Shown: piece by piece, positions 1 through 64,000 of the stretch | How the letters are laid out: every line of letters begins with the position of its first letter | Position numbering within the stretch: position 1 is the stretch's first letter | Origin: an uncultured Alphaproteobacteria bacterium | GTDB lineage: Bacteria; Pseudomonadota; Alphaproteobacteria; RF32; CAG-239 | NCBI GenBank assembly: GCA_944393665.1 | Contig: CALYAX010000005.1 | Coordinates: forward strand, 20,611-84,610 | Direction of reading: 5' to 3' | Length of the DNA: 64,000 nucleotides | Notes under the pieces: generated by a model | Seen by the model: only the letters and a program-made list of their open reading frames with translations | Database searches by the model: none | Told to the model about the DNA's origin: nothing | Program-made: the position numbers and the translations under genes

Positions 1-367
1 TGTTTTCACTGCCACCTATCTCGGAACAAGGTTTTGAAAGGCATTCAACGGCTTTGCCGTCGCAAAGCTGTGATGAAAGTTGAAACTCCCCGTTGCAAGT
101 CGTTTCATCATATTGATATTCCGAAGGACAGACACAAGCCGTATAACAATACAGAACAGGATTTTCCCGGACGAGTTTCAATTCGCCGCCAAGGCGTTTC
201 GGGGATTCACAAGAAGGAGAATAACCGAAACATTCCATAGGCGCATCAATCCGGTGATTAAGGTCAGCATTATTTTTCAGATAATCAGGAAGCCAGTATA
301 TCCCTGCCTGCACCGGGAAGCTAACCGCTATCATAACCCAAAAACATAATTTTGAGATGTATCTCAT
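1..367 (-). CDS. N-terminal fragment (approx. 122 codons; gene continues beyond window start) of a 4th paralog of the secreted cysteine-rich repeat protein family (MRYISKLCFWVMIAVSFPVQA/GIYWLPDYLKNN...CVCPSEYQY...CDGK..EC)
   Basis: Manual minus-strand translation from ATG 365..367 is stop-free to position 1. It has a signal-peptide-like N-terminus followed by the GIYWLPDYLK(N/D)N motif and Cys spacing shared with the paralogs at 41401, 43907 and 46234. GGAG lies 7 nt upstream of the ATG and a TATAAT (plus 403..408, minus strand) lies upstream. It is not in the ORF track because no stop codon falls inside the window. Confidence 0.6.
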   Translation of the reverse strand, partial: MRYISKLCFWVMIAVSFPVQAGIYWLPDYLKNNADLNHRIDAPMECFGYSPSCESPKRLGGELKLVRENPVLYCYTACVCPSEYQYDETTCNGEFQLSSQLCDGKAVECLSKPCSEIGGSEN

Positions 368-572
368 TTCCGGCTCCGTATAATATTTGGTTTTCAAAAA
401 ATATTATACACAAGCTTTGCACAAAAGTAAATATCTTGTTAAGGATCGTAGACATAAATTTTTTCTAAATCCGACTCCAGCCGTTTTATTTTTTTAAACT
501 ATGCAAACCCTCTGGCCTGACCCGGAAGGTTTATATCTGTCCGCTTCAAAAGTTGTAAGCCGTTTGATACAT

Positions 573-601
573 AAAAAACCCGGTAAAAACCGGGTTTTTT
601 A
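573..601. terminator. Rho-independent terminator downstream of cysS (A-run, ACCCGG..CCGGGT hairpin, T-run; bidirectional appearance)
   Basis: Stem 578..583 pairs with 590..595, flanked by A6 and T6. Confidence 0.7.
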
Positions 602-612
602 TTACTTTAGAT

Positions 613-1998
613 TCAAGCGCGTTTCCAGGTGGTTCCGGAAGGGCTGTCTTCCAGGATAATTCCCTGCTCTTTCAGGCGGTTGCGGATTTCATCGGCCAGG
701 GCATAGTTTTTAGCCTTTTTGGCCTCGGCGCGGGCAGTGATTTCCGCTTCAATTGCAGCCTCGTCCAGACCGCCGGCTCCCTCTCCGCCTTTGAACCAGC
801 TTTCAGGATCCTGCCACAACAACCCCAGCAGATAAGCATCGGCCAACAACTGCGATTTATACTTAACCCGGTCAGTTTCGGTTCCGGCTTTGTTGAGATT
901 ATTGACATCTTCATGCAGATAACTCATTGCCAGCGGGGTATTGAGATCATCAGCCAAAGCCCCGACCAGCCGTTCATCAGGCGCTGTTTCTTCAACCGCC
1001 ACATGAAGATTTTGGCGCAGGGCGTTATAAAATTTATCCAGAGTTTGTTTGGCGGAATTAAGCCCCTCGTAAGTGAAGTTAAAGGGCTGGTGATAGTGCG
1101 TGCTCAAAAAGAGCAGGCGCAGCGCCTCTGCCGGAGCCTTAGCCAGCACCTCTTCCAGGGTATAGAAATTGCCGAGAGATTTAGACATTTTAACGCCGTC
1201 GACCATCAGCATGCCGTTGTGCACCCAATAGCGGGCAAACTGCGAATCGGGATGGGCACACAGCGACTGGGCGCATTCGTTTTCATGATGCGGGAAAATC
1301 AAATCGGTGCCGCCGCCGTGGATATCAAAGGTATTCCCCAGCAGCCTGGAACTCATGGCCGAGCACTCCAGATGCCAGCCGGGGCGCCCGTATCCCCAGG
1401 GGCTTTCCCAGCCGGGTTGTCCGGCCTCTGAAGGTTTCCACAAAACGAAATCGGCAGGGTTTTTCTTATAATCGGCCACCTCAATCCGGGCGCCGGCCAG
1501 CATTTCTTTCATTGAACGGCCGGACAAATACCCGTAGCCGGGCATGGAGTCAACCGAAAACAAAACGTGGCCTTCCGCCTCATAAGCATGGCCGTTTTCA
1601 ACCAACAGCTTAACCAGTTCAATCATCTCCGCGATATATTCGGTAGCCCGGGGCCGAAAATCCGGCGACTGGACATTCAGTTTGGCCATATCATCAATAT
1701 ACCATTGATAAGTCTGCTCGGTAATTTCCCGGATTGAGCGTCCGGTATCCTGATGCTTTTTCAAAATTTTATCATCAACATCGGTTATATTCGATACATA
1801 AGTCACATGTTCTTTGCCGTAAACATGACGCAACAGACGGTTGAGCACGTCAAAAACAATCGGTGGACGCGCATTGCCGAGATGGGCTTTGTCATAAACA
1901 GTAGGGCCGCAGACATACATACGGACATTGGCGGCGTCAATCGGCGTAAATTTTTCTTTACGGCGGTGCAGGGTATTGTGTAAATAAATATCAACCAT
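613..1998 (-). CDS. cysS: cysteine--tRNA ligase
   Basis: 461 aa. HIGH-type motif (HLGNAR), KMSKS motif (KMSKSLGN) and Cys-binding CGPT/WHLEC signatures are present. Confidence 0.95.
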   Translation of the reverse strand: MVDIYLHNTLHRRKEKFTPIDAANVRMYVCGPTVYDKAHLGNARPPIVFDVLNRLLRHVYGKEHVTYVSNITDVDDKILKKHQDTGRSIREITEQTYQWYIDDMAKLNVQSPDFRPRATEYIAEMIELVKLLVENGHAYEAEGHVLFSVDSMPGYGYLSGRSMKEMLAGARIEVADYKKNPADFVLWKPSEAGQPGWESPWGYGRPGWHLECSAMSSRLLGNTFDIHGGGTDLIFPHHENECAQSLCAHPDSQFARYWVHNGMLMVDGVKMSKSLGNFYTLEEVLAKAPAEALRLLFLSTHYHQPFNFTYEGLNSAKQTLDKFYNALRQNLHVAVEETAPDERLVGALADDLNTPLAMSYLHEDVNNLNKAGTETDRVKYKSQLLADAYLLGLLWQDPESWFKGGEGAGGLDEAAIEAEITARAEAKKAKNYALADEIRNRLKEQGIILEDSPSGTTWKRA

Positions 1999-2065
1999 TA
2001 TTAAATCCTTTTTCTTTAGTGCAGGGACAGCTGTTAACAGCGAAACGCCTTTTGCGGCGCAGCAA

Positions 2066-3388
2066 TCAGGCCTCCAGGCCTTTTAAGCGATTGCAGACCC
2101 TACATCGGCCGATCAGCGGGAGAAGCACTTTCAATTCCGGCCCGGTTTCTGCGGCCGTAATCGCTTTGCGCAAAGGATGAAACAGCGCTTTGCCGCGGCG
2201 GTCGGTGGCCGTTTTAAGGGCTTCAACCCAGGAATTATAAGTGGTTTCGTCCCAAGGCTCCGGCGGCAAAAGCCCGGCAGCAGAGTCGGTTAGCGCCTTA
2301 TCTTCAATCACCGGTTTAAGTTTTTGGTGGCAGATTTTTTCCCATTCGGCGATGCCGGCAACTGTTTCAAGATTGCCACGAACGGCATTCCAAAATGCTT
2401 CATCACAATTCACGCGGTCTTTGACCCGGGCAAAAGGCAGGCTGCGGACAAACCGGGTGTTAAACAGTTTAAGCTCGGCTTCGTCAAATTTCGGCTGAGA
2501 GCGCCCCAGACGACTCAAATCCAAAGACTGCGCCAGACTGTCCAAATCATAAAAGGGCTCTATGGCTTCCGAAGTTCCGAGTTTGGCCAGAAAAGAACAA
2601 ATGGCCATGGCCTCCGTTCCCTCAGCACGTAATTCGCGAACTCCCAGCGACCCAAGCCGTTTGGAGAGTTTGCCCTCTTTGCCGGTGAGCAGCGGCAAAT
2701 GGGCAAAAGACGGCACCGGCGCTCCCAAAGCTTCAAACATTTGAATCTGGGCCGCGGTATTGGTGACATGATCTTCGCCGCGGATGATATGGGTAATTCC
2801 GAAATCGGCGTCATCAATAACCGAAGGCAGGTGATAGAGATAACTGCCGTCAGCGCGGATAATGACCGGATCAGCCAGATTGGCCGCATCATAATGTACC
2901 GGTCCGCGAACCATATCGTCCCATTCAATCAGACCGGGACTGAGTTTGAAACGATAATGCGGGCGGCGGCCTTCCTTTTCATAGGCAGCGATTTCTTCCG
3001 CAGTCAATTTAAGGGCCGAACGATCATAAATCGGCGGCAGGCCGCGCGATAACAAACGTTTGCGCATCACTTCCAGTTCTTCGGCGGTTTCATAACAGGC
3101 ATAGACCCTTCCCTCCGCTTTGAGGCGGGCGACAACCTCGTCATAGCGGGCCATGCGGGCGGACTGGCGCGCCTCCTCTTCCCAGGTAAGGCCAAGCCAG
3201 GTCAGCACCTCGCGCAAAGACTGCTCATATTCAGCCCGGGAACGTTCCCGGTCGGTATCATCAATCCGCAGCATAAAACGGCCGCCGAGTTTGCGGGCAA
3301 GCAGCCAGTTAAACAGGGCTGTCCGGGTATTGCCGATATGCATATGGCCGGTGGGACTGGGAGCAAAACGAACTTTGACGTCAGGCAT
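2066..3388 (-). CDS. gltX: glutamate--tRNA ligase
   Basis: 440 aa. PSPTGHMHIGN (HIGH) and KLSKR (KMSKS-class) motifs are present. Confidence 0.9.
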   Translation of the reverse strand: MPDVKVRFAPSPTGHMHIGNTRTALFNWLLARKLGGRFMLRIDDTDRERSRAEYEQSLREVLTWLGLTWEEEARQSARMARYDEVVARLKAEGRVYACYETAEELEVMRKRLLSRGLPPIYDRSALKLTAEEIAAYEKEGRRPHYRFKLSPGLIEWDDMVRGPVHYDAANLADPVIIRADGSYLYHLPSVIDDADFGITHIIRGEDHVTNTAAQIQMFEALGAPVPSFAHLPLLTGKEGKLSKRLGSLGVRELRAEGTEAMAICSFLAKLGTSEAIEPFYDLDSLAQSLDLSRLGRSQPKFDEAELKLFNTRFVRSLPFARVKDRVNCDEAFWNAVRGNLETVAGIAEWEKICHQKLKPVIEDKALTDSAAGLLPPEPWDETTYNSWVEALKTATDRRGKALFHPLRKAITAAETGPELKVLLPLIGRCRVCNRLKGLEA

Positions 3389-3462
3389 GGTAAAAAAATC
3401 CAGTTTAATTTTAAAAACTAAACTGGATCATATAGGCAAAACGCCCCAATTTCAAGGAAATT

Positions 3463-4203
3463 TTATCTTTTCATGCCTTTTAATTTTGCCCAAGCGGCAG
3501 ATACAAAATTAGTCGGTTTAACCGTTGCTTTGTTTTGGTTATCTGCTACAAGCTTTGTTTCTTCCTGCCGGTGCAGAGCCTGTCCAGCCAGGGCCTTATC
3601 ATCGGGCTGCCGCTGAGGTACGGCAGTTCTTCCGTTTATTTCCCCGGAATATTGCTTCAGCTGTTCGCTGATAATTTTGCTGACCCCGGTATTGATGTCA
3701 TAATTCTGCGCCCAACCTGAAGAACGGTATAAGGCCTCTGCATTGCGGGAATTTTTTTCCATCGTAAAAGGATAAAAATAAAGTTCAAAAGCCGTTCCCT
3801 CTTTGAAATTGGAGCTGTGCTCCGAAAATCCTTCCGCCAACAGCCCTAAAGCTTTTGCGGCAGCCTGGGATTCTTCAAATTTTCTGTCATAACTTTCCCC
3901 GCGGGAATTAGACTCCAATTGTGTAAAGGTATGATAGAGGCTTTTCGCAACAGCGGTATTGACCGCCTTGTCATTGTTCAAAAATTCCTCAGCCTGTTCT
4001 TTTCCGGTGTCTAAATATTTAAAACCATTGGAAAAATCGTGGTCAAAAAATTCTCTGCCATAACGAAACATACTGGCAATCTGACTGTTATCATATAAAC
4101 CGGAGCGAAAATTTTCACCAAACGCAGCCGGAGACAATTCTCCTTTTGTTAAAGAAATTCCGTCTGCAACAGCGTCGCGATACTTTTTATCCATGGGTTC
4201 CAC
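3463..4203 (-). CDS. hypothetical protein (246 aa, no signal peptide, no recognisable motif)
   Basis: Long ORF in an AT-richer stretch between gltX and the MlaC-like gene. Orphan by inspection. Confidence 0.5.
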   Translation of the reverse strand: MEPMDKKYRDAVADGISLTKGELSPAAFGENFRSGLYDNSQIASMFRYGREFFDHDFSNGFKYLDTGKEQAEEFLNNDKAVNTAVAKSLYHTFTQLESNSRGESYDRKFEESQAAAKALGLLAEGFSEHSSNFKEGTAFELYFYPFTMEKNSRNAEALYRSSGWAQNYDINTGVSKIISEQLKQYSGEINGRTAVPQRQPDDKALAGQALHRQEETKLVADNQNKATVKPTNFVSAAWAKLKGMKR

Positions 4204-4248
4204 CCTCCAAATGAATTTTTATTAATTTACACAATTTAGACAAAATTG

Positions 4249-4980
4249 TCAAGACCTTAATTCTGACAATTCCAATTTACGGCGGTTGTTATTTTCATTG
4301 GAAACGGTTTGGGTTTCAAGATCTTCCAAAAACCAGGCGATTTCGCCATCGAGGTCGGCAATCTGCTGGTAGAATTTATTGCGGTAAGCCAAAATAAGGC
4401 TGCTCTCGGCAAGTTTGATATCGACAAGTTTAATTTTGCCTCCGGTTTCATGCAGCCGGAAATAGAGCACAAAATCTTCGGCCGGCTGATCCGGACTCAT
4501 CCGGACATGGACAACCGCAGACACAGTGGTGAATTGTTTGTCGGCAGCAGCTCCTGTCACCTGGTAGGAAAGACTGTTTACAAAATCGAGCGGAAAAGTT
4601 TTATAAGCGCTTAAAGCATAGCGCCTAAACAATTGCAAATAAGCCTTTTTTTGTTCGTCAGACATTGTGCGCCAATATTTACCCATGACAAACCGGGCTA
4701 CGTAATCCAGATCAATATTTTCCAAAAACAGGCGGTCAAGAGCGGCAAAGCGGCGGCTGATGTCGGGGTCACGAAACGTATCCAATAACTCGCGGCCGGT
4801 TTGGTCGGCCCAGACTTTGGCAACTTCGGGGGCAACCGGAACCGCGACAGCAGCAGGAGCAGAGGAAGCAGCCAGAGCCGGACGGGCTGAGGAAGCCTCC
4901 GGCGCTGCAGATGCAGCAACGGGCAGTCCTCCTGAAAAAGCCAGACAGATAATAAGTTGCAAAAAAAACTTACTTTTCAT
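4249..4980 (-). CDS. MlaC/Ttg2D-family periplasmic phospholipid-binding protein (toluene tolerance family)
   Basis: 243 aa with a signal peptide and an Ala/Pro-rich linker. The overall sequence has the character of the Tol_Tol_Ttg2 family (YRLHETGGKIKLVDI, FRRY motifs). Confidence 0.55.
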   Translation of the reverse strand: MKSKFFLQLIICLAFSGGLPVAASAAPEASSARPALAASSAPAAVAVPVAPEVAKVWADQTGRELLDTFRDPDISRRFAALDRLFLENIDLDYVARFVMGKYWRTMSDEQKKAYLQLFRRYALSAYKTFPLDFVNSLSYQVTGAAADKQFTTVSAVVHVRMSPDQPAEDFVLYFRLHETGGKIKLVDIKLAESSLILAYRNKFYQQIADLDGEIAWFLEDLETQTVSNENNNRRKLELSELRS

Positions 4981-5024
4981 GATTTTTGCCTTATAGTTAG
5001 TTTCAGGTAACAGTTTAACATAAA

Positions 5025-6068
5025 TTGGTTAATAAAATGAAACTAAAAAATTTTGCCTTTCTGACCGTGGCGGCCGTGCTTGCGCTGATGACAACAGAGA
5101 GCGCCGCCAAAGACGGCGACGGTCTGAAATATATTTCTACCCGCGGTGAAATTCGCTGCGGAACCGACCTCTCAACCCAGACTTATGCTCATAAAGACGA
5201 GTATGGTGAATGGAAAGGTTTTGACGCTGATATTTGCCGCCTGTTTTCGCTGGCAATTTTCGGCGACAGTTCTCATTTTAAACTTGTTCATGTCAGCGCG
5301 CCGGAAATCTCACAAGCGCTGGCGGACAACAAGATTGACGTTATGCTTGGAAATACTGCCTTGTCGGCTGCTTATGAAATGAAAAGCAAAGCCAATGCCG
5401 CCGAGATTTTATATTATGACCGCCAGATGTTTCTGGCCGAGGCGAAACCCGGCGCCAAATCCATGGAAGCTTACCGCGGCAGCAAAGTCTGCGCCGTCGG
5501 CAACTCTGAAGCGGCCAATAATATCCGCAATTACAGCCGGAAATACGAATTGGACCTTAAAATTCTTCCCTTCCGGAGCGCTGCCGAAGCCAAAGCCGGA
5601 TTTTATCTGAAACGCTGCCAGCTGCTGACCGGAAATGAAACTTATCTCCGCGGCCTGGCCAAAACCGTCAAAACCAGCAACAGCCGTTCGGTGGTTTTGC
5701 CGGAAGTAATAGCCCAGCGCCCGGTATATGCCTATGTGAGCCGCGATAACAACCAGCTGCGGCTGATTGCCAAATGGATATTAAATGCGCCGCGGATAGC
5801 TGAAGAGGAAGGCATGAACACCCAAAACATTAAAATTTTTATCGGCAACACCGACAACAGCATCCGCAACCTGCTGGGTGACTCGCCGGACTTGTGGCAG
5901 GCTTTCGGACTGCGGCCCGACTGGGTAAAAAAAGCAATCAGCGAATTGGGAAATTACGGGGAAATCTACGAGCGCAACCTTGGCAAAGACTCTCCATTGA
6001 AAATTGACCGGGATCAAAACAACCTGATTAAAAATGACGGTTTGATTCAGGCTCTGCCGTTTTTATAA
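5025..6068 (+). CDS. amino-acid ABC transporter substrate-binding protein (AapJ-like)
   Basis: 347 aa with a signal peptide (likely true start near 5037, MKLKNF...) and a periplasmic binding fold of the SBP_bac_3 type. Confidence 0.65.
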   Translation: MVNKMKLKNFAFLTVAAVLALMTTESAAKDGDGLKYISTRGEIRCGTDLSTQTYAHKDEYGEWKGFDADICRLFSLAIFGDSSHFKLVHVSAPEISQALADNKIDVMLGNTALSAAYEMKSKANAAEILYYDRQMFLAEAKPGAKSMEAYRGSKVCAVGNSEAANNIRNYSRKYELDLKILPFRSAAEAKAGFYLKRCQLLTGNETYLRGLAKTVKTSNSRSVVLPEVIAQRPVYAYVSRDNNQLRLIAKWILNAPRIAEEEGMNTQNIKIFIGNTDNSIRNLLGDSPDLWQAFGLRPDWVKKAISELGNYGEIYERNLGKDSPLKIDRDQNNLIKNDGLIQALPFL

Positions 6069-6746
6069 GCGACGGATAAAATCAACGGCCAGGCTGAGTG
6101 CCTCCGGCGTAATCATATGCCGGCCGCCTTCAATTGTGGCGGTCTGTACTTTGCAGCCAAGCTCTTCAAGCTTCTGACGGGTGAAGTCGCGGGCGGAAAA
6201 ACGAATCAAATTATCATCATTGCCATGAATTAACAAAGTTTCCGGACGACTGGAGGCATGCTTTGCCAGATAGGGCGCTCCGGCTAAAATGCCGCTGAAA
6301 CTGACAACGGCTTTCATTTTTTCAGGATACATCAGGGCAATATACAGAGCAACCATCGCCCCTTGAGAAAAACCGCAGAGAACAAGGTCTTTCCACGCCA
6401 GCCCGTATTCAGCCAAAGACTGCTCGATATAAGGCACCAGGTGATCGTAAGCCTGCCTGAGCCCTAGTGTCATGCGGTCATAAAAAGCCACGCATTCCTC
6501 AAGAGTGGGAACCAGTTTCCGGTCATCATTGGGATCAAAACGGTGCATGGAATACCATTGGCGGTTATTTTCATGAATTTCGCACACCAGGGGCGACTGC
6601 GGCAAATGAATGGCAAAGTCATTCAACCGGTCATAAAAAACATCTAATTTTTTATCCAGAAAAACTGCCGAATCGATATAACCGTGCAAAAACACGACCA
6701 GCTGGCGGGGATAACCTTTGACATGCACGATTTCTTCACTAATCAT
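6063..6746 (-). CDS. alpha/beta hydrolase, phospholipase/carboxylesterase family
   Basis: 227 aa with a GFSQG nucleophile-elbow motif and downstream Asp/His. Confidence 0.7.
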   Translation of the reverse strand: MISEEIVHVKGYPRQLVVFLHGYIDSAVFLDKKLDVFYDRLNDFAIHLPQSPLVCEIHENNRQWYSMHRFDPNDDRKLVPTLEECVAFYDRMTLGLRQAYDHLVPYIEQSLAEYGLAWKDLVLCGFSQGAMVALYIALMYPEKMKAVVSFSGILAGAPYLAKHASSRPETLLIHGNDDNLIRFSARDFTRQKLEELGCKVQTATIEGGRHMITPEALSLAVDFIRRL

Positions 6747-6869
6747 CGCGATAACCTAAAATTTGCTCTGGTTATTGATTACACAAAAGGTTTAAACAAA
6801 TCGTAAATAAGGTTGAAGATCAGAAAATTATAATATATGATGTCAATACTTTGAACTAAGGGACTAAAA

Positions 6870-7253
6870 ATGAAATATTTTTTTGCAACAATCATCCTGC
6901 TGGCAGTTTCTGGCTGCGGAACCATTTTTATGGGAGAAAAACAGGATATCCGAATCCATTCTTCGGTGAATCTTGATAATGCCGAGATTAAAATCAACGG
7001 GGACACCTACCCTCATAACAGAGGTGTTTTTCAGGTTGACAAAAAGGCTGAAGGCCTGTTTATCACCATTTTAAAACCTCACTATTATGAAAAGACGCAG
7101 TATGCAGACCGGGTTATCAACCCATTTGCCCTGACCGGGGATATTTTATGGCTGATCGGGGCTCCGGTCGCCCTGGCAATTGATTTTTATACCGGGGGAT
7201 TCTATGAATACGAGCCATCGGAAATTTCCGTGACCATGAGAAAAAAGGACTAA
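6870..7253 (+). CDS. small lipoprotein (127 aa)
   Basis: Signal peptide plus lipobox LAVSGC, in an AT-rich region. Confidence 0.55.
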   Translation: MKYFFATIILLAVSGCGTIFMGEKQDIRIHSSVNLDNAEIKINGDTYPHNRGVFQVDKKAEGLFITILKPHYYEKTQYADRVINPFALTGDILWLIGAPVALAIDFYTGGFYEYEPSEISVTMRKKD

Positions 7254-7256
7254 AGA

Positions 7257-7607
7257 ATGAAAAGACTTCTGTTAATTGCGGCTGCCTGCTTTTGCCTGAG
7301 TGCCTGCGTATCACATCTTGCAGATTTGACTCTGGCTTCCAATCAAAATGTGAACCTCAATAATGTTAACTTAAATAACTTACCTCAAATTCGCAACGTT
7401 AACGGCTCTGATTATGGTATTGATATTTTGTTTATCCCACTGAAGCAAGCCAGTCTGATGAAAGCGGTGCGAGACGCTTTAAACAAAAGCGATTCAGATA
7501 TCATGATTGACGCAAGTGCAGACAGTTTTTATTTTTGGCTGTTTATCGGATTTGAAAAAATCAGCGTTAATGGAACAGCCGTAAAAACAACGGGAGTTGA
7601 AAAATGA
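7257..7607 (+). CDS. small lipoprotein (116 aa), paralog of the next gene
   Basis: Lipobox LSAC. Shares GSD..I.F.P......L..A..DA..K.D.D.M.D......W with the 7604..7954 product. Confidence 0.55.
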   Translation: MKRLLLIAAACFCLSACVSHLADLTLASNQNVNLNNVNLNNLPQIRNVNGSDYGIDILFIPLKQASLMKAVRDALNKSDSDIMIDASADSFYFWLFIGFEKISVNGTAVKTTGVEK

Positions 7608-7954
7608 AAAAACTTCTTTTAATCCTGACAATTTTGCTTTGCTCTGGTTGTGTCCAGAATCATGGACACTTTACGGTTTTATCAAACAAACTGGTTGATG
7701 TACAAGATTTTGAGCTGGATAAGGCTGACCGAGTAAAAAATATAAAGGGTTCAGACACAGCACACATTATAATTTTTGTCCCGACAAAACTTAATCCTTC
7801 ATTAGGAGCTGCGTTATCAGATGCTTTTACCAAAGCTGATGGTGATGTCATGACAGATGTTCATGTAACTTCGTGGTTTTGGTACATTCCTTACCTTTAT
7901 GGTTATTCAGGCTGGTCTGTTGAAGGCGATGTGGTCAAAACCCGTAAAAAATAA
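7604..7954 (+). CDS. small lipoprotein (116 aa), paralog of the previous gene
   Basis: Lipobox LCSGC. Its start overlaps the previous stop as ATGA. Confidence 0.55.
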   Translation: MKKLLLILTILLCSGCVQNHGHFTVLSNKLVDVQDFELDKADRVKNIKGSDTAHIIIFVPTKLNPSLGAALSDAFTKADGDVMTDVHVTSWFWYIPYLYGYSGWSVEGDVVKTRKK

Positions 7955-7956
7955 TA

Positions 7957-7985
7957 AAACCGCCGGTTAAATACCGGCGGTTTTC
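7957..7985. terminator. Bidirectional rho-independent terminator separating the lipoprotein genes (+) from the phage-like cluster (-)
   Basis: AAAACCGCCGG-ttaaata-CCGGCGGTTTT. Confidence 0.75.
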
Positions 7986-7988
7986 ATA

Positions 7989-8183
7989 CTATTCCTTGGG
8001 ATAACGCGCTTTAATATCCTGCCAGCGCTCAATAATATCAATGAGTTCATACGGCAAGTCGCCTCCTGACTGCAAAACGCCGTCAAAGGCTTTTAAAATC
8101 GCGTCCAGCTGATCGCCCAAAGGCAATTTTTTTTCATATGCTTTTTGTCGCTTCTGATAATAAGACATTTTAGTTCTTGGCAT
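7989..8183 (-). CDS. hypothetical protein (64 aa), last gene of phage-like cluster
   Basis: ORF contiguous with the cluster. No motif recognised. Confidence 0.35.
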   Translation of the reverse strand: MPRTKMSYYQKRQKAYEKKLPLGDQLDAILKAFDGVLQSGGDLPYELIDIIERWQDIKARYPKE

Positions 8184-8194
8184 GTGTATAATCC

Positions 8195-8602
8195 TTATTT
8201 AATGAGTTTCTGACCGACACCATAGAGAGCATTAACCAGTCCCTGCCGGTAGGCCTCGCGGTTTTCAGCCTCCGCGGTGTCAACTTTATAATTATAATTT
8301 ACCGCCTCATTATTTATATCATCAAATGCCTCTCTGGCGATGCGTCCCTGCACGGCAGAGGCCGACTTGGAATTGCTGATTCCCATGCTGCCGAGTTGTG
8401 CGCGTTTGGACGCCAGCTGCTGTTCAAGCAGATTTTTACGTTTGTTAATATTATAAGCCGTGTTAGCATAGGCGTTATTGATATAGAGTTTTTGTTTTTT
8501 ATCTTTTTTAAATGCCGAGAGTAAATTATACCCCATCATTAGTGCGCCAAGTATGGCTGTTCCACTTACTCCACCAGAGGAATCTGCAGGTGCATCTGCC
8601 AT
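8195..8602 (-). CDS. phage membrane/virion protein (135 aa), T7 gp13-like by position and size
   Basis: N-terminal TM segment. It lies immediately after the tail tubular B-like gene. Confidence 0.35.
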   Translation of the reverse strand: MADAPADSSGGVSGTAILGALMMGYNLLSAFKKDKKQKLYINNAYANTAYNINKRKNLLEQQLASKRAQLGSMGISNSKSASAVQGRIAREAFDDINNEAVNYNYKVDTAEAENREAYRQGLVNALYGVGQKLIK

Positions 8603-8614
8603 TATTTTTCTCCT

Positions 8615-10525
8615 TTACTGTTTAATTTTTGCTTCTACAACAACGCCAAGCAGCGTGAACGGACACGGTTTGGCGCTTTTTATTTTCCACATCGGACGGT
8701 TCATTTCCCGAATCCAGCCCAGAGCGCGCAATTCCACATCGCCGGTATAGATGGTGGCAGGCGCGTCATAATAGACATTATTATTCACCTTGCGCAGCGG
8801 TACTTCATAAAACCCGCTGCCAAGATCAATGCTCATTGCCTGAGTTTCCAGCAGCCGGAAAATTCCGTAAATCAAGCGGTAAGCCTTGGGAAAATACGGC
8901 AATGCGGATTCAACGATAAAAGGCAGCGGCTCAATAATATGCTCATAAGGCAGCCCGACAATTATTTCAGAGGCTTCCTCATGCAGCGTAATGCTGCCGT
9001 CGGTAACCTTAAATGTTCCGCAGTCGAAACCATCGGCAACGACGGCGACGTCCCTATCATTAAGCCGGGCAAGCCCGGTCCAGACTTTTTTCGGCGTTTC
9101 AGAGGTTTGTTTTTCTCCGCAATCCACAAAATAGTCGCTGTTCATAACCTCTACCGAGGTGACAGAACCGCGTTTTACCAAAAAATAAACCAAATCGCCA
9201 ATGACGGCGATACCTTTGAAAAGTCCGTCGGTTTTTAAAATACTCCAGGCAGTCACATCCTCCGTCCGGTAAGTGGTAAGGCAGGCACAGGTGCCGTCAC
9301 CACGGACAATATAAAGAACGCTTTGATTCTGGTTATAATCCATATCCAGAGGCTGGCCGATAATATCCGAGGACAACAATGTCAGGTCTTTGGCCTGATA
9401 GGCCTGTTCGACATCGGTATACAAGAACTCCCGCAGCTGACGGCCGCTGCGGGATACAAACAGCGTGGCACCGTCAACGTTCTGTGGCTGCAGGGTGTAG
9501 GTATTATAACATCCTACATTGGTCTGCCGGCGCAGCTGGATACTTGCAGGTGTCAGCGGCTCGCCGGAAACCATCCATTCTGCCCCGGTGGTAAAGACAA
9601 CCAGATGGCGGGTAGAAATAACATTGACAATGGCATTGACCTGATCAGACAAAATTGAAAAATCAATTGCCTCATCATCTTTGCCCTCCCCGATGTCAAA
9701 ATTGAACAAATCAGAGGATTTGGAAAGCCAGAGGTGGTTTGGCAGACTGCGCGACCCGCCGATGACCAGCCTGTCCTGATGGAAAGTAACCGAGCGGGGA
9801 TAACCGCGGTGGGCACTAAACGACAATTCTTCCCAGTCAGTGGTTTTATCACTTTTGCTCGGTTTGTTTTTATCCGTAAAATCTACCTCAATATGTTGAG
9901 CATCGACATATTTGGTTACTTTTCCTTCGCCGTCGTTCCAGCGGATACGGGTGCCGACCCAGTTTGACGCAAAGGTATCCTCAGCCGTTGCCAGGGTTAC
10001 ATGCAGAGAGTTTGCCCCGGCCGAAGCCCACATTTCTTTGGAGTTCTGGTAAAAATTGTTGTAAGGGGCATAAACACGGTCATCTTTGGAATAAAACTCC
10101 CATTCCTCAATTTTCCAAACCTCGTTGTTATTGCGGCTGATTTTGCGGGGGGAAACATCGGGGTGAACCACCAGCAGCGTATCGGCACTCTGTGTCCATT
10201 TCAGGGTTTTAATCTGTTCTGCCGTCCAGGGAGCGGTCAGCGTCGAAATACAGACATCATTCTTAAAAACCTTCATTTGTCCCGGCACCAGGCAAATCAG
10301 ATAAATCTGCTCGGTATTAAATTCAAAAGGGATCAGCCGGCTGCCGTCAGCAACGGTATCGACATAGCGCAACCCGTAACGGCGGGAAACACCCCCGGTG
10401 GGAAAAATAATAACGTTTTGCAGCGTTGCCGCACCATTGGCAAAGACTTTCAGGTCGCCGCGTCCCAAAAGCTGCGGCGAAACCTGTCCCGACGTGAAAT
10501 TGGTTTTGGCGGTTATCTGATTCAT
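8615..10525 (-). CDS. podovirus tail tubular protein B-like (636 aa)
   Basis: Large structural ORF following the tail-tubular-A-like ORF with an ATGA overlap, in T7 gp11-gp12 order. Confidence 0.5.
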   Translation of the reverse strand: MNQITAKTNFTSGQVSPQLLGRGDLKVFANGAATLQNVIIFPTGGVSRRYGLRYVDTVADGSRLIPFEFNTEQIYLICLVPGQMKVFKNDVCISTLTAPWTAEQIKTLKWTQSADTLLVVHPDVSPRKISRNNNEVWKIEEWEFYSKDDRVYAPYNNFYQNSKEMWASAGANSLHVTLATAEDTFASNWVGTRIRWNDGEGKVTKYVDAQHIEVDFTDKNKPSKSDKTTDWEELSFSAHRGYPRSVTFHQDRLVIGGSRSLPNHLWLSKSSDLFNFDIGEGKDDEAIDFSILSDQVNAIVNVISTRHLVVFTTGAEWMVSGEPLTPASIQLRRQTNVGCYNTYTLQPQNVDGATLFVSRSGRQLREFLYTDVEQAYQAKDLTLLSSDIIGQPLDMDYNQNQSVLYIVRGDGTCACLTTYRTEDVTAWSILKTDGLFKGIAVIGDLVYFLVKRGSVTSVEVMNSDYFVDCGEKQTSETPKKVWTGLARLNDRDVAVVADGFDCGTFKVTDGSITLHEEASEIIVGLPYEHIIEPLPFIVESALPYFPKAYRLIYGIFRLLETQAMSIDLGSGFYEVPLRKVNNNVYYDAPATIYTGDVELRALGWIREMNRPMWKIKSAKPCPFTLLGVVVEAKIKQ

Positions 10526-11094
10526 TGACGCGCCTCCACCAAGGTAAAATCTTCAAATTTGCGCGGCGTGGCCTGCTGGGAATCAATCAGGCGCGCGCGG
10601 TTTAACTCATCTTCGGCCACTTTTTCCAAAAATTCCGCGCGGGTTGTGCTTTCCGTGAGCGGCAGGCAAAACTCAGCCGCCAGTTTGGCTACCAGAGCAT
10701 CGCAGAAAAAGGGCGGAAAATTATTTTCGCCGGGCTGATAAATATAAGTCAAATTTACTTTTTCCGCGTTGGTATGTAACGTATTTTCCTTAACCCGGTA
10801 TTCAATGCCGCGGCCGCGGGTTCCGATACCGGCCGATACAATCCGCAGCAAATCATGGGGCAATTGATAGGCGTATTTATAATCGGCAAGAGGCTGTTCC
10901 GCCAAACGCGGCAAAGTCATCTGGGCAGTGGCAAAACTCCACGGATAACTGGAAATCATTCCATCGCGAATCAGCGGATAGAGGTTGGCGGCAACTTCGG
11001 CTTCCGCAGTGCCGTCAGTATAAGAGGAAATGGTCGAGGCGCCAATTTTTAATAAAGCTTTGGAACATAAGCTGATGTCGGTGTAATTGTTCAT
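10522..11094 (-). CDS. podovirus tail tubular protein A-like (190 aa)
   Basis: Size and position relative to capsid resemble T7 gp11. Confidence 0.45.
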   Translation of the reverse strand: MNNYTDISLCSKALLKIGASTISSYTDGTAEAEVAANLYPLIRDGMISSYPWSFATAQMTLPRLAEQPLADYKYAYQLPHDLLRIVSAGIGTRGRGIEYRVKENTLHTNAEKVNLTYIYQPGENNFPPFFCDALVAKLAAEFCLPLTESTTRAEFLEKVAEDELNRARLIDSQQATPRKFEDFTLVEARQ

Positions 11095-11171
11095 GATAAA
11101 TTTTCCTCAACAAAAAAAGAGCTCCCCGCAAAGGGAGCTCTCATCATTTGCTAATAGTATAAAGGGTTGGT

Positions 11172-11480
11172 TTAAGCAGCCGTCGGGGCAATCGCCGCGA
11201 CGGTAACCGCATTGTCAGCCACCGAGCTTACCGACAGGATTGCCGGAACCAGGGTGCTTCCGACGCCGGTATTGGCCAAAACCATATCGCCGGTGCGGAC
11301 AAAAGGAGCCGTTTCATTAAAATAACCGGATCCTTCTACTGTTGCCAAAGTATCACCAGTCGAATAGTTCCAGAGGGTAAAGCCGTTGGCATAAGCCATA
11401 ACGGAAAAATTTTTTGCATTGTAAGACATATCTTTTCCTTTCGATGTTGAGATAACCTGCCGCAATTTCGGCAGGCTCAT
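11172..11480 (-). CDS. hypothetical phage structural protein (102 aa)
   Basis: Lies between the capsid and tail genes. No motif recognised. Confidence 0.35.
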   Translation of the reverse strand: MSLPKLRQVISTSKGKDMSYNAKNFSVMAYANGFTLWNYSTGDTLATVEGSGYFNETAPFVRTGDMVLANTGVGSTLVPAILSVSSVADNAVTVAAIAPTAA

Positions 11481-11486
11481 TAATAA

Positions 11487-12326
11487 TTAAGCTTCTTTGC
11501 ACTTAATCCGTACAACGCCGGCTTCATCAATCAGACAAGCGCCCTGGCTCATCATATTGTTAACGAAGTGGGCGGCATGGTCGCCGTGCCAGGTAATATC
11601 AGACTTAACATCCTGACCGGAGGCATGGCCGATGGCGGTTTTATGGAAGATGAAGCAATCACGGTTGGTGCTGGACAACGGCAGGCCGGTATGCATTACC
11701 CAGTTGATTCCCAGCCATTTGCGGCTTTCGGTACCTTTCAGATAAGGCATATTTTCTCCGGCATAGTCCGAGCTGGCAAATTCCTGAATATTCAGCAGGG
11801 CGTTCCACTGCAGAGGACCGACGACAGCAAAACGCTGACCGTCATCAGGAACATTATTGCTGTTGAGTTTGGCAAAAGCTTTCAGCAGAGTGGCCTTATC
11901 CAATTCCTTGGTATAATCGCCCACGTCGTTGGTGGTGGAAGCCAAATTCAGGGCATCAATAATCAGTTCATCGGTTTTGCGGCCGAGAGCATAAGCACCG
12001 GCGTTAACAATGACCTGTTTTTCGTCATGGTTCATTTTGAGCTCGTCCAAAGCATCAACCCAATCGCCGGCATAGTAATCCTGCAGTTCGCATTCAATCG
12101 GGGTATGATCAATGCTCATAACCGGAACCAGGCCGTGGCGGGCTTTGCCGGAGGCAACGCCTTTGCCGACTTTCTGGAAGACGGTTGAAGAACCTTTGAC
12201 ATTGTTCTGGGAACGAACCATATTTTTGAGTTTGGAACCGTTCTGCTGATAGGCCAGGTGAACCTCAGCCTGAAATTGTTTTACAAAAGACTCGCTAACT
12301 TGTGTAGACATCTGTTTTTTCTCCAA
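11487..12326 (-). CDS. T7-like major capsid protein (279 aa)
   Basis: N-terminal segment KNMVRSQNNVKGSSTVFQKVG resembles T7 gp10 RHMVRSISSGKSAQFPVLG, and the gene follows the scaffold gene. Confidence 0.65.
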   Translation of the reverse strand: MEKKQMSTQVSESFVKQFQAEVHLAYQQNGSKLKNMVRSQNNVKGSSTVFQKVGKGVASGKARHGLVPVMSIDHTPIECELQDYYAGDWVDALDELKMNHDEKQVIVNAGAYALGRKTDELIIDALNLASTTNDVGDYTKELDKATLLKAFAKLNSNNVPDDGQRFAVVGPLQWNALLNIQEFASSDYAGENMPYLKGTESRKWLGINWVMHTGLPLSSTNRDCFIFHKTAIGHASGQDVKSDITWHGDHAAHFVNNMMSQGACLIDEAGVVRIKCKEA

Positions 12327-12368
12327 AAAAGGTTAGTCATTTTGTATTTGCAAAATGACCGGTGGTTT

Positions 12369-13121
12369 TTATTTGCCGGGGTAGAGTTTCTCAAATCCGG
12401 AAGTGATTTTTCTGACATAAGCCTTGTCGTGGTCACGCCAATAACGGGGATCTTCCATCATTTTGCGGAGGGTTTCCTCGCTCAGCTCCTCAGCCGGAGC
12501 GGTTTCGCGCGACAATACCGGCTCATTGGAAGACATCATTTTATAAAGAGCAATCACGCCTTCCGAGGTTGAAGCCAGGGCATCATAAACCTCGGGAGAG
12601 AGGTTCTGCCTGGCCCAGGACGACAACTGGCGGGAGATCTCGTTAAAACGTTCGCGGCCGCCAAAATGCTTTACCAGTTTTTCAATCTGGCGCTCGGCTT
12701 CAAAATTGACCGTCATTTCTTCAATAAACGGCAACACCCGTTCATTAGCCAGATCATAAACCAGCTGGGCCTGATCGTTGGTAAACTTTTTGTCATAAAA
12801 GCGCTGAAAGATTTCATCATCGCGTTCCAGCAGCGGGCTGGGGATATTAATCTGGTAATCTGCCGGACTGGCCGGAATACCGCGAAGATTTCCCTCAATC
12901 AGGTTTTCATCACGCGCCACCAGGTCATTATAGGCGGCAATCAGTTCATCAAGCTTAACCGAAGCAGTTTCGGCATCCCAAAACTGTTCAGGCAGGCCTG
13001 CCGGTTTGGCAGCAGCTTCAGCAACAACCGTCTGCGGACGTTTTGCCTTTGTCGGCGCAGCCACGGGGGCGCCCTCCTCCAGCAGGTTTTCGGCATTAGG
13101 TTTCATATATTTTCCTTTCAC
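12369..13121 (-). CDS. putative scaffolding protein (250 aa, acidic, helical)
   Basis: Position between portal and capsid, plus composition. Confidence 0.45.
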   Translation of the reverse strand: MKGKYMKPNAENLLEEGAPVAAPTKAKRPQTVVAEAAAKPAGLPEQFWDAETASVKLDELIAAYNDLVARDENLIEGNLRGIPASPADYQINIPSPLLERDDEIFQRFYDKKFTNDQAQLVYDLANERVLPFIEEMTVNFEAERQIEKLVKHFGGRERFNEISRQLSSWARQNLSPEVYDALASTSEGVIALYKMMSSNEPVLSRETAPAEELSEETLRKMMEDPRYWRDHDKAYVRKITSGFEKLYPGK

Positions 13122-13139
13122 ATAAAATGTAAGTTAGGG

Positions 13140-13388
13140 TTAACCCAGCAGCGAAAGCATATATCCTACTAACTGCCGCTGTCCTTCAAGATGCCGCAAA
13201 GCATCGGCGGAACTGTCCGGCCCGAGATATCGCTCCTGAGTCATACGTTTAAGAACGGCAAGGACAATTTGTCCTTCCCGGGTATTAAAACATTTGGCAA
13301 ATGCCCGGCGGATTTCTTCGTCGGGCATTGCGGCAATGTTATAATTGATTTGGCAAGAGGTCATCGCTCCCCTCCCCGGCCAAGGCAC
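13140..13388 (-). CDS. hypothetical protein (82 aa)
   Basis: ORF between portal and scaffold. It overlaps the portal start by 50 nt. Confidence 0.3.
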   Translation of the reverse strand: MPWPGRGAMTSCQINYNIAAMPDEEIRRAFAKCFNTREGQIVLAVLKRMTQERYLGPDSSADALRHLEGQRQLVGYMLSLLG

Positions 13389-14877
13389 TTAAATCCGGCG
13401 CCGTTTCATTAATCAGGCTGGCCGGCACATTCAGGGTTTTGCCAAGGTATTTGGCCGTTTCAAAAAGATTTACCGCGCTCTGTCCGGCAAGCCCCATCGA
13501 GCCGACCATACCGAGCCAATCGGAAATATTATTAACATCGCGGCGTCCCTGCACCATTGCCAAAGGCGATTTGTACTGCAAATCCACGGTCTTGCCGTCA
13601 AGATCAAAATTAGCGACATCACCGCGGCGGCGAAGAATCTGAAAAGCTCTCTTAAGCAGCGGGGTCAGCAGTTCGGTTTGCAGGCGTCCGAACGAAGCGC
13701 CGAGAATCCGTGCCATTTCGGCAGAGCGTTCTAAAACTTCTGTTGCCGTCATGTTCGGAACGTTAACCTGCCCCAAACGGTCTGCCAGCAGGGCATGGTT
13801 GATCCGTGACCGCAAGTCTTCAAGCACCAGCTGCGAAATATCAAATTTTCCGGGCGCTTCCAAAGGCGTGAGTCCCTTCGAACCGACAGCCTTGGGGATT
13901 ATCGCTCCCGGAACCAGCTTGATATTGGCCGGATTAAGAATACCGTCGTCATCTGCCTGCCAGATGCCGGTGACTGAAATTGAAGCGTTTTTCAAAATCA
14001 GCTCCACAACTTTGTTGGCAGTCTTAATGTCCGGAAGCGCTTTCATGACCGGAGAACGCCCGTAAACCTCGCCGGGAGCTTTTAACCAGCGGAAGTTAAT
14101 AAACGGCGACGTGGTAAAAATGCCTTCCCGGATGACCAGATGATCCGACAAAGAAACATTTTCATCAAACAGCACCGCGGTATAACGATAACCTAAGGCA
14201 CCAACGCCTGAATAATTTGGCACAACCGCTTCAAGCAAGCTTAGTTTGAGCCCGGTGTCATTTTCAAAACGCTGCAACAGTTCCGGCGGCAGTTCGGCAT
14301 CAGGAAAGCGCAGGCGGATTTCTGACAAACCGACTTCCGAACAACGATAAGTCGTGTCAATTCTGCCATCGGCACTTTCTTCAAGGGCAATTTCACGCAG
14401 GGGCACTGCATAAAAACGAAAAGCACTGGCCTCACCAAGGGGAGCCTCTTCAAACATCAGACTGGCGGTTCCGGCAGTAACCAAATCAAGGTAACACTGG
14501 TGGATTTCAACGGCAAAGTTTGAATGCTCAAAATTTTGCAATAAAATATCCGCAGTCTTTTCCAAGGTTGCGGATATTTGCTGGCTTTCTTCAGGCGTCA
14601 GTTCCGGTCCGGCTTTTAAACCGAACCATTTGGCCCATGGCGGGGTCAGTTCGGCGAGCAGCGAGGAGGCCAGCTGGTCAACAGCATCAGCCGCGGTCCC
14701 GTCATAAAGATGAAGGTTTTGTTTAGCCCCTTCATAGCCGCCGGCATAGGGAGAGCTGACATTTTCACGCTGCGGCAGCGCGTATTCATAACATTCGCGC
14801 CAATGGCTTTCCCAGCTTTGTTTCCGCTGCAGCGCCTTATGATAGCGCTCAATCAGCTGTTCCACAGAATTTTCCAT
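13339..14877 (-). CDS. podovirus-type portal (head-to-tail connector) protein (512 aa)
   Basis: Size and position upstream of scaffold/capsid, with T7 gp8-like character. Confidence 0.65.
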   Translation of the reverse strand: MENSVEQLIERYHKALQRKQSWESHWRECYEYALPQRENVSSPYAGGYEGAKQNLHLYDGTAADAVDQLASSLLAELTPPWAKWFGLKAGPELTPEESQQISATLEKTADILLQNFEHSNFAVEIHQCYLDLVTAGTASLMFEEAPLGEASAFRFYAVPLREIALEESADGRIDTTYRCSEVGLSEIRLRFPDAELPPELLQRFENDTGLKLSLLEAVVPNYSGVGALGYRYTAVLFDENVSLSDHLVIREGIFTTSPFINFRWLKAPGEVYGRSPVMKALPDIKTANKVVELILKNASISVTGIWQADDDGILNPANIKLVPGAIIPKAVGSKGLTPLEAPGKFDISQLVLEDLRSRINHALLADRLGQVNVPNMTATEVLERSAEMARILGASFGRLQTELLTPLLKRAFQILRRRGDVANFDLDGKTVDLQYKSPLAMVQGRRDVNNISDWLGMVGSMGLAGQSAVNLFETAKYLGKTLNVPASLINETAPDLSALAGEGSDDLLPNQL

Positions 14878-14879
14878 GG

Positions 14880-15104
14880 TTATTCTCCCAACAGTTTTTT
14901 ACGGGTAAATTTGGTGTTCTCGTCCAAAATACCGTTATACGATGTATTAATGGTGCTTTCCACGCCGCGGCGCTGACGGGCCAACGCCTCTTTGCGGGCT
15001 TTTTCCTCAGCCTCGGACTTTTCCTGAGCCGAGTTATCAATGGTATAAACCGGCTGGATTTTCTGGCTGCTGCCGGTGAACGGTATCGTAAATACTTTTC
15101 CCAT
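14880..15104 (-). CDS. hypothetical protein (74 aa)
   Basis: ORF between the lysis cassette and portal. Confidence 0.35.
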   Translation of the reverse strand: MGKVFTIPFTGSSQKIQPVYTIDNSAQEKSEAEEKARKEALARQRRGVESTINTSYNGILDENTKFTRKKLLGE

Positions 15105-15120
15105 AATATGTTCCTTTCAT

Positions 15121-15642
15121 TTAAAGTTTATTGATGACCTTGGAAACGAGGTCTGGTTTTTTGGTCTTTTCTGAACTGCTTTTGACGACGGAGATGCCCA
15201 ACACGCCGAGGGCAATTCCCCACAGCGAGGTGGTTTCAACCATAGCCATAATAATTTCCGGCGCCCGCTGGTTATCAGAAAGCACCACATAACAAATCGT
15301 AAACATATTCATCAGCCACGCCAGCGCTACCGAATAACCGAAGGCGGGCCGCCAAAAGCGGACGAAGCGGTCACCGGAAGCCAGTTCCTGACGAATCGTC
15401 TGATGAATGGTAGACAAGGTTTTGTCATCAACCTCAGCTTCAATCTCCAGAGATTTTTCAACATGCCGGTTAGCCTCTTTCAGCTCATCCAGCGATATCT
15501 GCTGTTTTTGAATAGCGGTATCGACCTCGCCAAGCATGGTTCCGGCCTGGCGGGCAAGATTGTTATTCATTCCCGATAACGCCCGGCCGATAAATTTGAC
15601 CAAAATCGGCAGTCCGATTTTGCCTAAAAGTTTTGCAATCAT
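15121..15642 (-). CDS. holin-like membrane protein (173 aa)
   Basis: C-terminal TM segments. It lies immediately downstream of the cell wall hydrolase gene. Confidence 0.4.
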   Translation of the reverse strand: MIAKLLGKIGLPILVKFIGRALSGMNNNLARQAGTMLGEVDTAIQKQQISLDELKEANRHVEKSLEIEAEVDDKTLSTIHQTIRQELASGDRFVRFWRPAFGYSVALAWLMNMFTICYVVLSDNQRAPEIIMAMVETTSLWGIALGVLGISVVKSSSEKTKKPDLVSKVINKL

Positions 15643-15645
15643 CGT

Positions 15646-16062
15646 TTATTCCTCAATGTCATTATAAAAAAAGTGGCGGCCGATTTCAGCACAGGGAATC
15701 TTACCGACGGACCAGGCCGGACGCACGTTTTTGGTATGATAATGCGTTGCACCGCAGGTTTTATCTTCAAGCGTGCCGGCTACGGCCCGGGCGGCAATCC
15801 GTTTACAGATACAAAAGATGAGATCGGTATCGGGAACTCTGGTAATAACTTTATAATTGGGATCTTCCTGATTCCAGCAGGAAAACTGCCAGGGATAGCG
15901 GCAGACTTCACTGACGGTGTTTCCCCACCAGTAGCGGCCGCGGCGTTTGGAAAAATGAACCCGGTTCATTACCACTTCAGCAATGGCTTCCTGGCCGGAA
16001 ACGCTTTCTCCCCGGGCCTCGCCGTAAATAGTGCGGGCCAGCGTATCAATATCTTCAGTCAT
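15646..16062 (-). CDS. cell wall hydrolase (SleB/Hydrolase_2 family) - phage endolysin candidate
   Basis: LARTIYGEARGE...NRV motif typical of the SleB-type cell wall hydrolase domain. Confidence 0.75.
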   Translation of the reverse strand: MTEDIDTLARTIYGEARGESVSGQEAIAEVVMNRVHFSKRRGRYWWGNTVSEVCRYPWQFSCWNQEDPNYKVITRVPDTDLIFCICKRIAARAVAGTLEDKTCGATHYHTKNVRPAWSVGKIPCAEIGRHFFYNDIEE

Positions 16063-16369
16063 GGCGGCGCCCTCCTACCTGATCAAGTTTCTTTTCAATT
16101 CTCAGCAAATGATTGGTAAGACGGTTTTCAACATCTTTCAAATAATTGACCGAAACATAATTACGGGCAACATGAAGTTTAAACTCGGACAGAGACTCTT
16201 TCACCAGCCCGATCGCTTCGTCATTCAGCTGTTTATGAGATGTAAAAGAGCTGTCATTTTCCCGTTTGTTTTTGATAATCAGCCGAAACAGGGCGGCAAA
16301 GACCGGGACCTCGATCATAGTGGCCCAGGTCATTAATTCATTGGTCATTGGTTTCTCCTTATATTTCAA
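16055..16369 (-). CDS. membrane protein (104 aa), possible holin/spanin component
   Basis: Single N-terminal TM segment. It overlaps the hydrolase start. Confidence 0.35.
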   Translation of the reverse strand: MKYKEKPMTNELMTWATMIEVPVFAALFRLIIKNKRENDSSFTSHKQLNDEAIGLVKESLSEFKLHVARNYVSVNYLKDVENRLTNHLLRIEKKLDQVGGRRHD

Positions 16370-17915
16370 ATTTGCTCAAAGCACTATACTGGGCACTTCC
16401 TCCCTGCCAGCCGGGAGCGGCAGAAGCAACAATTCCGCATTGCGGCAGCCGGACCGGTTCATTCAGCAGGCATCCGGCTACGGCATCCAGGGCATCATCA
16501 TGGACGGAGGCCGCCGGCGACCACTCGCGCATTTCTTCAACAAAACCGCTGCTCCAAATTCTGCGATGGGCATGCAACGCTTTTTCAGCCAGCAAAACTT
16601 CAAAAGCCTCCAAAATCCGCGCCTGTTTGTTAGAATGCGAATACATTTCAATCACCGCGGCACGCAGGCCCTCAGAGCGTAACGTCTGTTTCAAAATTCC
16701 GGGCAGAAACTTGCCGATACCGTTGGCTTCGACCCGAACTGACGGCAGATGATTACGGCGCAAAAACTCAGTCACTTTCTGACATTGCAGCGAGGCCACG
16801 TTTTCGGCATCCCGGGCCGGAAGACGGATATATTCCAAATCATGCAGCCAGAAACGCCCGTTTTCATCAGCAAAGACGCAGGCAATGACGGAGTTGTCTC
16901 CCTTTCCCTCTGCAGCGAAAGAAGGATCCCACCAGCAAGAGGCTGAAACCATTTTGACATCGCCGATTTTTAAAATCTCGCGGCCGTTGGCAAAACTGAT
17001 ACTGATTTCATCGCCGTAAGCCACCATACGGGAGGGATCCAGCCGGCTGTCGGTAATATTGACGGGGCGCAGCATCATTTGTGACTGAAATTTATTTTCA
17101 CCGGAGCGGGTACGTACCGAGGCAATTTTTTCCTCGCTGAACCGCTCGGGCCAGGCGGAGCGTCCCCGGGAATCGAGAATCGGCAGCAGCAAACGGTTAA
17201 AACCGCGCAGATAAGGTTCTATTTCAGGCTTGGACGGATCATCGTCCGTCTGATAAATCGTATAATAAGTATGCGGCGTTCCGATATAAAGCTGCATTCC
17301 CTCAGGCGTGAGAATATAATCCAGCTCGTCAAGGCGGGCGCGCAGTTCCTGGCGTTTTAATGCCGAATCGCAGTTTTTAGGCACTTCCACGTCATCACAA
17401 ATTATCAAATCTGCCCGCAGACCGGTAATATTGGCACCAATCCCTTTGGCAAGCATTGACGGATCCCGGAGCTCCTGGTCGCGGCGGATGGTGAACTGAT
17501 CCGAGGCCCATTGGTCCAGACGGTCCGGCTTGAGACCGCGGGTGAGCAGGTGCTGTTCAATAATTCTTTTGACATTGCGAACCATTTTCTTGGCCAGGGC
17601 ATGGTCGGCGGCCATTACCAAAATCCGGGTCTGCGGCCGCCGGTATAAGACCCAGGCGCAAAACAAGCCGACTATAGTCGATTTTCCGGAGTTGCGGAAA
17701 GCCATCAGCAGTCCCTGCCGGTCGGCAGCCCGAAGCCATAAACCGGAAAGCCATCTGGCAATCTTCCGCTGGTGGCGCGGAACTGTTAATCCCTGAAGCC
17801 GCATCCAGATGAAAACGAATTCAAAAAAATCAACCGTTCGTTTTTTTCCGGCGGCAGGGGCAGGGTCAATCTTCTTCATCTTGGTAACGGTCATTTTCAG
17901 CTTCTGCCTCCTCAA
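16359..17915 (-). CDS. phage terminase large subunit (518 aa)
   Basis: Walker A NSGKST and Walker B LIICDD with a nuclease-domain C-terminus. T7 gp19-like. Confidence 0.8.
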   Translation of the reverse strand: MRRQKLKMTVTKMKKIDPAPAAGKKRTVDFFEFVFIWMRLQGLTVPRHQRKIARWLSGLWLRAADRQGLLMAFRNSGKSTIVGLFCAWVLYRRPQTRILVMAADHALAKKMVRNVKRIIEQHLLTRGLKPDRLDQWASDQFTIRRDQELRDPSMLAKGIGANITGLRADLIICDDVEVPKNCDSALKRQELRARLDELDYILTPEGMQLYIGTPHTYYTIYQTDDDPSKPEIEPYLRGFNRLLLPILDSRGRSAWPERFSEEKIASVRTRSGENKFQSQMMLRPVNITDSRLDPSRMVAYGDEISISFANGREILKIGDVKMVSASCWWDPSFAAEGKGDNSVIACVFADENGRFWLHDLEYIRLPARDAENVASLQCQKVTEFLRRNHLPSVRVEANGIGKFLPGILKQTLRSEGLRAAVIEMYSHSNKQARILEAFEVLLAEKALHAHRRIWSSGFVEEMREWSPAASVHDDALDAVAGCLLNEPVRLPQCGIVASAAPGWQGGSAQYSALSKFEI

Positions 17916-18183
17916 GCAGGCGGTCTAAGTTATCGGACACCGCCAAAACGGGAGCGGCAGTTTCTTCATCAGCCGTCCAACGGGCCAGCTTGAGAAGCGT
18001 CTCGGCATGGACAACCGCAGACTTGCAGGCATTATGATGGGCGGTAAAGCCTTTGGCATCTTCCGGAACCGGCTGTTCGGAAAAATCTTCATAACTCTGC
18101 ATAACCGAAGATATTTTTTCGGGCAGCGTCTTTTTCAGTTTATTTTTGAGTGCTTTGAGAGTTTTTATGTTTTTGGTTTTCAT
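17866..18183 (-). CDS. putative terminase small subunit (105 aa, acidic C-terminus)
   Basis: Small ORF immediately upstream of and overlapping terminase large, in T7 gp18-like position and size. Confidence 0.4.
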   Translation of the reverse strand: MKTKNIKTLKALKNKLKKTLPEKISSVMQSYEDFSEQPVPEDAKGFTAHHNACKSAVVHAETLLKLARWTADEETAAPVLAVSDNLDRLLEEAEAENDRYQDEED

Positions 18184-18330
18184 TACTTTCTAAAAACTCC
18201 TGTATTGAAAATAAAAAAAATCCTGCAAAACCAGGACGGCCGCAGGACTTAAAATTTATTCCGGATACACTACTAGCAAGTGATATTATCAGCTCTAACA
18301 TAAAAAATTCCTTTTGTCAAGACTTTTTTC

Positions 18331-18717
18331 CTACATCTTTAAATATTTCCACAATTGATATGGCGTTATTATAAGACGGTTATTAATTCCCAAGGCATGC
18401 TTCACAAATTCAACACAGTTAAAAAAGAACAGCGGCAGCGGCCGGTGAGGCACCATTTTCACCTCAGCCGGCACAATGCAGCACCCGTTGTTTTCCAAAG
18501 CAGCCAGATAATCATAACCGGAACCGAAACGATGAACGGTAAAATAGAAAAAATTGCTGGTCGGATTCAGCTCCAGCCAATGGTTTTCCCCTAACCGCAC
18601 CAGTATATAACAATGGCGGAATCCGGGTTTTAACAGGCGCAGCCACCATAAACTTGTTTCATCCTGAAAGACGATGTAAAAACGCCGGAAAAAAGGCGGC
18701 GGTGTGTATTTAAACAT
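18331..18717 (-). CDS. hypothetical protein (128 aa)
   Basis: ORF between the regulatory region and the terminase genes. Confidence 0.35.
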   Translation of the reverse strand: MFKYTPPPFFRRFYIVFQDETSLWWLRLLKPGFRHCYILVRLGENHWLELNPTSNFFYFTVHRFGSGYDYLAALENNGCCIVPAEVKMVPHRPLPLFFFNCVEFVKHALGINNRLIITPYQLWKYLKM

Positions 18718-18793
18718 AATTTAACTCCTCTTAGATAAACTTAATGAAGGAAAAAAACAGTTCAGGGATCATTATTTGAACTTGGCAGAAGGC

Positions 18794-19144
18794 TTAATAT
18801 ACAATTCCTTGGTTTGTGATTATTTTCTTTTCAATGAGAATTGTTTCCAGGCTTTTGATTCCCGCCTCCCACAAGGCGATTTCGCTCCTTTTGGCCCGGC
18901 GGTCATAATAAGGCGGAAAATGCAGGCTGCCCCAATTATACATAACCCTCAGCTGGCGGTTGCTGATCTGACCGTTAAATTTAAGACGTTTAATAATTTT
19001 ATAAATATCACCCACTTCGCAGGGACGAGGTTTGCCCGCATAATCAGTCCTAGAGCGCAATCCGTCAGATCTGGCTTGCAAACAGGCACAGAACCAAAAC
19101 CAGACCTCTTCGGCATTTTCGAAAGGCTCATATCGTTCAATCAT
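18794..19144 (-). CDS. hypothetical protein (116 aa), divergently transcribed from the repressor (Cro/late-regulator position)
   Basis: Position only. Confidence 0.35.
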   Translation of the reverse strand: MIERYEPFENAEEVWFWFCACLQARSDGLRSRTDYAGKPRPCEVGDIYKIIKRLKFNGQISNRQLRVMYNWGSLHFPPYYDRRAKRSEIALWEAGIKSLETILIEKKIITNQGIVY

Positions 19145-19314
19145 TTAAGTTTTCTCCATAAAGTTCGCAACTTAACTATTTTTTAACAAATGAAAGTTAT
19201 ACATACAGTTGTAGGAATTTCAACATAAAAAAGAATTGATTCCTATTATTTTTTAGTTTATAATAACTGATAAAGCATAAAAATGCAGGCGCGGATTGCG
19301 TTAAAGGAGGAATT
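19145..19314. promoter_or_regulatory. Divergent promoter/operator region. Candidate -35 TTGATT 19236..19241 and -10 TATAAT 19259..19264 for the repressor gene; palindrome AAGTTCGCAACTT 19161..19173; 7-bp inverted repeat TAGGAAT..ATTCCTA 19212..19218/19239..19245 overlapping the -35.
   Basis: Read directly from the sequence. SD AGGAGG at 19305..19310 precedes ATG 19315. Confidence 0.4.
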
Positions 19315-19938
19315 ATGCAGTATGAACAAGTATGGAATGCTGTTGATAAGTTGGCCGAGAGCCAAGGACTTTCACCATCAGGCCTGGCCAAAAAGGCAGG
19401 CCTGGACGCGACTACCTTTAATAAAAGCAAAAGAATACGCCCCGACGGCAAAAAAAGATGGCCGTCTTTAGACAGCCTGAATAAAATTTTGGAAGTCAGC
19501 GGCCTTAATTTTGAACAATTTTATAATCTGGCCGAGTCAGACAATGACACGAAATTCACACCGTCCATTCCTTTCATCAAATGTTCGCAGCTTGACGGCA
19601 ATCTCGCTATTCAAGATAAAGAGTTTGTAACCTCAGACTGGACCCAGGTTCGTTTTCCTGACGGGCGCGACAAACTATACGCCATTGATATTGACAATAA
19701 TGATTTTATGCCCACCTACCGGCTCGGGACACTTTTGGTGGTGAGCAAAAATTCCGAAGTCCGCCGCGGCGACCGCCTGGTGATTATTGATCCCAAAGGC
19801 GGCATGACCATAAAGGAATTTATCCGCCGCACCGCTACCTCCCTGGAAGTAAAAGAGATCACTTCCCCCCATACCGAAAGTTCGATAGACTTGTGCGAAG
19901 TGCTGCTGGTCAACCGGATTGTCTGGGCCAGCCAATAG
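19315..19938 (+). CDS. CI/LexA-type repressor: N-terminal HTH plus C-terminal S24 peptidase-like domain
   Basis: 207 aa with an XRE-like HTH N-terminus and a C-terminal ...DNNDFMPTYRLGTLLVV...GGMTIKEF... resembling the S24 fold. Where GDSM is expected the sequence reads NDFM, so the catalytic Ser may be absent. Confidence 0.7.
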   Translation: MQYEQVWNAVDKLAESQGLSPSGLAKKAGLDATTFNKSKRIRPDGKKRWPSLDSLNKILEVSGLNFEQFYNLAESDNDTKFTPSIPFIKCSQLDGNLAIQDKEFVTSDWTQVRFPDGRDKLYAIDIDNNDFMPTYRLGTLLVVSKNSEVRRGDRLVIIDPKGGMTIKEFIRRTATSLEVKEITSPHTESSIDLCEVLLVNRIVWASQ

Positions 19939-19946
19939 GTGAAATT

Positions 19947-20192
19947 ATGCCGCAGTTACCGATATATGATCTTGCTGATGCTTCGCTGCTTGAAACCGCT
20001 GAAAATCGTTTTGACGTTTTGCCGCTGCAGATGAAATTGCTTTCGGACAATGATCGTTTTTGTCTGGCACAAACCTTAAATCTGGCGCGCCAGCGGCAAA
20101 AACGGCGCCCTCTTCCGGCTTATCTGGAGCAAGAACTGCGCTGCAGCCGCAACTGGGCTGCCGAAAGGCACGAAAAAATGAAAAGGATTTAA
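19947..20192 (+). CDS. hypothetical protein (approx. 82 aa; ORF track gives 19893 but that start lies inside the repressor gene)
   Basis: ATG 19947 is preceded by GGTGAA immediately after the repressor stop. Confidence 0.3.
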   Translation: MPQLPIYDLADASLLETAENRFDVLPLQMKLLSDNDRFCLAQTLNLARQRQKRRPLPAYLEQELRCSRNWAAERHEKMKRI

Positions 20193-20677
20193 TAAAACTG
20201 CTGGGTTGAAATCATTTTTTCTATCTGGTGCAAAGCCGTCAGCGGCGAAGCGGAAAAATCGATTTTGGTTCCATTGACCGCCGTACAGAAACTGCCGCCG
20301 CTGTCATAATGGCAGTAGGGCGTGGTAAACCATTTGACATAAACCGAGCTGTCGTCAATGTGGACATTAATGCCGTTGACTGCGCAATATTCGGCTTTTG
20401 CCGTGTCCCACAATTTATCGGGAATTTTGTACTCGCCGTTTTCAAAATATTTAACATCACCATGGGCATCATAATAATCCAGAATGGCAAAAATTTCGGT
20501 ATACGCCACGCCCCATTGCTCCAATTTCTGCCTGACCAGTTCACAGGGACCACCGGTAATGACATGAATCTCGTAGCCTTTGCGCACTGCTGCACGGGTA
20601 AAACGGGCAAAATATTCTGGCCGGTCGTTAATAACACCGTGAAAGTCCAATCCGATTTTAAGGCCTCTAACGGTCAT
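20189..20677 (-). CDS. hypothetical protein, possibly HAD-like hydrolase (162 aa)
   Basis: N-terminal LDFHGVIND resembles HAD motif I but with His in place of the second Asp. Weak call. Confidence 0.3.
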   Translation of the reverse strand: MTVRGLKIGLDFHGVINDRPEYFARFTRAAVRKGYEIHVITGGPCELVRQKLEQWGVAYTEIFAILDYYDAHGDVKYFENGEYKIPDKLWDTAKAEYCAVNGINVHIDDSSVYVKWFTTPYCHYDSGGSFCTAVNGTKIDFSASPLTALHQIEKMISTQQFY

Positions 20678-23600
20678 TGCGGCTCCCGAACAAGTTAGAA
20701 AACATTTCCTTCAGCGAATTAGGGCTAAGGGCAGACAACGGATTAATGCTGATTTTCGGATCATCCAAAAAGCCGGTAATCGAATAATTAGCAGCGAATA
20801 CGGTTCCGTCTTTGCCGCTGAGCAAACTTCCGACCAGAGGTATCGAACCGATAAAAGTGTTAAGACCGTATGCCGGCGCAATCAGCCCGCGGATATTAAA
20901 TTCCTGAAAACGGGTGGAATAAGTGCCGGAAGCGCTGATGCCCATGACATTGCCAAAAGCTTTGGCGTCAGTTATACGCAGGGTTTTATACTGATATTCA
21001 AAAGGCGCGTCAAAGTGTGAAAAAGCAATGCCCTCCCCGCTTAAAATATTGAGCAGCCCGGTAAAAGATGCCACTGTCAGCAACCGGGCCAAAACCGGGG
21101 TGTTATATAAATTAAAATCACGGATTTTGGCATGGCCGACAAATTTCTTATCCTGAGTGCGGCGCGCATTAATATTCAGAGTTCCGCCGCGCATATCATC
21201 ATACAGGCGCAAAAACTTAAGGGTTGAGCCGGCATCGCTGCTTTCTATCGTAAGCAGATATTCCTTGTTACCCCGGGGAACATAGTCCAGCTTGAGCCGG
21301 GCGGGTGCTTCCCTACGGCGGCTGGAAGCAAAAGAACCGACCAGGTGCATTTCTTCCACACCGATACCGCGGCGGAGTTTGACATTGCCGGCAAAATTGC
21401 GGATAGCCACATTTTCATTGGTCCAAAGGTTATTCACGGCAATATTAATATCCGTGTTACTGACCTTTTCGAGTTCGTCTTCTTCCGAGGTATCGACATA
21501 TCGGGCGTTTTGCAGTTTGAGACGCCGCTTTTGTCTGGCCTGCAAAGTTTTGGTTTCATCTTTGGTAAACAGATCCGACAAATTATAACTTTCCCCGGAA
21601 ACGGTAATCTTAATTTTATCAGATTTGGTATCGCTGAAATCCAATATGGCCCGCGCCGAGGTTTTGGGACCGGAAATTTTGCTGATATCGACAGTTTTGA
21701 CCGCGCCCTGAGGATTAAAGCTAACCTTGCCGTTGAGGTTAAATCCGGGTTTGGAGAGGCTGAATTTGGGGATCGAAACGATTTGGTTGTTTTTCAGATC
21801 CAACTGCGCGCTGATGGTGCCGGGGGTTCCGGAATTTTTCTTAAAACCAAGGAAAGAATAATCGATTTCCGCGGTACGCAGATCACCCTTAACATCAATC
21901 ACCATCTTATCTTTATCGTAAACCGTAACCACCGCTTCCGTCGGCAGCGATCCCATAATATACGGGGCGCTGAGCGCCTTAAAGTCTATTCCCATTTTAG
22001 ATTTGAGATTACTGTCAAAATTAAAGTTCAGCTGGTAGCGGCTCTGATAATTTTTATCCGTAAAATTCTCATTCCATAACAAACTGATGGGAATTCCCTC
22101 AAAACTGGTTACCCCGGTTACCAGAAGCCCCTCGTTGGTCACTTCAAGATCGAGTTTTTTGGCTTCGATGGCTTTTCCGGCAACCGCATCGGGAATAGTC
22201 ACATCCGAGATAACCGACAAGACTTTGACCTTTACTTCATCGGGAGCCAGATTTTTCTTGAGTTCAAAAGCCAAATCCAAAGTCGTTTCGGCAGTTCCTT
22301 TTATCTGGCCGGGTGAAAGCCCCATATCGGAGGTGTAATTCAGCGGGTCATGGTCAATCAATTTCAAAACATCGCTGACCGACCCTACGGCACTAAGGCT
22401 GATTTTGGCAAAATTATCATATTTATTAAGATCATAGAGTTCGACATACCCATTGTTGAGAATGACATCGTCAGAAACACCTTTGTCAAGACGCATGATG
22501 ATTTTATCATTGCTGAATTCGGCGGTGCCATAAATATTGGTTATCCGGGGCATTCCGGTCAGATAATCAATACTGGAATCGGCTACGCCCGCGGTTCCCC
22601 GCAATTTCTGAAAACCAAATTTTTTGGCAGCCTTATCATAACCAAAATTAAAAGTGAAATGCGCATCGGTAAAAATGCCGTCAAACAAACTTTCTTTGCA
22701 CCATTTCCAGGCATCGGGCGCAATATAGCGGGGCCAGTATTTATAAAGATCGTTTACCTGAATTTTGGGAAGCATGGCCGAAAGCGTTAACTTGAGCCGG
22801 CGCGGCGAAGACTTGAGAAGATAATCTTTCATGCCGCTGGCCTCAACACCCCAGACAGCTTTCTGACCGCCGATATTCAGGGTGGCATCGCTGACCTTAA
22901 TTTTATCTAATCCGCCGGTTAGTTCGCCTTTAACCAACAGCGAACTGACAGGATAATTATAGGCCGTATCATCGGAGAACGCGATTTCGCCATGTCCGCC
23001 TTCCAGCTCAAAGTTAACTTTTTCAATAGCGGTATCCAGACTGCCGATCAGGTCAGCCTTATTTTTTATCACTTCATCAATATTTACCAAAGCTTCAACT
23101 TTGCCGTTCAAAGGAACGTTTATTTTATAAAGCTCCTGGTTTTGCTTGCCGGAAGTCAGCAAATCAACCAAGTTGGCGGGGATAATGTCTGAAAAATAAA
23201 ATTGCAGGGCTACTTTATTAACCAAAGGGCGGTAGACGGCTTCCACGCCGACCGATGCCGGAACATCATTAAATTTCAACAAGGCATTGATTTCGGTTTC
23301 AAGGCTGGTCAGATTGCGGTCAAAACGGTAATTCACATCGGAAAGCACCCACTTATGCCCCAAATCGACCTCATGGAATTCCACCTCGGCGTTTACAATA
23401 TCAATATCATTGATATAGCTTTCCGGATAAGATTTATCATCAGAATTAAACCGCTCCACAAAATCCTGCATTCCCTCAAAATAATACTCAAGCTTTTTCT
23501 GGTTAACCTCTTCTTTTTTATTTTCGTCAATGCCATAAGTGGTGAAAAGATAGACTGTCGGCTTAATAACCTCAATCGAGCTCGGCGCAATCACCCCGCG

Positions 23601-23927
23601 CAACAGCGCCTTAATACTGAACGAAACCGAGGTTTTTGGCGCATTGATGACAATTTCGTCATTGTTTTTGCGATAAACAACATTATTTGCGATGATCCGC
23701 AGCGGTTTAATCGAACGGACCAGTTCAAGGTTAACCGACTCTACCGTCACGGTATAATCGGTATCGTCATGATTCAGGGCTTTGATGATGTAGGGCTTCA
23801 AAAAAGGCATGGCAATAGGGCCGCGGTAGAGCTGCCAAAGAAACAGCAGCAGCAGCGCGAGGGCCATAACGCCGATAAAATCTCCCAGCTTGCGAAGCCG
23901 ATATGTTTTATCATCAAGCTTTTTCAT
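20667..23927 (-). CDS. AsmA-family outer-membrane biogenesis protein (1086 aa)
   Basis: N-terminal TM anchor and a very long beta-rich periplasmic region, with AsmA/TamB-like composition. Confidence 0.6.
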   Translation of the reverse strand: MKKLDDKTYRLRKLGDFIGVMALALLLLFLWQLYRGPIAMPFLKPYIIKALNHDDTDYTVTVESVNLELVRSIKPLRIIANNVVYRKNNDEIVINAPKTSVSFSIKALLRGVIAPSSIEVIKPTVYLFTTYGIDENKKEEVNQKKLEYYFEGMQDFVERFNSDDKSYPESYINDIDIVNAEVEFHEVDLGHKWVLSDVNYRFDRNLTSLETEINALLKFNDVPASVGVEAVYRPLVNKVALQFYFSDIIPANLVDLLTSGKQNQELYKINVPLNGKVEALVNIDEVIKNKADLIGSLDTAIEKVNFELEGGHGEIAFSDDTAYNYPVSSLLVKGELTGGLDKIKVSDATLNIGGQKAVWGVEASGMKDYLLKSSPRRLKLTLSAMLPKIQVNDLYKYWPRYIAPDAWKWCKESLFDGIFTDAHFTFNFGYDKAAKKFGFQKLRGTAGVADSSIDYLTGMPRITNIYGTAEFSNDKIIMRLDKGVSDDVILNNGYVELYDLNKYDNFAKISLSAVGSVSDVLKLIDHDPLNYTSDMGLSPGQIKGTAETTLDLAFELKKNLAPDEVKVKVLSVISDVTIPDAVAGKAIEAKKLDLEVTNEGLLVTGVTSFEGIPISLLWNENFTDKNYQSRYQLNFNFDSNLKSKMGIDFKALSAPYIMGSLPTEAVVTVYDKDKMVIDVKGDLRTAEIDYSFLGFKKNSGTPGTISAQLDLKNNQIVSIPKFSLSKPGFNLNGKVSFNPQGAVKTVDISKISGPKTSARAILDFSDTKSDKIKITVSGESYNLSDLFTKDETKTLQARQKRRLKLQNARYVDTSEEDELEKVSNTDINIAVNNLWTNENVAIRNFAGNVKLRRGIGVEEMHLVGSFASSRRREAPARLKLDYVPRGNKEYLLTIESSDAGSTLKFLRLYDDMRGGTLNINARRTQDKKFVGHAKIRDFNLYNTPVLARLLTVASFTGLLNILSGEGIAFSHFDAPFEYQYKTLRITDAKAFGNVMGISASGTYSTRFQEFNIRGLIAPAYGLNTFIGSIPLVGSLLSGKDGTVFAANYSITGFLDDPKISINPLSALSPNSLKEMFSNLFGSRNDR

Positions 23928-24760
23928 TACTTTTTCAGCCAGTTTAAGATATCATTATAATTGGCATGGGCGTATAAATCGTTATGCCCGGCATCGTAAT
24001 AGACAATCATCTCCCGCGGCTCGGCAGCATGGGCATAGAGCCGGCGGGCATGACTGACCGGAACCAGCGTATCGTTTTGCGCCGCCATGACCAATAAAGA
24101 AGTATTTACTTCCGCAATTTTGGCAAGGTTATCATAACGGTCATGTATCAGCCAGCTTAACGGCAGCGGAAACCAGACATGGCCGGCGGCAACATTATAA
24201 AGACTGTCAAAAGGCACTTCCAGAATCAGCCCGGCAAAAGGCTGCTGTTGTCCCAATGCCGCAGCGGTATGAACTGCCAGGTTTGAGCCCAGCGACATTC
24301 CGTAAAGGACAATCCGGTCATTAGAATAACCTAATTTGTGCAGATAATCGACCGCCTTCAAAGCATCAGCCGTCAGATTTGCTTCGGTAATTTTGCCAGG
24401 CTGACCGCCAAAGCCGCGAAATTCGGGCAAAAAAACACCGTAACCGGCCTGTGCCAGCGGCTGCAGTTTGTGATAAAAACTTTCAATATTATGAGAATTG
24501 CCATGGAAAAAAAGGATAATTTTACCGTCGTCAGCCGCCGGTTTGGTATACCATGCGGGAAGTTTCTGGCCGTTATCAGCAAAATATTTGACTTCTTCGG
24601 CCTGATAACCTTTTAAAACGGCCTGTTCAAGCCGCGGCACCTCCTGCGAAGGATTATAAAAAAACCACTGCGGTCGGAAGTAGACAATACCGCAAAAAAC
24701 CAAATACAAAACCAAAAATGCTGTGGCGCTGTGCCACAAACAACGCTGTTGTTTAGTCAT
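23927..24760 (-). CDS. alpha/beta hydrolase with N-terminal membrane anchor (277 aa)
   Basis: GMSLG nucleophile elbow with later Asp and His. Confidence 0.65.
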   Translation of the reverse strand: MTKQQRCLWHSATAFLVLYLVFCGIVYFRPQWFFYNPSQEVPRLEQAVLKGYQAEEVKYFADNGQKLPAWYTKPAADDGKIILFFHGNSHNIESFYHKLQPLAQAGYGVFLPEFRGFGGQPGKITEANLTADALKAVDYLHKLGYSNDRIVLYGMSLGSNLAVHTAAALGQQQPFAGLILEVPFDSLYNVAAGHVWFPLPLSWLIHDRYDNLAKIAEVNTSLLVMAAQNDTLVPVSHARRLYAHAAEPREMIVYYDAGHNDLYAHANYNDILNWLKK

Positions 24761-25860
24761 GATTACCTACCTTATCGGCCAGAGAAGCACTTAAAAATAG
24801 ATCAATATCGCCGTCAAGGACGCCACGGGTATCAGATGTTTCAACATCTGTGCGCAGATCCTTAACCATTTTATAGGGCTGCAGCACATAAGAGCGGATT
24901 TGAAAGCCCCAGCCGATGTCGCCCTGGGCATCGCGCGCCGCTTCTGCCGCGTCTTCACGTTTTTTGAGTTCCTGTTCATATAAACGGGCTTTAAGCATTT
25001 TCCACGCGGCATCGCGGTTTTGAAACTGTGACCGCTGGTTTTGGCATTGAACGACAATCCCGGTGGGCAAATGGGTAATCCGCACAGCCGAATCCGTTTT
25101 ATTGATATGCTGGCCGCCGGCACCCGAGGCGCGGTAAGTATCAACCCGGCAGTCTGCCTCATTAATCTCAATCTGAATTTCATCGTTGACAACCGGATAA
25201 ACCCCGACGGAAGCAAAACTGGTATGACGGCGGGCGTTGCTGTCAAAAGGCGAAATTCTAACCAAACGGTGGACGCCGCTTTCCGACTTGAGCCAGCCGT
25301 AAGCATTGCGGCCGGAAATTTTAACCGTGGCCGATTTCAGCCCGGCCACTTCGCCTTCGGTTTCTTCAACATATTCTACTTTATACTGATGCGCTTCAGC
25401 CCAGCGGGTGTACATGCGGAGCAGCATTTCCGCCCAGTCCTGGGCCTCGGTACCGCCGGAACCGGCATGAACCTCCAGGAAAGCATCATTGGCATCAACC
25501 TCCCCGCAAAGCAGGGCCTCAAGCTCGGCATGTTTTACTTCGGCCTGCAAAACCTCCAACTGGCTGATGACGTCCGTGATCATCGCCTCATCATTTTCGG
25601 CTTCGGCCAATTCGGAAAGTTCTGCCAAAGTATCCAGGGAAGAAGTAAAATTATCAAACCCGGTCAAATTGAATTCAAGATTATTCTTTTCGGTCATCAG
25701 TTTTTGAGCCTGAGCCGGATTATCCCATAACGCGCCGTCAGCGGTCAAATGGTTCAGTTCGTCAAGGCGGATAACGGCATTGTCATAGTCAAAGCGACCT
25801 CCTCAGCAGTTCTAAAGACTGCTTGACAGAATTGACGATTTCATAAATTTCTGCACGCAT
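24753..25860 (-). CDS. prfB: peptide chain release factor 2, expressed through a programmed +1 ribosomal frameshift
   Basis: Frame 0 runs ATG 25860 ... CTT TGA (25789..25791). After a +1 shift the downstream frame continues as DYDNAVIRLDELNHLTADGALWDNP..., with SPF and GGQ motifs present. Confidence 0.9.
25783..25803 (-). promoter_or_regulatory. prfB autoregulatory frameshift site: AGGAGG - 3 nt - CTT TGA C
   Basis: Minus-strand sequence CTGAGGAGGTCGCTTTGACTATGAC. It matches the canonical RF2 shifty stop with an internal SD. Confidence 0.85.
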
Positions 25861-25872
25861 TTAATTTTTTCC

Positions 25873-28335
25873 TTAATACTGGGTTCCCAGCTGGAAGCTG
25901 TCCCCTTCGCTGTTATCAAACCCGCGGCTGTTCTCAGGCGCGGTATCATTTTCCTGCCCGGCTGTCCCGATCACCCGCTGGTGAGCTTTGTCAAAGTTAA
26001 ATTCCGGTTTTAGCGCCTCGGTAATCACCGATTTATCGGACGGCTGCGCCGGGCGGCCGGTATCATGATTTATCCGCACCAATTTAATGCCGGCGGGAAT
26101 CCGGAACGGAATATCCGGCTGGTTAGCCAAAGCCTGTTTCATAAAATTATAGAAAACCGGCAATGCCGAACCGGCACCGGTTTCGTACCGCCCCAAAGTC
26201 CGGGGCTCATCAAAACCGACATAAACGGCAACAACCAGATCCGGAGAAAATCCGACAAACCAGGCGTCCTGATTTTGATTGGTCGTTCCGGTCTTGCCGG
26301 CCAGGTGATGACCCAAAGTGCGCAGCCGGGCAGCCGTTCCGCGCTGGGCCACACCTTCAAGAATGCTTACCATCTGATAGGCGCTTAACGGATCAATGAC
26401 CTGTTCCCGGTTATCACTAAGCTGCGGAATCGGCTGATCTGTCCAGCTGTCGGCCGAACAATTTTCGCAGACGCGTTTATCGTGGCGGTAAATCGTTTTG
26501 CCGTTGCGATCCTGAATACGCTCAATAAAATAGGGATCGGCGCGTTTGCCGCCGTTGACAATCATTGCATAGGCCGAGGCCATGTTAATGACACGGGTTT
26601 CCCCGGCTCCCAAAGACATCGACAACAGCTGCGGCAAATGGTCATTAACGCCCATCTTTTTAGCATAAGCGGCCACTTTGTCCATGCCGACATCCTGAGC
26701 CAGACGGACTGTCATAAGGTTACGCGATTTTTCAATTCCCTGGCGCAAGGTCATCAGGCCGTAAAAACGTTTGGAATAGTTAACCGGTTTCCATTTCGGC
26801 AGCCCCGGCCCCTGATCAAGAACAAAAGGCGCGTCAAGAATCAAATCCGTGGGTGAATAGCCGTTGTCAAGCGCAGCCAGATAAACGACAGGCTTGAAAG
26901 CCGAACCGGTTTGGCGCAGAGCCTGAGTGGCGCGGTTAAACTGCGACCGGCCGAACGAATAGCCCCCGACCATAGCCAAAACTTTGCCGGTATGGGGATC
27001 AAGCGCAATCAATCCGCCTTCGACATTGGGAATCTGACGCAGATAATAGCTGTCTTCCGCCAGTTTCTTGGCAGCGGCGGTTTTAGCCGGAATTTTCTCT
27101 ACCAGGATTACATCGCCTTTGGCCAAAACATCGGTTACTTTCGACGGCTGGCCGCCGACACTCTGTTTTTTTAGATTTTTGCGAGCCCAGCTTAAAACGG
27201 AAAGCGGAATCTGCCCCTTATTTCCCTCCGCGGTTTCTATCAGGGCGCGCCCGGCATTAACATCTAAAACCACCGCTTTGCCCCAGGCGGGTTCTTTTCC
27301 CGCGGGAGTTTGAATTTCAGCCAGAGCGGCCTGATAATCTTCTGTCAGCGGAATATTGGCAAGCGGGCCGCGCCAGCCGTGACGGAGATCATAATTCTGA
27401 ATTTCTTCCCGGAAGACATCGGTGGCGATTTGCTGTAACTTGGGGTTAAGCGTGGTCCGGATTAACAGGCCGCCCTTATAAAGAGCCTCTTCACCAAATT
27501 TATTTTTGACCTCGCGGCGGACTTCTTCGCTGAAATATTCCGCCGATTTGACAAACTCTCCGCGGCGTTCCAGCGTAACCAGCGGTTTGGCTTTGGCCTC
27601 TTCGGCCTCTTCCGGTGAAATAAAACTTTCTTCAACCATACGGTCCAAAACCCAGTTGCGGCGTCCGACCGCAGCCTCATAATGCCGTTTGGGATTATAA
27701 TTATTCGGTCCCTTAGGCAAAGCCGCCAAATAAGCAATTTCTTCCAGCGAAAGATCATCCAGCGATTTGCCGAAATAATTCAGCGCCGCCGCGGCCACAC
27801 CATATGAGCGGTTGCCAAGATAAATTTCATTCAGGTAAAGTTCCAAAATATGCTGTTTGCTGAAAGCCTGTTCAATCCGGGTTGCCAGAACCGCCTCTTT
27901 GATTTTACGGATGATCGACAGCTCCGGCGTCAGCAAAAAGTTTTTGGCCACCTGCTGGGTGATGGTGGAAGCTCCGGCAGGACGGCGTCCGGAACCGATA
28001 TTTTTCAGGTTGCCGACAAAAGCGCGGGCAATTCCCACCGGGTCGACCCCGAAATGGTGGTAAAAATTCTTGTCCTCCGCAGCGATAAACGCGTTTTTAA
28101 CCCTTTCGGGAATTTTATCTTCAGGCACGAAAATACGTTTTTCATCGGCATATTCCATCATCAGCTGGCCGTCGCCGGCATACAGCCGGGTAGTGACCGG
28201 CGGCTCATATTTGGCCAGCTGGGAAAAGTCCGGCAGCTCGGAGGACAGTTTCCACAAAGAAGTAATCAGCACGACAAGACCGATGACGGCAAAAAAGAAA
28301 AAAGTACTGAGCAAAGAGGACAGGGTTTTAAACAT
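25873..28335 (-). CDS. mrcA: penicillin-binding protein 1A (bifunctional transglycosylase/transpeptidase)
   Basis: 820 aa with N-terminal TM, GT51 motifs (EDKNFYHH, RRPAGASTITQQ) and transpeptidase SxxK/SxN/KTG. Confidence 0.9.
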   Translation of the reverse strand: MFKTLSSLLSTFFFFAVIGLVVLITSLWKLSSELPDFSQLAKYEPPVTTRLYAGDGQLMMEYADEKRIFVPEDKIPERVKNAFIAAEDKNFYHHFGVDPVGIARAFVGNLKNIGSGRRPAGASTITQQVAKNFLLTPELSIIRKIKEAVLATRIEQAFSKQHILELYLNEIYLGNRSYGVAAAALNYFGKSLDDLSLEEIAYLAALPKGPNNYNPKRHYEAAVGRRNWVLDRMVEESFISPEEAEEAKAKPLVTLERRGEFVKSAEYFSEEVRREVKNKFGEEALYKGGLLIRTTLNPKLQQIATDVFREEIQNYDLRHGWRGPLANIPLTEDYQAALAEIQTPAGKEPAWGKAVVLDVNAGRALIETAEGNKGQIPLSVLSWARKNLKKQSVGGQPSKVTDVLAKGDVILVEKIPAKTAAAKKLAEDSYYLRQIPNVEGGLIALDPHTGKVLAMVGGYSFGRSQFNRATQALRQTGSAFKPVVYLAALDNGYSPTDLILDAPFVLDQGPGLPKWKPVNYSKRFYGLMTLRQGIEKSRNLMTVRLAQDVGMDKVAAYAKKMGVNDHLPQLLSMSLGAGETRVINMASAYAMIVNGGKRADPYFIERIQDRNGKTIYRHDKRVCENCSADSWTDQPIPQLSDNREQVIDPLSAYQMVSILEGVAQRGTAARLRTLGHHLAGKTGTTNQNQDAWFVGFSPDLVVAVYVGFDEPRTLGRYETGAGSALPVFYNFMKQALANQPDIPFRIPAGIKLVRINHDTGRPAQPSDKSVITEALKPEFNFDKAHQRVIGTAGQENDTAPENSRGFDNSEGDSFQLGTQY

Positions 28336-28445
28336 GCAAAAATCCGCGAATTTATTTTGAAAACAAACTTATGTGCAATTTAATACAAAATATTTTAAAA
28401 GCAAAAACATTTTGGCTTTTGCCGGCAATTTTTAACGAAAAAATT

Positions 28446-29702
28446 CTAAAATACCGATGCGTGCTGCATGTTCTCGAAATAACGGTCAATGGCATTGACC
28501 GCCGATTTAGCCAGGCGGGCGCGGTAATCCCGGCGCTGAAGCTGTTTTTCCTCAGTCCGGTTGGAAAGATATCCCAGCTCCATCAAAACCGACGGAACAT
28601 CAGGCGCTTTTAAAACCGCAAAACCGGCAAAACGGTGGGTATTTTGCAGCGTGTGGGTCGATTTGCGCATTTCGGAAGCAATAAAAGTCGCCAGCTCGGC
28701 CGAGCGGTTCATGGTTTCGCGCTGGGCCAGATTGAGCAGAATGTCGGAAACTTCTTTGGAATGCTCGGCAAAATTCAGCCCGGCAACAATGTCTGCTTTG
28801 TTTTCTTTCTCAGCCAGGGCCGCAGCCTCTTTATCGGAAGCCCGTTCTGACAGCGTATAGACAGAAAGCCCCGTGGCACGGCGATTTTTAGCGCTGTCCG
28901 CATGAATTGAGAGGAAAATATCGGCGTCATATTTACGGGCAATTTTAACACGGTCACGCAAAGGGATAAAGATATCCCGGTTACGGGTCAAATAAACCTT
29001 GTAGTTCCGGTTTTTCTCCAGCTGGGCTTTTAATTCTTTGGCCATTGACAGCGTAATATTTTTTTCATAGACGCCGGATACCCCGATTGCCCCGGGATCA
29101 ACACCGCCATGGCCGGGGTCAAGAACAATGATTTTTTTGCTTTTGGCCGAAGACAAAACTGCCTTGGGAGAAGATGACGCCGCGGTTTTAACCGCCCGTT
29201 TTTCCTGGGAATAGCTGTCATTGCTGAAGGCATGGTCATTACCGACTTTGGCATTAAACTCACGCTCGGAGGCAATTTCCAAATCAATCACGAACCGCCA
29301 GCTGAAATTGCTTTGCGGGGGAAGCATAAAAACTTTTTTTATTATCACCGGTTTTTTAAGGTCAAAAACAATCCGCACCCCGTCCACACCCGCCGAACCC
29401 AGGCGGATTCCGCTGATAAAATTACCCAGTTCGCGCACTTTTTCTACCGAGGGGTTAATATCGGCATTATGCGTATCCACAACAAGGCGGCGCGGTTCGG
29501 TAAGAAGAAAGACCTTATAATCAAACTGCGAATCGGCATCAAAAACGACGCGGATATTTCCGATCCCCTGGCCGACGCGCATTGAACTGACCGAGGCGGA
29601 GGCAAAGGCATTTCCGGTATAAAAAAACAGGGCCAAAACTGCCATAACAGACAGTACCCGGCGGGATATAAACCGAAATATCTGCGGTATAATTCTCTGC
29701 AT
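28446..29702 (-). CDS. amiC: N-acetylmuramoyl-L-alanine amidase (AmiC-type, with AMIN domain)
   Basis: 418 aa with signal peptide and Amidase_3 motifs (IVLDPGHGG, E...). Confidence 0.85.
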   Translation of the reverse strand: MQRIIPQIFRFISRRVLSVMAVLALFFYTGNAFASASVSSMRVGQGIGNIRVVFDADSQFDYKVFLLTEPRRLVVDTHNADINPSVEKVRELGNFISGIRLGSAGVDGVRIVFDLKKPVIIKKVFMLPPQSNFSWRFVIDLEIASEREFNAKVGNDHAFSNDSYSQEKRAVKTAASSSPKAVLSSAKSKKIIVLDPGHGGVDPGAIGVSGVYEKNITLSMAKELKAQLEKNRNYKVYLTRNRDIFIPLRDRVKIARKYDADIFLSIHADSAKNRRATGLSVYTLSERASDKEAAALAEKENKADIVAGLNFAEHSKEVSDILLNLAQRETMNRSAELATFIASEMRKSTHTLQNTHRFAGFAVLKAPDVPSVLMELGYLSNRTEEKQLQRRDYRARLAKSAVNAIDRYFENMQHASVF

Positions 29703-30186
29703 AAAACCCTTCTATTCCTCTGTACGGTTTGATTATACAAAACACAGGTTACTAACTTCTTAAAAAGCAGGGGAATTTAATTTTTTATATTGTGTTTTAA
29801 AACAAAATGTATATGCTGATGGTGATTTGTATAAATTCTTGTATCGAATGAGGTCTTTTTTAAGGAAAATTAAAGGAAATTGCAAGACCAAAATTGGGTA
29901 CCGCCGTTTTATCATTGAGAAAAATGTGCATTATACAAAGACTTAGGCAACAAGATTTGGCCGGACGGGTTTTATGCGTGGCTGCTTGATTAGGCAATGA
30001 ACAAGTTCTACAAAACAGCTGCGGAATTGAAGAAAAAGACGTTAAAAGCAGGCGCAATGCGCTGATAAATCGTCATTACTGCGGCGAAGGAGAATCGCTC
30101 CTTCAGCCGAACGAATCTTTAAACACCCCTCCGGTAATTTAATTATCCCGTTCCGTAAACCGGAACGGCTGTGAGGAATGTAATTT
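29703..30186 (+). promoter_or_regulatory. Long (approx. 480 nt) structured 5' leader of rne, probably autoregulatory
   Basis: No ORF was found. Hairpin CGTTCCG-taaa-CCGGAACG sits just before the SD GAGGAA. Long rne leaders are typical. Confidence 0.4.
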
Positions 30187-32856
30187 ATGATTAAAAGAAT
30201 GTTAATTGACGACACCCAGCCCGAAGAAACCCGGGTGGTGGTGATTAACGGCAACAAGCTGGAAGATGTTGAGTACGAGACCCGCTACCGCCGCCAAATT
30301 AAAGGCAATATTTACCTCGGAAAAGTCATGCGGGTTGAACCGTCGCTGCAGGCCTGCTTTGTCGATTACGGCGGCAACAAACACGGATTTATGGCCTTTG
30401 GCGAAATCCACCCCGATTACTACAATATTCCCCAGGAAGAACTTGATGCGCTTGACAAAGAAGTTGATGAAATCATCGAGCGCAAAAAACAAGCTTTAAA
30501 AGACCGCGAAGCCGAGCGGGAAAGGATCCGTCAGGAAAAAGCAGCCGCCCGGGAAGAGGCGCTGCGCCGCCGGGAAGAAAAAGCCCGGGAAGAAGCCGCT
30601 GCCAAAGCTGCCGCGGAAACACAGGGGCAAAATGCTGAAGACACTGCTGTTCCGGCTGAGGAAAAAACCGGACAGGCCGCCGCCTCTTCAAACGAATCCC
30701 CGGTTGAAAATATTCCGGCAGAATCTGCGGTCCAAGAAGAAAACACTGAAGAAAATTCCGATAAAAAACATGCCCCCAAAAAGCGCCTGCTGAAAAAGCG
30801 CCACCGCAAAGAGCAACAGGTGACTGAAGATGTTCCGGCTGTTACAGAAGACGAGCACCGGGCAGGAGAAGTTTCCGCAGAAACGGCCCAGGTAACCGCC
30901 GAAGAGAAAAAGACGGAAAATAAACCCGCAGAGAAAAAAACTGCCGGTAAAAAAACCACCGCGGAGCAAACTCTTTCTGAAAATGCGACAGCTGACGAAA
31001 AACCGCTGAAAGTCATGAGCGAAAGTATCGGCACGGAAGAAGAAACCGTCAGCGAGGAAGTTGACCAGCGCCGTCCGGCTTTTGAAGGCGGTGATGACGA
31101 GATTGATGATGACGATGAAGACCTGGAGATGGACTTTGAGCTGCAGCGCAAACTGCTGCGCGCCCGCAAGCTGTTTCACCGCAGCAAAATCCAGGACGTG
31201 ATTAAAGAAGGACAGATTTTGCTGGTTCAAGTGGTTAAGGAAGAACGCGGCAACAAAGGGGCAGCCCTGACGACTTATCTGTCGCTGGCCGGCCGTTATT
31301 GCGTGCTGATGCCCAACCGCATCAAAAGTGGCGGCGTATCGCGCAAGATTACCAATGCTGCCGACCGTACCCGTTTGAAAAATATTGTTAAAGAACTGCC
31401 CCTGACGGCTGACATGTCGATTATTGTCCGTACCGCGGGGGAAGAAAAGACCAAAGCTGACATTGTCCGTGACTACAATTATCTGATCCGGGCCTGGAAC
31501 CAGATCCGCCTTAATTCCCTGCGCTGCAAAGCCCCGGCCCTGATTCACGAAGAAGGCGACCTGATTAAACGGGCGCTGCGCGACATTTATACCAAAGAAG
31601 TGTCGGAAATTATTGTAGCGGGCGATGAGGCTTTCAAGGCGGCAAAAGAGTTTTTCAAAATCCTGTCCCCGCACAGTCTTAAAAAGATTAAAGCCTATCG
31701 CAATAACGACATGCCTTTATTCCAGCGTTTTCAGGTTGAAGGACAGCTGGATAAACTGCACGAAGCCAATGCACAGCTGGAATCCGGCGGTTATCTGGTA
31801 ATTAACCCCACCGAGGCGCTGGTTTCAATTGACGTCAACTCCGGCCGGGCCACCAAAGAAAAAGATTTGGAAGAAACAGCTCTCAAAACCAATTTGGAAG
31901 CTTGTGATGAAATTGCCCGCCAGCTGCGGATGCGCAACCTGGCCGGGCTGGTTGTAATCGACTTTATCGATATGGACGAACCGGCCAACAACCACGCTGT
32001 TGAAAAACGCATGAAAGAAGCGCTGAAAAAAGACCGCTCGCGTATTCAGGTCGGCAAGATGAGCATGTTCGGCCTGTTGGAGCTGTCGCGGCAAAGAATG
32101 CACTCTTCCTTTATGGAAAGCAACTATCAGATCTGCCCGCATTGCCAGGGCAAAGGAATGGTTCGCACGACCGAATCCTGCGCAGTTTATGTTCTGCGCG
32201 GCATTGAGGAGGAAGGCATTAAAGGCCGTTCCAGCCGGATTAATGTTTTTGTCCCTGCCGATACGGCAATCTATCTCTTAAACCAGAAACGGCAGACGCT
32301 GATTAACATGGAACAGAAATACAAAATGGAAGTGATTATCAGCGCGGACAACAGTATCCAATGCATTTCCGACTACCGGATAGAAAGGACAAAGAGCGTT
32401 AAAGAAGACAAAGCGGCTGCAGAAGCTGATAAAACCGTATCGGCGGCAGCAGAAAGCTGTTTCAACGATGAGAACGCCAAAGAATCTGAAACCGTTGATA
32501 ACATTATGACAGAAACGGTTGAAGCCACCGGATCCGCCGAAAAAAACAATAGCGGAAACGGCGTGGCAAACAATAACGGAAATGCCGACGGCAGTTACCG
32601 CAATAACAACCGCCGCCGCCGTGACCGGGGCGGACGCCGCCGCGGGCGCGACCGATTTGAACGCCGCAATAACAACGGCACAAGTAACAACGGCTCCGAA
32701 AACGGCGCGGCTGCCGAAACTGCCCCCAAACCCGTGCAGGAAGCCGTGATCTTGTATAACAGCCACGAAGATATTAAATCTAAACCGGACTCTGCTGCAG
32801 AAGAAAAACCGGTAAAGGAAAAATCAACTTGGTGGAAAAAACTTATCAAAGGCTGA
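30187..32856 (+). CDS. rne: ribonuclease E
   Basis: 889 aa with S1 domain, DNase I-like catalytic region (DFID) and Zn-link CPxCxGxG. It has a large Arg/Glu-rich insertion and an RRRR C-terminus. Confidence 0.9.
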   Translation: MIKRMLIDDTQPEETRVVVINGNKLEDVEYETRYRRQIKGNIYLGKVMRVEPSLQACFVDYGGNKHGFMAFGEIHPDYYNIPQEELDALDKEVDEIIERKKQALKDREAERERIRQEKAAAREEALRRREEKAREEAAAKAAAETQGQNAEDTAVPAEEKTGQAAASSNESPVENIPAESAVQEENTEENSDKKHAPKKRLLKKRHRKEQQVTEDVPAVTEDEHRAGEVSAETAQVTAEEKKTENKPAEKKTAGKKTTAEQTLSENATADEKPLKVMSESIGTEEETVSEEVDQRRPAFEGGDDEIDDDDEDLEMDFELQRKLLRARKLFHRSKIQDVIKEGQILLVQVVKEERGNKGAALTTYLSLAGRYCVLMPNRIKSGGVSRKITNAADRTRLKNIVKELPLTADMSIIVRTAGEEKTKADIVRDYNYLIRAWNQIRLNSLRCKAPALIHEEGDLIKRALRDIYTKEVSEIIVAGDEAFKAAKEFFKILSPHSLKKIKAYRNNDMPLFQRFQVEGQLDKLHEANAQLESGGYLVINPTEALVSIDVNSGRATKEKDLEETALKTNLEACDEIARQLRMRNLAGLVVIDFIDMDEPANNHAVEKRMKEALKKDRSRIQVGKMSMFGLLELSRQRMHSSFMESNYQICPHCQGKGMVRTTESCAVYVLRGIEEEGIKGRSSRINVFVPADTAIYLLNQKRQTLINMEQKYKMEVIISADNSIQCISDYRIERTKSVKEDKAAAEADKTVSAAAESCFNDENAKESETVDNIMTETVEATGSAEKNNSGNGVANNNGNADGSYRNNNRRRRDRGGRRRGRDRFERRNNNGTSNNGSENGAAAETAPKPVQEAVILYNSHEDIKSKPDSAAEEKPVKEKSTWWKKLIKG

Positions 32857-34208
32857 TTACCAGCCCGCATTACTTTTTGAAAAGGCTAATTACCGGTATT
32901 TTGCCGGGATTAGCCTTTTTGGCATTAAGTTTTTCCGCAGCCAGGGCGCAAAGCATCAGCCTGATTTCCGATGAAGAAAGCGAGCAGCTGCTGGCCGATA
33001 TTGCACGGCCGCTGTTTCACGCGGCTAATCTCCGGTTTGACCGCGGCAATATTTACCTGGTCAATGATCCGTCGCTGAATGCTTTTGTCGCCGACGGCAA
33101 CGGGCTGTTTATTCATACCGGAACGATTTTAGCCGCCGACAGCCCCAATGAGCTGGCGGGAGTAATTGCCCATGAAACCGGGCATATTGAAGGCGGACAT
33201 ATTCTGCGCCAAAAACTCAAAGCCAAAGAGATGTCGCAAATTTCTCTGGTATCGGCGCTTCTGGCAGGAACTGCCGCTGCGGTCAGCGGACGCGGCGATG
33301 CTGCCATGGCAGTTCTTCTGGGCTCTCAGAGTTCGGCTCTGACCCACTATACCCGTTACCGCACCCAGGAGGAACGCTCAGCCGACGAGGCAGCTCTCAA
33401 ACTGCTGGCGGCAACCGGGCAAACCCCGCAGGGAATGCTGACTTTTATGAAACGGATTAATCAGAACAATGTTTTGAACGGAAGAGAAGAAACGCCGTAT
33501 TTTCGTACTCATCCGATTACTCAGGAACGCATCAGTTTTTTTGAACAAGCCGTTAAAAATCCGCCTTCCGGCCCCGCGGATCCACGACAGGAAAAATTTG
33601 ACCGGGTCAAAGCCAAATTATATGCTTTTTTAAACAGCCCGGAACAGACATTTTCAAAATATCCCGCCGCAGACAAATCCGTTGCCGCCGGTTATGCCCG
33701 GGCAATAGCCCGGTTTAAGCAGCTGAAATTTGCCGCCGCGCAGAAAGAAATGGACGAACTGATAAAAAAAGAGCCCGGCAATCCTTTCTTTCATGAGTTG
33801 AAAGGGCAGATTTTTCTGGAAAGCGGACAGATTAAATCCGCAGCCCGGGAATATGAAAAAGCTCTGGCACTGCTGCCGTCCTCTCCGCTGCTGCAGGAAA
33901 GCGCGGCACAGGCTATCTTGGAAAACAACCCTACTCCACTGGAAGTCCAAAAAGCGGTCAACCTGCTTAATAAAGCATTGCTGCGGCGCCCTAATGCAGG
34001 AGCCTGGCTGCTGCTGTCAAGAGCTTACGGCTTGAAAGGAGATGAGGCCTCAGCCGCTTATGCCGCCGCAGAATTCAGCCTGGGCATCGGAGCCAGAGAT
34101 ACCGCTGAACGGCAGGCTTTGCAGGCCAGAAAACAAACAGACGCCAGGGCCTTGAAACTTAAAATTGACGACCTTCTGATCCGGATTAAAGACCTTAACG
34201 AAAAGTAA
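32829..34208 (+). CDS. M48-family metallopeptidase with C-terminal TPR repeats (BepA-like)
   Basis: HETGHIEGGH (HExxH) motif, a signal peptide and TPR-like C-terminal half. Confidence 0.7.
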   Translation: MVEKTYQRLITSPHYFLKRLITGILPGLAFLALSFSAARAQSISLISDEESEQLLADIARPLFHAANLRFDRGNIYLVNDPSLNAFVADGNGLFIHTGTILAADSPNELAGVIAHETGHIEGGHILRQKLKAKEMSQISLVSALLAGTAAAVSGRGDAAMAVLLGSQSSALTHYTRYRTQEERSADEAALKLLAATGQTPQGMLTFMKRINQNNVLNGREETPYFRTHPITQERISFFEQAVKNPPSGPADPRQEKFDRVKAKLYAFLNSPEQTFSKYPAADKSVAAGYARAIARFKQLKFAAAQKEMDELIKKEPGNPFFHELKGQIFLESGQIKSAAREYEKALALLPSSPLLQESAAQAILENNPTPLEVQKAVNLLNKALLRRPNAGAWLLLSRAYGLKGDEASAAYAAAEFSLGIGARDTAERQALQARKQTDARALKLKIDDLLIRIKDLNEK

Positions 34209-34264
34209 ATTTTGTCCAAATTTGTGTTGCATTCGCAGGCAAGATAAATTATAATAAGCTTACT

Positions 34265-36250
34265 TTGAGCTTTTATAAGGACGAGGTTATGGCCTATTAC
34301 ACCCGCGAAGAAATCGATCAGTTTGTTGAAGAATATATTGCCCGGCAAAAGACGGAAGATTCCGCTTATGTTTCTGCCGAAAACGGGGCAGCCCAGGCTG
34401 AGCTTATCAAAAAATATGAGCGGACAGGGCGCCGGCAGTTTATTTTTAATCTTTATATGAAGGGCGGAATAGACGAGTTTACCCTGAAGCCTTCTGAACT
34501 CAGCACGATGGCCAAAGATTTCGGGTATGGCAAAGGTATATATGGTTACGGAGAAATCCCGAACTTTAATATCGGTGAATATAACGCGGTTACGAAGCGG
34601 CTTAACGAGGCCATGCTGAAAAAAATTGACGGTTTGGCCCCCGAAGCTTCAGCAGACCAGATTATACGCCAGGCTCCTTTTCTGGAGATGCTGCATGATA
34701 ACCGTTTCTCTTTAGACGAGCGTTACGAACCGGTTTTAGAACAGTTTAAAAAGAAGGTTGACGATTATTTTGCAGAGATTGACAGCTTAAGCCAGGGTCC
34801 GGAAAAAAATGAAAAAACCCGCGAAACGAAGCCGAAAACTACTTCTGAAAAAGTTCATTCCGGCGAAGAAAAATCCCGCCAAAAAACTCCGGCTGGGCGG
34901 GAGGTTTGGCTTAATGCGGAAGAGTTTAACCTGTTGCGCCGGCTGACAAGCCGGGAAGAAAAAGCCACTAACGGCGAATTGCTGCACAAAGCGGAAAAAG
35001 CCGCTTTGGAAATTGCCCAAAAGTACGAGCGGCAAAAACGTACAATCCTGGCGTCAAAAATCAGCGCCGCCTTTTTAAAACGGTTTGTGGTCATGGCCGT
35101 TTGCAATAAAAAAATCAATCAATGGAAATTGAACGAAGCTGACAAACAACTGATGCTGGACTTTATTTCTTCAACCATTAAAGTAAAAAAACTGGACGAA
35201 GAAAGGGCTGAACGGGTTAAAGGCTGGATTCAGGAAGCGATTGAAGGACGACGTGCAAAACCGGGACCCAAAGAGCGGAAAAAGATCTCCCGGAAAGAAA
35301 CCTCCGCCCGGGAACAACTGGTCGCCGTTATCAGTCTTGGCACTTCTAAAGCGGGAGATTTTCAACAGGAAGCGGAAAATGAAGAGACCGGCTCGCTTCC
35401 GGAAACCGTTATACCTGCCGGACGGCCCCGGGAAGATGATGACCGGATTTATGATGATGAAGACCAGCCGCAGGTTAATCCGTCTTCAAAAGATCAAACG
35501 GAAAAATCAGGGGAAGATGCTGCTGTTTCCAAAGATGATGAAGCGACTAAAAAGAAAGACAGGCAAATTTATTCTATTCGTTCGATTATAGAAAAAAATT
35601 TCACAGAGGAAAAAATTGCCGTCAAACCAGTGGTTTCTGTTGATAAAAAAGACGTCATTTACGATTTGTACCCGGTCGGAAAAACCGTTGACGAAGCTCC
35701 GGCCAACGGGCAGGTTATTTTCCGCAAACCCAATGATGCCATTCTCATTAGTGAAGATATCCATCATTATATCGGACTGGTTAAAACCCTATATGACAAC
35801 GGCTGCCGCAGCTTAAAAATCGGGGATCTTTCCGATGACAAAGAAAAAAATCTCCGTTTTAAGGCGGCGCTGGTGGTTGCGGGAGCCAGCAGGGGTATGC
35901 CGGTAGAGGGACTGGAAACCTCAGAACAGCTGGAAGAATTGAAAGCTTATAATCCCAAAATCGAACTTTTGATTGAAAAACGCAAACTGCGCCAGGAAAT
36001 GAAAGACCTTCGGACACAGCTGGAATCCGCCAGGAAGGAAGGTAAGGACACCGCGGCGCTGGAAGCACAAATTCAGGATAAAATTGCCGAAGGGATTGCA
36101 AAACATATTGAAAAAGGATCTGTCGACCCGGTTTCTTCCCAAGACCGGGCTGCACGCCTTAAAGCTGCGGAAAATGCGGGAAAAATAGCCAATCCGGTTC
36201 AGGCCGCGGTTATTCAAAAGGCCTTGAACAGGGTGCAGGGCAAATCATAA
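34265..36250 (+). CDS. hypothetical highly charged coiled-coil protein (661 aa; alternative start 34289)
   Basis: Lys/Glu-rich with no signal peptide and no recognised motif. Confidence 0.45.
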   Translation: MSFYKDEVMAYYTREEIDQFVEEYIARQKTEDSAYVSAENGAAQAELIKKYERTGRRQFIFNLYMKGGIDEFTLKPSELSTMAKDFGYGKGIYGYGEIPNFNIGEYNAVTKRLNEAMLKKIDGLAPEASADQIIRQAPFLEMLHDNRFSLDERYEPVLEQFKKKVDDYFAEIDSLSQGPEKNEKTRETKPKTTSEKVHSGEEKSRQKTPAGREVWLNAEEFNLLRRLTSREEKATNGELLHKAEKAALEIAQKYERQKRTILASKISAAFLKRFVVMAVCNKKINQWKLNEADKQLMLDFISSTIKVKKLDEERAERVKGWIQEAIEGRRAKPGPKERKKISRKETSAREQLVAVISLGTSKAGDFQQEAENEETGSLPETVIPAGRPREDDDRIYDDEDQPQVNPSSKDQTEKSGEDAAVSKDDEATKKKDRQIYSIRSIIEKNFTEEKIAVKPVVSVDKKDVIYDLYPVGKTVDEAPANGQVIFRKPNDAILISEDIHHYIGLVKTLYDNGCRSLKIGDLSDDKEKNLRFKAALVVAGASRGMPVEGLETSEQLEELKAYNPKIELLIEKRKLRQEMKDLRTQLESARKEGKDTAALEAQIQDKIAEGIAKHIEKGSVDPVSSQDRAARLKAAENAGKIANPVQAAVIQKALNRVQGKS

Positions 36251-36267
36251 GCAAAGTGCACGGCAAA

Positions 36268-36302
36268 TAAAAAAAATGCGGCTTGCAGCCGCCGCATTTT
36301 TC
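36268..36302. terminator. Bidirectional rho-independent terminator between 34265..36250 (+) and mrp (-)
   Basis: AAAATGCGGC-ttgcagcc-GCCGCATTTT. Confidence 0.75.
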
Positions 36303-37298
36303 TTAGTTCAGTTCGTTAATTATCTTTTGGGCAATCTCACCGTAAGCCCGGGCATATGTACCTTCCGGTTCGGCATAGACAATCGGCGTCCCGTTATCAG
36401 CATGGGTACGGATATCAATATGCAGCGGAATTTCTCCCAAAAACGGAACCCCGAGCTCCGCTGCCGTAACCTGAGCCCCGGCGTGGCCGAAAATATCGGC
36501 GCGGGTACCGCATTGCGGGCAAACATAATAGCTCATATTTTCAATAATACCCAGAATCGGCACATTTACCTTTCGGAACATATTCACCCCTTTTACCGCA
36601 TCAATCAGGGCAATATCCTGCGGCGTCGATACGATGACCGCCCCTGCAAAATCAAGTTTCTGCGATAAAGTGATCTGGATATCGCCGGTGCCGGGAGGCA
36701 TATCAATAACCATGATATTAATTTCACCCCAGTTGACCTCGGTCAAAAGTTGTTCAATCGCTCCGCAGGCTTTGGCACCGCGCCAGATCAGCGGCACCGA
36801 TTTATCAATCAGCGTCCCGATGGACATTGATTTCAAACCGAGATACTCAAACGGCTGGAAGGTTTTTCCGTCATAAGAAACCGGGGCGACGCCCTCATAA
36901 CCCAGCATGGTGGGAATTGACGGACCGTAAATATCGGCATCAAACAAGGCGACTTTTTTACCCTGACGCGCCAAAGCCATTGCCAGGTTAACCGCAGTGG
37001 TCGATTTGCCGACGCCACCCTTGCCGGAAGCCACGGCGATGATTTTCCTAACTCCGGGGACATTCCATTTGCCGTCTTCAGGCTTCAGGGGCTGAGGAGC
37101 CTTTTCTGCGGTGTGGATGATGGAAACTTTATCAATGCCGTCAAGGTCATTAAGCTTGCAGCGCAGATTTTCTTCTGCCGCAGCATCTTCGGGAGCGTTA
37201 ACTAAAGTAATTATCAGGCGGCGCCCAAACTGGCTGATGTTTTCAACCTGATCGGGACGATAAAATTCGGCAACCAGCGAACGGATAGCATTTTCCAT
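36303..37298 (-). CDS. mrp: Mrp/ApbC Fe-S cluster carrier ATPase
   Basis: 331 aa with P-loop GKGGVGKST and the CxxC motif CPQC. Confidence 0.9.
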   Translation of the reverse strand: MENAIRSLVAEFYRPDQVENISQFGRRLIITLVNAPEDAAAEENLRCKLNDLDGIDKVSIIHTAEKAPQPLKPEDGKWNVPGVRKIIAVASGKGGVGKSTTAVNLAMALARQGKKVALFDADIYGPSIPTMLGYEGVAPVSYDGKTFQPFEYLGLKSMSIGTLIDKSVPLIWRGAKACGAIEQLLTEVNWGEINIMVIDMPPGTGDIQITLSQKLDFAGAVIVSTPQDIALIDAVKGVNMFRKVNVPILGIIENMSYYVCPQCGTRADIFGHAGAQVTAAELGVPFLGEIPLHIDIRTHADNGTPIVYAEPEGTYARAYGEIAQKIINELN

Positions 37299-37394
37299 AA
37301 TTTGATGTCCTGTTGATATATCCTAACGATTATTGTTTTATGCTCATATTTATATTATATAATGGTGCAAAGCAATAGAAAAAAGAGGTTGAAA

Positions 37395-38447
37395 ATGGCA
37401 AAAGTTCCAAACCCCTGGGATAATGACGATACTTCCCCATGGAAAGACGAGCAATCCGGCAGCAAAAGCTCCAAAATCGTTGATTTTAAGCATCTTAAAA
37501 AGCCGGAGGGTTTTAATTTCGGCTGGCAGTGGATTATTCTCGCACTGGTTTTAATCTGGCTGGCTTCGGGTTTTTACCAGGTTCAGCCTAATGAACAGGG
37601 CGTGGTGCTGCGTTTCGGGGCTTATGCCGACACGACCGATGCCGGGCTTCACTATCATCTGCCCTACCCCATTGAAACGGTTGAAAAAGTCAACACCACC
37701 CAGGAGCGGAGCATTACCATCGGCGTCACCGAGGCAACCGGCCGTTATAACCGCGATGAAACCAATTCATTTACGGAAAGCCATATGCTGACCGGAGATG
37801 AAAACATCGTCGATATTAACCTTACCATCGTTTGGAGAGTGGAAAATGCCCGCGACTATCTGTTTAATATGCAGAGTCCCGATGAAACTGTCCGGGTGGC
37901 GGCACAGTCGGTTTTGCGCGAAATCGTCGGCCAGTCGGAAATGATGCCGATTATTTCCGGCGACCGCGGCAAAGTCGAAGATGAAACCAAAGCGGAACTG
38001 CAGAAAGTCCTGAACGAGTTTGGTGCCGGAATCACCATTGTGCGCGTAAAACTGCAAAAGGCCGATCCGCCGAAACAGGTGGTTGACGCTTTCAACGAGG
38101 TTCAGCGCGCCAAAGCCGATATGGAACGCTTTAAAAACGAAGCGGAAGCCTACCGCAATGAAATTCTGCCCAAAGCCCGAGGCGAAGCGGCACAGCGCCT
38201 GCAGGACGCCCAGGCTTATAAACAGGCTGTGGTCAACAAAGCCCAGGGCGATGCCGAACGCTTTACTTCGGTTTATGAAGCCTACCGCCAGGGCAAAAAC
38301 GTGACAATCAAGCGCTTGTATTTGGAAACCATGGAAAAAGTGCTGGGACAGTCCAATAATGTGATTATCGATCCCTCGGCCAAAGGTTCCAATGTGGTGC
38401 CTTATCTGCCGCTTAACCAGTTATCCAGTCCGAAAGCAGGAGAATAG
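37395..38447 (+). CDS. hflK: HflK (FtsH protease modulator). The ORF track start 37362 has no SD; ATG 37395 is preceded by GAGG.
   Basis: TM segment, SPFH/band-7 domain and Ala/Gln-rich coiled-coil C-terminus. Confidence 0.85.
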   Translation: MAKVPNPWDNDDTSPWKDEQSGSKSSKIVDFKHLKKPEGFNFGWQWIILALVLIWLASGFYQVQPNEQGVVLRFGAYADTTDAGLHYHLPYPIETVEKVNTTQERSITIGVTEATGRYNRDETNSFTESHMLTGDENIVDINLTIVWRVENARDYLFNMQSPDETVRVAAQSVLREIVGQSEMMPIISGDRGKVEDETKAELQKVLNEFGAGITIVRVKLQKADPPKQVVDAFNEVQRAKADMERFKNEAEAYRNEILPKARGEAAQRLQDAQAYKQAVVNKAQGDAERFTSVYEAYRQGKNVTIKRLYLETMEKVLGQSNNVIIDPSAKGSNVVPYLPLNQLSSPKAGE

Positions 38448-38449
38448 CC

Positions 38450-39328
38450 ATGAGTGACAAAATGAAATTTATCTGGGGCGGAATCGCCGTCGTTATTTTA
38501 TTTGTGCTGGTAAACTCCCTGTATATTGTCCGGCAGACCGAGCAGGCCATTGTCCTGCAGTTCGGCGAACCGGTGCGGGTGGTTAAGGAACCGGGTCTGA
38601 AAGTCAAAATTCCGTTTATTCAGAATGTCGTCTTTTATGACAACCGCCTGCTTAATCTGGATCCGCCGGCCCAGGAAGTTGTTTTGAACGATAAGAAGCG
38701 TCTGGATGTGGACAGTTTTACCCGCTACCGGATTGTCGATCCGCTGCGGTTTTATAAAACCGTACGGACCGAAACCATGGCGCGGAGCAAGCTGGAAGAA
38801 ATCGTCAATTCCTCGGTGCGCAAAATTCTCGGCCGGATTACCCTTCAGGAACTGTTATCGCAGCAGCGCACACAGATTATGGCAGATATCAGCAGCGCGG
38901 TTAAGACCGATGCCGAACAGATCGGCGTCAGTGTTGCCGATGTGCGAATCCGCCGGGCAGATTTGCCGCTGGAAGTTTTGCAGGCGATTAACGCGCGGAT
39001 GAAAGCCGAACGGGAACGCGACGCCAAGGAATTTCGCGCCACCGGCCAGCAGCAGGCCCAGCAAATCCGGGCTGCGGCGGAAAAAGAACGGACAATTATT
39101 ATCGCCGAAGCGGAGAAACAAGCCCAGATAACCCGCGGTGAAGGTGATGAACAGGCTATTGTCATCTGGAATAAAGCCGCCGGGGCCGACCCGCAGTTTT
39201 ATGGTTTTTACCGCTCGCTGGAAGCTTATAAAAATGCTTTAGGCACGCCGGGCAATACCTCGATGGTTTTATCACCGAATGCCGAGTTTTTTGAATATTT
39301 CGGCAAAACGATGAAAAGCGGGAATTAG
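38450..39328 (+). CDS. hflC: HflC (FtsH protease modulator)
   Basis: 292 aa SPFH domain protein immediately downstream of hflK. Confidence 0.85.
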   Translation: MSDKMKFIWGGIAVVILFVLVNSLYIVRQTEQAIVLQFGEPVRVVKEPGLKVKIPFIQNVVFYDNRLLNLDPPAQEVVLNDKKRLDVDSFTRYRIVDPLRFYKTVRTETMARSKLEEIVNSSVRKILGRITLQELLSQQRTQIMADISSAVKTDAEQIGVSVADVRIRRADLPLEVLQAINARMKAERERDAKEFRATGQQQAQQIRAAAEKERTIIIAEAEKQAQITRGEGDEQAIVIWNKAAGADPQFYGFYRSLEAYKNALGTPGNTSMVLSPNAEFFEYFGKTMKSGN

Positions 39329-39333
39329 AGCCG

Positions 39334-40809
39334 ATGAAATATCTGATGACAGCCGCCGGTTTTGCAGCGGCATGGAGCCTGGCATTTTCTGCCGCAGCAC
39401 AAATGCTGGCAGAAGAAACTCCGGAAACCTCCGCAAATATTGAGGTCGTGAAATATCAGAGGCTGCCCTCGCTGGCGGATTTGGTGGAAAAACTGCAGCC
39501 GGCAGTGGTTAATATTTCTACCACCCATCAGCCGGGGAACGCCGAAGCCGATGAAAACATTCCGGGAATTGTCAGCGCCAATCCGGCAATCAGCGATTAT
39601 TTCAATCCGCACAACCCGCAGCAGCTGTCTTTGGGATCAGGCTTTATTATTGACAAGGACGGTTTTATTATCACCAACAATCATGTTATTGACGGTGCGG
39701 ACAGCATTGTTGTGACTTTGGCTGACAACAGCCAGTTTGACGCCGAACTGATTGGCCGGGACAGCAAAACAGACATTGCCCTGATTAAAATCAAAGCCGG
39801 AAAAGACCTTCCGACGGTTAAGCTTGGAAACTCGGATAAAATCCGTGTCGGCGACTGGATTGTTGCCATCGGAAATCCGTTTGGCCTCGGCGGGAGCGTT
39901 ACGGCCGGAATTGTTTCGGCAAAATCGCGGGATATTGAAGCCGGACCGTATGACAGCTTTATACAAACCGATGCCTCAATCAACCAGGGCAGTTCCGGCG
40001 GCCCGATGTTTAATATGGCCGGAGAGGTCATCGGTATTAATACCGCGATATTTTCAACCACCGGCGGGAATATGGGAATCGGCTTTGCAGTACCGATTAA
40101 CCTGACAGAGTTTGTCGTTAAGGAATTAAAGAGCAAAGGCAAAGTCGAGCGCGGCTGGATCGGGCTGAAAATACAGCCGAACACTTCGGATATTGCCGAC
40201 AGTCTGGGCCAGGACGAGCCTTACGGGGTGGTCATTTCGGCGGTGGAAGAAAATTCAGCAGCGCAGCAGGCAGGGATTGAAGCCGGCGATATTGTTACTT
40301 CTTTAAACGGCGAAACGATTACCGATGCCAGGGATTTTTCACGGCAAATTGCCGAAACCGCACCTGGAAGTTCTATCGAATTGAGCATTTGGCGCAACCG
40401 GCAGCAGCGTCAGGCCAAACTGCAGGTTATGAAAATGCCGGAAGAAAAAGCCGCTCCGGTTCAAACACCGGCAGCAACGGAAGAAAAGAAAAGCGGAACC
40501 GCCTTTATCACCGAAATCGGGATAGAAGCGGCAGAAATCAGTCCGGACATTATTCAGCGTTATCAGATTCCGGACGGACAGAGCGGTCTGGTTATTACCA
40601 AAGTTGACAGCGGCAGCGACGCCGAAATTAAAGGGCTGCGCGCCGGAAATCTGATTACCCAGATTGACAAGAAGGCCATCTATGACTTAAATGACCTGCG
40701 CACTTATTTAGATGAAGCCAAACAGGAGAATATGCGCCCGGTCCTGCTGCTGGTTTATGATCATGACCTCCCCCATTACGCAGCCGTAAAGTTAAAGAAA
40801 AATGACTAG
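39334..40809 (+). CDS. degP: periplasmic serine endoprotease DegP/HtrA family with two PDZ domains
   Basis: Catalytic triad context (H...D...GSSGGP) with two PDZ-like regions. Confidence 0.9.
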   Translation: MKYLMTAAGFAAAWSLAFSAAAQMLAEETPETSANIEVVKYQRLPSLADLVEKLQPAVVNISTTHQPGNAEADENIPGIVSANPAISDYFNPHNPQQLSLGSGFIIDKDGFIITNNHVIDGADSIVVTLADNSQFDAELIGRDSKTDIALIKIKAGKDLPTVKLGNSDKIRVGDWIVAIGNPFGLGGSVTAGIVSAKSRDIEAGPYDSFIQTDASINQGSSGGPMFNMAGEVIGINTAIFSTTGGNMGIGFAVPINLTEFVVKELKSKGKVERGWIGLKIQPNTSDIADSLGQDEPYGVVISAVEENSAAQQAGIEAGDIVTSLNGETITDARDFSRQIAETAPGSSIELSIWRNRQQRQAKLQVMKMPEEKAAPVQTPAATEEKKSGTAFITEIGIEAAEISPDIIQRYQIPDGQSGLVITKVDSGSDAEIKGLRAGNLITQIDKKAIYDLNDLRTYLDEAKQENMRPVLLLVYDHDLPHYAAVKLKKND

Positions 40810-41257
40810 AACAGACTTTTATCATTTACAGAGCCAGAATTTGGAAACCGTTTTGCCCAAACTGCTTGAAAAGGCTTACAGCACGGGAAAAAGCATTGTT
40901 GTCCGGGTGGGAACGGCAGAACGCGTTGAGTTTTTGAATGCGCTGCTGTGGACTTATAACGACCAGTCTTTTCTGCCGCACGGCTCATCAAAAGACGGCA
41001 ATGCCGAATTGCAGCCAATCTGGCTGACTTCCGGTTCCGACGTTCCCAATCTGGCCAGCCTGCTGTTTTTAGTGGACGGCGCCCGGGCGGACATGACGGA
41101 GCTGGAAAAGTTTGAACGTGTTTTTAATATTTTTGACGGCAATCTCCCGGAGGCCGTTGAACAGGCGCGGACTTTCTGGAAAGACCTGAAAGCTTCCGGA
41201 AACGAGTGCTTTTATTGGCAGCAGGATTCTTCCGGACGCTGGACGCAAAAAGCCTGA
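40802..41257 (+). CDS. holC: DNA polymerase III chi subunit
   Basis: 151 aa with DNA_pol3_chi-like N-terminus (TDFYHL...). Confidence 0.7.
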   Translation: MTRTDFYHLQSQNLETVLPKLLEKAYSTGKSIVVRVGTAERVEFLNALLWTYNDQSFLPHGSSKDGNAELQPIWLTSGSDVPNLASLLFLVDGARADMTELEKFERVFNIFDGNLPEAVEQARTFWKDLKASGNECFYWQQDSSGRWTQKA

Positions 41258-41307
41258 CCGTTTTATCTTAATCATCTCACCCTCCAAACGCACAATTCCG
41301 TTATTTA

Positions 41308-41336
41308 TTGAAAATTAATGTTTTTCATGTTATGAT
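41308..41336 (+). promoter_or_regulatory. sigma70-like promoter for the first cysteine-rich gene: TTGAAA - 17 nt - TATGAT
   Basis: Read directly. It is followed by a (GT)5 tract at 41341..41350 and a CAGGTACCTG palindrome at 41368..41377. Confidence 0.5.
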
Positions 41337-41400
41337 GTTGGTGTGTGTGTAGATCAGGTATCTATAACAGGTACCTGAATAAATTTATAGGTGGTGTGTG

Positions 41401-43764
41401 ATGTCTCAGCAAAAAAATTTTTGGCTGGCGTTAGCTGCATGTATCCTGCTGGGAGCAGGTACGGCAGCAGCCGGCATTTATTGGTTACCCGATTATTTAA
41501 AAGATAACGTAGATAGTAATCACCGGACGGATACCGATAAAGGTGGCGGCGACAATGTGGGCGGTACTTGCGAACAAACGTATGGACAGCTCAGCTCGTG
41601 CCCTTCCCCGAAAGTGATTGATAAAGAATACAACTATGGCAAAATAATGTGCTATAGCTGTAAGTGTCCCTCGTCCTATCAAATAACCTCCTGTTCTTCA
41701 GGCTGGCATGTTGCGGGGGTTCCGTGCAAAGAAGGAACCACCACCTATTATACCGGCTGCGAGGCGGATGCCTGCCCCGGCGGATTTACCGCGGGATTAA
41801 CCTGCGGCGCCGGTTATACCCGTGAAGTTAACGGAAAATCAGGTTCTCTGGATTGTGTCAGGTGCAATATTAAACCCTGTACCAGCGGTTATACGGCCGG
41901 CGTTGCCAATTGCAACAGCAAAACTTATCCTGCCGGATGGACATATGCCTCGTCCGGTTATTCAGGAGACAGTATCTGCGGGAAATGCACGGAAAAAACC
42001 TGCACTTCCGGATTTGAAAAAGGTTTGAACAACTGTTCCGGTAAAGCTCATGCCGAAGGCTGGACTTACAGCTCCTCCGGATATGCCGGAGACAGCGTCT
42101 GCGGCAAATGTACCGCCAAAACCTGTGCCTCAGGGTATCAGGCCGGCGTCAGCAATTGCTCCAGCACTGACAGCTGGACTTACAGCAGCAGCGGTTATGC
42201 AGGGGATTCCGTCTGCGGCCTTTGCACGGCCAAGTCCTGCGCCGACACATTTATTGCCGGTCTGGAAAACTGCAGCAACAAAGCTCATCCCAGCGGCTGG
42301 TCATATGTAAAAAGCCACAACAGCGGCAATACCGTATGCGGGAAATGCGATGTAAAAGCCTGTACCTCCGGTTCCACCAGCTGTGCCAGCGGCTTAATAC
42401 CGTCGGCCAACAGCTACTTTTCAGGCGACCAGCAATGTTATACCTGCCAAACCTGTGAAGAAATCGGCAAAAAAACCTGTAACGGCGGCTGTATTGCCAC
42501 ATCAGAGTGCTGCGGCGGCTGTGGCAGCGGAGAGGTTTGTAAAAACGGCACCTGCGTGGTTCAGACTTGTGAAAGCATTCTGACTGACCGCGGTTACGGT
42601 CTAAATACCAACCTGCCGAATAAAACCAATGTCATTATGAATGATATGACCTTTTCCAGAATGGAAGGCACAACTTACATCGGGATTGATAATTTTACCA
42701 GCATTTCACAATGCAGGGGAAAATCTCGTCCGAAACTGACATTTAATAAAGTCGGCAATCTTGACAATGCCAGCTTTACCAATCTGAATCTGTATATTAA
42801 AGCTTCAGACACCGGTAATATTGAAGTCAGAAACACGCTTACGCTCAAGAACACGGATGCGGACGTCACACCGACGACCATCAACATTCCGTCCGGGGCC
42901 GGCATTTCGATGACTGACTCAAAAATAGTGAAAAACGGCAGTGCCGCCAATACGCTTAATGACCGCGGATATATCTACTTCTACGGTACGTCGGAAGTTG
43001 GAAATGTCAATGTGTATGACTCCGGAAGAGCCGCATTTTATAAAAACGGCAAAGTCAATTCGATTACAACAAACGCCTCTTCTTCAAGTATCAGCGTCAG
43101 CAGCGGGGCCAAGTTGGAATCGACCGGGGCAATTACGATTACTTCCGGATCTTTGACGACAAGCGGAACCAGCAAATCCAACTCTAATATCAGCGGAAAA
43201 ACGTTAAGTGTTACGGGAACCCTGAAAGCTCCTTATACAAATATCAAATTGACCGACAACTTTATCGTCAACAAAAACGGCAGTTTTTCCGCCAACAATG
43301 CCTCGGTTACCGCAGCTTATGGAAAACTTTACAACGGAGCGTCAATTTCTATAGCCAATGCCGTTGATATGACATTCAAAAAGAAATTCTCCTGCGCTGT
43401 TTCTACAATAACGTTAGGAACTTGTGACTCTCTCAGCCCTGAGAATAACAATGATCACGGCATCTTCGCTTATGAATTTGAACTGGGACAGGTTGATGGC
43501 ACGGACAAGACCAGCAACACCCGTATTAATCTCTGCGGTGGTTCGAAGATGAGTTTTGTTACCGATACCAACACGTTAGCCAATTGCAGACTAAACCAGT
43601 ATAATAACGCCTCTATTTGTCTGGAATATTATGCCTGGTTTCAATGCAGCGGAAACGTTTCTCCCAATAATATGATGAACAGGGCTTTCATTGAGGGACA
43701 AACTGATTTTTCATGGTCAAATTGTCGCAAAAAATTCAAAGAAAGAAAAGATAAATGCAAGTAA
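41401..43764 (+). CDS. secreted cysteine-rich modular repeat protein, paralog 1 (787 aa): signal peptide, GIYWLPDYLK N-module, five ~41-aa A-type repeats (C.KC.AK.C..GY.AG..NC......GWTYSSSGYAGDS.CGKC), one 40-aa B-type 8-Cys module (CEEIGKKTCNGGCIATSECCGGCGSGEVCKNGTCVVQTCE), and an Asn/Ser/Thr-rich C-terminal region
   Basis: ORF with SD AGGTGG 6 nt before ATG 41401 and an own promoter and terminator. The repeat structure was read from the translation. Confidence 0.8.
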   Translation: MSQQKNFWLALAACILLGAGTAAAGIYWLPDYLKDNVDSNHRTDTDKGGGDNVGGTCEQTYGQLSSCPSPKVIDKEYNYGKIMCYSCKCPSSYQITSCSSGWHVAGVPCKEGTTTYYTGCEADACPGGFTAGLTCGAGYTREVNGKSGSLDCVRCNIKPCTSGYTAGVANCNSKTYPAGWTYASSGYSGDSICGKCTEKTCTSGFEKGLNNCSGKAHAEGWTYSSSGYAGDSVCGKCTAKTCASGYQAGVSNCSSTDSWTYSSSGYAGDSVCGLCTAKSCADTFIAGLENCSNKAHPSGWSYVKSHNSGNTVCGKCDVKACTSGSTSCASGLIPSANSYFSGDQQCYTCQTCEEIGKKTCNGGCIATSECCGGCGSGEVCKNGTCVVQTCESILTDRGYGLNTNLPNKTNVIMNDMTFSRMEGTTYIGIDNFTSISQCRGKSRPKLTFNKVGNLDNASFTNLNLYIKASDTGNIEVRNTLTLKNTDADVTPTTINIPSGAGISMTDSKIVKNGSAANTLNDRGYIYFYGTSEVGNVNVYDSGRAAFYKNGKVNSITTNASSSSISVSSGAKLESTGAITITSGSLTTSGTSKSNSNISGKTLSVTGTLKAPYTNIKLTDNFIVNKNGSFSANNASVTAAYGKLYNGASISIANAVDMTFKKKFSCAVSTITLGTCDSLSPENNNDHGIFAYEFELGQVDGTDKTSNTRINLCGGSKMSFVTDTNTLANCRLNQYNNASICLEYYAWFQCSGNVSPNNMMNRAFIEGQTDFSWSNCRKKFKERKDKCK

Positions 43765-43784
43765 AATAGCTTAACAGACAAAAC

Positions 43785-43816
43785 CTCCCCGGTGGCCTTT
43801 TCCGGGGAGTTTTTTG
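43785..43816 (+). terminator. Rho-independent terminator of paralog 1 (CTCCCCGG-loop-CCGGGGAG-T6)
   Basis: Read directly. It is duplicated at 46111..46142. Confidence 0.8.
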
Positions 43817-43839
43817 TGTCCAGCCCTCTAAACTATTTA

Positions 43840-43868
43840 TTGACTATCTTTGATTATTGATGTATTCT
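43840..43868 (+). promoter_or_regulatory. sigma70-like promoter for paralog 2: TTGACT - 17 nt - TATTCT
   Basis: Read directly. It is duplicated at 46167..46195. Confidence 0.5.
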
Positions 43869-43906
43869 GGAAGAAGTTCCGGAACAGCAATTATTGGAGA
43901 ACGGTC

Positions 43907-46090
43907 ATGAGAACAGTCTTTTTAGCCCTGGGTTTGCTAATCGCAAGCGCTTTGCCTGCTTACACCGCCTCTCCGCATAACACATACACACACAACACCG
44001 CCTTTGCTGTTTCAGAACAGTCTTACCGACTTGCCGGGATTTATTGGCTTCCGGATTATCTTAAGAATAATATCGATACCAATCGTCGTACAGATGTTGA
44101 CACCGGCGGTGGAGATATTCCGGTAGAATGCAAAAATTACGCGCCGGAATGTACATCGCCTCAAGTTCCCGGAGGTAAAACGGTGCGTATCAGCGATAAA
44201 TTCTGCCCTGTCGAATGCGTGTGTCCTGACAGTTACAAATACACATCGTCCAACTGCTCCGGAGACAAGAAACCTTCCGGCTCGGTTTGTGACGGCAAGT
44301 ATAACGACTGCCGCAGCCTGACTTGCGAAGAACGCGGTCTCAAAACCTGCGGATCCGCCTGTATCGCGGCTTCTGCCTGTTGCACGGATACGGACTGTGG
44401 CAGCGGCAAGAAATGCTCTTCCGGTTCCTGCATCGCCAAAAGTTGCGAGGAAATGGGGCAAAAAACCTGTAACGGAAGCTGTATCGCGGCTTCTGCCTGT
44501 TGCACGGATACGGACTGTGGCAGTGGCAAAAAATGTTCTTCCGGTTCCTGCATCGCCAAAAGTTGCGAGGAAATGGGACAAAAGACCTGTAACGGCAAGT
44601 GCATTGCCAAAACAGCCTGCTGTGTGAGCGGGGACTGTGCCAGCGGCATGAAATGCTTTGACAACATTTGCATTGCCCAAACCTGTGAAGAAAAAGGCTT
44701 AAAAACCTGTAACGGAAGCTGTATCGCGGTTTCTGCCTGTTGCATGGATACGGACTGCGGCAGTGGCAAAAAATGTTCTTCCGGTTCCTGTGTCGCTAAA
44801 AGCTGCGAGGAAATGGGTCAGAAAACCTGTAACAGCAAGTGCATTGCAAAAACTGCCTGCTGCACTGATACGGACTGCGGCAGCGGCAAGAAATGCCAAA
44901 ACGGATCCTGCGTAGATAGCCAGCCAAAATCAAAATGTTATGAAAAGCTTAAAGCTAAAGGTTATCTGGTAGCTGAAAACGGTGCCGAACTTGAAGCGAT
45001 TTTAAATCGCGCAGATACGCTTTCCCTGCCGGTTACTATTTATATTTTGGGAGATACTGTCATTGATAATTTTGAATTTTTCACCACCAATGGTGAAGTT
45101 TTTCCAATTCCGGTTATAAATTTGTACGATGCCTATAAAGCAGAAACAGACGGTTTGTGCTCTTTTAATGACGAAACTAATGACACCCGGATAAAGCTTC
45201 TGATGTCAAAATTAACTGTAAACAATAAATTCACCATGATGGGAATGTTATACAATTTTTTCCTTTCCTCTTTCCACATCAATATCTTTGATATTTTGTC
45301 CGGAGATGTTCATTTTTTTGATGCTGTCGGAAATTACGGCAGTGAGGCAACAATCAATAAACTGACAGAAAACTCCGGCGCTTTGTTTGGATCAACTGTT
45401 TATATTCAAGGTAAAGATGCCATATCCATGATTAATATTGACGAAATTATCAATGGAAACAGTTTAAATTTTAATTTGAATAATATCGCTTCGCTTACTG
45501 CTAATAAATTTATTGCGGAGGACTATGCACAGGCGCAGATTATAGCTGATAACGGTTTAGCAGACATCGGAACAATTACGCTTCCTAAACAAAATATATT
45601 TAATGTGACATTAAGCAACGAATCCCGGATGAGTGTGTCCAACATTACACCTCTAACAAAGACTAATTCAGCTTTTGACGTTATGATCAGAACGGGAAGT
45701 ATGTTTCGAGATGAAAGCGGAGCAGATGGTAAACCAATCGGAAATTATGTTTACCAGCCGGGAGTGACTTTCCATATGGAAATGAGCCGAAACTCCAACA
45801 ACAGCGACACAGGGAAGGCTTACAAGAATTGCATGACAACCTATACCTCTGTTGGCTATGAATCGTTTTGTACGCCAATAGCCGGCACCTATGCAGGAGG
45901 CTCTACTATTCCTGGAAATGCGATTCTTAATACCAGCTATAACACAACAAGCAGCTATTACGGAAATCCTCCGTGCACTTATAAAGATTGGAAACCGGCA
46001 TTTTCTGCAGATTTCAGTAATGTATTTAATACTGGAACGAATTATACGGCTTATTACAACTGTACTGTATACAATTTCTCAGCGTTGTAG
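43907..46090 (+). CDS. secreted cysteine-rich modular repeat protein, paralog 2 (727 aa): signal peptide, SPHNTYTHNTAF segment, GIYWLPDYLK N-module, five tandem 40-aa B-type 8-Cys modules (CEEMGQKTCNGSCIAASACCTDTDCGSGKKCSSGSCIAKS), and an Asn-rich C-terminal region
   Basis: Start chosen at MRTVFLALG (SD GGAGAA 43896..43901) by alignment with paralog 3. The ORF track start 43850 was rejected. Confidence 0.8.
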   Translation: MRTVFLALGLLIASALPAYTASPHNTYTHNTAFAVSEQSYRLAGIYWLPDYLKNNIDTNRRTDVDTGGGDIPVECKNYAPECTSPQVPGGKTVRISDKFCPVECVCPDSYKYTSSNCSGDKKPSGSVCDGKYNDCRSLTCEERGLKTCGSACIAASACCTDTDCGSGKKCSSGSCIAKSCEEMGQKTCNGSCIAASACCTDTDCGSGKKCSSGSCIAKSCEEMGQKTCNGKCIAKTACCVSGDCASGMKCFDNICIAQTCEEKGLKTCNGSCIAVSACCMDTDCGSGKKCSSGSCVAKSCEEMGQKTCNSKCIAKTACCTDTDCGSGKKCQNGSCVDSQPKSKCYEKLKAKGYLVAENGAELEAILNRADTLSLPVTIYILGDTVIDNFEFFTTNGEVFPIPVINLYDAYKAETDGLCSFNDETNDTRIKLLMSKLTVNNKFTMMGMLYNFFLSSFHINIFDILSGDVHFFDAVGNYGSEATINKLTENSGALFGSTVYIQGKDAISMINIDEIINGNSLNFNLNNIASLTANKFIAEDYAQAQIIADNGLADIGTITLPKQNIFNVTLSNESRMSVSNITPLTKTNSAFDVMIRTGSMFRDESGADGKPIGNYVYQPGVTFHMEMSRNSNNSDTGKAYKNCMTTYTSVGYESFCTPIAGTYAGGSTIPGNAILNTSYNTTSSYYGNPPCTYKDWKPAFSADFSNVFNTGTNYTAYYNCTVYNFSAL
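44324..44923 (+). repeat. Five in-frame tandem 120-bp coding repeats; copies 1 and 2 differ at only a few synonymous/near-synonymous sites
   Basis: Unit boundaries at 44324, 44444, 44564, 44684 and 44804, each beginning TGCGAGGAA/TGTGAAGAA (CEE). Confidence 0.9.
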
Positions 46091-46110
46091 AATCCTGTAA
46101 AAACTTCTAT

Positions 46111-46142
46111 CTCCCCGGTGGCCTTATCCGGGGAGTTTTTTT
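46111..46142 (+). terminator. Rho-independent terminator of paralog 2 (duplicate of the 43785 terminator)
   Basis: CTCCCCGG-tggccttat-CCGGGGAG-T7. Confidence 0.8.
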
Positions 46143-46166
46143 GTGTCCAGCCCTCTAAACTATTTA

Positions 46167-46195
46167 TTGACTATCTTTGGTTATTGATATATTCT
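46167..46195 (+). promoter_or_regulatory. sigma70-like promoter for paralog 3: TTGACT - 17 nt - TATTCT
   Basis: Read directly. Confidence 0.5.
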
Positions 46196-46233
46196 GGAAA
46201 TAGTTCCGGAACAGTAATTATTGGAGAATGGTC

Positions 46234-48589
46234 ATGAGAACAGTCTTTTTAGCCCTGGGTTTGTTTATTGCAAGCACTTTGCCTGCTCTTGCCGCCTCTC
46301 CGCATAACACATACACACACAACACCGCCTTTGCTGTTCCGGAACAGTCTTACCAACTCGCAGCAACCTGGTTCCTTCCCGACTGGCAGGCCGGGCTTGT
46401 TTCACGTACCGATACCGCTCCCGCCGGGTCCGGTGATCCTTCCCTTTCCGATTCCGCCTGCCTGACGACTTATAATCTCTTCTCCGCTTGTGTCGCTCCG
46501 CAGACCATCAAAAAGACATATAATTTCGGTAAGCTCACCTGTTATGACTGTGTCTGTCCCTCTTCTTATCAATATACTTCTTCCAACTGTTCAAACGGAT
46601 ATACGCTGGCCGGAGGGTCCTGCAACGGTAAATATCTCCAGTGCGATCCCTCGGCCTGTCCGTCAGGGTACACAGCCGGAAAGACCTGCGCCTCCGGTTA
46701 TGACCGTGAGGTGAACGGCAAATCCGGCTCCCAGGACTGTGCCAGATGCGTGGCCAAGGGCTGCCCCTCAGGCTATTCTGCAGGTTTGTCTAACTGCAAC
46801 GGGCAATCTTATACGGAGGGGTGGACCTATTCTTCCAACGGTTATGCCGGTAATAGTATCTGCGGCAAGTGCACCGCCAAGTCCTGTGCCCCGGGGGTAT
46901 ACTGCCGGGCTGGCCAACTGTAACGGACAGTCCCAGCCGTCGGGATGGACTTACAGTTCTAATGGGTATGCGGGAAACTCGGTCTGCGGGAAATGTACCG
47001 CCAAGTCCTGCCCGGCCGGATACAGCGCCGGGGTCACCCAGTGCAGCAACACCACAAGCTGGACCTATGGTTCCAACGGCTATGCCGGAAACAGTATCTG
47101 CGGCAAATGTACGTCCAAAGACTGTGCTTCGGGCTATACGGCGGGTTTAGCCAACTGTAACGGGAAAGCGCACCCGGCAGGATGGAGTTACACCGCCGGA
47201 ACGCCCAGCGGCAACACGGTTTGCGGCAAGTGCACCGCCAAAAGCTGCACGGCGGGGAGCACCAGCTGCAACAGCTCAACCCAGAACGCGACGGCCAACG
47301 GCTATTATGCAGGGGACAGTGTTTGTTACACCTGCGTCGCCAAGACCTGCGAACAAATGGGGCAGAAAACCTGCAACGGATCCTGTATTGCCACTTCCGA
47401 ATGCTGCGGCGGATGTCCTGCCGGGCACGAATGTAACGATGGAACCTGTATTCAGACAAAATGCGAGGCCGGGTATATTTTTTATTCCGACGGAACGTGT
47501 AATTCGGATTATTTAGCAGATAAGACTCCGGTCGGCATAGTGGCTGACCCTGAACACCGGCTTTTGATAGACTTAAAAGGAATTAATAATATTTCGTTAT
47601 TGGCGACAATAAGCAATATTAATATTCCGATGATAGGCAATGAATACACGCGTCCGATTTCATTTAACGGCTATTCCAATACAACAATTCTGGCAAGATA
47701 TACACCTGCTGCAACCACATGCCTGACCAAAAACCGTGACGGCATCATGAACAACTGGTATATTCCCGGCAGCGGGGAAATCCTTTCCGTTGGTAAAAAT
47801 TATCAGGCTGTTTATGCCGGACTGAATAAGCTGGCCGATTACGGCTTGGCAGACCCTAATCTGGGCTATTTATGGAGTTCCGATGAAGTATACAGCAGCG
47901 ATGAATTGGGACTGGTCATGAATCCGGCTGACCGTCAGTTAACTGCGAGACCGAGAATGGCAATGGCTGCCAATCTCCGCTGTATGGCCCATTATCTTTG
48001 CTCTGCCGCAAGCGGCTGTGAACTCCCCTGCCCGTTTGAATCTTCTGGTGACAGCAGTAACGGCGTGAATGGCTACACCAGGAAAAGTATTTCCTGCGAC
48101 GACGGATGGCTGGTCCAATCTTATCCGTTCAATTCCGCCTGCAAACGCTGTATCAATGATACCGTAGAAGGAAGCAGCAGCGGGGGAAACCAACCCGGCA
48201 AAACCGAATGTCAGGTTCTGGACTCAATGTATTATAGCAACGGTAAATATTTTTGTACTACCGCAGCCTCGGCTAATGGCACCTACATGGGAAAAATAGG
48301 AAAGAAAGGGCTGGTTATTTTGGGACAAATCGGTTCGACAATGTCTGTTTCCGATGCCGAGCAACAATGCAACAACTATACCAGAGGGACTTTCAGCAAC
48401 TGGCGGATTGTCTATACCAGCGACTCTGACAAATGGTCATCTATTATCTGCAATGTTTGCCACCCCTTTGGCAAAAGCGGCTCCCTATCAATGTATTACG
48501 GGGGTTACGGCTGGAATACCGCCACTTCTTATGACCGAAACGGCACTTTGTATTGTACGCATTCGTACAGCAATGTTTATCGGGAATAA
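46234..48589 (+). pseudogene. secreted cysteine-rich modular repeat protein, paralog 3 (~785 aa if read through), interrupted by a +1 frameshift in a C4G5 tract at 46889..46897. Its 5' end matches paralog 2 and its A-repeat/B-module body matches paralog 1, so it is chimeric.
   Basis: ORF 46228..46923 ends CTAKSCAPGVYCRAGQL* while the overlapping frame (46739..48589) continues PRGYTAGLANCNGQSQPSGWTYSSNGYAGNS... Removing one G from GGGGG restores ...SCAPGYTAGLANCNG... Confidence 0.75.
46893..46897 (+). repeat. G5 homopolymer (preceded by C4) at the frameshift point of paralog 3
   Basis: gcc ccggggg tat at 46888..46900. Confidence 0.9.
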
Positions 48590-48600
48590 GCTGTGGTGAG

Positions 48601-48628
48601 AAACGCCCCGGACTTAGCCGGGGCGTTT
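48601..48628. terminator. Bidirectional rho-independent terminator between paralog 3 (+) and the 48630..50261 gene (-)
   Basis: AAACGCCCCGG-acttag-CCGGGGCGTTT. Confidence 0.75.
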
Positions 48629-48629
48629 C

Positions 48630-50261
48630 TTATTTGGCAAGTTTTTCCAAATCGCTGGGAAAGTTGACATCAATAAATTTGTCAGTGTCTTTTTCTTCCA
48701 GCAGGGTCAGATAGTCGGAATGTTCAACGAAAACCGGACGGATATCGGCATTCTCAGGAACGATATCAGCCTGGGGATAAAGCGCCTTGCTCCATAAAAC
48801 CGGATTTTTCTTGACCCCCTGATGGGCAAACATAATCACTTGTTTTTCCGCACCGGGCCGGCAGGCATCAATCAGACGGTTTAAATCGTCAGCTTCAATG
48901 CCGGGCATATCGGCGGGCAGAAGAATCGCCCCGTCGCAAAAACCGGGAACAGAGGAAAGTCCCAATGCAATTGAGGTTTTAATACCTGAACGGTAGGCCG
49001 GATTGTAAATGACATTGATATCCAGATTTTCCAATTCCGCTGCCATTTCATCATCATGATAACCGGTTACCACAAAAACCGGACGGGCATTGGAAGCCAT
49101 CGCGGCCCGCACCGCCCGCATAAACAAAGGCTTTCCGTCTGGAAGCGGAACCATCAGCTTATTACGCCCGCTGCGGCTTCCTACTCCGGCGGCAAGAATC
49201 ACAGCTCCGACTGAAGCGGAAGCACCGCTGCGGGCAGACGGCGCCGGAGAAATCAAACGTGCGGCAGCCTCCGGATCAAGCAGTTGTCCCTGCGGTAATT
49301 CCGGCAAAGGGATACGGGTGAATTCTTCATGATTTAATTTTTCCGTCAACAGGGCTTTTTTGATACACCGGTTGATCAACCCGCTGTCAGCGGCGGCATA
49401 ATGATACGGCAGCACAATGATTTTGGTCTGGCGCTTCTCCGCAATCAGCAAATCTGAAGCACCAAATTGAGGCAAACGGGTCAACGACGGGCTGTCGGCA
49501 ATTTTGGCGATGGCCGTGGGAATAATATCCTGTAAACAAGACGTGCGAAGCGGTGAAAGAACAAAAACAACGTCCAACCGGGCACGGAGAGCCGTTTCAA
49601 GAGTATCGGCCACAGCGTCAACCGTGTACTCCGTATTATATTCCTGTAAAAAATCGAATCCGAATCCCTGAAAGTCTTTGACCAATTTTTTTACCATTGC
49701 CGTAAAGCGCCTGGTTTCGGCGGCAGTATTCTGCTGACGGCCGTAAATCAGCCCGGTACGGTATTGTCCCGGCTTAACAACGCTCAACAGTTCGGTATTA
49801 CCTGACAAACGAAAAACAATATCGTCAACCAGACTACTGCTGACAAAAGGAACAGTGAGTTCCAAAGAAGCAATGATTTCCCCGCTTTTTACAACCGCAA
49901 ATGACTCTATGGTGTTAAGCACCAGCAAATCATTAAAACGATTAAACTTCTGAACCCGGTCGGTAATCGTATAAAAAATGCCGTCTTCCGCAGCAACAAT
50001 TTTACAGACGTTATTATCAATAGCATAGGAAACACCCGCACCGCAAAGACGCGCGACAATCATCCCCAAAGCAGTAGCAGCGCTGAGGTCATCGTCTTCT
50101 ATTCTGGCGCCGAAGACGGTTTTGATGTCGTGCATTTTAAAAATGAGAATATCTTCCGCAGTCAGTTCATGGCCGGCAGGATAAACTTTTGCCCCAAGTT
50201 TGATTTCATTAAATAATCGGACCTGTTTAGCCTGACTGAGCGGAAATTCCTGATATTTCAT
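48630..50261 (-). CDS. two-domain protein: N-terminal ~330 aa (possibly a molybdopterin-binding-like domain) fused to a C-terminal MobA/MocA-like nucleotidyltransferase domain
   Basis: C-terminal AVILAAGVGSRSGRNK matches the MobA-like NTP_transf_3 signature. The N-terminal identity is uncertain. Confidence 0.5.
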   Translation of the reverse strand: MKYQEFPLSQAKQVRLFNEIKLGAKVYPAGHELTAEDILIFKMHDIKTVFGARIEDDDLSAATALGMIVARLCGAGVSYAIDNNVCKIVAAEDGIFYTITDRVQKFNRFNDLLVLNTIESFAVVKSGEIIASLELTVPFVSSSLVDDIVFRLSGNTELLSVVKPGQYRTGLIYGRQQNTAAETRRFTAMVKKLVKDFQGFGFDFLQEYNTEYTVDAVADTLETALRARLDVVFVLSPLRTSCLQDIIPTAIAKIADSPSLTRLPQFGASDLLIAEKRQTKIIVLPYHYAAADSGLINRCIKKALLTEKLNHEEFTRIPLPELPQGQLLDPEAAARLISPAPSARSGASASVGAVILAAGVGSRSGRNKLMVPLPDGKPLFMRAVRAAMASNARPVFVVTGYHDDEMAAELENLDINVIYNPAYRSGIKTSIALGLSSVPGFCDGAILLPADMPGIEADDLNRLIDACRPGAEKQVIMFAHQGVKKNPVLWSKALYPQADIVPENADIRPVFVEHSDYLTLLEEKDTDKFIDVNFPSDLEKLAK

Positions 50262-50343
50262 TCCGGTTACCCCTTTATTTTTGATATAAGGTTATTTTAG
50301 CAAAATGCCACCAAATAAAAAGTTAATTTTTTGCTCTTTAAAC

Positions 50344-50365
50344 AAAAAGGGAGCAAAAGCTCCCC
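50344..50365 (-). terminator. Rho-independent terminator for the small lipoprotein gene (GGGAGC-tttt-GCTCCC followed by a T-run on the minus strand)
   Basis: Read directly. Confidence 0.6.
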
Positions 50366-50366
50366 A

Positions 50367-50540
50367 TTAATCTTTTTTAATGATGTCCCTGGTATCTTTT
50401 ACCGTGCGGTGGACATCATAGGTGACACGTTCCAGTTTCTGGGTGGTGCGTAACGAAGCGTCCAAAACTTCTACCCAGGAACCACAAGAACTGAACAACC
50501 AAGCCAGCCCTATCAACAGAATAACTTTTTTTGTTTTCAT
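50367..50540 (-). CDS. small lipoprotein (57 aa: MKTKKVILLIGLAWLFSSCGSWVEVLDASLRTTQKLERVTYDVHRTVKDTRDIIKKD), absent from the ORF track (below the 60-aa cut-off)
   Basis: Manual translation. Signal peptide plus lipobox-like LFSSC with its own terminator. There is no obvious SD, which lowers confidence. Confidence 0.45.
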   Translation of the reverse strand: MKTKKVILLIGLAWLFSSCGSWVEVLDASLRTTQKLERVTYDVHRTVKDTRDIIKKD

Positions 50541-50708
50541 ATTTTTATTTTGAGATATCTATTTATAAGTAATTGAATTTTGTTTTGTAATCTAACATAG
50601 AAATTATTTCGTTTCAAGCTTTTAGACAAAAGAAAAATAAACTTTACCTGTTGACACGGCAAATAATTTAATTAGAGAGTAAGGTATTATTCCCTTTTAT
50701 GTGAAGAT

Positions 50709-50737
50709 GAAAAATGGGTTGCAATCTCTTGCAACCC
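50709..50737 (-). terminator. Rho-independent terminator of the rplM-rpsI operon
   Basis: GGGTTGCA-atctc-TGCAACCC followed by a T-run on the minus strand, 30 nt after the rpsI stop. Confidence 0.7.
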
Positions 50738-50769
50738 ATTGAAAATATTTGATATTTTTCTGATACCAA

Positions 50770-51270
50770 TTAACGTTTAGAGAACTGATAAGAACGGCGG
50801 GCTTTGGCGCGGCCATATTTCTTACGTTCTACCGTACGGTCATCACGGGTCAGGAAACCTGCTTTTTTCAAAACGGTGCGCAGTTCCGGCTCATATTCGT
50901 TCAGAGCTTTGGAGATACCGTGTTTGATGGCTCCGGCCTGACCGGACAATCCGCCGCCTTTTACCGTGCAGACAACATCAAATTCGTTGACGCGGTTAGA
51001 AATTTCAAACGGCTGATTGATAATCATTTTCAAAACCGGGCGGGCAAAATACTGATCAATCGATTTCTCGTTAATCGTAATATTACCTTTACCGGGTTTA
51101 ATCCAGACGCGGGCAACGGCATCTTTACGTTTTCCGGTGGCATACGAACGGCCGAACTTATCGCGTTTGGGTTTGTTTACAACAGTTTCGCTGTTGGCAG
51201 AAACGGCAGCTTTGGCAACTTTAGCCGAAGCGCTTTTCAGATCTTTCAAAGATTCAATTTTCTCAGCCAT
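50770..51270 (-). CDS. rpsI: 30S ribosomal protein S9
   Basis: Conserved C-terminus ...[10 protein letters not shown] with S9 signatures. Confidence 0.95.
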
Positions 51271-51737
51271 TACAGGGCGCTCCTCTTATTCTTGGGGTTC
51301 TTGGAAGCAATATCCAGAACTTCAGGGTTTTGAGCCGAATGAGGGTGATTCTCACCAGCATAAACTTTCAACTTGGTCATCTGCTGACGGCCCATCGGGT
51401 TGCGGGTAATCATGCGCTCAACAGCTTTCATGATAACGCGCTCCGGAAAACGGCCTTCCAAAATTTTAGCCGGGGTGGTTTCTTTAATTCCGCCGACCCA
51501 GCCGGTATGTTTATAATAAACTTTATCGGTGAGCTTTTTACCGGTCAGTTTAACTTTATCGGCATTGATAACAACAACATAGTCACCACAATCAAGGTTG
51601 GGAACGTAGTTGGGTTTGTGTTTGCCGCGCAGGATCTTGGAGATTTCTGCAGCCAGACGGCCGAGAACAACGCCCTGAGCATCAACAACATACCATTTTC
51701 TCTCAATGTCAGAGGGTTTGGTTGCATAAGTGTTCAT
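51270..51737 (-). CDS. rplM: 50S ribosomal protein L13
   Basis: 155 aa, [20 protein letters not shown]... typical of L13, overlapping rpsI by 1 nt. Confidence 0.95.
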
Positions 51738-51910
51738 ACTTTTCTCTCTTTTAAAAAGATGGTTAATGAATTCGGAAGTGACTATACATGAAATAATCCC
51801 AATGTCAACAACAAAATATCAGTAAATTTCAATCAGTTAATTGACGGTATTATTATACCGTTAGCCAACATATTGATTTTATTTATTTTTCATCAATTTA
51901 ATATAAAACA

Positions 51911-51939
51911 AAAAAAATAATTGATTTTTGTCTAATATC
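51911..51939 (+). promoter_or_regulatory. sigma70-like promoter TTGATT - 17 nt - TATACT for the 51984 gene
   Basis: Read directly. SD GGAGGG at 51972..51977. Confidence 0.5.
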
Positions 51940-51983
51940 TATTTATACTTAATTATATTCTGTTGTTTATCTGGAGGGAAATC

Positions 51984-53828
51984 ATGCCGGAAAATGATAT
52001 TTTTGAGGGAATTGGTTATCAGGATGTAAATGATTATCTGTCATCTGCAGTCAATATCCGTGAATCAAAAGTTTATCAGTTATTCAGCAATCTGCGCGAA
52101 GCCTCGCGCAATGCCGGGACTTTTGAAGAAGCCGAAAAGCTTGCGATTGGACTTAACCGGTTTGCCATGCAGCTTGATCCCAAAAATGAAAAACATCGCA
52201 ACTTTTATAATAATTTGGAAGGGGCTTTTATTGACAATCTTTCCAAAGAATTCAGGGAATGTTCTTTTTATGACAACTGCCCGACAGTTAATAAAATAAA
52301 TTATATCTTACTCTCCGGCTTTTCGACCTATACTAAACTGGCGCAAATATCTTCTTTGAATAAAATTCCGCCGCAATTGCAAGAAAATCTGCTGGCTGCG
52401 CCATACAGCACTTTTGAAAACACGCTCCCGTTTATTTACAATGCGGAATGTAATGATTCCCTGCGAAATAAAATTAATGATACCCTTGTTTACCAATCCA
52501 ATCACTCTGCCAATAACTTACTTGCAAATCTGAAAACTAAATTCCATAACTTTAAGACATTGAAAAAATTAGATGACAGTATTTTCAAGGAAAAGGTTAA
52601 AGAAATTCTGGAAAAAGATGCCTTGTTGTATAAGTTAACGCAGCATAACGGCGTACTCCCCGATACTTTATCCGGGCGCTTCGACTTGTTTTTAAAGACC
52701 GGCGATTTTCAAACGGACAAAACAACCCAAAGACTGGCAAACGAGCTCGCTTTTGCAGACATCCGCGACGGCAAAGCCGAAAAACTCGGGGCCGATAAAA
52801 TAGCCGTCCTGTTGGCAAGCGATGTTCATTTGGGATATTTAACCGAAAAAATCAGCCTTGAAAAGCTTAATCAAGTTTTTAACCATGCCAACAAACACGG
52901 TTTAAATATTGCCCGAACCGTCCGGGATAAATTTTTTAATCAGGAACTGGCTGCCGCAAAGGACTGGAATAAAATTTTGAACATGACCCGGTATAAAGAC
53001 GGCTGCAGCGGTTCCCGTTCATCAGTTAAAGACTATCAAACCCGCTTTGAGATTGCAGCACAGAAAATAACCGAAATAAAAAACAGCCAGGAATATGCCT
53101 TTATGACGGCTGATATTCAAGAATATGAAAAGAGGGCTGCCGGGTTGAAAGAAATATATGAAAACAGCAACCGTTTGTCCGGCTGTATCGGTTATCTGGA
53201 ACGGATTCAGGCACTGAGTGAAAATGTTTTAAAAAATTTCAGCTCACAGAAAGACGCCGGCCTCTCCGGAAAAGATCTGGAGAAAGCTGCCGGCAATGCC
53301 CTCAATAATAACTTTGAGCCGCTGGCGCACACAAACGCCAGGCTCCCTTTTCTGTTTGGCAGGAAAGAAGAAAAAAGACGCCAGCAAGCTTTGAACAACG
53401 CCGTTGATCAGTTTAACAAAATCCTCAAAGAACTTTCCGCCGACAAAAACGCAAACCGGCAGATTAAGAACACACTGTTAAGTTATTCAGGAAAGCTGCT
53501 TGAAAAATCTACCCTGGAAGCACTTAAAAACAGTTTTCAAGAAACACGGCAAGAGATCAACCGGAGAACGGATGACTTAAATTATATTGAGAAAAATTGG
53601 AATATACGCCAGAAAAAAATGACTCTTGAAGAAATCGCCGCTTCAGAAAAGGCGATAAGGCAAAATGCTGATGCTGCCGGTAAAGAAAAAGACCGCCGTT
53701 TGTCGGAAGCAAGAAACAGACTGAAAGAAAAAACCGGCATTGATACAGCGGAAGGCAAGTCTGGCGCCGTGAAAGCGGATAAAATTGCGGCGGAAGTTAT
53801 CCGCGCCAAGAAAAGCAACGGCAAATAG
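51984..53828 (+). CDS. hypothetical Lys/Asn-rich protein (614 aa from MPENDIFEG; ORF track gives 51963), AT-rich gene with no signal peptide
   Basis: Long ORF with its own promoter and terminator. Its composition is clearly lower in GC than its neighbours. Confidence 0.55.
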   Translation: MPENDIFEGIGYQDVNDYLSSAVNIRESKVYQLFSNLREASRNAGTFEEAEKLAIGLNRFAMQLDPKNEKHRNFYNNLEGAFIDNLSKEFRECSFYDNCPTVNKINYILLSGFSTYTKLAQISSLNKIPPQLQENLLAAPYSTFENTLPFIYNAECNDSLRNKINDTLVYQSNHSANNLLANLKTKFHNFKTLKKLDDSIFKEKVKEILEKDALLYKLTQHNGVLPDTLSGRFDLFLKTGDFQTDKTTQRLANELAFADIRDGKAEKLGADKIAVLLASDVHLGYLTEKISLEKLNQVFNHANKHGLNIARTVRDKFFNQELAAAKDWNKILNMTRYKDGCSGSRSSVKDYQTRFEIAAQKITEIKNSQEYAFMTADIQEYEKRAAGLKEIYENSNRLSGCIGYLERIQALSENVLKNFSSQKDAGLSGKDLEKAAGNALNNNFEPLAHTNARLPFLFGRKEEKRRQQALNNAVDQFNKILKELSADKNANRQIKNTLLSYSGKLLEKSTLEALKNSFQETRQEINRRTDDLNYIEKNWNIRQKKMTLEEIAASEKAIRQNADAAGKEKDRRLSEARNRLKEKTGIDTAEGKSGAVKADKIAAEVIRAKKSNGK

Positions 53829-53830
53829 AA

Positions 53831-53862
53831 TTATCCCCGGTTGTAAACCGGGGATAATTTTC
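53831..53862. terminator. Rho-independent terminator (TTATCCCCGGTT-gta-AACCGGGGATAA-TTTT) between the 51984 gene (+) and mutS (-)
   Basis: Read directly. Confidence 0.75.
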
Positions 53863-53898
53863 AATAACTTAACGCCCCTAAGTCATGACACTTTAGGT

Positions 53899-56595
53899 TT
53901 AACCAGCCAGCAAGGTCTTTAACTCATAGAGTTTTTCCAGCGCTTCCTTAGGGCTCAGCTCATCGGGGTTGACGGCTTCCAGCGCTTCGACAGCGGGAGA
54001 ATTGGCATTGGCGGCGGGTTCTTCTTTGGCGCGCAGCGCTGCAAACAGCGGCAGATCATCAGCCAGATCTTCAATCGACCGGCTTTTGCCGTTGTTTTCC
54101 AGCGAATGGAGCACCTGTCCGGCCCGTTTGACAACCGCTTTGGGCAGTCCGGCCAGTTTGGCAACATGTATCCCGTAAGAACGGTCCGCAGCGCCGTCGA
54201 TTACTTCGTGAAGGAAAATCACCTCGTCGTTAAACTCCTTGATTTTCATGCAGTGGAGCGTCATAGACGGCAGTTTGGAGGTCAGCGCGGTCAGTTCATG
54301 GTAATGGGTGGCAAACAATGCGCGGCATTTGTTGACCTCGTGCAGATGTTCAACCACCGCCCAGGCAATTGACAAGCCGTCAAAAGTGGCGGTTCCCCGG
54401 CCGATTTCATCCAAGATGACAAAAGAACGTTCATCAGCACGATTTAAAATTCCCGCCGTTTCCACCATCTCAACCATAAAGGTTGAACGTCCCCGGGCCA
54501 AATCGTCAGAAGCGCCGACACGGGAAAAAATCTTGTCAATCACCCCGATGCGGGCATAAGAACACGGCACAAAAGATCCCATCTGCGCCATAATCGCGAT
54601 GATTGCATTCTGACGCAAAAAAGTGGATTTACCGGCCATATTGGGTCCGGTCAACAGCCAAAGGTGGCCGTTTTCTTCATCAAGACAGCAATTATTGCCG
54701 ACAAAAGTTCCGGCATTGTCCTTGGCAATGGCATTTTCCACCACCGGGTGGCGCCCGTCTTTGATATCAAAAACCAGACTATCATCAATCAGCGGGCGGC
54801 AATAATTATTTTCAACGGCCAAATCAGCCAGCGCCGCGGCCACATCCAGTTCGGCCAAAGCTTTGGCGGTACGCAAAATATCTTCGGAGGCCAGTTTGAC
54901 ATCGCGGACCAGATTATCAAAAATCTCCAGTTCAATAGCCAGGGCTTTATCTGCCGCACCGCGAATTTTGTTTTCCAATTCGGTCAGCTCAACAGTGGTA
55001 AACCGCGAGGCATTCAAAACTGACTGACGGTGAATATATTGCGGATCTTCAAGCAGCTGGGGAGCAAATTTGCTCTGAACCTCAATAAAATACCCGATGA
55101 CATTGTTAAACTTGATTTTAAGATTGGCAATGCCGGCGGCTTCGGAATATTTGGCCTGAAGTTCGACAATCAGCTGGTGGCTGTCGTTTTTAAGGCGTTT
55201 AACCTCATCAAGCGGTGGATAGAATCCGGCCCGGACAAAACCGCCGTCACGGGCCAATAAAGGCAATTCTTCATCCAAAGCCTGTTCCAGGGTTTTGACC
55301 ATTTCATTATGGCGCCCCAGGCGAAGGACAACGGCTTTTACGGCTGCCGGTAACTCTCCGGAGACGGTTTCCTCTCCGTCACGTCCAAAACCCGTCAGCA
55401 GGTTTTTCAACCCCGGCACTAATGCCAGTGCCGTTTTGATATTAGCCAGATCCCGCGGGCCGCCGCGCCCCAATGACAGACGCGACACCGCACGTTCAAT
55501 ATCCGGGCAGGCTTTAAGGGCTGCGCGGAGTTCTGAACGAATCCGGGGATAATTGGCAAAAAACTCCACCTGGTCAAGCCGCTGGTTGATGGCGGCAATA
55601 TCCTTGAGCGGATTAGCGGCGCGCGAGGCCAGCACACGCCCCCCGGCGCCGGTCACGGTACGGTCAATCACGCCGAGAAGGCAGCTGTTTTTATCACCCG
55701 ACAGCGACTCGGTCAGCTCCAGGGAGCGGCGGGTAGCTCCGTCAATTTCCATAATCGACGCCTCGGTTACTTTCACCGGATTAGCCAGCAAGGGAATTTT
55801 GCCTTTCTGGGTGTTTTCAACATAGTCGAGCAAAACCCCGGCAGCGGTGATTTCGGCACGGCTGAAAGATCCGAAGACCTCCAGCGTTTCAACCTTGTAA
55901 ATATCTTCAAGGCGTTTTTTGGCGTTTTCGCTGTTAAAACGGGCCTGGGGCAAGACAGACAACTGGTCGCGGTAATCATTCAAAACATTAAAGATGACCG
56001 GATTTTGCAGATAAAAATCCGAAATTACCAGTTCCACCGGGTTTAACCGTGACAAAACTCCGGCCAGGATCAGGGCCTCGTCCTGTCCCTTGAGGCTTAT
56101 TTCCTGCAAATAAAAATCACCGGTGGAAATATCGAGCCACGACAGGCCGAGCTGGTCATTCACCCGGGCAACAGTCAGCAAAAAGTTGTTTCTCTTGGCT
56201 TCCAGCAATGGCTCTTCGGTCAGGGTTCCTGCGGTTACGAGGCGGATAACCTCGCGCTTGACCACCGATTTGGCACCGCGCTTTTTAGCCTCTTTGGGAT
56301 CTTCTACCTGCTCGCAGATGGCGACCTTATAACCCTGGCGAATCAGCTTGGCCAGATAACTTTCGTAGGCATGGAAAGGAACACCGCACATGGGAATATC
56401 CTGACTGTCAAGCTTGCCGCGTTTGGTGAGGGCAATATCAAGCGCCTTGGAAGCTTTGACGGCATCGTCCATAAACAGTTCGTAAAAATCGCCCATACGG
56501 TAGAACAGCAGATAGTCCTGATGCTGGGCTTTGATGGCAAGATACTGGCTCATCATCGGAGTCAGATTGGCGTGGTTTTCATTCAGTTCAGTCAT
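53899..56595 (-). CDS. mutS: DNA mismatch repair protein MutS
   Basis: 898 aa with N-terminal mismatch-binding F.Y.LF motif region, Walker [10 protein letters not shown] and HTH C-terminus. Confidence 0.95.
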
Positions 56596-56691
56596 TTTAT
56601 TTGCAAATATTTAGTGATTTTAAACTTGTTATAGCATAGTATATTTATAAATTCAGGTCTAGGATTAATTGCAAGATATGGGACAATTAAC

Positions 56692-58122
56692 ATGTTTGAG
56701 CGTGCGCGCAAGGCTTTAGGCATTGAAAAAAACAGCAAATTTGTTGAGCGGGTGCTGTTTTTGACTTTTCCGACAGCCCTGGTTTTTGTGATTTTGGCAG
56801 CTTTCCGGCTGGTGGACCCGATGCTGGCGGTCATCTCGCTGGGGGCTGTGGTCCTGTTTAACATCGTGCTGCTGTTTCCGCTGACATTTGAGCTGCAGCA
56901 GATTAAAAACTATGTTAACACCCTGTCCAACGGCGGCGAATTTGATGAGAAGACCATAAACCTGTCGGAAAAAGATGCCAAAGAAATCGTGACTGCGGTT
57001 AACGCCATGCACCGTTTCTGGGCTCAAAAGACTGACATGCTGGAAGCGCAGACCATTTCCGACACGGCGGTACTGGACTCCCTGCCCGACCCGATTATGA
57101 TGATTGACCGCTCCGGCAACATTTTGGGAGCCAATCTTTCGGCCCGCAATACTTTTGGCAAAAATATCACTGATAAAAACGTGGAAAAGCTTTTCCCGTC
57201 AAATAATTTTATCAGTGCGGTCAGTAAGGTCCTTAACAAAGAAAGCAAAGCCGAAAACCTGATTTTTTATACCGGCGGCAAAGACAGCCAAAAGCTTTAT
57301 GCCCATATCAAACAGCTGCCGTGGCTGTCAAAAGGCCGGGCGGTTGCCGTCATATCTGTTTACGACCTGACCAAATCAATGAAAATCGAGAAAATGCAAT
57401 CGGATTTTGTAGCCAATGCCAGCCATGAGCTGCGAACGCCGCTGTCGGTTATTTCCGGTTTTATCGAAACCCTGCAAACCTCAGCCAAAGACGATGCTGA
57501 AGCCCGCGACCATTTTTTAAAAATTATGGGCGAGCAGGCCGAATATATGTCATCGCTGATTGAAGACCTGTTGTCGCTGTCTAAAATTGAACTCAAGCAG
57601 GATCAGCGGCCGGAGGAAAAAACCGAAGTTCTTGATATTGTGGAAGAAGTGGCACAGGCCTTGTCGCTGAAAGCCCAAAACCGCGACATGAAAATCAAAA
57701 TCCACGCGGAAGACAATATTCCTGAAATTACCGCCGACCGCGCCCAGGTTAAACAAGTAGTTCAGAATCTGACAGATAATGCCATCAAATACGGCCTAGC
57801 CAATACCGATGTTACGCTGCGGGTTAAAAACGCCGAAACCATCCCGCCGTCAAAAAGCTTCAAAACGGCCGGGGGTCCCGCCATTGCCATTTCAATCAAC
57901 AACAAAGGCCCCAAAATTTCTCCGGAAAATCTGGCGCGGCTTACCGAACGCTTTTACCGCATGCAAGAACACAAGGACTTGAATATCAAGGGAACCGGCT
58001 TAGGTTTATCTATCGCCAAACATATTATCATCCGCCACCAGGGCAACCTGACCGTCACCTCCAACGGCTATTCCGGCACCACATTTACAATTTATCTGCC
58101 GGTGGCGCAGGCAGAAGAATAA
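56692..58122 (+). CDS. PAS-domain sensor histidine kinase (PhoR-like)
   Basis: Two N-terminal TM segments, a PAS region, H-box HELRTPL and N/G1/G2 ATPase boxes. Confidence 0.8.
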   Translation: MFERARKALGIEKNSKFVERVLFLTFPTALVFVILAAFRLVDPMLAVISLGAVVLFNIVLLFPLTFELQQIKNYVNTLSNGGEFDEKTINLSEKDAKEIVTAVNAMHRFWAQKTDMLEAQTISDTAVLDSLPDPIMMIDRSGNILGANLSARNTFGKNITDKNVEKLFPSNNFISAVSKVLNKESKAENLIFYTGGKDSQKLYAHIKQLPWLSKGRAVAVISVYDLTKSMKIEKMQSDFVANASHELRTPLSVISGFIETLQTSAKDDAEARDHFLKIMGEQAEYMSSLIEDLLSLSKIELKQDQRPEEKTEVLDIVEEVAQALSLKAQNRDMKIKIHAEDNIPEITADRAQVKQVVQNLTDNAIKYGLANTDVTLRVKNAETIPPSKSFKTAGGPAIAISINNKGPKISPENLARLTERFYRMQEHKDLNIKGTGLGLSIAKHIIIRHQGNLTVTSNGYSGTTFTIYLPVAQAEE

Positions 58123-58134
58123 GGAGCTGTCGTT

Positions 58135-58806
58135 ATGAAATTGGAAATAATCGGCACTAATTCGGCTTTTGCCAAAGACGGCCCGACCACTTCGCTGATG
58201 GTCTGGGACAATGACGGCAAAGGAATTCTGCTGGACTGCGGGTATCCGATTTTTCAATATCTCGGCAAACTGGGATATCTGGATAAAATCAAGGCGGTTC
58301 TGCTGTCGCATACCCATCAGGACCATTGCGGCTCGGCGGTAACGCTGGCCGAATACGCCTTTCAGGTTTTGGGACGGCCGCTGATGATTGGCGGGGTTAA
58401 ATGGGATAAACTGCTCAAACTGTGTGACGGAGACGATTATCCTGAAAAGGTCCGCCTGACGGACGGGAGTTTTATAGTGGAGAGCTGGGAAGTTCCTCAC
58501 GCCAAAGGCATGGAATGCCGGGCGCTGCTGGTTAATGACAAAGTTCTGTTCAGCGGTGATACGGCGGTTTCCCTGCTGAACACCCCGCAGGCTGAAAAAG
58601 CCCGCATCATTATTCACGGCGCTCATCTGAAAGGAACGCCCAATTTGGTTGCAGTTTCAAAACTGGGCGATGCTCCGGCGGAAATCCGTACCAAAACCTG
58701 GCTGATTCATTATCTTCCCGCCAATTATGAACAAATGGCCGCCGCGGCGCAAAAATATGGCTTGGCCGGGGTTGTCAGGCCGGGAATGGTCTTTGACGAT
58801 CTTTAG
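58135..58806 (+). CDS. MBL-fold metallo-hydrolase (223 aa)
   Basis: HTHQDHCG metal-binding motif. Confidence 0.7.
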   Translation: MKLEIIGTNSAFAKDGPTTSLMVWDNDGKGILLDCGYPIFQYLGKLGYLDKIKAVLLSHTHQDHCGSAVTLAEYAFQVLGRPLMIGGVKWDKLLKLCDGDDYPEKVRLTDGSFIVESWEVPHAKGMECRALLVNDKVLFSGDTAVSLLNTPQAEKARIIIHGAHLKGTPNLVAVSKLGDAPAEIRTKTWLIHYLPANYEQMAAAAQKYGLAGVVRPGMVFDDL

Positions 58807-58840
58807 CGTTGGCGAGGCCCCGGAAACGGAGCCTTTGTCT

Positions 58841-60778
58841 TTAACGGCAATCACCGCAATCTGACGGGGAAATTGCTCCGCGTTTGTAAAAATGCATAAA
58901 GGTTACCGGTTTGATATCGGTGGCTTTAAAAACCATTTTGCGAATCTTGGCCTGAATATATTCCTTTATCTGCGGCAGGCGGTAATTCAGTTTAACCACC
59001 TCTGCAGGAATGGATTCCAGCATTTCGGTTTTAATCTGTTCCGCCAGCCCGGCAAAAGCTTTTTCTTCCAAAATATCAATGGAAGAAATCTGCAGATCTT
59101 CCACCTGCCAGTTTTCACCCAGAACGCAGCTGATAAACAGGCTGCAATTGTAAGCAATCCGTTTGCGGTTTTTAACCAGCTGCGAATTCAGCGGCGTCAG
59201 CTGCCGGCGGTCAACACCGATTTCGGCCGTGGGCACCTCGCCGACAACCTCGGCGCTGCCGTTATGAATTCTGACAACATCGCCGTCGCGGGCAACGATA
59301 ACTTTTCCGACCCCGCAATCCAATTCCAGGGCAAAACGCCCCTGCATGCGGATACAGCGTTTGTCGCCGTGCACGGGGATAAGAACCCTGGGCTTAATCA
59401 GCGACAGCATTTTTGCGACCTCGTCACGGGTGCCATGGCCGGAGGTATGGACTTTGTACTCCTCTGAAGTAATAACCTCAACCCCGGCGTCGCGGAGTTT
59501 TTCCTGCATGCGTTCGATTTTGTCCTCATTGCCGGGAATAATCTGCGATGAAAAGATGATGGCATCACCCTTGCCAAGCTTGATATCTTTGTTTTCGCCG
59601 TTGACAATCCGGCTCAGCCCGCTGCGGTAATTGGCCTGAGAACCGGCGCAGATATAAAGCATTTTATCCAGCGGGATATCCATGGCCTGCTTAGCCTCGA
59701 CAACCGGAGGCAAATCTTTCAAAAAGCCGCAGTCGCGGGCAATTTTCATATTCTGAATCAGACTCATGCCGGCGATAACCGGGGTGCGCCCGGCAGCGTG
59801 GGCGGCCAGGATCAGGCTTTCCATCCGCGCAATATTCGAGGCAAAACAAGTGGCAACCAGCGTGTTTTTGAAACGCGGCAGCAGTTCAATCAGGCTTTCG
59901 CGGATCTCGTTTTCAGAAGGCTGCGGCACGCTGTGGCTCATTTGAATCGAATCGCCGACATACAAGTCTACGCCGGAAGCGCCAATCTGCTCAAGGCGGG
60001 CGTAATCAGTTTTCATAAACGCGATGCCCTGGTTGTCAAACCGCCAGTCGGTGGCATGAAAAATTGTTCCGTAACGGGTTTTGATATGCAGGGCGGCATT
60101 TTCCGGCAGGGAATGGACCACCGGGACATACTCAACCTCAAACCCCGGGAGCGTTACTACCGGATTGCCGTTGACGGAATGGATTTCCACTTCATCGGCC
60201 AATTTATATTCTTTGAGGCGCGGCAAGAGGTGGCCGATGGTAAAATCCGACGCATAAACCGGACAGCGCAGTTTGGGCCAGATATGCGCAATAGCACCGA
60301 AATGATCCTCATGCGAGTGAGTGATAAACAATGCCTCAATACAATCCTGATAACTTTCCAGAAACGAGGGATCGGCAAAGCCGAGCTCCATTCCCGGAAA
60401 ATCATCATTTAAAAAATCATAGCCGCAATCGACCACAATAATCCGGCCGTCAACAATATAGGCATACAGATTCATGCCGACTTTTTCGGCACCGCCGAGG
60501 GCAATAAAATAAATGCCTTCTTTTTCAAAACCGGGAACACGCGGCGGTACGGCCACAGCCTGAACGGCACAGCAGGGCGCGTTTGCTTCCGGTGCGGGAG
60601 CGGCAGTTGTTTCCGACAGCGGGACCGCCGTTGTTACAGCAGCCTCGGCAGCCGTAACCTCCGGCACCAGGACTGCAGGTGCCTCAGATGCCGGGGCGGT
60701 TGTTTTTTCAGCCGTTGAACCGGCAGGTTCCGATGCCGTTCCAAAATCTAATTCCAATTGATCTTCTTTTGTTTTCAT
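58841..60778 (-). CDS. rnj: ribonuclease J (beta-CASP MBL-fold RNase) with Ala/Pro/Thr-rich N-terminal extension
   Basis: ITHSHEDHFGA motif with beta-CASP and C-terminal domain, 645 aa. Confidence 0.75.
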   Translation of the reverse strand: MKTKEDQLELDFGTASEPAGSTAEKTTAPASEAPAVLVPEVTAAEAAVTTAVPLSETTAAPAPEANAPCCAVQAVAVPPRVPGFEKEGIYFIALGGAEKVGMNLYAYIVDGRIIVVDCGYDFLNDDFPGMELGFADPSFLESYQDCIEALFITHSHEDHFGAIAHIWPKLRCPVYASDFTIGHLLPRLKEYKLADEVEIHSVNGNPVVTLPGFEVEYVPVVHSLPENAALHIKTRYGTIFHATDWRFDNQGIAFMKTDYARLEQIGASGVDLYVGDSIQMSHSVPQPSENEIRESLIELLPRFKNTLVATCFASNIARMESLILAAHAAGRTPVIAGMSLIQNMKIARDCGFLKDLPPVVEAKQAMDIPLDKMLYICAGSQANYRSGLSRIVNGENKDIKLGKGDAIIFSSQIIPGNEDKIERMQEKLRDAGVEVITSEEYKVHTSGHGTRDEVAKMLSLIKPRVLIPVHGDKRCIRMQGRFALELDCGVGKVIVARDGDVVRIHNGSAEVVGEVPTAEIGVDRRQLTPLNSQLVKNRKRIAYNCSLFISCVLGENWQVEDLQISSIDILEEKAFAGLAEQIKTEMLESIPAEVVKLNYRLPQIKEYIQAKIRKMVFKATDIKPVTFMHFYKRGAISPSDCGDCR

Positions 60779-60848
60779 ATACTTTTAATCTTTACTAATT
60801 ATTTAAAACGCCTTTAAGCTAATTCTTTTAAGGCAAATATAAGTTGTT

Positions 60849-61577
60849 TCAGTCCTGCCGGAAAAAGACATCGCCGGCAGCAATCTTTTTAATTTCTCCG
60901 GCGGTTTCCAAGAGCAGGCAGCCGTCATCGCCGAGCCCCTTAAAAATTCCGCTAAGGCTTTCACGCGGCAGATTGACTCTTATCTCGCTCCCCACCCCTC
61001 TGGCCGCCTGAAGCCACAATTCTTTAACCGGGGCAAACCCCTGCCGGTTCCATCTTTCCAAACCACAGTTAAACTGCTGCAAAAAAGCTTTTAAGAAAGT
61101 GACACGGCCGGTCCTGATTCCGTTTTCCGCCAGACTTCCGGCCTGGTAAAGCAAACTGCCGGAAACTGCGGGGGCCGAGACAATATTGACACCAATGCCG
61201 ATGATTATATACATTCCCGCCCCTTTTTCAAGCAAAATCCCCGAAATCTTGTTTCCGGCCACCAAAACATCATTCGGCCACTTCAGGCTGATGTCTATTT
61301 CAGGTTTCAGCGCGCGAACCGTTTCCAACAGGGCCAGCGAAATTACAAAAACCAGTTCTCCCCAGCGCTGCTGCTCTATTTCCAATCCCAGCGACATAAA
61401 GAGATTGCCTTCCAAACTCTGCCAGGACCGGCCCCGCCGCCCCCTGCCCGCAGTCTGTTTTACGGCAGTGACGGCAAACCGCGGCGCCGGGGGCTGTGCC
61501 GAGAGGCCGGCCGCGTAATCATTAGTGGAACCCAACTCGGCAAAATCTTCCCAAAGCCAGCCATGTAAATTTTCCAT
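60849..61577 (-). CDS. birA: biotin--[acetyl-CoA-carboxylase] ligase
   Basis: GRGRRGRSW biotin-binding motif, 242 aa with no N-terminal HTH, making it a group I BirA. Confidence 0.85.
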   Translation of the reverse strand: MENLHGWLWEDFAELGSTNDYAAGLSAQPPAPRFAVTAVKQTAGRGRRGRSWQSLEGNLFMSLGLEIEQQRWGELVFVISLALLETVRALKPEIDISLKWPNDVLVAGNKISGILLEKGAGMYIIIGIGVNIVSAPAVSGSLLYQAGSLAENGIRTGRVTFLKAFLQQFNCGLERWNRQGFAPVKELWLQAARGVGSEIRVNLPRESLSGIFKGLGDDGCLLLETAGEIKKIAAGDVFFRQD

Positions 61578-61579
61578 CG

Positions 61580-63004
61580 TTAAAAAACTCCGCTTAATAT
61601 CTTTTCCGCATCTTGCAGCAGGTAAGTCGGGTTAATAATTGAAATCATAACCAGAATCAGATTGATAAACAAACAGATATAAATGGCTTTGTCGGTGCGG
61701 TCAAAATTATGTTTCACCGGTTCAAAATAAATGGTGCGGATGACCTGCAAATAAGCGTTGGCCATAAACAATATGGACAGCAGCAAAACCCCGACACTGA
61801 CCCAGCGCTCATCAACCACCAGATTATTGATAACCGACAGCCGCCCCAGAAATCCCAGCAGCGGCGGCGTTCCGGTCAGGGAAATCATAAAAATCAGAAA
61901 AGCAGCTGCCAGATAAGGCTTTGCGTTAGACAAGCCGTCAATATCTTCCAGATTGGCAAGAAAATCGCCGCGGCTTTTCAGGCCGAGAAAAACCGTATAA
62001 ACGCCTGCCATGGCCAGCAGATAAATCATCATATAAGCAAAGGCGCTCAGCATGCCGCCGTGATTAAAGCTGACGATTGAAAACAGCATAAACCCGAGGT
62101 GATAAACGCTGCTGAAACCGAACAGCCGCCGGATATTGGCCGCCCCGTTGGCAGACAAAGCCCCGACAAACAATGAAAAAGCGGCAAAAATAATCAAAAC
62201 CAGGCGCATAAAGCCGCCGGCTTCGCCAAAAACATTGGTAATTAAGTTAATCAGGCAGGATAAATGGGCAAAAGGCGGAATTAAAGTCAAAAAGCCGCAA
62301 ACCGGTAAAATGGCATAAGTCAGCATGCCGAGATACCAGGAATGGAAAGGCGCAATGGCCAGCATGAACAACAGCGAGGCCAAAATCATTCCGACCGCGG
62401 CGTAATCGGCCAGCGCTAAAGCACCGCGGTTTTGAAAATAAGCAAAAACCCCGGCGCAGTCAAAGGTTCCGGCCCTGGAGCCGATCAGTACTATTCCCCC
62501 GGCCAGTAAAAGAATAAACAACCAGGATAAAAAGGCATACAGCCGCGACATGACCCTGATTTCGTCAGGATCGGTATATAATCGCAGCAGGCGCCAGTTA
62601 ATCCAGCACAGCAGCGGCACCAGCACCAGCGGCAAAAGCAGCGAAGCCGCCGAAATCAACAGTTCCAGCGCCAACAGCGCCAGCATGACCAGGTTATAAA
62701 ATTGATACGAGCTTTTATTCTTGGCCAAAAACCATTTTGAAGATAAATAGTACCAGGCCAGTGCCAGCAGATAAATAACAATCTTGAACAGGGTGCTGTA
62801 AGGCGTGTTTACCCATAGCCCGGGAAAAGCGCTTTTATTATAAAAAACAACGGTTCCCAGGATTGCCGCCAGCAAAAAATATTTGCTGAGCGTGAAAAAG
62901 GTTTTGGGCGTATTGACTGTCCGGTAACGGTTAATCAGCCAGGCCGCCAGCAAAAATCCCAGCAGCGCCAGTTCCGGAAACAAAATCAGCCAATCCTGCA
63001 GCAT
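61580..63004 (-). CDS. nuoN: NADH-quinone oxidoreductase subunit N
   Basis: 474 aa polytopic membrane protein in typical NuoN position after nuoM. Confidence 0.8.
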   Translation of the reverse strand: MLQDWLILFPELALLGFLLAAWLINRYRTVNTPKTFFTLSKYFLLAAILGTVVFYNKSAFPGLWVNTPYSTLFKIVIYLLALAWYYLSSKWFLAKNKSSYQFYNLVMLALLALELLISAASLLLPLVLVPLLCWINWRLLRLYTDPDEIRVMSRLYAFLSWLFILLLAGGIVLIGSRAGTFDCAGVFAYFQNRGALALADYAAVGMILASLLFMLAIAPFHSWYLGMLTYAILPVCGFLTLIPPFAHLSCLINLITNVFGEAGGFMRLVLIIFAAFSLFVGALSANGAANIRRLFGFSSVYHLGFMLFSIVSFNHGGMLSAFAYMMIYLLAMAGVYTVFLGLKSRGDFLANLEDIDGLSNAKPYLAAAFLIFMISLTGTPPLLGFLGRLSVINNLVVDERWVSVGVLLLSILFMANAYLQVIRTIYFEPVKHNFDRTDKAIYICLFINLILVMISIINPTYLLQDAEKILSGVF

Positions 63005-63016
63005 GTTTTTTTCCCC

Positions 63017-64000
63017 TTACTCGTCAATTACAAACCACAGGGGCTTGATGAAAGTCATTAACAAAACAAACATGATAAAAAGCATAAACCAAAACATCGG
63101 TTTAGAAATATCGTCTTTGGCATCAACCGGGCAGTCGGGATTATCCACTTTGAGGCGGAACAGTTCCTGCAGCAGCATAGCGCCGACCAGCGTCAGCGAG
63201 GCAATCAGCACCATGCCCATTTTAATATTGGAGGCAAGCAGGCGCGACAAAATTAAAAAATTATTCAGAAAGACTGCCGACAGCGGCATGCCGATTGCGG
63301 CAATTGTTAAATAGGAATAGCTGAACGACAGGCGTTTGACCTTGCACAAAAAGCCGCGGGTGCCGCTTTCATATAACTCCTCCTGATGGTAAATATAGCC
63401 GGTCAAAACCTCAAGCGCGGCCGCTATCAGCACAAAACTGAACAGCGAATAGCCAATGTTGATGCGAATCAGCTCGCTGGCATTAAAAACGCCAAGCAAA
63501 TACATTATGTAGTAGACCGTTATGTAAGCAAACAGTTTATACTGCGTATCCTTATTGCTAAATCCAATCAGAGCAATAAAAAGCATGGTAACGGCGCCGA
63601 TAATATCCACCCACCAGGCATATTGCGCCACCGGGAGGGGAAACTGAGCAGGAAGAAAGCGGATAAAACCGTAAATGCCGGTCAGGGGAATGGCGGCGGT
63701 GATAATAAAGGCCAGCGGATTACGAATACTTGAGTTGATTGAAGAAATCCAATAGTGAAACGGCCAAATCGGAATCCGCGACAAAAAGGAAATAAAAACC
63801 GCACCCCAAATATAATAACGGACTCCGGGGCGCAGTTCTGTCCGGGCAAATTGCTCCAGCGTCAGGGCCCCGTGGAAATGATAAATAATCATCACGGCGC
63901 TGAACAAAATGATGGCGCCCAGAAAATTATACAGGAAATAACGATAAATCAGCCCGGTTTTCCGAACCTCGCCAAACATGCCGATAATCATAAATACCGG
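63017..64000 (-). CDS. nuoM: NADH-quinone oxidoreductase subunit M, C-terminal part (gene continues beyond window end)
   Basis: Polytopic antiporter-like subunit. The reading frame remains open to the window edge. Confidence 0.75.
   Translation of the reverse strand, partial: PVFMIIGMFGEVRKTGLIYRYFLYNFLGAIILFSAVMIIYHFHGALTLEQFARTELRPGVRYYIWGAVFISFLSRIPIWPFHYWISSINSSIRNPLAFIITAAIPLTGIYGFIRFLPAQFPLPVAQYAWWVDIIGAVTMLFIALIGFSNKDTQYKLFAYITVYYIMYLLGVFNASELIRINIGYSLFSFVLIAAALEVLTGYIYHQEELYESGTRGFLCKVKRLSFSYSYLTIAAIGMPLSAVFLNNFLILSRLLASNIKMGMVLIASLTLVGAMLLQELFRLKVDNPDCPVDAKDDISKPMFWFMLFIMFVLLMTFIKPLWFVIDE

Follow-up and report, generated by a model that had tools for sequence, protein, structure and literature searches.

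The stretch of DNA analysed here (the window, 64,000 nucleotides) begins, on its minus strand, with the 5' part of a real and intact gene, which its first position cuts. From its sequence, the product of this gene would on balance be a Sec-exported, disulfide-bonded binding protein located at the cell surface or outside the cell, with an N-terminal motif docking a conserved partner. It belongs to a family which appears to be undescribed, the only named sources so far being uncultured gut Alphaproteobacteria. The novelty lies in a sequence family which combines a conserved motif with the lack of any Pfam, NCBIfam or PDB relative; its role is what we infer from these data.

A complete gene cut by the window edge

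Read on the minus strand from the ATG at 367–365, the window holds codons 1–122 of a 373-codon gene, with no stop before position 1, the remaining 755 nt lying past it. The first residues are MRYISKLCFWVMIAVSFPVQA then GIYWLPDYLKNN..., and the exact 122 residues proposed by an earlier, sequence-only reading of this DNA were reproduced. The missing part was obtained by looking up the adjacent cysS gene (613–1998, minus strand) in public assemblies. One of the contigs thus retrieved, L004, matches the window at 100% identity along 6923 nt, reaching window position 1, and extends the ORF by 251 codons with 31 further cysteines, in an unbroken frame, up to a stop following ...ASCVVCL. The extension proposed in that reading has thus been run, and shows neither stop nor frameshift beyond position 1 and a Cys-rich remainder. 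The full protein has 373 residues and 41 cysteines, 40 of which are in the mature chain (11.4% Cys, an even count).

Public gene callers already predict this protein, nameless or hypothetical, at 362, 373 or 383 aa, and the 373-aa start is the one with a proper positively charged n-region. The gene had been described as unannotated. It is indeed absent from the ORF list of the window, where only two plus-strand ORFs (34..240 and 80..349) appear at the edge, as had been stated, but this is an artefact of the edge: the gene looked unannotated because the list omits ORFs running off the window end, and the public calls already hold the protein.

Two orthologs are found in the same gltX-cysS-gene-orf79-DUF179 position, namely P0002 (locus L019), 78% identical, and P0003 (locus L021), 52% identical. 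Comparison with L019 gives a dN/dS of 0.133/1.27, about 0.10, and P0002 keeps every one of the 40 mature cysteines. Completion of the ORF on an identical contig, syntenic orthologs, dN/dS and conserved cysteines together therefore identify a real gene. At the L021 distance, 52% identity for the edge protein compares with 90% for cysS, 88% for gltX and 66–91% for the other neighbours: the edge gene is the fastest-evolving of its neighbourhood, yet constrained. The features described here are collected in Table 1.

Table 1. Position of the edge gene, of its associated elements and of its three paralogs in the window
Feature	Position	Strand	Basis and remarks
Edge gene, 5' part	1..367	-	Stop-free translation; completed on L004 6557-7678
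Sec-type signal peptide MRYISKLCFWVMIAVSFPVQA	305..367	-	Read by eye from the sequence
Family motif A-G-I-Y-W-L-P-D-Y-L	278..307	-	Residues 21-30
N-module Cys-rich core, C46 to C114, 9 cysteines	26..232	-	Alignments A1, A2; includes CVCPSEYQY, CDGK..C
In-window part of the strain-variable segment	1..611	.	blastn breakpoints
Shine-Dalgarno-like GGAG	374..377	-	6 nt before the ATG at 367-365; GGGG in ortholog locus L019
AT-rich palindrome GTATAATATTT-N10-AAATATTATAC	378..409	-	Perfect 11-nt inverted repeat; kept in L019 upstream of 10001
Promoter-like TTTACT-17-TATAAT	403..431	-	Consensus scan, 10/12 positions; -10 region kept in L019
cysS terminator hairpin ATAAAAAACCCGGT-tttt-ACCGGGTTTTTTAT	571..602	-	14-nt perfect inverted repeat; within the strain-variable segment
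Paralog 1, 788 aa	41398..43764	+	Signal peptide, AGIYWLPDYLK, ~40-aa Cys repeats, Cys-poor Asn/Ser/Thr-rich C-terminal domain
Paralog 2	43907..46090	+	Listed as 746 aa from TTG 43850; among the three, the nearest to the edge copy
Paralog 3	46228..48589	+	Two ORFs; motif variant AATWFLPDWQ

A Shine–Dalgarno sequence and a TATAAT had been pointed out upstream of the ATG. The former is present, at 377–374. The TATAAT is present too, as the -10 part of a promoter-like site, but carries no weight alone, as shuffled sequence yields as many sites (mean 1.3, versus one here). This site is consistent with a promoter, and is not evidence by itself. The AT-rich palindrome covers the -10 box together with the 5' leader and ends just ahead of the Shine–Dalgarno sequence. 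It is possibly an operator or a leader hairpin, with a weak RNA fold (-8.1 kcal/mol, z -1.7). A search of window positions 1–700 against Rfam gave sub-threshold matches only, all on the cysS terminator.

Architecture of the edge protein

The signal peptide can be divided into MRYISK, with two positive charges, an 11-residue hydrophobic core (LCFWVMIAVSF) and PVQA, which places V-Q-A at positions -3/-1. An equivalent N-terminus is seen in all aligned family members. No L-[AS]-[GA]-C lipobox is found, since the signal peptide ends in ...FPVQA followed by GIYW and the first later cysteine is C46. Assignment as a bacterial lipoprotein was rejected for lack of the lipobox Cys.

Behind the family motif, the N-module core contains the (nearly) invariant columns of the family, C46, C74, C78, C80, C91, C102, G104 and C109, all present in the edge protein, which also shows the family spacing C..C, C-Y..C-x-C-P..Y.Y...N-C.G....G..C.G-K...C. 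The protein is Cys-rich throughout, with CxC and CxxC spacings, and looks like a mosaic of one PCS..GG....C..YGGR.CY.C module, two DNCR.R...GCE.Y..DCP.KC modules, a DCSGY.L...P.NA...C.PGC module and a lineage-specific C-terminus. Its modules are common piecemeal to P0005–P0009.

The full-length AF2 model, obtained from 8 aligned sequences, has a poor overall pLDDT of 60.9 but is confident at residues 45–210. When the N-module is modelled from 78 aligned sequences, the Cys core reaches pLDDT 86–93, and the motif and the following D/N-rich linker form a low-confidence coil (pLDDT 53–60). These low values may be due to uncertainty of the model, and not to a flexible motif. Foldseek searches with the full-length model returned non-significant matches only, topped by TNFR-type CRDs, Pvs25 and R-spondin, and the N-module core model has no fold match in the PDB. 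A profile search over all PDB sequences gave nothing at E<=1.

Domain databases are equally silent. A Pfam scan of the 122-aa window fragment and of the paralogs revealed no family at E<=0.1 (the sole match, at 0.17, is a chance one), the NCBIfam scan of the full-length edge protein, P0001, no family at E<=1, and the precomputed Pfam domains of P0001, P0002 and P0003 list none. Among the known Cys-rich Pfam and NCBIfam families (EGF, cEGF, TNFR, Ephrin_rec_like/GCC2_GCC3 and the Myxococcus Cys-rich repeat), none matches the edge protein.

Relation to the three paralogs at 41–48 kb

The edge gene had been presented as a fourth, dispersed paralog, on the strand opposite to a tandem trio at 41–48 kb, and this view holds. 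Compared with the window by tblastn, the full edge protein matches each of the three genes, at E 1.7e-22 (44033–44803), 6e-12 (41419–41727) and 2e-5 (46324–46659). Alignment agrees, with the signal peptide, GIYWLPDYLK and the C-x-C-P-x-x-Y-x-Y / C-x-G-K...C spacing recovered as described, and the D/N/G-rich linker reproduced as well. When the window is translated in all six frames, a [YWT..][WYF]LPD[YWF] pattern is met four times, once per family gene, and three sites are exact AGIYWLPDY or close to it.

The alignment of the N-modules suggested at the same time has been made, and reproduces the cysteine spacing at 31–47% identity between the edge copy and the trio. The edge N-module is nearer to its sister-lineage ortholog (~88%), and the duplication is therefore old. 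The edge copy is an old paralog rather than the product of a recent dispersal of the trio. The 788- and 746-aa paralogs have large Cys-poor domains at the C-terminus, which the edge protein (373 aa) lacks.

Several features are specific to the trio. The end of paralog 1, Cys-poor and Asn/Ser/Thr-rich, looks from its sequence like a beta-helix. Paralog 2 probably starts at ATG 43907, the listed TTG at 43850 being probably wrong. It contains, at 44359–44896, a 120-bp (40-aa) tandem repeat in 4.5 copies (73–80% match), which encodes a CEEMGQKTCNGSCIA.SACCTDTDCGSGKKC.SGSCIAKS module and could give rise to repeat-number variation. The terminator, promoter region and signal peptide (MRTVFLALGL...) of paralogs 2 and 3 are nearly identical (43780–43910 and 46110–46236), which points to a recent duplication or gene conversion of these 5' ends. 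The upstream region contains the palindrome GTTCCGGAAC. The two ORFs of paralog 3 (46228–46923 and 46739–48589) overlap, with a frameshift at or near a C4G5 run (gtgCCCCGGGGGtat, ~46888–46898), for which an error of sequencing or assembly, a pseudogene or slipped-strand phase variation could account. Within the C-terminal region of paralog 3, the sequence NNWYIPGSGEIL resembles the Lcl_C/DUF1566 core, with no Pfam match at E<=0.1.

The YWLPDY N-module family

The family was defined by a profile of the N-module (A2), used in an exhaustive search of 1.84 billion representative proteins. This search gave 159 proteins or clusters at E<=1e-3, among which 53 at E<=1e-10, with lengths of 90–1562 aa and an N-module starting nearly always at residue 20–60. 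Searching with the edge protein itself (phmmer) detects family matches down to 9e-7. A second homolog search with the N-module profile returned short fragments only, named "MAG: hypothetical protein [Alphaproteobacteria bacterium]". Nothing relevant was found in the literature on the motif string or on DUF1566 with cysteine-rich proteins.

The most conserved stretch of the family is the motif, with the consensus A-[GKR]-[IVT]-Y-W-L-P-D-Y-[LQ], within the first ~60 residues. It is found in 141 of 156 family sequences; proline is present in all 141, aspartate in 138, leucine in 136 and the alanine at -2 in 139, and a distant variant of ARTYYLPDYQ type also occurs. Its position is bimodal, either straight after the signal peptide or, in ~40% of the members, some 25–35 residues deeper. 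In these long-leader members, the residues preceding the conserved alanine (Y-K-L-A, for example) do not fit a signal-peptidase site, and the motif thus need not be the mature N-terminus.

The motif is coupled to at least two types of first Cys module, CVCPS.YQY and CPNGWL, and small Cys modules follow the N-module in an order which differs between members, as if shuffled. Among 74 relatives, the Pfam domains found behind the N-module are Lcl_C (4), DUF285 (4), PKD (3), and single cases of Ephrin_rec_like, TNFR-like TNFR_ELAPOR1 and cEGF. Behind the motif, 83 members have an even number of cysteines and 38 an odd one (p = 5e-5), a predominance of even counts which is expected for disulfide pairing.

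A small module of another kind, C..LGY(T/N)KS...C.......CPFD..K..C, forms the C-terminus of some members (L008 108–1754, P0041) and is also seen at the N-terminus of neighbouring secreted ORFs (L008 1767–2507; L005 7148–7714), one of which has the W-Y-L-P..GEL motif typical of Lcl_C. Its presence in adjacent genes suggests module exchange between neighbours.

A motif-based scan of species-representative genomes yielded 14 loci, distributed over 8 assemblies, a single genome having up to 4 of them. All 8 are MAGs of uncultured Alphaproteobacteria or "Proteobacteria", including CAG:495, Hadza and other gut bins. The neighbours of these loci, taken from the best 25 of 149 families, are of housekeeping type, and no gene for secretion, anchoring or immunity recurs among them. 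CAG:495 has a family member after hflK-hflC-degP-holC, as is the case for the trio in the window. In E27__bin196, a family member and a 246-aa secreted ORF adjoin cysS-gltX-mlaC, this ORF carrying the W-Y-L-P..GEL motif typical of Lcl_C. The positions of the edge gene and of the trio are kept in other genera, and the repertoire is therefore old, chromosomal and dispersed. Amino acid identities between the window and these genomes are 85% for HflC and 78% for HflK (CAG:495), and 81% for GltX and 77% for CysS (E27__bin196). The window itself has an MlaC-like gene at 4249–4980, and a 1086-aa YhdP-like (AsmA-family) envelope protein is encoded at 20667–23927 on the minus strand (PF13116, E 6e-36); outer-membrane lipid-transport genes are therefore prominent in it.

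Presence and absence between strains

The edge gene lies in a segment of 1364 bp which is present in the window and in contigs L003 and L004, and replaced by 7 bp in L001 and L002 (blastn breakpoints L004 6313–7676 versus L001 7408–7414), with flanks 98.7–99.8% identical. L001 and L002 encode an identical CysS protein, yet are without the edge gene, which is thus dispensable in some strains. The segment comprises the cysS terminator, the promoter and the whole edge gene to its stop codon. The sister lineages hold the gene at the same site, so that its presence is ancestral and its absence most simply explained by deletion. To judge from the local sequence, this deletion may have occurred between two similar A-tract/CCCGG terminators which flank the gene.

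Proposed role and alternative readings

In the reading that we favour, the 21-residue signal peptide would be removed to give a mature protein of ~352 residues with 40 cysteines, which probably form 20 disulfides. Oxidative folding in the periplasm would produce a rigid, disulfide-laddered rod, which the cell would carry on its surface or release from it, and which would serve in binding or adhesion. The A-G-I-Y-W-L-P-D-Y-L stretch would be a flexible linear motif docking a conserved partner involved in export or in anchoring, and the rapidly diverging modules behind it would make up an exposed, variable surface. Conservation of the motif, its independence from the module that follows, its variable distance from the signal peptide and the lack of modelled packing all argue for a docking element. 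The extracellular-type domains of relatives, the fast evolution, the presence/absence pattern and the dispersed copies point in turn to a surface or extracellular role. Both the fast evolution and the loss in some strains suit a protein within reach of host, phage or competitors. Against this reading, the edge protein has no recognisable adhesin domain and no evident route across the outer membrane, its full-length model is poor and gave no fold match, and no secretion or anchor gene recurs beside the 14 family loci in the best 25 of 149 families.

The protein might instead reside in the periplasm, as a redox buffer, a metal or ligand binder or a structural component of the envelope, not exposed at the surface, with the motif as a structural element of its fold. 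This appears rather unlikely. The CxC and CxxC spacings of such a Cys-rich protein would suit it, but the even cysteine counts of the family point to disulfides rather than to free thiols. Similarly, the dN/dS of ~0.1 indicates constraint, whereas the gene evolves much faster than its neighbours and can be dispensed with. A signal peptide with no recognisable outer-membrane translocation domain or partner gene is also what a periplasmic resident would have; against this, the N-module is fused in relatives to Lcl_C, PKD, DUF285 and EGF/TNFR-like domains, and the model leaves the motif outside the core.

It is improbable that the protein is a secreted effector, or a polymorphic protein of bacteriocin or toxin type, directed at competitors or host cells, with a conserved N-terminal delivery domain and a variable C-terminal payload. 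The 74 relatives show no Pfam domain of a toxin or an enzyme, and the neighbours of the 14 loci, in the best 25 of 149 families, are of housekeeping type with no recurring small immunity-type gene. The resemblance comes from a conserved N-terminal module followed by highly variable C-terminal regions (90–1562 aa) in a multi-copy, strain-variable family, but the variable parts are repeated structural Cys modules and not discrete toxin domains.

The gene could also be thought of as a mobile or phage-borne cassette recently acquired beside cysS, given that near-identical strains either have or cleanly lack the 1364-bp segment, which includes a terminator and a promoter of its own, and that T7-like phage structural genes lie at 8.6–17.9 kb. 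The orthologs at the same site in two sister lineages make a recent acquisition very improbable. Moreover, the segment has no terminal (inverted) repeats, no target duplication and no recombinase or integrase; its G+C content (44%, versus 48% for the contig) was judged native; and no relative was found on 2.9 million viral contigs. By repeats, recombinase, composition and viral contigs alike, the edge gene does not look like a mobile element or phage cargo. Six housekeeping-type genes also separate it from the phage-like genes.

The latter, on the minus strand at 8615–17915, ~6 kb from the edge gene, form a T7-like structural cluster with a capsid protein (PF19821, E 2e-78), a T7 capsid-assembly/scaffold protein, a head-tail connector/portal (E 5e-130) and a terminase-like ORF. 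From its gene content, this cluster appears to be a prophage or a remnant of one.

Finally, a spurious ORF or decaying pseudogene, as might be suspected of a frame cut by the window with no database name and no Pfam match, is refuted by the intact full length in identical contigs, by a dN/dS of ~0.10 with the 40 mature cysteines kept, and by syntenic orthologs down to 52% identity within a family of 159 clusters.

The preferred reading of an exported binding protein can be carried one step further, with much less assurance. A-[GKR]-[IVT]-Y-W-L-P-D-Y might be an unrecognised N-terminal sorting or anchoring signal of this gut alphaproteobacterial lineage, which would direct a disulfide-rich, host-like (EGF/TNFR-style) repertoire to the cell surface through a dedicated partner and build a variable coat, gained, lost and reshuffled between strains. 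This proposal is doubtful at present. To our knowledge, almost nothing is known about the cell surface of uncultured gut Alphaproteobacteria related to CAG:495. If the motif were such a signal, it would mark the surface or secreted proteome of the lineage and hint at an envelope pathway not known so far. The family would in addition be a natural candidate for interaction with host, phage or competitors, and a useful strain marker.

Comparison with known systems

In Brucella, outer-membrane proteins are covalently anchored to peptidoglycan through an N-terminal Ala-Asp. These proteins likewise belong to an alphaproteobacterial envelope and have a conserved N-terminus after the signal peptide. 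In contrast with their Ala-Asp and beta-barrel, the family has a G/K/R-[IVT]-Y-W-L-P-D-Y motif and no beta-barrel. Since the motif lies 25–35 residues inside the mature protein in ~40% of the members, a free N-terminal residue cannot be required.

The TPS domain of TpsA and the N22 segment of curli CsgA illustrate the same concept, a conserved segment following the signal peptide and then a variable region. The family has no sequence similarity to them and no TPS or curli Pfam match, and no tpsB-, Omp85- or csgG-like neighbour is found at the 14 loci in the best 25 of 149 families. Type V secretion (autotransporter or TpsA) was rejected, as neither the window paralogs nor the 74 relatives contain a beta-barrel or TPS Pfam domain.

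The EGF/cEGF, TNFR CRD and ephrin-receptor-like/furin-like modules share with the edge protein a content of ~10% Cys and a tandem arrangement of small disulfide-ladder modules, and occur like it in multigene, rapidly diverging families. The Giardia variant surface proteins are Cys-rich, multigene and rapidly diverging. With no significant sequence or fold match for the edge protein, the likeness to EGF/TNFR-type modules is compositional and architectural only; unlike eukaryotic ectodomain proteins, the edge protein is bacterial and has no transmembrane anchor.

The last comparison is with Legionella Lcl, a secreted adhesin, and more generally with Lcl_C (DUF1566) and DUF285/PKD surface proteins. 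None of the domains Lcl_C, DUF285 and PKD is present in the edge protein itself, and the Pfam and NCBIfam models do not include the YWLPDY N-module. There is a likeness between YWLPDY and the W-[YR]-L-P core of Lcl_C domains, which carries no weight here. Like the proteins of the family, these surface proteins are exported, modular and repeat-containing, and in some relatives of the edge protein an Lcl_C, DUF285 or PKD domain follows the N-module.

Follow-up and report, generated by a model that had tools for sequence, protein, structure and literature searches.

A chromosomally fixed, podovirus-derived locus in gut Alphaproteobacteria as a probable short-tailed relative of gene transfer agents

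Positions 7956-19938 of the window (the whole 64-kb stretch of DNA that was analysed) comprise an element of ~12 kb with T7/BPP-1-type packaging, lysis, head and stub-tail genes. The most plausible reading is that a podovirus of T7/BPP-1/pelagiphage type was domesticated and became fixed in the chromosome, leaving a viriform-like locus that is most likely a system similar to gene transfer agents (GTAs). The host lineage has probably kept the locus to make DNA-filled short-tailed particles that are released by lysis. A domesticated, GTA-like nature had been proposed in a first-pass annotation and is supported here; that the likeness to GTAs extends to DNA transfer is what we infer. If true, the element represents a short-tailed relative of gene transfer agents that was previously undescribed.

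The structural and lysis genes (7989-18183) are all located on the minus strand in the order given by the first-pass annotation, and their T7-like character was confirmed using Pfam, PHROGs and NCBIfam. The right end, formerly placed at 18183, has to be moved, as the genes at 18331-18717 and 18794-19144 and the CI-like S24 regulator at 19315-19938 belong to the element family-wide. Additional to the earlier list are the small genes p74, Bbp19-like and p102. Moreover, the 135-aa gene described as gp13-like has a single small ORF behind it, instead of two. Strong bidirectional terminators had been assumed at both borders. This applies to the left one (7984-7956), while the right one (18247-18213) is a leader terminator. 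Ordinary chromosomal genes flank the element as stated, with CysS, GltX, MlaC and an esterase on one side and YhdP, PBP1A, RNase E and MutS on the opposite side. The reported lack of a tRNA and of att-like flanking repeats was upheld by search. The features are as follows.

19315-19938, plus strand: CI-like S24-family regulator, divergent from the element (Peptidase_S24, E 2.5e-7; phrog_4 repressor)
19145-19314, no strand: divergent early promoter/operator region (promoter scan and alignment of 12 gut-clade loci)
19172-19187, minus strand: direct repeat GTTAAAAAATAGTTA, 3' of the -10 element and ahead of the p116r start codon
18794-19144, minus strand: p116r, first gene of the early operon, family-wide (alignments; S24-adjacent in both clades)
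18331-18717, minus strand: p128, second early gene (alignments)
18213-18334, minus strand: late promoter and leader (alignment of 14 loci)
17866-18183, minus strand: p105, small terminase candidate (phrog_31793, E 1e-36, function unknown; position)
16359-17915, minus strand: large terminase (TerL), T7 type (NCBIfam NF033889 termin_lrg_T7, E 2e-126; phrog_38)
16055-16369, minus strand: p104, small, one hydrophobic segment (phrog_29007, E 1.5e-33)
15646-16062, minus strand: SleB-type cell-wall hydrolase (Hydrolase_2, endolysin; PF07486, E 1e-20; phrog_938 endolysin)
15121-15642, minus strand: holin, GTA_holin_3TM family (PF11351, E 1.7e-9; phrog_3427 holin)
14880-15104, minus strand: p74, small conserved protein 5' of the portal gene (phrog_831)
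13339-14877, minus strand: portal, T7 gp8-type head-to-tail connector (PF12236, E 5e-130)
13140-13388, minus strand: Bbp19-like small protein (PF25181, E 4e-14)
12369-13121, minus strand: scaffolding protein, T7 gp9 type (PF05396, E 6e-14)
11487-12326, minus strand: major capsid protein (MCP), BPP-1/pelagiphage type (PF19821, E 2e-78)
11172-11480, minus strand: p102, small protein 3' of the capsid gene (phrog_18004, E 3e-17)
11117-11142, minus strand: terminator-like hairpin 3' of the capsid module (11 pairs and T-run)
10522-11094, minus strand: tail tubular protein A (gatekeeper, T7 gp11-like; phrog_394, E 7e-50)
8615-10525, minus strand: tail tubular protein B (nozzle, T7 gp12-like; phrog_376, E 5e-144)
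8195-8602, minus strand: p135, post-nozzle, 135 aa (family-wide conservation in alignment)
7989-8183, minus strand: p64, 64 aa, small and very conserved (67-80% identity across the gut clade)
7956-7984, no strand: strong bidirectional intrinsic terminator at the operon end (12-bp stem between A-run and T-run)

TerL contains the Walker motifs that had been claimed (GKST as Walker A, DLIICDD as Walker B). The gene of p105 is found immediately 5' of TerL in both gene orders, and p105 is a small terminase candidate by position only. The p104 gene invariably lies between the TerL and SleB genes, within the module for lysis or packaging. Likewise, the p74 gene precedes the portal gene in both clades. 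MCP matches PDB 9eg4_A (E 2e-25) and likely starts at 12311, resulting in a product of 274 aa; the MVRS segment formerly taken for its N-terminus is internal to the ORF (residues 36-39). Capsid and scaffold appear full-size, and the nearest solved capsid with 7 chains per entry hints at a T=7 head. A head of that size could contain the entire 12-kb locus, unlike in classic GTAs. The p102 gene follows the capsid gene in every case, and by this position only a capsid accessory role may be suggested; no match to p102 was found in PDB. Nozzle homologs are numerous (n=2730), and the best 120 of these 2730 are nearly all 628-639 aa in length. The N-terminus of p135 is hydrophobic and Gly-rich with the motif LAxxRAxxGxxGISSSxGS. 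Its family comprises 29 members in distant loci, and matches were found neither in PDB nor among phage ORFs. A virion-internal or membrane-active role of p135 seems conceivable. In one locus (L033) the p64 gene is placed between p105 and TerL.

As judged by the nozzle protein, at least 589 alphaproteobacterial genomes at species level and at least 421 IMG/VR contigs carry a relative of the element. Among the best 80 loci of each collection, all sufficiently long contigs show the same 12-22 kb element and none a full phage. Gut Alphaproteobacteria carry it at the same chromosomal site and with the same gene order in ~25 gut-clade genomes or contigs. Divergence of the element tracks that of CysS/GltX (r=0.84, Mantel p<=0.0005), and within the gut clade the capsid diverges less (0.173; 79-88% identity) than CysS (0.211). 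Flanking genes are conserved within clades. In other lineages host genes (GGDEF-EAL, PilZ) are inserted within the cluster.

All cluster genes exhibit dN/dS values of 0.011-0.14, apart from the Bbp19-like ORF (0.417), which is affected by its overlap with the portal gene. These values match the host references CysS (0.044) and GltX (0.049), and dS of the cluster equals that of the flanks. The small terminase candidate, TerL, portal and scaffold range from 0.011 to 0.052 (p105 0.011, portal 0.021), and similarly low values were obtained for MCP (0.027), tail tubular protein A (0.014), nozzle (0.040) and p64 (0.011). The core genes are intact in ~160 loci (TerL 113/113, nozzle 157/157, capsid 126/128). 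A strain-specific or decaying cluster, against which the earlier reading was to be checked, is therefore not what we see: the locus is fixed, its core genes are intact, dN/dS is low and at least 589 genomes carry it. Taken together, the element is transmitted vertically, has stayed intact and experiences strong purifying selection, and since this holds in hundreds of genomes we regard it as a probable GTA relative rather than a dead prophage.

In the 64-kb window core, polymerase and integrase genes are absent as claimed. The claimed lack of a tail fibre holds for the gut lineage but not for the wider family, which has a tailspike with a conserved N-terminal adaptor and variable C-termini. The adaptor profile had no match in any frame of the 64-kb window, and no recognisable receptor-binding protein exists at the locus of the gut lineage. 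Genes for core, fibre, replication and integrase might have been part of a larger prophage nearby; none was found within 64 kb, and the flanks are host genes.

The S24 regulator gene adjoins the element in both clades. In the window's lineage its catalytic serine is lost (DFMP versus GDSMxP in the active-site alignment); the wider family keeps a self-cleaving-type repressor together with a LexA-type box, and a distant-clade homolog matches the C-terminal domain of lambda CI. The early region contains the dyad TAGGAAT (19245-19239)/ATTCCTA (19218-19212) and two divergent promoters, P_p116r (-35 TTGAAA 19223-19218, -10 TATAAC 19201-19196) and P_S24 (TTGATT-17-TATAAT, 19236-19264). Its core is invariant in the alignment of 12 gut-clade loci, among which synonymous sites are saturated. 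The repeat GTTAAAAAATAGTTA includes TTAA-N7-TTAA, the CtrA-box consensus. Repeats of this type are present in 23/23 gut-clade loci and in 1/45 distant loci (background 0.011 per 200 nt), whereas GTTC-N7-GTTC occupies the same position in 32/45 distant and 0/23 gut loci. The gut lineage thus shows a CtrA consensus at the place of the family's LexA-type box. GTTA-N7-GTTA occurs a single time in the window, namely as GTTAAAAAATAGTTA.

The early proteins were modelled using AF2. p116r is a four-helix protein (pLDDT 84.6) with no match in Pfam, PDB or BFVD, and p128 an alpha/beta protein (pLDDT 84.4) with invariant R-H-C and C-V-E motifs and neither a sequence nor a fold match in PDB. No sequence or fold likeness of either to known regulators was detected. 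The Q21 antiterminator complex (6jnx_P) was considered as a relative of p116r/p128 and rejected (TMq 0.39, E 4.9, not significant). We regard p116r as a candidate transcription regulator or antiterminator.

The late region consists of GTAGGAAA (18334-18327), a -35 TTGACA (18320-18315), a weak -10 TAGAGC (18297-18292), the conserved leader box ATCACTTGCTAGTAGTGTATCC (18284-18263) and a terminator formed by a hairpin (18247-18221) and T8 (18220-18213). Promoter and leader box are invariant in the alignment of 14 loci, in which the hairpin varies in sequence from locus to locus and is always followed by a T-run. Its fold energy is ~-8 to -14 kcal/mol in 22/26 gut-type loci and stronger in many distant ones. 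The dyad CACT-N7-AGTG occurs once in the window. In split loci no repeated late-promoter cassette was found ahead of the separated modules.

From this anatomy the following mechanism can be proposed. The CI-like S24 protein would act at the TAGGAAT/ATTCCTA dyad flanking the divergent early promoters, and host input would enter in the gap separating the -10 element from the start codon of p116r, presumably via the LexA-type GTTC-N7-GTTC in most of the family and the CtrA-type TTAA-N7-TTAA in the gut lineage of the window. With p116r and p128 present, transcripts started at the late promoter would pass the leader terminator by antitermination or activation through these proteins; as both are devoid of recognisable fold relatives, it is the anatomy that suggests this step. 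The late operon would then provide TerS/TerL, scaffold, portal, capsid, gatekeeper and nozzle, and holin and SleB hydrolase would lyse the producer cell. With no replication, integration or excision function, the terminase would have to package chromosomal DNA in situ. A particle without gp14-16-type ejection proteins would deliver DNA to the periplasm at most, leaving uptake to the recipient as in RcGTA. Several observations speak against a GTA-like reading: a CI-like repressor with an SOS-type box is ordinary prophage logic, the gut-lineage locus has no recognisable receptor-binding protein, a head of the size hinted at could take up the whole locus, p116r and p128 lack recognisable fold relatives, and no repeated late-promoter cassette was found in split loci.

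A domesticated particle that does not transfer genes is an unlikely alternative. It could be a PBSX- or pyocin-like killer, or lysis itself (release of DNA or matrix) could be selected, with head and tail serving adsorption or killing. The LexA-type box and self-cleaving-type repressor in most of the family (an SOS-type control similar to that of PBSX and pyocins), the diversifying receptor-binding domains of the spike, the absent ejection proteins and the element's own lysis cassette would all fit. A pure killing or lysis device would not need a packaging machine, however, and precisely this machine is complete and under very strong purifying selection (dN/dS 0.011-0.052). Moreover, the gut lineage is spike-less at the locus, yet its remaining genes are still under selection.

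The closest viral kin according to capsid, nozzle and TerL are HTVC010P/HTVC019P-type pelagiphages, Yersinia phages YeP4-6 and BPP-1-like podoviruses. They share the order portal, scaffold, capsid, tubular A, tubular B with the window. The capsid is 42.7% identical to that of Pelagibacter phage Hodr and ~32% to those of other phages, nozzle (~30%) and TerL (~30-33%) less or similarly so; the closest phages are hence only 30-43% identical, and they possess functions missing here. HTVC203P and YeP5, examined in detail, carry 2-3 large ORFs after the nozzle gene which are absent from the window. In HTVC203P several of them are annotated as internal virion proteins and tail fibre; in YeP5 they are unannotated. 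YeP5 also has DNA polymerase, primase and repressor genes, which we counted as lacking in the window. The absent parts (internal virion proteins and, in the gut clade, the fibre) are exactly those encoded right after the nozzle gene in related phages, and the probable capsid capacity exceeds the locus length. Both would suit a helper-dependent element (satellite-like, or in-situ lateral transduction) that takes ejection proteins and fibres from a superinfecting podovirus of the HTVC019P/YeP type and packages neighbouring chromosomal DNA. We rate this as somewhat less probable still: integrase, replication module, att sites and excision function are all absent, position is fixed and divergence host-like across long timescales, and tail, lysis cassette and regulator are the element's own. 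The low identity to the nearest known phages also makes the compatibility of parts doubtful.

An inert prophage remnant before decay, or a fragment with its other half elsewhere, is very improbable and already contradicted: such regions are entered as viral in IMG/VR and GenBank and the structural module looks truncated compared to related phages, but dN/dS is that of aminoacyl-tRNA synthetases, ORFs are intact in ~160 loci, synteny and co-divergence persist across a clade with saturated synonymous sites, the non-coding regulatory boxes are invariant and none of the missing genes lies within 64 kb.

The literature searched contained no description of such an element, and the GTA-like locus favoured here is best compared to known particle systems. 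RcGTA (the GTA of Rhodobacter capsulatus, with its relatives; Rhodogtaviriformidae) likewise consists of head, tail, packaging and lysis genes of phage origin fixed in alphaproteobacterial chromosomes, without replication or integration genes, vertically inherited and under purifying selection. Its holin belongs to the same Pfam family (PF11351). RcGTA is controlled by CtrA, and uptake of its DNA by recipients depends on competence genes; the CtrA-consensus box of the window's lineage is a further likeness. In contrast, RcGTA is an HK97-type siphovirus head-tail cluster regulated via GafA, whereas the window combines T7-type portal, scaffold, TerL and tubular proteins with a BPP-1-type capsid, a CI-like S24 protein and two small proteins of unknown function. 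Unlike for RcGTA, packaging and transfer are deduced for a locus known from its genes.

PBSX and R/F pyocins are SOS-controlled, chromosomal, non-replicating phage-derived particles, the pyocins with a PrtR-type S24 repressor. They resemble the window in being chromosomal and non-replicating with their own lysis cassette and an S24-family repressor, and most of the window's family has a LexA-type box. PBSX and pyocins derive from myovirus or siphovirus tails, and PBSX also has a head. In the window's lineage, unlike in these systems, the repressor has no catalytic serine left and another motif stands in place of the SOS-type box.

Caulobacter CcGTA is activated by GafYZ, dedicated small activators which combine activation and anti-termination so that a long operon is transcribed through terminators (PMC11150451). 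A similar anatomy exists in the window, where the structural genes are preceded by a conserved promoter, a leader box and an intrinsic terminator lying directly 3' of two small conserved genes; by this anatomy only, p116r/p128 may be seen as analogous to GafYZ. BaGTA (Bartonella; Bartogtaviriformidae) is another alphaproteobacterial GTA, domesticated independently as the second one; it co-diverged with its host, has been reported so far in Bartonella only and has a TerL grouping with Sulfitobacter phages (PMC9662315). The window's element is also alphaproteobacterial and co-diverges with its host, but is set apart from BaGTA, going by the latter's description, by its T7-type TerL; no Sulfitobacter phage is among the best 25 TerL matches listed. 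FpGTA of Faecalibacterium prausnitzii is a GTA-like element described by its authors as probably podovirus-like and as the first with such a morphology (PMC12946183). Compared by description rather than sequence, both are GTA-like elements of gut bacteria, but FpGTA belongs to another phylum, is spread over two loci and includes baseplate and fibre genes.

The element under study occupies positions 7956-19938 of the window. From 7956 to 19144 it forms a tightly packed, operon-like array on the minus strand, whose genes were assigned with Pfam, PHROGs and NCBIfam. An S24-family regulator gene (S24, 19315-19938, plus strand) is divergent to it. Behind two small genes of the array, p116r and p128, the following features were identified:

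17866-18183, minus strand: p105, small protein directly upstream of TerL
16359-17915, minus strand: large terminase (TerL), T7-type (NF033889, E 2e-126; Walker A GKST, Walker B DLIICDD)
between terL and sleB, minus strand: p104, small membrane protein
15646-16062, minus strand: SleB-type Hydrolase_2
15121-15642, minus strand: holin, GTA_holin_3TM (PF11351)
between holin and portal, minus strand: p74
13339-14877, minus strand: portal, T7-type (PF12236, E 5e-130)
between portal and scaffold, minus strand: Bbp19-like protein, the upstream part of its ORF overlapping the portal gene
12369-13121, minus strand: scaffold, T7-type
11487-12326, minus strand: major capsid protein (MCP), BPP-1-type (PF19821, E 2e-78)
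between MCP and tubular A, minus strand: p102
11142-11117: second good hairpin, after the capsid module
10522-11094, minus strand: tail tubular A
8615-10525, minus strand: tail tubular B (nozzle)
8195-8602, minus strand: p135
7989-8183, minus strand: p64
7984-7956: bidirectional terminator with a 12-bp stem, closing the array

The T7-type structural and lysis genes and their order on the minus strand agree with the first-pass annotation, as judged by Pfam, PHROGs and NCBIfam. All genes named there are present, but several additional small genes had been overlooked, the right end at 18183 was set too short as the element runs further to the right, and the MVRS segment taken for the capsid N-terminus is in fact internal to the capsid ORF. 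The absences reported there (integrase, replication genes, tRNA, att repeats) hold: no integrase, replication or transcription genes of the prophage kind appear in the gene annotation of the window, and neither a tRNA nor att-type flanking direct repeats nor Rfam families were detected at the element or in the window. Host genes are found on both sides, namely those for an esterase, a solute-binding protein, MlaC, GltX and CysS to the left and for a YhdP-like protein, a hydrolase, PBP1A, RNase E, MutS and RNase J to the right.

The element is widespread. In a scan with one genome per species at least 589 genomes carry a nozzle relative. The best 80 are nearly all labelled Alphaproteobacteria, three being labelled Pseudobdellovibrionaceae or just Pseudomonadota, and comprise gut MAGs (CAG:495 / 'Candidatus Scatocola' type), many Rhodospirillales-like MAGs as well as Micavibrio, Magnetospirillum, Telmatospirillum, Hwanghaeella and Pacificispira. 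A total of 2730 nozzle homologs was obtained (E<=1e-10), the best 120 of which are 48-93% identical and nearly always 628-639 aa long; many of these are located on contigs of 100-800 kb. MAG GCA_947856575.1 has the exact window proteins in the same context, as do several gut metagenomes.

All window proteins were mapped onto the carrier loci. About 25 loci of the gut clade, the window's own group of gut Alphaproteobacteria, were compared and show the constant order yhdP-p162-S24(divergent)-p116r-p128-p105-terL-p104-sleB-holin-p74-portal-bbp19-scaffold-MCP-p102-tubA-tubB-p135-p64, followed by a short variable stretch and then esterase-SBP-MlaC-GltX-CysS. Flanks, e.g. NhaA, are conserved within the Micavibrio-like clade as well. 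In the gut clade, mean protein divergence from the window amounts to 0.173 (capsid) and 0.238 (portal), compared to 0.211 for CysS and 0.264 for GltX. Moreover, a concatenate of the TerL, portal, capsid and tubular A and B proteins gives pairwise distances that are correlated with the distances of GltX+CysS (r=0.84 over 136 pairs, Mantel p<=0.0005).

Selection was evaluated against the closest other species (L095, GCA_964316465.1). Except for the Bbp19-like ORF, dN/dS is 0.011-0.14 across the cluster genes (capsid 0.027, portal 0.021, tubular A 0.014, TerL 0.052, p64 0.011, p135 0.14), with host flank genes at 0.044 (CysS) and 0.049 (GltX) and dS at 0.4-1.1 inside as well as outside the cluster. 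The Bbp19-like ORF, whose upstream part overlaps the portal gene, is the sole outlier (0.417). In a set of about 160 loci, core genes were scored as intact at a single-HSP coverage of at least 85%, which holds in 113/113 cases for TerL, 157/157 for the nozzle, 126/128 for the capsid and 91/94 for the portal. Synteny in the gut clade, low dN/dS and these intact genes indicate that the cluster is neither decaying nor strain-specific; a decaying, strain-specific cluster is what the first-pass annotation had set against domestication. Taken together, we found vertical inheritance at a fixed locus with host co-divergence, purifying selection on intact genes, and chromosomal phage-derived structural and packaging genes lacking functions for self-replication, integration and excision, all of which characterise gene transfer agents (GTAs) and other viriforms.

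Other clades of the family show a different order: S24(divergent)-p116r-p128-(p74)-portal-bbp19-scaffold-[gap]-MCP-p102-tubA-tubB-p135-like-spike-p105-terL-p104-sleB-holin. The space after the nozzle gene is taken there by two conserved families. One is the p135 family, present after the nozzle gene in 29 distant loci with the motif LAxxRAxxGxxGISSSxGS. The other comprises proteins of 490-720 aa in 36 loci (a few shorter ORFs included), which are tailspikes because their N-terminal adaptor is of the T7 gp17 type (phrog_1640 and relatives of it) and is joined to a pectate-lyase-type beta-helix. Beyond this conserved adaptor the proteins differ in their C-terminal part (beta-helix, RCC1 propeller, SPRY + DUF7483, Laminin-G), and extra fibre-like genes occur in some loci of the wider family. 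Proteins resembling gp15/gp16 or other ejection proteins were not found in the family loci sampled. In the gut lineage the terminase-lysis module is relocated in front of the portal gene. No spike was detected here: tblastn of all gap proteins against the window and gut-clade loci gave no match, and neither did the adaptor profile in any of the six frames of the window and 19 gut-type loci.

In a few loci (L069, L081, L055 and L080) modules are separated or reordered. Host genes are embedded between scaffold and capsid, a HAMP-PAS-GGDEF-EAL gene in one locus (L147, 4850-7195) and a PilZ gene on the opposite strand throughout the Micavibrio-like clade (about 15 loci; L040, 6543-6926). Such c-di-GMP genes inside the cluster may link particle production to c-di-GMP. 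The stretch after p64 represents a small variable cargo site, which holds small membrane proteins in other gut-clade loci. In the window, three small lipoprotein-like genes (signal peptide and Cys; 6870-7954, plus strand; phrog_6823 once, phrog_7441 twice) lie between the element terminator and the esterase gene. They are confined to the window species and its closest relative and are faster evolving (66-87% identity). A gut MAG carries a GH24-like lysozyme with the lysozyme-like motif EG..Y.D..G..TIG after p64 (L014, 12499-13200), and in a Micavibrio locus a DPBB (RlpA-like) lytic transglycosylase is encoded between the p135-like gene and the spike (L078, 12569-13075). At the other edge p162 (20189-20677, minus strand; 162 aa; phrog_13623, E 1e-17; N-terminal DxHG-like motif) is located between the YhdP-like gene and S24 in all gut-clade loci and is not seen beside the element in other clades.

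Judged by sequence, the S24 protein is a CI-like regulator: one of its distant-clade homologs matches the C-terminal domain of lambda CI (E 6e-4). The catalytic GDSMxP serine and the lysine are kept in most distant-clade copies; the serine is gone from every gut-clade copy, and the window reads DFMP. The intergenic region between S24 and p116r has an invariant core across the gut clade, in which a dyad, TAGGAAT (19245-19239) / ATTCCTA (19218-19212), lies directly against the -35 elements of a divergent promoter pair. AGGAA(T/A) motifs surround the early promoter in other clades also. GTAGGAAA sits 13 nt upstream of the late -35 element.

After the early -10 element and ahead of the start codon of p116r comes a host-type box. 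A perfect GTTC-N7-GTTC, the alphaproteobacterial LexA-box form, is found at this position in 32 of 45 distant loci and 0 gut loci (background 0.005 per 200 nt). In contrast, TTAA-N7-TTAA, the CtrA consensus, occupies it in 23/23 gut loci and in only 1/45 distant loci (background 0.011). The window copy (19187-19172) is the only such repeat in 64 kb and overlaps the predicted transcription start. Hence repression and activation are equally likely roles. It could also be bound by the regulator of the element instead of CtrA.

The late promoter lies after the stop codon of p128 and before p105, with an invariant TCTTGACA and a weak -10 element. It is followed by an invariant leader box, ATCACTTGCTAGTAGTGTATCC (18284-18263), and by a leader hairpin that varies in sequence from locus to locus, always with a T-run at its end (18247-18213 in the window, -12.2 kcal/mol). 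This arrangement recurs in many distant loci, where the box reads ATCAACGCCACAnnTGCGTCC and the terminators range from -13 to -27 kcal/mol. From clade to clade the two 4-bp box arms vary in concert (CACT-N7-AGTG vs ACGC-N7-GCGT). The CACT-N7-AGTG box is not simply the operator of the early region, as it does not recur in the early region. A repeated late-promoter cassette before the separated modules of split loci was not found, only sporadic short matches. Public assemblies call a 53-aa gene at 18140-18301 (minus strand), over the conserved late promoter, leader box and terminator; this call is probably spurious.

A promoter, a conserved initial transcribed element and a terminator right behind two small conserved genes have the anatomy of a late antitermination switch, as known from lambdoid Q. 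GafYZ of the Caulobacter GTA (PMC11150451) provides a second example of such anatomy. By this analogy p116r and/or p128 would act in antitermination of the structural operon. Searches of p116r, p128, p135 and p102 against Pfam, PHROGs and NCBIfam returned nothing informative about function, and their profiles gave zero matches in the PDB. The predicted models of p116r and p128 are confident (pLDDT 84-85); neither protein has a significant relative by sequence or by fold, and the idea of p128 as an NlpC/P60-like peptidase found no support.

Elsewhere in the window, three adjacent paralogous, large and very cysteine-rich proteins (788, 746 and 616 aa) are encoded at 41398-48589 (plus strand). 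Two have a hydrophobic signal-like N-terminus and share the motif (G)IYWLPDYLK; the third ORF, as listed at 46739-48589, has neither. All three contain tandem repeats such as C..GYTAG..NC....GWTYSSSGYAGDSVCGKCTAK and CEEMGQKTCNGSCIA.SACCTDTDCGSGKKC. Two large Lys/Glu-rich proteins of 661 and 621 aa are encoded at 34265-36250 and 51963-53828 (plus strand). None of these five has a Pfam match at E<=1e-5. The AT skew of the plus strand is unusually high (0.13-0.25) at 29-36 kb.

Even the closest phages are only remotely related. The nozzle shares about 30% identity with HTVC019P-type pelagiphages and Yersinia phages YeP4-6, TerL reaches 30-33% with its best phage matches, and the capsid 42.7% with Pelagibacter phage Hodr and about 32% with others. 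The genomes of HTVC203P and YeP5 continue after the nozzle with one or two ~150-aa proteins and then 2-3 large ORFs (430-964 aa). Several of those in HTVC203P are annotated as internal virion proteins, with a tail fibre thereafter, and YeP5 has DNA polymerase, primase and repressor genes elsewhere in its genome. In contrast, only p135 (135 aa) and p64 (64 aa) follow the nozzle in the window. In profile searches neither p135 nor p128 matched any ORF of YeP5, HTVC203P or Hodr. From the repertoire of a functional T7-like or pelagiphage-type prophage the window holds portal, scaffold, capsid, gatekeeper, nozzle and T7-type terminase, and lacks equivalents of the T7 internal core (ejection) proteins gp14-16, a fibre or spike, and replication, transcription and integrase genes.

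At least 421 IMG/VR contigs carry a nozzle relative; among the best 80 (L096-L175) those long enough to judge represent the 12-22 kb element and none a complete phage. A GenBank faecal scaffold, 'UNVERIFIED: Bacteriophage sp.' (MT838907.1, L093), extends over 61% of the structural module and is 71% identical to it in DNA sequence. We rejected it as virome evidence of packaging since its data set also holds bacterial-type scaffolds, e.g. one of 114 kb with a cysS-like gene. Both resources list a host-resident element as viral.

A complete DNA-packaging machine and a lysis cassette are among what is under selection, so most likely the element makes short-tailed particles that are filled with DNA and set free by lysis, which is the logic of a GTA. 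The closest solved homologous capsid, 9eg4, has 7 chains per entry, from which the head capacity may exceed the locus. Particles must bind cells, because the spike diversifies in the wider family. The lack of gp14-16-type proteins fits a delivery into the periplasm only, as is the case for RcGTA. This lack would agree with a PBSX-like killer particle as well. An intact prophage or a mobile satellite is excluded by the fixed locus, host-like divergence, synthetase-level purifying selection and invariant non-coding control elements, together with the embedded host genes and the absence of replication, integration and excision functions. A decaying prophage is excluded on the same grounds.

We rate the cluster as an independently domesticated, podovirus-derived GTA-like family; the fixed locus, the selection and the lack of replication and integration genes support the first-pass reading of a domesticated, GTA-like element over a conventional podovirus. 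A joint reading, which we consider possible rather than probable, would be a third alphaproteobacterial GTA family, derived from a podovirus and older than the split of Rhodospirillales-type lineages, Micavibrio-like predators and gut Alphaproteobacteria. Without ejection proteins, its particles would bring DNA to the periplasm only, with uptake by the recipient's machinery. The gut lineage would have been re-wired from SOS (LexA-type box and self-cleaving CI-like repressor) to CtrA-type control, the repressor having become a pseudo-peptidase and the tailspike being gone from the locus, and the structural operon would be gated by a new antitermination system of p116r and p128. If true, this third family, podovirus-derived and spread over at least 589 species-level genomes, would alter our view of the frequency of phage domestication and of the phage lineages it draws on. 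Cultured Magnetospirillum, Micavibrio, Telmatospirillum, Pacificispira and Hwanghaeella are among the carriers, besides common gut Alphaproteobacteria. The element raises the questions of how a podovirus particle delivers DNA without ejection proteins and how control passes from SOS to host regulators during domestication.

In the full-text literature searched no description of the cluster was found; coverage is incomplete and a prior description possible. Among known systems, phage satellites (PICI and capsid-forming PICI) differ, as integrase, att sites and a replication/primase module are missing here. RcGTA-like elements (Rhodogtaviriformidae) have an HK97-type capsid and siphovirus tail genes, unlike the PF19821 capsid, PF12236 portal, T7-type TerL and tubular A/B found here, and RcGTA shares only the holin family PF11351 with the element. 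The alphaproteobacterial GTAs listed in the 2022 viriform paper are the RcGTA-type and BaGTA (PMC9662315), which stem from two separate domestications. FpGTA, reported from a Firmicute in 2026 (PMC12946183), is the sole GTA-like element of podovirus type in the literature searched.

Follow-up and report, generated by a model that had tools for sequence, protein, structure and literature searches.

A Three-Gene Locus with a Cysteine-Rich Repeat Array

The window, a 64,000-nucleotide stretch of DNA from an uncultured alphaproteobacterium, contains a locus of three tandem paralogs, the second of which (paralog 2) carries a cysteine-rich repeat array (Table 1). The mechanical ORF of paralog 2 begins upstream of the annotated start, at TTG 43850; gene callers in other assemblies give exactly the 727-aa product. 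The promoter-like site 5′ of paralog 2 recurs, identical, at 46167-46195 upstream of paralog 3, and the terminator-like hairpin and T-run recur after paralog 2 at ∼46112-46143. The two copies of the 269-nt cassette that contains these elements bracket paralog 2.

Table 1. Coordinates of the paralogs, array units, and associated elements in the window
Feature	Position	Strand	Description
Paralog 1	41401..43764	+	787 aa; A modules and one B module
Terminator-like hairpin and T-run	43785..43815	+	CTCCCCGG-loop-CCGGGGAG-TTTTTT, after paralog 1; start of duplicated cassette
269-nt cassette	43787..44055	+	Terminator, promoter-like site, leader, signal-peptide coding; repeated at 46114-46382 with 86% identity (repeat search)
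Promoter-like site TTGACT-17-TATTCT	43840..43868	+	5′ of paralog 2; consensus scan, consensus match only
Paralog 2 CDS	43907..46090	+	727 aa; ATG of MRTVFLALGLL (ORF list)
Predicted Sec-type signal peptide	43907..43969	+	MRTVFLALGLLIASALPAYTA; by reading of the sequence
N-terminal motif	44036..44062	+	GIYWLPDYL, then GGGD; family-wide, conserved in homologs and alignment consensus
Unit 1	44324..44443	+	S-type module, CEERGLKTCGSACIAASACCTDTDCGSGKKCSSGSCIAKS
Lag-120 near-identical blocks	44359..44597	+	44359-44477 vs. 44479-44597, 6 mismatches/119; offset from module boundary
Unit 2	44444..44563	+	S-type module; exact duplicate present in contig L007
Lag-240 near-identical blocks	44461..44817	+	44461-44577 vs. 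44701-44817, 7 mismatches/117; higher-order two-unit repeat
Unit 3	44564..44683	+	K-type module, ...KCFDNICIAQT
Unit 4	44684..44803	+	S-type module; nearest in-register relative is unit 2 (88.3%)
Unit 5	44804..44923	+	5′ half K-like, middle S-like, 3′ end diverged
C-terminal "head" region	44924..46087	+	388 aa; without detectable homolog, family, or confident fold
Paralog 3	46228..48589	+	Split by +1 frameshift in C4G5 tract, 46889-46897

The predicted signal peptide suggests that the paralog 2 protein is secreted and, together with the 40 cysteines of the array, hints at possible exposure of the repeat region at the surface. AlphaFold modeled residues 2 to 15 as a helix, and in many homologs the GIYWLPDYL-type motif directly adjoins the signal peptide. 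Residues 340 to 727 matched no Pfam family even at E values up to 10 and were modeled at pLDDT values below 50 in the full-length AlphaFold prediction. A homology search with these 388 residues gave zero matches. A separate homology search did not retrieve the identical 727-aa protein, the 90% cluster of which is represented by a 32-aa fragment.

Comparison of related strains revealed three haplotypes, par1-par2-par3, par1-par3, and par1 only. Paralog 1 was found in all related strains examined, whereas some strains with an identity of 98.5% or more lack paralog 2 altogether. The deletions join at the duplicated cassette, with strains lacking paralog 2 joined across its two copies. Paralog 3 is intact (784 aa) where strains have G4. 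Even among near-identical strains, the locus varies in which genes it contains, in C-terminal domain, in reading frame, and probably also in unit number.

Five In-Frame Units Encode a 40-Residue Module

The array consists of five 120-bp units arranged head-to-tail in frame 0 of the 727-aa ORF. Translation showed that each of the five encodes 40 residues with the pattern C-x7-C-x3-C-x5-CC-x4-C-x5-C-x4-C; all eight cysteines are retained in every unit, and the reading frame is unbroken. Tandem Repeats Finder placed an array of period 120 (4.5 copies, 73% matches, score 575) at 44359-44896; a period-240 reading scored higher, at 731. Self-identity was 67 to 75% at lags of 120, 240, 360, and 480, compared to 25% (SD 4%, maximum 38%) for the background of other lags, indicating that the periodicity is far beyond chance. 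The earlier note, made from the sequence alone, had described five tandem in-frame units with these starts, each encoding a 40-aa, eight-cysteine module, and the analysis bears this out. Units 3 and 5, which the note had called more diverged, are the most diverged of the five (59 to 72% identical to the other units). Unit 3, the K-type unit, is a marker module that is found once in each close homolog, at a conserved position. Two antisense ORFs, 44012-44680 and 44233-44769 on the minus strand, were rejected as genes because the conserved cysteine pattern and all homologs belong to the sense frame; they are presumably by-products of repeated, stop-poor sense codons.

Near-Identical Blocks Are Offset from the Module Boundaries

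Units 1 and 2 had been noted as almost identical at the nucleotide level. In register this is not the case, as the two differ at 19 of 120 nt (84.2% identity) and at 5 amino acids, and the most similar in-register pair is units 2 and 4 (Table 1). The description does hold for the last 85 nt, which contain 3 differences, all synonymous, with the other 16 located in the first 35 nt. The longest stretches of exact identity between units 1 and 2 span 45 and 41 nt, and most unit pairs are 59 to 78% identical.

The closest similarities lie instead in blocks displaced from the unit boundaries (Table 1). One pair of blocks recurs at a lag of 120 nt, and a second, at a lag of 240 nt, connects units 2-3 with units 4-5. 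At 119 and 117 nt, these blocks provide identity sufficient for misaligned recombination. Homologous genes contain the same 120/240-bp arrays, with matches up to 91%. Such a mosaic of offset blocks fits unequal recombination or gene conversion, and the suggestion of recent duplication or concerted evolution in the earlier note is supported by blocks that cross unit boundaries and differ at synonymous sites only.

Unit Number in Strains and Homologs

Two independent assemblies, with 0.75% divergence elsewhere, have the identical five-unit gene, indicating that turnover is not fast. Another assembly (L005/L015) repeats the array of the window base for base, with 1 mismatch over 5,832 nt and none in the array, and contig L008 matches the array up to the contig end at window position 44663. 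Contig L007 has the unit order u1-u2-u2-u3, which corresponds to an exact extra unit 2 in a strain with flanks 99.9% identical to the window; this is one short-read contig at 3.8x coverage, it breaks off within the array where unit 3 ends, and its sample also contains other paralogous arrays. L007 otherwise differs from the window by 2 mismatches and 1 gap over 3.8 kb up to window position 44599, and its K-type unit carries 1 mismatch.

At the family level, in-frame change of unit number is supported. Family members contain 1 to 7 contiguous modules, and two close homologs (P0003 and P0005; L074 and L002), which are 91 to 96% identical, are collinear except for exactly one 120-bp unit. Across homologs, the positions of the first and K-type modules are conserved, and the number of S-type modules varies. 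An exact look-up of six plausible full-length variants of paralog 2 in the protein collection found none. The frame-keeping change in copy number that had been proposed for this array therefore is supported for the family and is tentative for paralog 2 itself, for which it depends on L007 at 3.8x; copy-number variation of the paralog 2 array is likely, if unproven.

Part of this evidence would also be expected of a static architecture, in which old duplications are maintained at a fixed number under purifying selection and the similarity between units reflects constraint, not ongoing exchange. The identical arrays in the two independent assemblies, the modest identity of most unit pairs (59 to 78%), the constant positions of module types in distant homologs, and a protein collection without a full-length length variant of paralog 2 all agree with such an arrangement. 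However, constraint on the protein cannot account for blocks of 85 to 119 nt that differ at synonymous sites only, nor does it explain why near-identical blocks span module boundaries, and the extra exact unit in L007 and the close homologs that are one unit apart argue against a fixed number. Hence, we regard a static array as unlikely.

Repeat collapse or expansion during assembly might also have generated the near-identical units or their number. Indeed, short-read contigs repeatedly end in or beside the array (L006-L011): L006, L009, L010, and L011 stop before or just past the gene start, L008 and L007 break at the positions given above, and contig L072 begins within perfect 120-nt copies. 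Nevertheless, the array is base-identical in L005/L015, L008 agrees as far as it extends, and the frame and every cysteine are intact. Moreover, the units are resolvable in assembly because the longest exact shared stretches are only 45 and 41 nt. An artifact is thus highly improbable.

The Module Has No Pfam or NCBIfam Entry

Pfam and NCBIfam scans returned nothing usable, whether for the three paralogs, for the C-terminal regions, or for a fragment of two modules, and a module profile matched only 220 among 1.84 billion representative proteins at E ≤ 0.001. AlphaFold modeled the single module at a pLDDT of 88, and in the full-length model residues 140 to 340 form the same two-hairpin unit five times at pLDDT values of 76 to 81. 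The module is thus predicted to comprise two disulfide-type β-hairpins, and its cysteines are presumably disulfide bonded. With the module as query, Foldseek found no significant structural match (1oig at E = 7.3); its C-terminal hairpin superposed on DPY and knottin hairpins to about 1 Å over 19 to 21 residues. PDB sequence matches of the array and of a 62-module profile, to the LRP1 LDLa, Dumpy DPY, and neurophysin entries, were weak and composition-biased and were not accepted as assignments.

Distant matches to the module profile carry the Pfam domains LDLa, DPY, Dickkopf_N, DUF7107, and STIG1, which are similar to the module in size (about 20 to 50 aa) and in their dense cysteines. The hairpin C-x4-DC-x5-C-x4-C in the second half of the present module resembles those of such eukaryote-type small modules, whereas a CC pair within eight cysteines sets its overall pattern apart from all five. 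Neither paralog 2 nor the two-module fragment gave a Pfam match to DPY (PF21164), Dickkopf_N, DUF7107, or STIG1, and these were set aside as identities.

The LDLa resemblance bears on whether the modules might be a ligand-binding, host-mimicking receptor-like repeat, for example of the LDL-receptor class A, with copy number tuning avidity and not length. By phmmer, 2fyj, an LDLa pair of LRP1, aligned with two consecutive modules (E = 6.7e-5, a biased match), with corresponding cysteine intervals and a period of 40 residues, and in the Legionella protein Lcl, discussed below, binding strength shifts with repeat number (PMC6460258). However, there was no match to the Pfam LDLa family (Ldl_recept_a, PF00057) even at E = 10, the module has eight cysteines and not six, and the acidic calcium-binding cluster (D-x-S-D-E) is replaced by G-S-G-K-K. 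In addition, a 62-module profile no longer retrieved LDLa in the PDB, giving only a weak match to 1oig (E = 0.014), and Foldseek gave no significant match. We therefore reject an LDLa identity and consider a receptor-like, ligand-binding role rather improbable.

Comparison Systems and Interpretation

Paralog 2 is one of a multigene family, undescribed and dispersed, in uncultured gut Alphaproteobacteria; the family members consist of a signal peptide, the conserved motif, cysteine-rich modules, and a variable C-terminal head. The heads differ among members and some are Lcl_C-like: the head of P0021 passes the Pfam Lcl_C threshold (35.1 bits vs. a cutoff of 34.9 bits), and the paralog 3 head resembles that of P0021 (BLASTP). 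Lcl of Legionella pneumophila (lpg2644) and the present family have in common an N-terminal signal sequence, central tandem repeats, and a C-terminal domain. The number of Lcl repeats varies from strain to strain, with effects on function (PMC6460258; PMC2639597; PMC11162425), including binding strength (PMC6460258). In contrast to the Gly-X-Y collagen triplets of Lcl, the repeats described here are eight-cysteine modules without GXY periodicity, and, unlike the C-terminal domain of Lcl, the paralog 2 head is not Lcl_C (PF07603).

Variable-number intragenic tandem repeats (VNTRs) of bacterial surface proteins have been reviewed (PMC3899988) and surveyed in Legionella (PMC2639597). Paralog 2 shares with them long in-frame units and high nucleotide identity among some units; the frame-keeping gain and loss of units that they display rests, for paralog 2, on one low-coverage contig. 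Because length-changing in-frame arrays are well known as a source of variation in exposed bacterial proteins, the phenomenon itself is not new, and the array fits a familiar type of repeat region, probably variable in length, made here of an unclassified module. What is new is the 40-residue eight-cysteine module without a Pfam or NCBIfam entry, its carrier, a many-copy and previously undescribed family of predicted secreted proteins, some with Lcl-type heads, in uncultured gut Alphaproteobacteria, and the variation of the host locus between near-identical strains.

We consider it probable that the array encodes the spacer-forming modules of a secreted protein, that its units exchange sequence by recombination or gene conversion and are occasionally gained or lost, and that it lies in a strain-variable locus of a multigene family. 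The array would form the central region of a disulfide-rich modular protein, with one 40-residue module per unit and five modules head-to-tail between the conserved N-terminal part and the unique C-terminal domain. By analogy with the collagen-like repeats of Lcl, the modules may form a stiff, protease-resistant spacer that keeps a variable head away from the cell or anchor; since the C-terminal domain is uninterpretable, this head-on-a-stalk picture rests on analogy. Out-of-register homologous recombination or gene conversion between units would produce the near-identical blocks offset from module boundaries, and the same exchange would occasionally add or remove whole 120-bp units with the frame kept. 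The three-gene tandem locus varies between strains in addition by whole-gene loss, C-terminal domain swap, and homopolymer frameshift.

Giardia variant surface proteins (VSPs) and ciliate surface antigens form large multigene families of secreted, cysteine-rich proteins with periodic repeats and variable regions. More speculatively, and with rather low probability, the array may belong, as a single layer, to a multi-layered system of surface variation, a functional bacterial counterpart of these protist cysteine-rich variant surface proteins. The CXXC motif that typifies VSPs is lacking. Such a system would be built on a dispersed family with a signal peptide and the N-terminal motif (I/T)(Y/W)W(L/F)LPD(Y/W) in common and would diversify by four routes: its cysteine-rich stalk modules would increase or decrease in number; unrelated C-terminal heads, of which some are Lcl_C lectin-like, would be exchanged; entire tandem paralogs would be deleted or inserted via the common terminator-promoter-leader cassette; and the C4G4/G5 homopolymer would act as an on/off switch. 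If it exists, it could serve evasion of host or phage or alter adhesion specificity. If surface-exposed, the family would be a leading candidate for differences among strains in host or phage interaction, in a gut lineage without a cultured model.

A literature search on the family (RF32, Alphaproteobacteria, cysteine-rich) returned nothing relevant, and an exact-pattern search of the JGI metagenomes with DNA of the 5′ flank gave no match. A scan of genome contigs found one distant locus only, in Proteobacteria bacterium CAG:495. The protein-based JGI scan retrieved 42 loci, all too distant for allele comparison (30 to 59% identity, mostly in the N-terminal region), and many of these are from human-gut metagenomes.

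A 120-bp Array in Paralog 2 Encodes Five Eight-Cysteine Modules

Tandem Repeats Finder detected a single strong array in the window, with a period of 120, 4.5 copies, 73% matches and a score of 575, and gave an alternative reading with a period of 240 and a score of 731. Paralog 2, within the plus-strand ORF that contains the array, almost certainly begins with the ATG at position 43907, since independent gene calls in other assemblies yield exactly that 727-aa product. The earlier note had described five in-frame units of 40 residues each, and these were borne out (see table); all five share the cysteine pattern C-x7-C-x3-C-x5-CC-x4-C-x5-C-x4-C. The array matches itself at 67 to 75% at lags of 120, 240, 360 and 480 nt, compared with a mean of 25% and a maximum of 38% at all remaining lags; the repeat is therefore real and well outside what chance would give. 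The array consists of successive conserved eight-cysteine modules (B modules), and the protein that carries them has an export-type N-terminus. Two long antisense ORFs over the array (222 and 178 aa) are probably by-products of repeated stop-poor sequence and not genes.

Coordinates of features at the three-paralogue locus (window positions)
Feature	Position	Strand	Remark
Paralog 1	41401-43764		
A-module repeats, paralog 1	41887-42260		units of ~114-124 nt
269-nt cassette, first copy	43787-44055		86% identity between copies
ORF containing the array	43850-46090	+	
Paralog 2	43907-46090	+	middle gene of three tandem paralogues
Antisense ORF	44012-44680	-	222 aa
N-terminal family motif	44036-44062		
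Antisense ORF	44233-44769	-	178 aa
Unit 1	starts 44324		S-type
Array as detected	44359-44896		period 120
Unit 2	starts 44444		S-type
Unit 3	starts 44564		K-type; ends KCFDNICIAQT
Unit 4	starts 44684		S-type
Unit 5	starts 44804		K/S mosaic
C-terminal region, paralog 2	44924-46087		388 aa
269-nt cassette, second copy	46114-46382		
Paralog 3	46228-48589		frameshifted
A-module repeats, paralog 3	46771-47247		units of ~114-124 nt
C4G5 tract, paralog 3	46889-46897		

Units 1 and 2 had been thought nearly identical. This holds for their last 85 nt, which differ at three sites, all synonymous, but in register the two units differ at 19 of 120 positions (84.2% identity) and in five residues, with 16 of the 19 differences within the first 35 nt. 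The closest in-register pair is units 2 and 4 (88.3%). The near-identical stretches are out of phase with the module boundary, as 44359-44477 differs from 44479-44597 at 6 of 119 positions and 44461-44577 from 44701-44817 at 7 of 117. The array DNA holds homogenized blocks. Their patchwork and the stronger two-unit periodicity appear to be the trace of out-of-register recombination or gene conversion, which fits the recent duplication or concerted evolution proposed earlier. A single clean duplication was rejected as the origin of the array, as it would not give such a patchwork with a stronger two-unit periodicity.

The B Module Is Unclassified

No Pfam or NCBIfam model matched paralogs 1, 2 or 3. 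A PDB search with a profile of 62 B modules gave only weak matches (Dumpy DPY module, E = 0.014; neurophysin, E = 0.12); the whole array aligned with a pair of LDL-receptor class A modules of LRP1 (E = 6.7e-5). Assignment to LDL-receptor class A was rejected: the B module has eight cysteines, no acidic calcium site, and is missed by the Pfam LDLa model. AlphaFold modeled a single module as two short hairpins and a helical turn (pLDDT 88), and the full-length model repeats this unit five times (pLDDT 76-81); Foldseek found no significant structural neighbor. We therefore treat the B module as unclassified.

Searched against 1.84 billion representative proteins, the profile of the B module gave 220 matches at E ≤ 0.001. 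Matches outside the family carry a looser bacterial repeat, G-x-K-x-C-N-G-x-C-I-P-x3-CC-x3-DC-x2-G-x2-C-x2-G-x-C, likewise without a Pfam family, and more distant ones bear DUF7107, Dickkopf_N, DPY or STIG1 domains. The looser repeat, of 34-38 aa, forms long arrays in unrelated secreted proteins (P0101, P0106, P0108, P0111 and P0121).

Paralog 2 Belongs to a Dispersed Gene Family

The three-paralogue locus is flanked by holC and a mocA-like gene, in a wider neighborhood that holds apbC, hflKC, degP, rpsI and mutS, and each paralogue comes with a terminator-like hairpin and a promoter-like site of its own. The nearest named relatives come from gut metagenome-assembled genomes and are unnamed proteins, one labeled "Alphaproteobacteria bacterium"; Proteobacteria bacterium CAG:495 was the sole match among GTDB species genomes. 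A further 42 distant loci lie in metagenome contigs, many labeled human gut, often with several per contig. Close homologues sit in unrelated genomic neighborhoods, and the paralogues therefore belong to a dispersed multigene family.

Members have in common a signal-peptide-like N-terminus and, as an invariant motif, GIYWLPDYL or ATWFLPDWQ with GGGD behind it, along with several kinds of cysteine-rich module and very different C-terminal domains. The motif, (G/A)(I/T)(Y/W)W(L/F)LPD(Y/W) with GGGD ~20 residues on, is kept throughout the family, directly behind the signal peptide in many members, and may serve as a signal for anchoring or sorting. Paralogs 1 and 3 carry tandem coding repeats of a different module, A (GWTYSSxGYAGDSxCGKCTAKxCxxGYxAG). 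The 727-aa protein is filed under a 90% cluster represented by a 32-aa fragment, and its identical copy was therefore hidden from the homology search; another 32-aa member of this cluster is named 'DNA-3-methyladenine glycosylase I'.

Unit Number Differs between Close Relatives

The earlier note predicted that copy number changes while the frame is kept. At the family level this is so: a member has between 1 and 7 modules in an unbroken row, at a constant spacing of 40 residues (43 in one subgroup). The positions of the first module and of the K-type module are conserved, and it is the S-type modules between and beyond these two that vary in number. Homologous genes contain the same 120/240-bp DNA arrays, with matches up to 91%. 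Loci L074 (protein P0005) and L002 (P0003), 91-96% identical at the nucleotide level, align collinearly save for exactly one 120-bp unit. Units would be gained and lost when misaligned units recombine or when replication slips between them, by a RecA-dependent or a RecA-independent route.

For paralog 2 itself the picture is mixed. An identical 727-aa protein occurs in GCA_964316525.1, on a contig one base off the window in 5,832 nt (40802-46633). A second contig from this genome, which covers 46499-60262 (the overlap and what lies downstream of it), diverges from the window by 0.75% (102 of 13,763 nt), and this genome is therefore an independent assembly. Contig L008 matches the window exactly up to its end inside unit 3. 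Contig L007 has two mismatches and one gap across 3.8 kb up to 44599. Its array runs from unit 1 through unit 2 and an exact further copy of unit 2 to a K-type unit with one mismatch to unit 3, where the contig stops. Unequal exchange within a 41-nt stretch that the junction of units 1 and 2 has in common with that of units 2 and 3 would produce such an extra unit 2.

The extra unit could instead be an assembly-graph effect. L007 is a short-read contig at 3.8x, and its last 77 nt (10667-10743) are identical to positions 355-431 of L072, a paralogous array of the same sample (ERZ24773224), with which it meets at an assembly-graph junction. The array of L072 (NODE_48190; 1-360) opens with two perfectly identical 120-nt units and runs to the contig edge, and exact look-up of six plausible full-length length variants in the protein collection gave no match. 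However, the unit 2 repeat of L007 requires a junction sequence absent from the five-unit allele, which argues for a real allele, and we regard a genuine +1 allele as the probable reading, with appreciable doubt.

Comparison with Lcl and the C-Terminal Heads

The closest functional analogue is the Legionella pneumophila collagen-like adhesin Lcl, which likewise has a signal sequence, polymorphic tandem repeats and a C-terminal domain, and whose head domain, Lcl_C, is borne by some family members; P0021 barely exceeds the Pfam cut-off for it. Membership of paralog 2 in the Lcl family was rejected, because its repeats, unlike those of Lcl, are not collagen-like and it lacks an Lcl_C head. The paralog 2 protein is predicted to be exported and disulfide-bonded. 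By analogy with the Lcl repeat region, which serves as a spacer (PMC6460258, PMC11162425), its modules would form a rod-like spacer between the conserved N-terminal part and the variable head. Intragenic repeat arrays of this kind are ordinary as a phenomenon (PMC2639597, PMC3899988); the module and gene family appear undescribed. That gut Alphaproteobacteria use them as a variable surface-protein system of several layers is a doubtful proposition.

The C-terminal 388 aa of paralog 2 had no homologue in a search of 5.8 billion clusters and no Pfam family, and gave no confident model (pLDDT below 50). The paralog 3 C-terminus resembles those of P0006, P0010, P0001 and P0021.

Gene Content Varies among Strains

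In the set of strains whose flanks are at least 98.5% identical, all three paralogues occur in the window and GCA_964316525.1, with which we group contigs holding fragments of paralog 2 (L063, 3' end; L007 and L008, 5' end). L062 and L016 have paralogs 1 and 3, and L019 has paralog 1 only. Paralog 2 is flanked by two copies of a 269-nt cassette containing a terminator, promoter-like site and leader, across which the two-gene haplotypes are joined; the duplicated cassette is the likely recombination substrate for the differences in gene content. Divergence from GCA_964316525.1 (L005, L064) changes sharply between the upstream and downstream stretches compared above, a pattern suggestive of inter-strain recombination at this locus or of a chimeric bin.

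Paralog 3 is split in the window by a +1 frameshift, which comes from one additional G in the C4G5 tract (CCCCGGGGG) and falls within one A-module unit. G5 is also present in GCA_964316525.1 (L064), G4 gives an intact 784-aa paralog 3 in L062 and L063, and L016 reads GCCTCGGGG at the same tract; either phase variation at the homopolymer or a pseudogene specific to certain strains could account for this. The paralog 3 allele of L016 (positions 3564-5852 of that locus; P0017; GCA_019416605.1) has its N-terminal 1.3 kb in common with the window gene (94.7%) and ends in an unrelated 3' stretch of ~1.2 kb, so that the C-terminal domain has been replaced between alleles.

What the first reader, a model, noticed from the sequence alone, without database searches (positions are those of the whole stretch)
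46110..46358. A ~250-bp duplicated terminator-promoter-5'-coding cassette, and paralog 3 as a chimera of paralogs 2 and 1
43785..44033 and 46110..46358 are about 93% identical direct repeats spanning the upstream gene's terminator hairpin, a TTGACT-17-TATTCT promoter, the 5'UTR and the first ~42 codons (signal peptide plus SPHNTYTHNTAF). Downstream of the repeat, paralog 3 abandons the paralog-2 sequence and follows the architecture of paralog 1: CVCPSSYQYTSSNC, then five A-type repeats, then one B module (CEQMGQKTCNGSCIATSECCGGCPAGHECNDGTCIQTKCE versus paralog 1's CEEIGKKTCNGGCIATSECCGGCGSGEVCKNGTCVVQTCE). This is the footprint of recombination or gene conversion between family members. The same homologous cassettes would also allow deletion or duplication of the intervening gene.
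Basis: seen in the sequence. Interest (0 to 1): 0.65.

Follow-up and report, generated by a model that had tools for sequence, protein, structure and literature searches.

The report
Shared 5' cassette drives paralog shuffling
Two neighbouring genes for secreted cysteine-rich proteins in an uncultured gut bacterium carry the same ~250-bp start region, and related strains have gained or lost the gene between the two copies; this is an ordinary kind of gene-family recombination, seen here in a protein family nobody has described.

Summary
The repeat is real. Window 43785-44033 and 46111-46358 are direct repeats, 91-92% identical (BLAST E 5e-85). Each holds a terminator hairpin, a TTGACT-17-TATTCT promoter, a 5'UTR and about 42 codons.

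Strains about 99% identical in their flanks carry either p1-p2-p3 or p1-p3. The 2326-bp difference is bounded exactly by the repeat.

The family is mosaic, but p3 is not a recent p2 x p1 chimera.
- p3 and p1 share only 63% nucleotide identity.
- The body of p3 is closest to a paralog at another locus (85%).
- Its first 111 coding bases are closest to a different dispersed paralog (1 difference).
- Its N-terminal half is collinear with proteins of other species (67-70% identity).
- p2 is the patchwork gene, and the one that is variably present.

In the window's clone p3 is a pseudogene: one extra G at 46893-46897, plus a nonsense mutation in a sister assembly.

Part of the cassette's conservation is functional. 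The promoter hexamers and a ~45-nt 5'UTR are nearly invariant across species. A palindrome pair, GTTCCGGAAC, 133 nt apart, predicts an mRNA fold that hides the ribosome-binding site. That fold is unproven.

Verdict: a new member of a known kind, in a family with no Pfam, NCBIfam or Rfam match.

The parts
43785..44033 (+). Cassette copy A: p1 terminator hairpin, promoter, 5'UTR and codons 1-42 of p2. Weaker similarity continues to 44055.
46111..46358 (+). Cassette copy B: p2 terminator hairpin, promoter, 5'UTR and codons 1-42 of p3. Weaker similarity continues to 46382.
43785..43815 (+). Intrinsic-terminator-like hairpin CTCCCCGG/TGGCCTTTT/CCGGGGAG plus T6, 21 nt after the p1 stop codon.
   Evidence: The same hairpin follows the p3 allele of L001.
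46111..46142 (+). The same hairpin (loop TGGCCTTAT) plus T7, 21 nt after the p2 stop codon.
43840..43868 (+). Sigma-70-like promoter TTGACT-17-TATTCT of p2.
   Evidence: Hexamers and the 17-nt spacing are kept in L002, L003 and L015 while the spacer sequence differs.
46167..46195 (+). Sigma-70-like promoter TTGACT-17-TATTCT of p3.
43876..43885 (+). 5'UTR palindrome GTTCCGGAAC of p2. The coding partner is degenerate in p2 (TTTCAGAAC).
46203..46212 (+). 5'UTR palindrome GTTCCGGAAC of p3.
46336..46345 (+). Second palindrome copy, inside p3 codons 35-38 (V-P-E), 133 nt from the first. It is the predicted partner in a long-range mRNA helix.
41401..43764 (+). Paralog 1, 787 aa. It has its own promoter and leader. 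Order: signal peptide, IYWLPDY motif, A repeats, one B module, Asn/Ser/Thr-rich C-terminal domain.
43907..46090 (+). Paralog 2, 727 aa: mosaic N-terminus, array of 40-aa B modules, unique C-terminal domain. Variably present among strains.
43785..46110 (+). The 2326-bp unit (one cassette copy plus the p2 body) that is absent from the two-gene strains L005 and L001.
44111..44239 (+). Block of p2 that is 93% identical to the dispersed paralog P0035g (L019 2982-3111).
44359..44896 (+). Tandem array of 120-nt (40-aa, 8-Cys) B modules in p2. L009 appears to carry one extra unit.
46234..48589 (+). Paralog 3, 784 aa when intact. It is a pseudogene in this window.
46893..46897 (+). G5 run causing a +1 frameshift. 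It is G4 in L005, L020 and L021.
46166..46728 (+). Cluster of 24 strain differences (window versus L021/L005) inside an otherwise near-identical 11-kb region. Probably short conversion tracts.
46572..47433 (+). p3 A-repeat and B-module block, 85% identical to the paralog P0004g at another locus (L023). The L001 allele diverges to an unrelated C-terminal domain at 47433; L022 starts to differ at 47104 and loses all similarity at 47433.
1..367 (-). Fourth family member (MRYISKLCFWVMIAVSFPVQAGIYWLPDYLKNN...), cut off by the window edge. It has a different leader.

Best explanation
p1, p2 and p3 belong to a multigene family of secreted, cysteine-rich, modular proteins in an uncultured gut alphaproteobacterium. 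Most family members start with a common 5' module: a sigma-70 promoter, a nearly invariant 45-nt 5'UTR, a signal peptide and a His/Thr-rich N-terminal segment. At this locus the module, together with the terminator hairpin of the gene upstream, is present twice in direct orientation.

Homologous recombination between the two copies removes or adds the 2326-bp unit that holds p2. The same kind of exchange, with paralogs at other loci and at the conserved B module, produces mosaic genes and swaps C-terminal domains.

Shown:
- the repeat itself;
- the two-gene and three-gene haplotypes, whose difference is bounded by the repeat;
- the mosaic blocks;
- the clustering of strain differences in the cassette;
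- inactivation of p3 in this clone.

Inferred:
- that RecA-type recombination is the mechanism;
- the direction of the event, meaning loss or gain of p2;
- that the proteins are surface-exposed or secreted and under diversifying selection.
For: - The repeat is significant: E 5e-85.
- L005, a 76-kb contig from an independent sample, equals window 31398-44027 joined to 46111-56098. Its single cassette has the A-type hairpin side. From 46166 onward it is identical to the B copy of the three-gene strain L021. That places the junction in the 30-nt interval 43811-43840 / 46137-46166.
- L001, another MAG, also has p1 followed by a p3-type gene.
- Across window 40000-51000, strains W (the window), L005, L007/L021 and L008 (L008 only as far as the end of p1, where its contig stops) are essentially identical. 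The exceptions are the p2 indel, 24 substitutions clustered in 46166-46728, the frameshift, and isolated single-base differences. Further upstream the strains differ by about 1%.
- Mosaic map: p2/p3/P0035g/par5 share -92..+130 at 84-92%; p2-P0035g share +205..+333 at 93%; p3-P0004g share +339..+1200 at 85%.
- dS over the first 37 codons is 0.04-0.2 among three of the cassette-bearing paralogs of this species (p2, p3, P0035g), 0.16-0.29 to a fourth (par5), about 0.4-0.7 to genes of other species, and above 1 to P0004g, a paralog of the same species.
- The L001 allele replaces the p3 C-terminal domain in place, with both flanks conserved.
- No member has a Pfam or NCBIfam match.
Against: - Every comparison rests on short-read metagenome assemblies or MAGs. 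No read-level or long-read support could be checked.
- Many contigs break at the cassette or in the B-module array (L008, L011-L014, L009, L010). The region is clearly hard to assemble.
- Two contigs (L020, L022) show joins that could be assembly chimeras.
- Part of the cassette identity reflects functional constraint. The 5'UTR and promoter hexamers are conserved across species, so identity alone overstates recent exchange.
- Whether p2 was lost or gained cannot be decided.
Confidence: 0.8

Rival explanations
1. The cassette is alike in p2 and p3 mainly because its nucleotide sequence is functionally constrained, not because of recent recombination. The constraint would be a promoter plus a structured mRNA leader or paired operator sites. 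On this view the ~250-nt block is a regulatory unit whose 3' edge is the second palindrome.
For: - The -35 and -10 hexamers, the 17-nt spacing and the 45-nt 5'UTR are nearly invariant in L002, L003, L015 and L023, at unrelated loci and in other species.
- In about 370 kb of loci, GTTCCGGAAC is, with one exception (L018 2871), confined to the 5' ends of family genes. There it occurs as a pair 133-134 nt apart, or as the 5'UTR copy alone in the p2 and P0004g types.
- RNAalifold predicts a 15-bp closing helix plus pairing of the SD and AUG with codons 16-24.
- 93.9% of cells are paired, against 37-47% when the partners are slid.
- MFE z-scores are -2.6 to -4.2 in four leaders.
- The high-identity block ends just 3' of that helix.
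Against: - No compensatory double changes were seen, and the covariation score equals the shuffled control.
- The P0004g leader does not fold this way (z -1.1).
- Constraint does not explain the shared terminator hairpin, which the dispersed paralogs lack.
- It does not explain the near-zero dS within the genome against 0.4-0.7 between species, the p2 indel bounded by the repeat, or the 93% and 85% blocks outside the cassette.
- It therefore complements recombination rather than replacing it.
Confidence: 0.3
2. p3 is a recent chimera made by joining the 5' end of p2 to the body of p1.
For: - p3 shares 92% identity with p2 over the cassette.
- It shares the A-repeat and B-module architecture with p1 at 56% aa identity.
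Against: - p1 and p3 are 63% identical in nucleotides.
- Closer relatives exist for both halves: P0035g for the leader (1 difference in 111 nt) and P0004g for the body (85%).
- The complete p3 N-terminal architecture is collinear with P0003 and P0005 in other species.
Confidence: 0.05
3. The repeat, or the two-gene versus three-gene difference, is an assembly artefact: a duplicated or collapsed repeat.
For: - Contigs often end at the cassette or in the B array.
- Coverage is low, 3-7x, in several contigs.
- L022 and L020 show suspicious joins.
Against: - Copies A and B differ at about 8% of sites and have unrelated left flanks.
- Each junction is seen in several independent assemblies.
- The two-gene form appears in two unrelated datasets with different alleles (L005, L001).
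- The longest exact match between A and B at the junction is only about 30-43 nt. That is shorter than the final k-mers of common assemblers. This last point is my own knowledge and was not tested here.
Confidence: 0.05

Closest known systems
Helicobacter pylori bab paralogs (babA/babB/babC chimeras formed by gene conversion)
   Same: Paralogous genes for exported proteins share conserved 5' and 3' segments. Intragenomic recombination in the 5' region, about 60-240 bp from the start codon, creates chimeric genes and changes which gene sits at which locus. Strains differ in gene content (PMC4552749).
   Different: - The bab genes encode outer-membrane adhesins at dispersed loci, and their on/off switching uses CT dinucleotide repeats.
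- Here the proteins are unrelated Cys-rich modular proteins.
- Here two copies are in tandem.
- Here the shared block also includes the upstream terminator, the promoter and the 5'UTR.
- No long simple-sequence repeat is present here.
Bartonella quintana vomp tandem array (variably expressed outer-membrane proteins)
   Same: It is an alphaproteobacterial tandem array of paralogs with a conserved 5' region. Isolates differ by deletion of one or more genes of the array (PMC10936683).
   Different: - The Vomps are trimeric autotransporter adhesins of a pathogen, and the deletions were observed during infection.
- Here the family has no recognisable domain.
- Here the host is an uncultured gut organism.
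- Here the variation is inferred from metagenome assemblies.
Mycoplasma variable lipoprotein families (vsp/vlp/vsa). Named from my own knowledge; not checked in a paper here.
   Same: Family members share a highly conserved 5' non-coding region and signal-peptide-coding sequence, followed by variable repetitive bodies.
   Different: - Those systems switch by site-specific inversion or by promoter homopolymer slippage, and they encode lipoproteins.
- No recombinase, invertible element or lipobox is seen here.
SD-sequestering mRNA leaders such as RNA thermometers or translational-operator hairpins. Named from my own knowledge.
   Same: The predicted fold pairs the Shine-Dalgarno sequence and the start codon with downstream sequence.
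   Different: - Here the anti-SD lies inside the coding region (codons 16-24).
- The fold is closed by a 133-nt long-range helix made of two palindromes.
- There is no Rfam match and no covariation yet.

Membership tests
Direct-repeat-mediated (homologous recombination) gene loss or gain | Two copies in direct orientation whose identity is far above that of the surrounding paralogous sequence | tested here: met
   92% over 248 nt, against unalignable or at most 69% sequence on either side
Direct-repeat-mediated (homologous recombination) gene loss or gain | Natural variants that differ by exactly one repeat copy plus the intervening DNA, with a hybrid single copy | tested here: met
   L005 and L001 lack 2326 bp. 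L005's cassette has the A-type hairpin side on the left and is identical to L021's B copy on the right.
Direct-repeat-mediated (homologous recombination) gene loss or gain | Both arrangements verified at read level or in closed genomes | not testable with these tools
   Only assembled contigs were available.
Rho-independent terminator | GC-rich stem followed by a U-tract, just downstream of a stop codon | tested here: met
   An 8-bp stem with 7 G-C pairs, a 9-nt loop and T6-7, 21 nt after the stop codons. dG -16 to -20 kcal/mol, z about -3. The simple scan missed it because its loop limit is 8 nt.
Sigma-70 promoter | -35 and -10 hexamers with 16-18 nt spacing, conserved in orthologous and paralogous positions | tested here: met
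   TTGACT-17-TATTCT matches 9 of 12 consensus positions. Hexamers and spacing are kept in L002, L003 and L015 with divergent spacers. No TSS data exist.
Simple-sequence-repeat phase-variable (contingency) gene | A long homopolymer or short tandem repeat in the coding region or promoter whose length toggles the reading frame | tested here: not met
   The frameshift sits in a run of only G4/G5. A sister assembly adds a TGG>TGA nonsense mutation at 47062, which points to decay rather than reversible switching.
Pfam PF07603 (DUF1566 / Lcl C-terminal domain), considered for the p3 C-terminal domain | A significant match to the Pfam model | tested here: not met
   No Pfam hit at E <= 0.1. Some relatives 28-31% identical to the p3 C-terminal domain carry PF07603. 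The AF2 model has pLDDT 66.6 and gives no significant Foldseek hit, only weak C-type-lectin-like matches.
LDL-receptor class A-like repeat, considered for the B modules | A match to the family model and its six-cysteine pattern | tested here: inconclusive
   No Pfam hit. One weak PDB sequence hit to LRP1 CR56, E 3e-4. The B modules have 8 Cys per 40 aa.
Any Rfam cis-regulatory leader | A covariance-model match | tested here: not met
   No match in 41200-48700 apart from two sub-threshold hits at the terminator downstream of p3.

The most novel reading that the evidence does not exclude
The cassette is more than a recombination handle. It would be an undescribed cis-regulatory leader shared by a whole family of secreted proteins in gut Alphaproteobacteria.

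In this reading two GTTCCGGAAC palindromes 133 nt apart, one at the 5' end of the transcript and one in codons 35-38, close a fold that pairs the Shine-Dalgarno sequence and the AUG with codons 16-24. Translation or mRNA stability of all family members would then be controlled together.

Because selection keeps this roughly 150-nt element nearly identical at the nucleotide level, it would also supply the homology that lets gene bodies be exchanged, deleted and inserted between loci. An alternative is that the palindromes are paired operator sites for one regulator.
Probability: 0.3. Interest if true: 0.6.

Novelty: new member of a known kind. Interest (0 to 1): 0.42.

Why it matters
- It shows gene-content and mosaic variation in an exported-protein family of an uncultured gut alphaproteobacterium. 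The strains are otherwise identical across this locus and about 99% identical in the flanks further out. Variation of this kind is usually documented in pathogens.
- The family has no Pfam, NCBIfam or Rfam match. Its conserved N-terminal [YW][WF]LPD[YW] motif and common leader mark a co-regulated, probably host- or phage-facing set of proteins.
- The cassettes and the B-module arrays break short-read assemblies, so these loci are systematically fragmented in MAGs.
- If the leader fold is real, it is a new regulatory RNA motif with a clear experimental test.

Tried and rejected
- Genome contigs, two scans: the 21-nt leader pattern and the p1 protein. Neither found a relative, so the species could not be named and no GTDB representative could be compared.
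- Metagenome-contig scan with the leader pattern: three loci, of which only L015 is a family member.
- Pfam and NCBIfam on all three proteins: nothing.
- PDB sequence search: one weak LDLR-A-like hit for the p2 B modules.
- AlphaFold model of the p3 C-terminal domain: mean pLDDT 66.6, no significant Foldseek hit in the PDB.
- Rfam: nothing for the leader.
- A short hairpin confined to the 5'UTR was predicted but overlaps the -10 box and shows no covariation. I replaced it with the long-range model.
- Literature search for the family: nothing relevant.
- SSR-type phase variation of p3: considered and rejected, because the run is only G4/G5 and a second disabling mutation exists.
- Deciding whether p2 was lost or gained: the site patterns fit both, so this stays open.
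- I ran no further search on p2. It would not have changed the verdict.
Full report
**The observation**

The repeat finder and blastn both recover the repeat. Window 43785-44055 aligns with 46111-46382 at 89.0% over 272 nt, E 5e-85. The core is 92.3% identical over 248 nt.

Each copy has the following parts, read from the sequence.
- It begins 21 nt after a stop codon, that of p1 or p2, with the hairpin CTCCCCGG-N9-CCGGGGAG and a T-run. The hairpin folds at -16 to -20 kcal/mol.
- TTGACT-17-TATTCT follows.
- Next comes a 5'UTR with GGAG.
- The ATG is at 43907 in copy A and 46234 in copy B.
- About 42 codons follow, encoding a signal peptide and SPHNTYTHNTAFAV(S/P)EQSY.

Identity collapses after about +125..+150. 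Beyond that point p2 continues like p1 (IYWLPDYLK..., 69% nt). p3 continues as WFLPDWQAG..., then the A repeats and one B module. That stretch is 56% identical in amino acids and 63% in nucleotides to p1.

p3 is frameshifted by an extra G in CCCCGGGGG at 46893-46897.

**Context**

The three genes lie between hflK/hflC-htrA-holC and a convergent nucleotidyltransferase-family gene, followed by rpsI and rplM. A fourth family member is cut off at the window start.

No protein matches Pfam or NCBIfam. Homologues come from gut metagenomes and MAGs. One distant relative is labelled 'Alphaproteobacteria bacterium', and one locus is titled human gut metagenome.

**Other strains**

Exact-protein look-ups gave many contigs of the same species, about 99% identical in the flanks.
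- Three-gene haplotypes: the window, L006 and L024 (GCA_964316525.1), L007 and L021 (one sample, p3 intact), and L009 and L010.
- Two-gene haplotypes: L005, which equals window 31398-44027 joined to 46111-56098 and has p3 intact at 784 aa, and L001.

The single cassette in L005 has the A-type hairpin side. From 46166 onward it is identical to L021's B copy. The junction therefore lies in 43811-43840 / 46137-46166.

Within window 40000-51000 these strains (L008 only as far as the end of p1, where its contig stops) are otherwise essentially identical. The differences are the 2326-bp p2 indel, 24 substitutions clustered in 46166-46728, the frameshift, and isolated single-base differences. Change at this locus is therefore concentrated in and next to the cassette.

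**Mosaic structure**

Two dispersed paralogs of the same species carry the cassette from about -92 to +130 or +204 at 84-92% identity. They are P0035g and a fifth gene, both on L018 and L019. They have different terminator hairpins.

The other shared blocks are these.
- p2 shares +205..+333 with P0035g at 93%.
- p3 shares +339..+1200 with P0004g at 85%. P0004g lies at a secDF-linked locus, L023.
- p3 differs from P0035g at 1 of its first 111 coding bases.
- Over these first 37 codons, dS is 0.04-0.2 among p2, p3 and P0035g and 0.16-0.29 to par5. It is about 0.4-0.7 to genes of other species, and above 1 to P0004g.

The p3 N-terminal half is collinear with P0003 (70%) and P0005 (67%) at unrelated loci in other genomes. 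So recombination in the family is well supported, p2 is the patchwork, and p3 is not a recent p2 x p1 product.

A second exchange point lies at the B module.
- The L001 allele is 95% identical to p3 up to 47433. It then carries an unrelated C-terminal domain, followed by the family hairpin and the normal downstream gene.
- C-terminal domain types recur in different combinations across the family.

**p3 in this clone**

The G5 frameshift is present in the window, in L022 and in L024. L024 adds a TGG>TGA change at 47062. This looks like decay of the gene, not reversible phase variation.

**Functional constraint and a possible leader structure**

The promoter hexamers, their 17-nt spacing and the 45-nt 5'UTR are almost invariant in L002, L003, L015 and L023, while the spacers and the signal-peptide codons diverge.

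With one exception (L018 2871), GTTCCGGAAC is found only at the 5' ends of these genes. It occurs as a pair 133-134 nt apart, or as the 5'UTR copy alone in the p2 and P0004g types.

RNAalifold pairs the two palindromes. It also pairs the SD and AUG with codons 16-24. The support is as follows.
- 93.9% of cells are paired, against 37-47% when the partners are slid.
- There are no compensatory double changes.
- MFE z-scores are -2.6 to -4.2 in four leaders and -1.1 in P0004g.
- Rfam has nothing.

I treat this as a plausible but unproven contributor to the cassette's conservation.

**Comparison and verdict**

The behaviour matches well-known paralog families that share conserved 5' ends.
- H. pylori bab genes form chimeras by gene conversion in the 5' region (PMC4552749).
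- B. quintana vomp arrays lose genes by deletion (PMC10936683).

It is a new member of that kind, in an uncharacterised protein family. All comparative evidence comes from short-read assemblies. Two contigs, L020 and L022, show joins that may be chimeric.

Noticed in passing
L020 (ERZ28573083 scaffold_1204) versus window 44372-56000: The contig is about 100% identical to the window across the p2 C-terminus and p3 (44600-48600). It is only 74-81% identical (200-nt bins) from about 48800 on, and 80-85% further downstream. The break lies at the bidirectional terminator after p3. This is either a recent transfer of the p2-p3 block between species or a chimeric metagenome contig.
   Followed up: partly
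L022 (ERZ24773224 NODE_3212) versus window 45054-47433 and L023: The contig is identical to the window up to 47103, including the frameshift. It then switches to the P0004 paralog and that paralog's downstream genes (flavin reductase, OMP beta-barrels). This is either an inter-locus recombinant or an assembly chimera at 3.7x coverage.
   Followed up: partly
window 41470-41490, 44036-44056 and 46363-46383, and most homologues: A motif [YW][WF]LPD[YW] follows the signal peptide, or a 20-30-aa His/Thr-rich segment, in nearly all family members, including distant ones such as AKICFLPD and ATWWLPDW. It may be an N-terminal sorting or processing signal. I know of no described equivalent.
   Followed up: no
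window 44359-44896; L009 10297-10743: The 120-nt B-module array of p2 behaves like a VNTR. L009 encodes three identical SCEEMGQKTCNGSCIAASACC... modules where the window has two. This lies at a contig end, so it needs confirmation.
   Followed up: partly
window 46228-46236: A C>T change in copy B (GAACGGTCATG to GAATGGTCATG) creates an in-frame upstream ATG two codons before the conserved start. This is why the ORF list begins p3 at 46228.
   Followed up: no
window 41341-41350: A (GT)5 tract lies immediately downstream of the promoter-like TTGAAA-17-TATGAT of p1. It is short and was not compared between strains beyond the finding that the region is identical in four of them.
   Followed up: no
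window 50726-53500 (621-aa ORF at 51963-53828, no Pfam family recorded for its counterparts in related contigs): L024 is identical to the window from 46499 to 50725 apart from one base. Most of its 103 differences then accumulate after 50726, the majority of those inspected lying within the 621-aa ORF. This suggests strain-level recombination tracts or a fast-evolving gene.
   Followed up: no
L001 5879-5915; window 43785-43815 and 46111-46142: The same terminator hairpin (CTCCCCGGTGGCCTTATCCGGGGAG plus a T-run) follows p1, p2 and the alternative p3 allele of L001. It does not follow the window's p3 or the dispersed paralogs. It may be a shared 3' boundary of exchangeable gene units.
   Followed up: partly
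L008 12385-12504: A strain about 99% identical in its flanks has a third version of the region downstream of the p1 hairpin. The -35 region and spacer are diverged and the -10 is TATAAT, but the 5'UTR is intact. The contig ends there.
   Followed up: no
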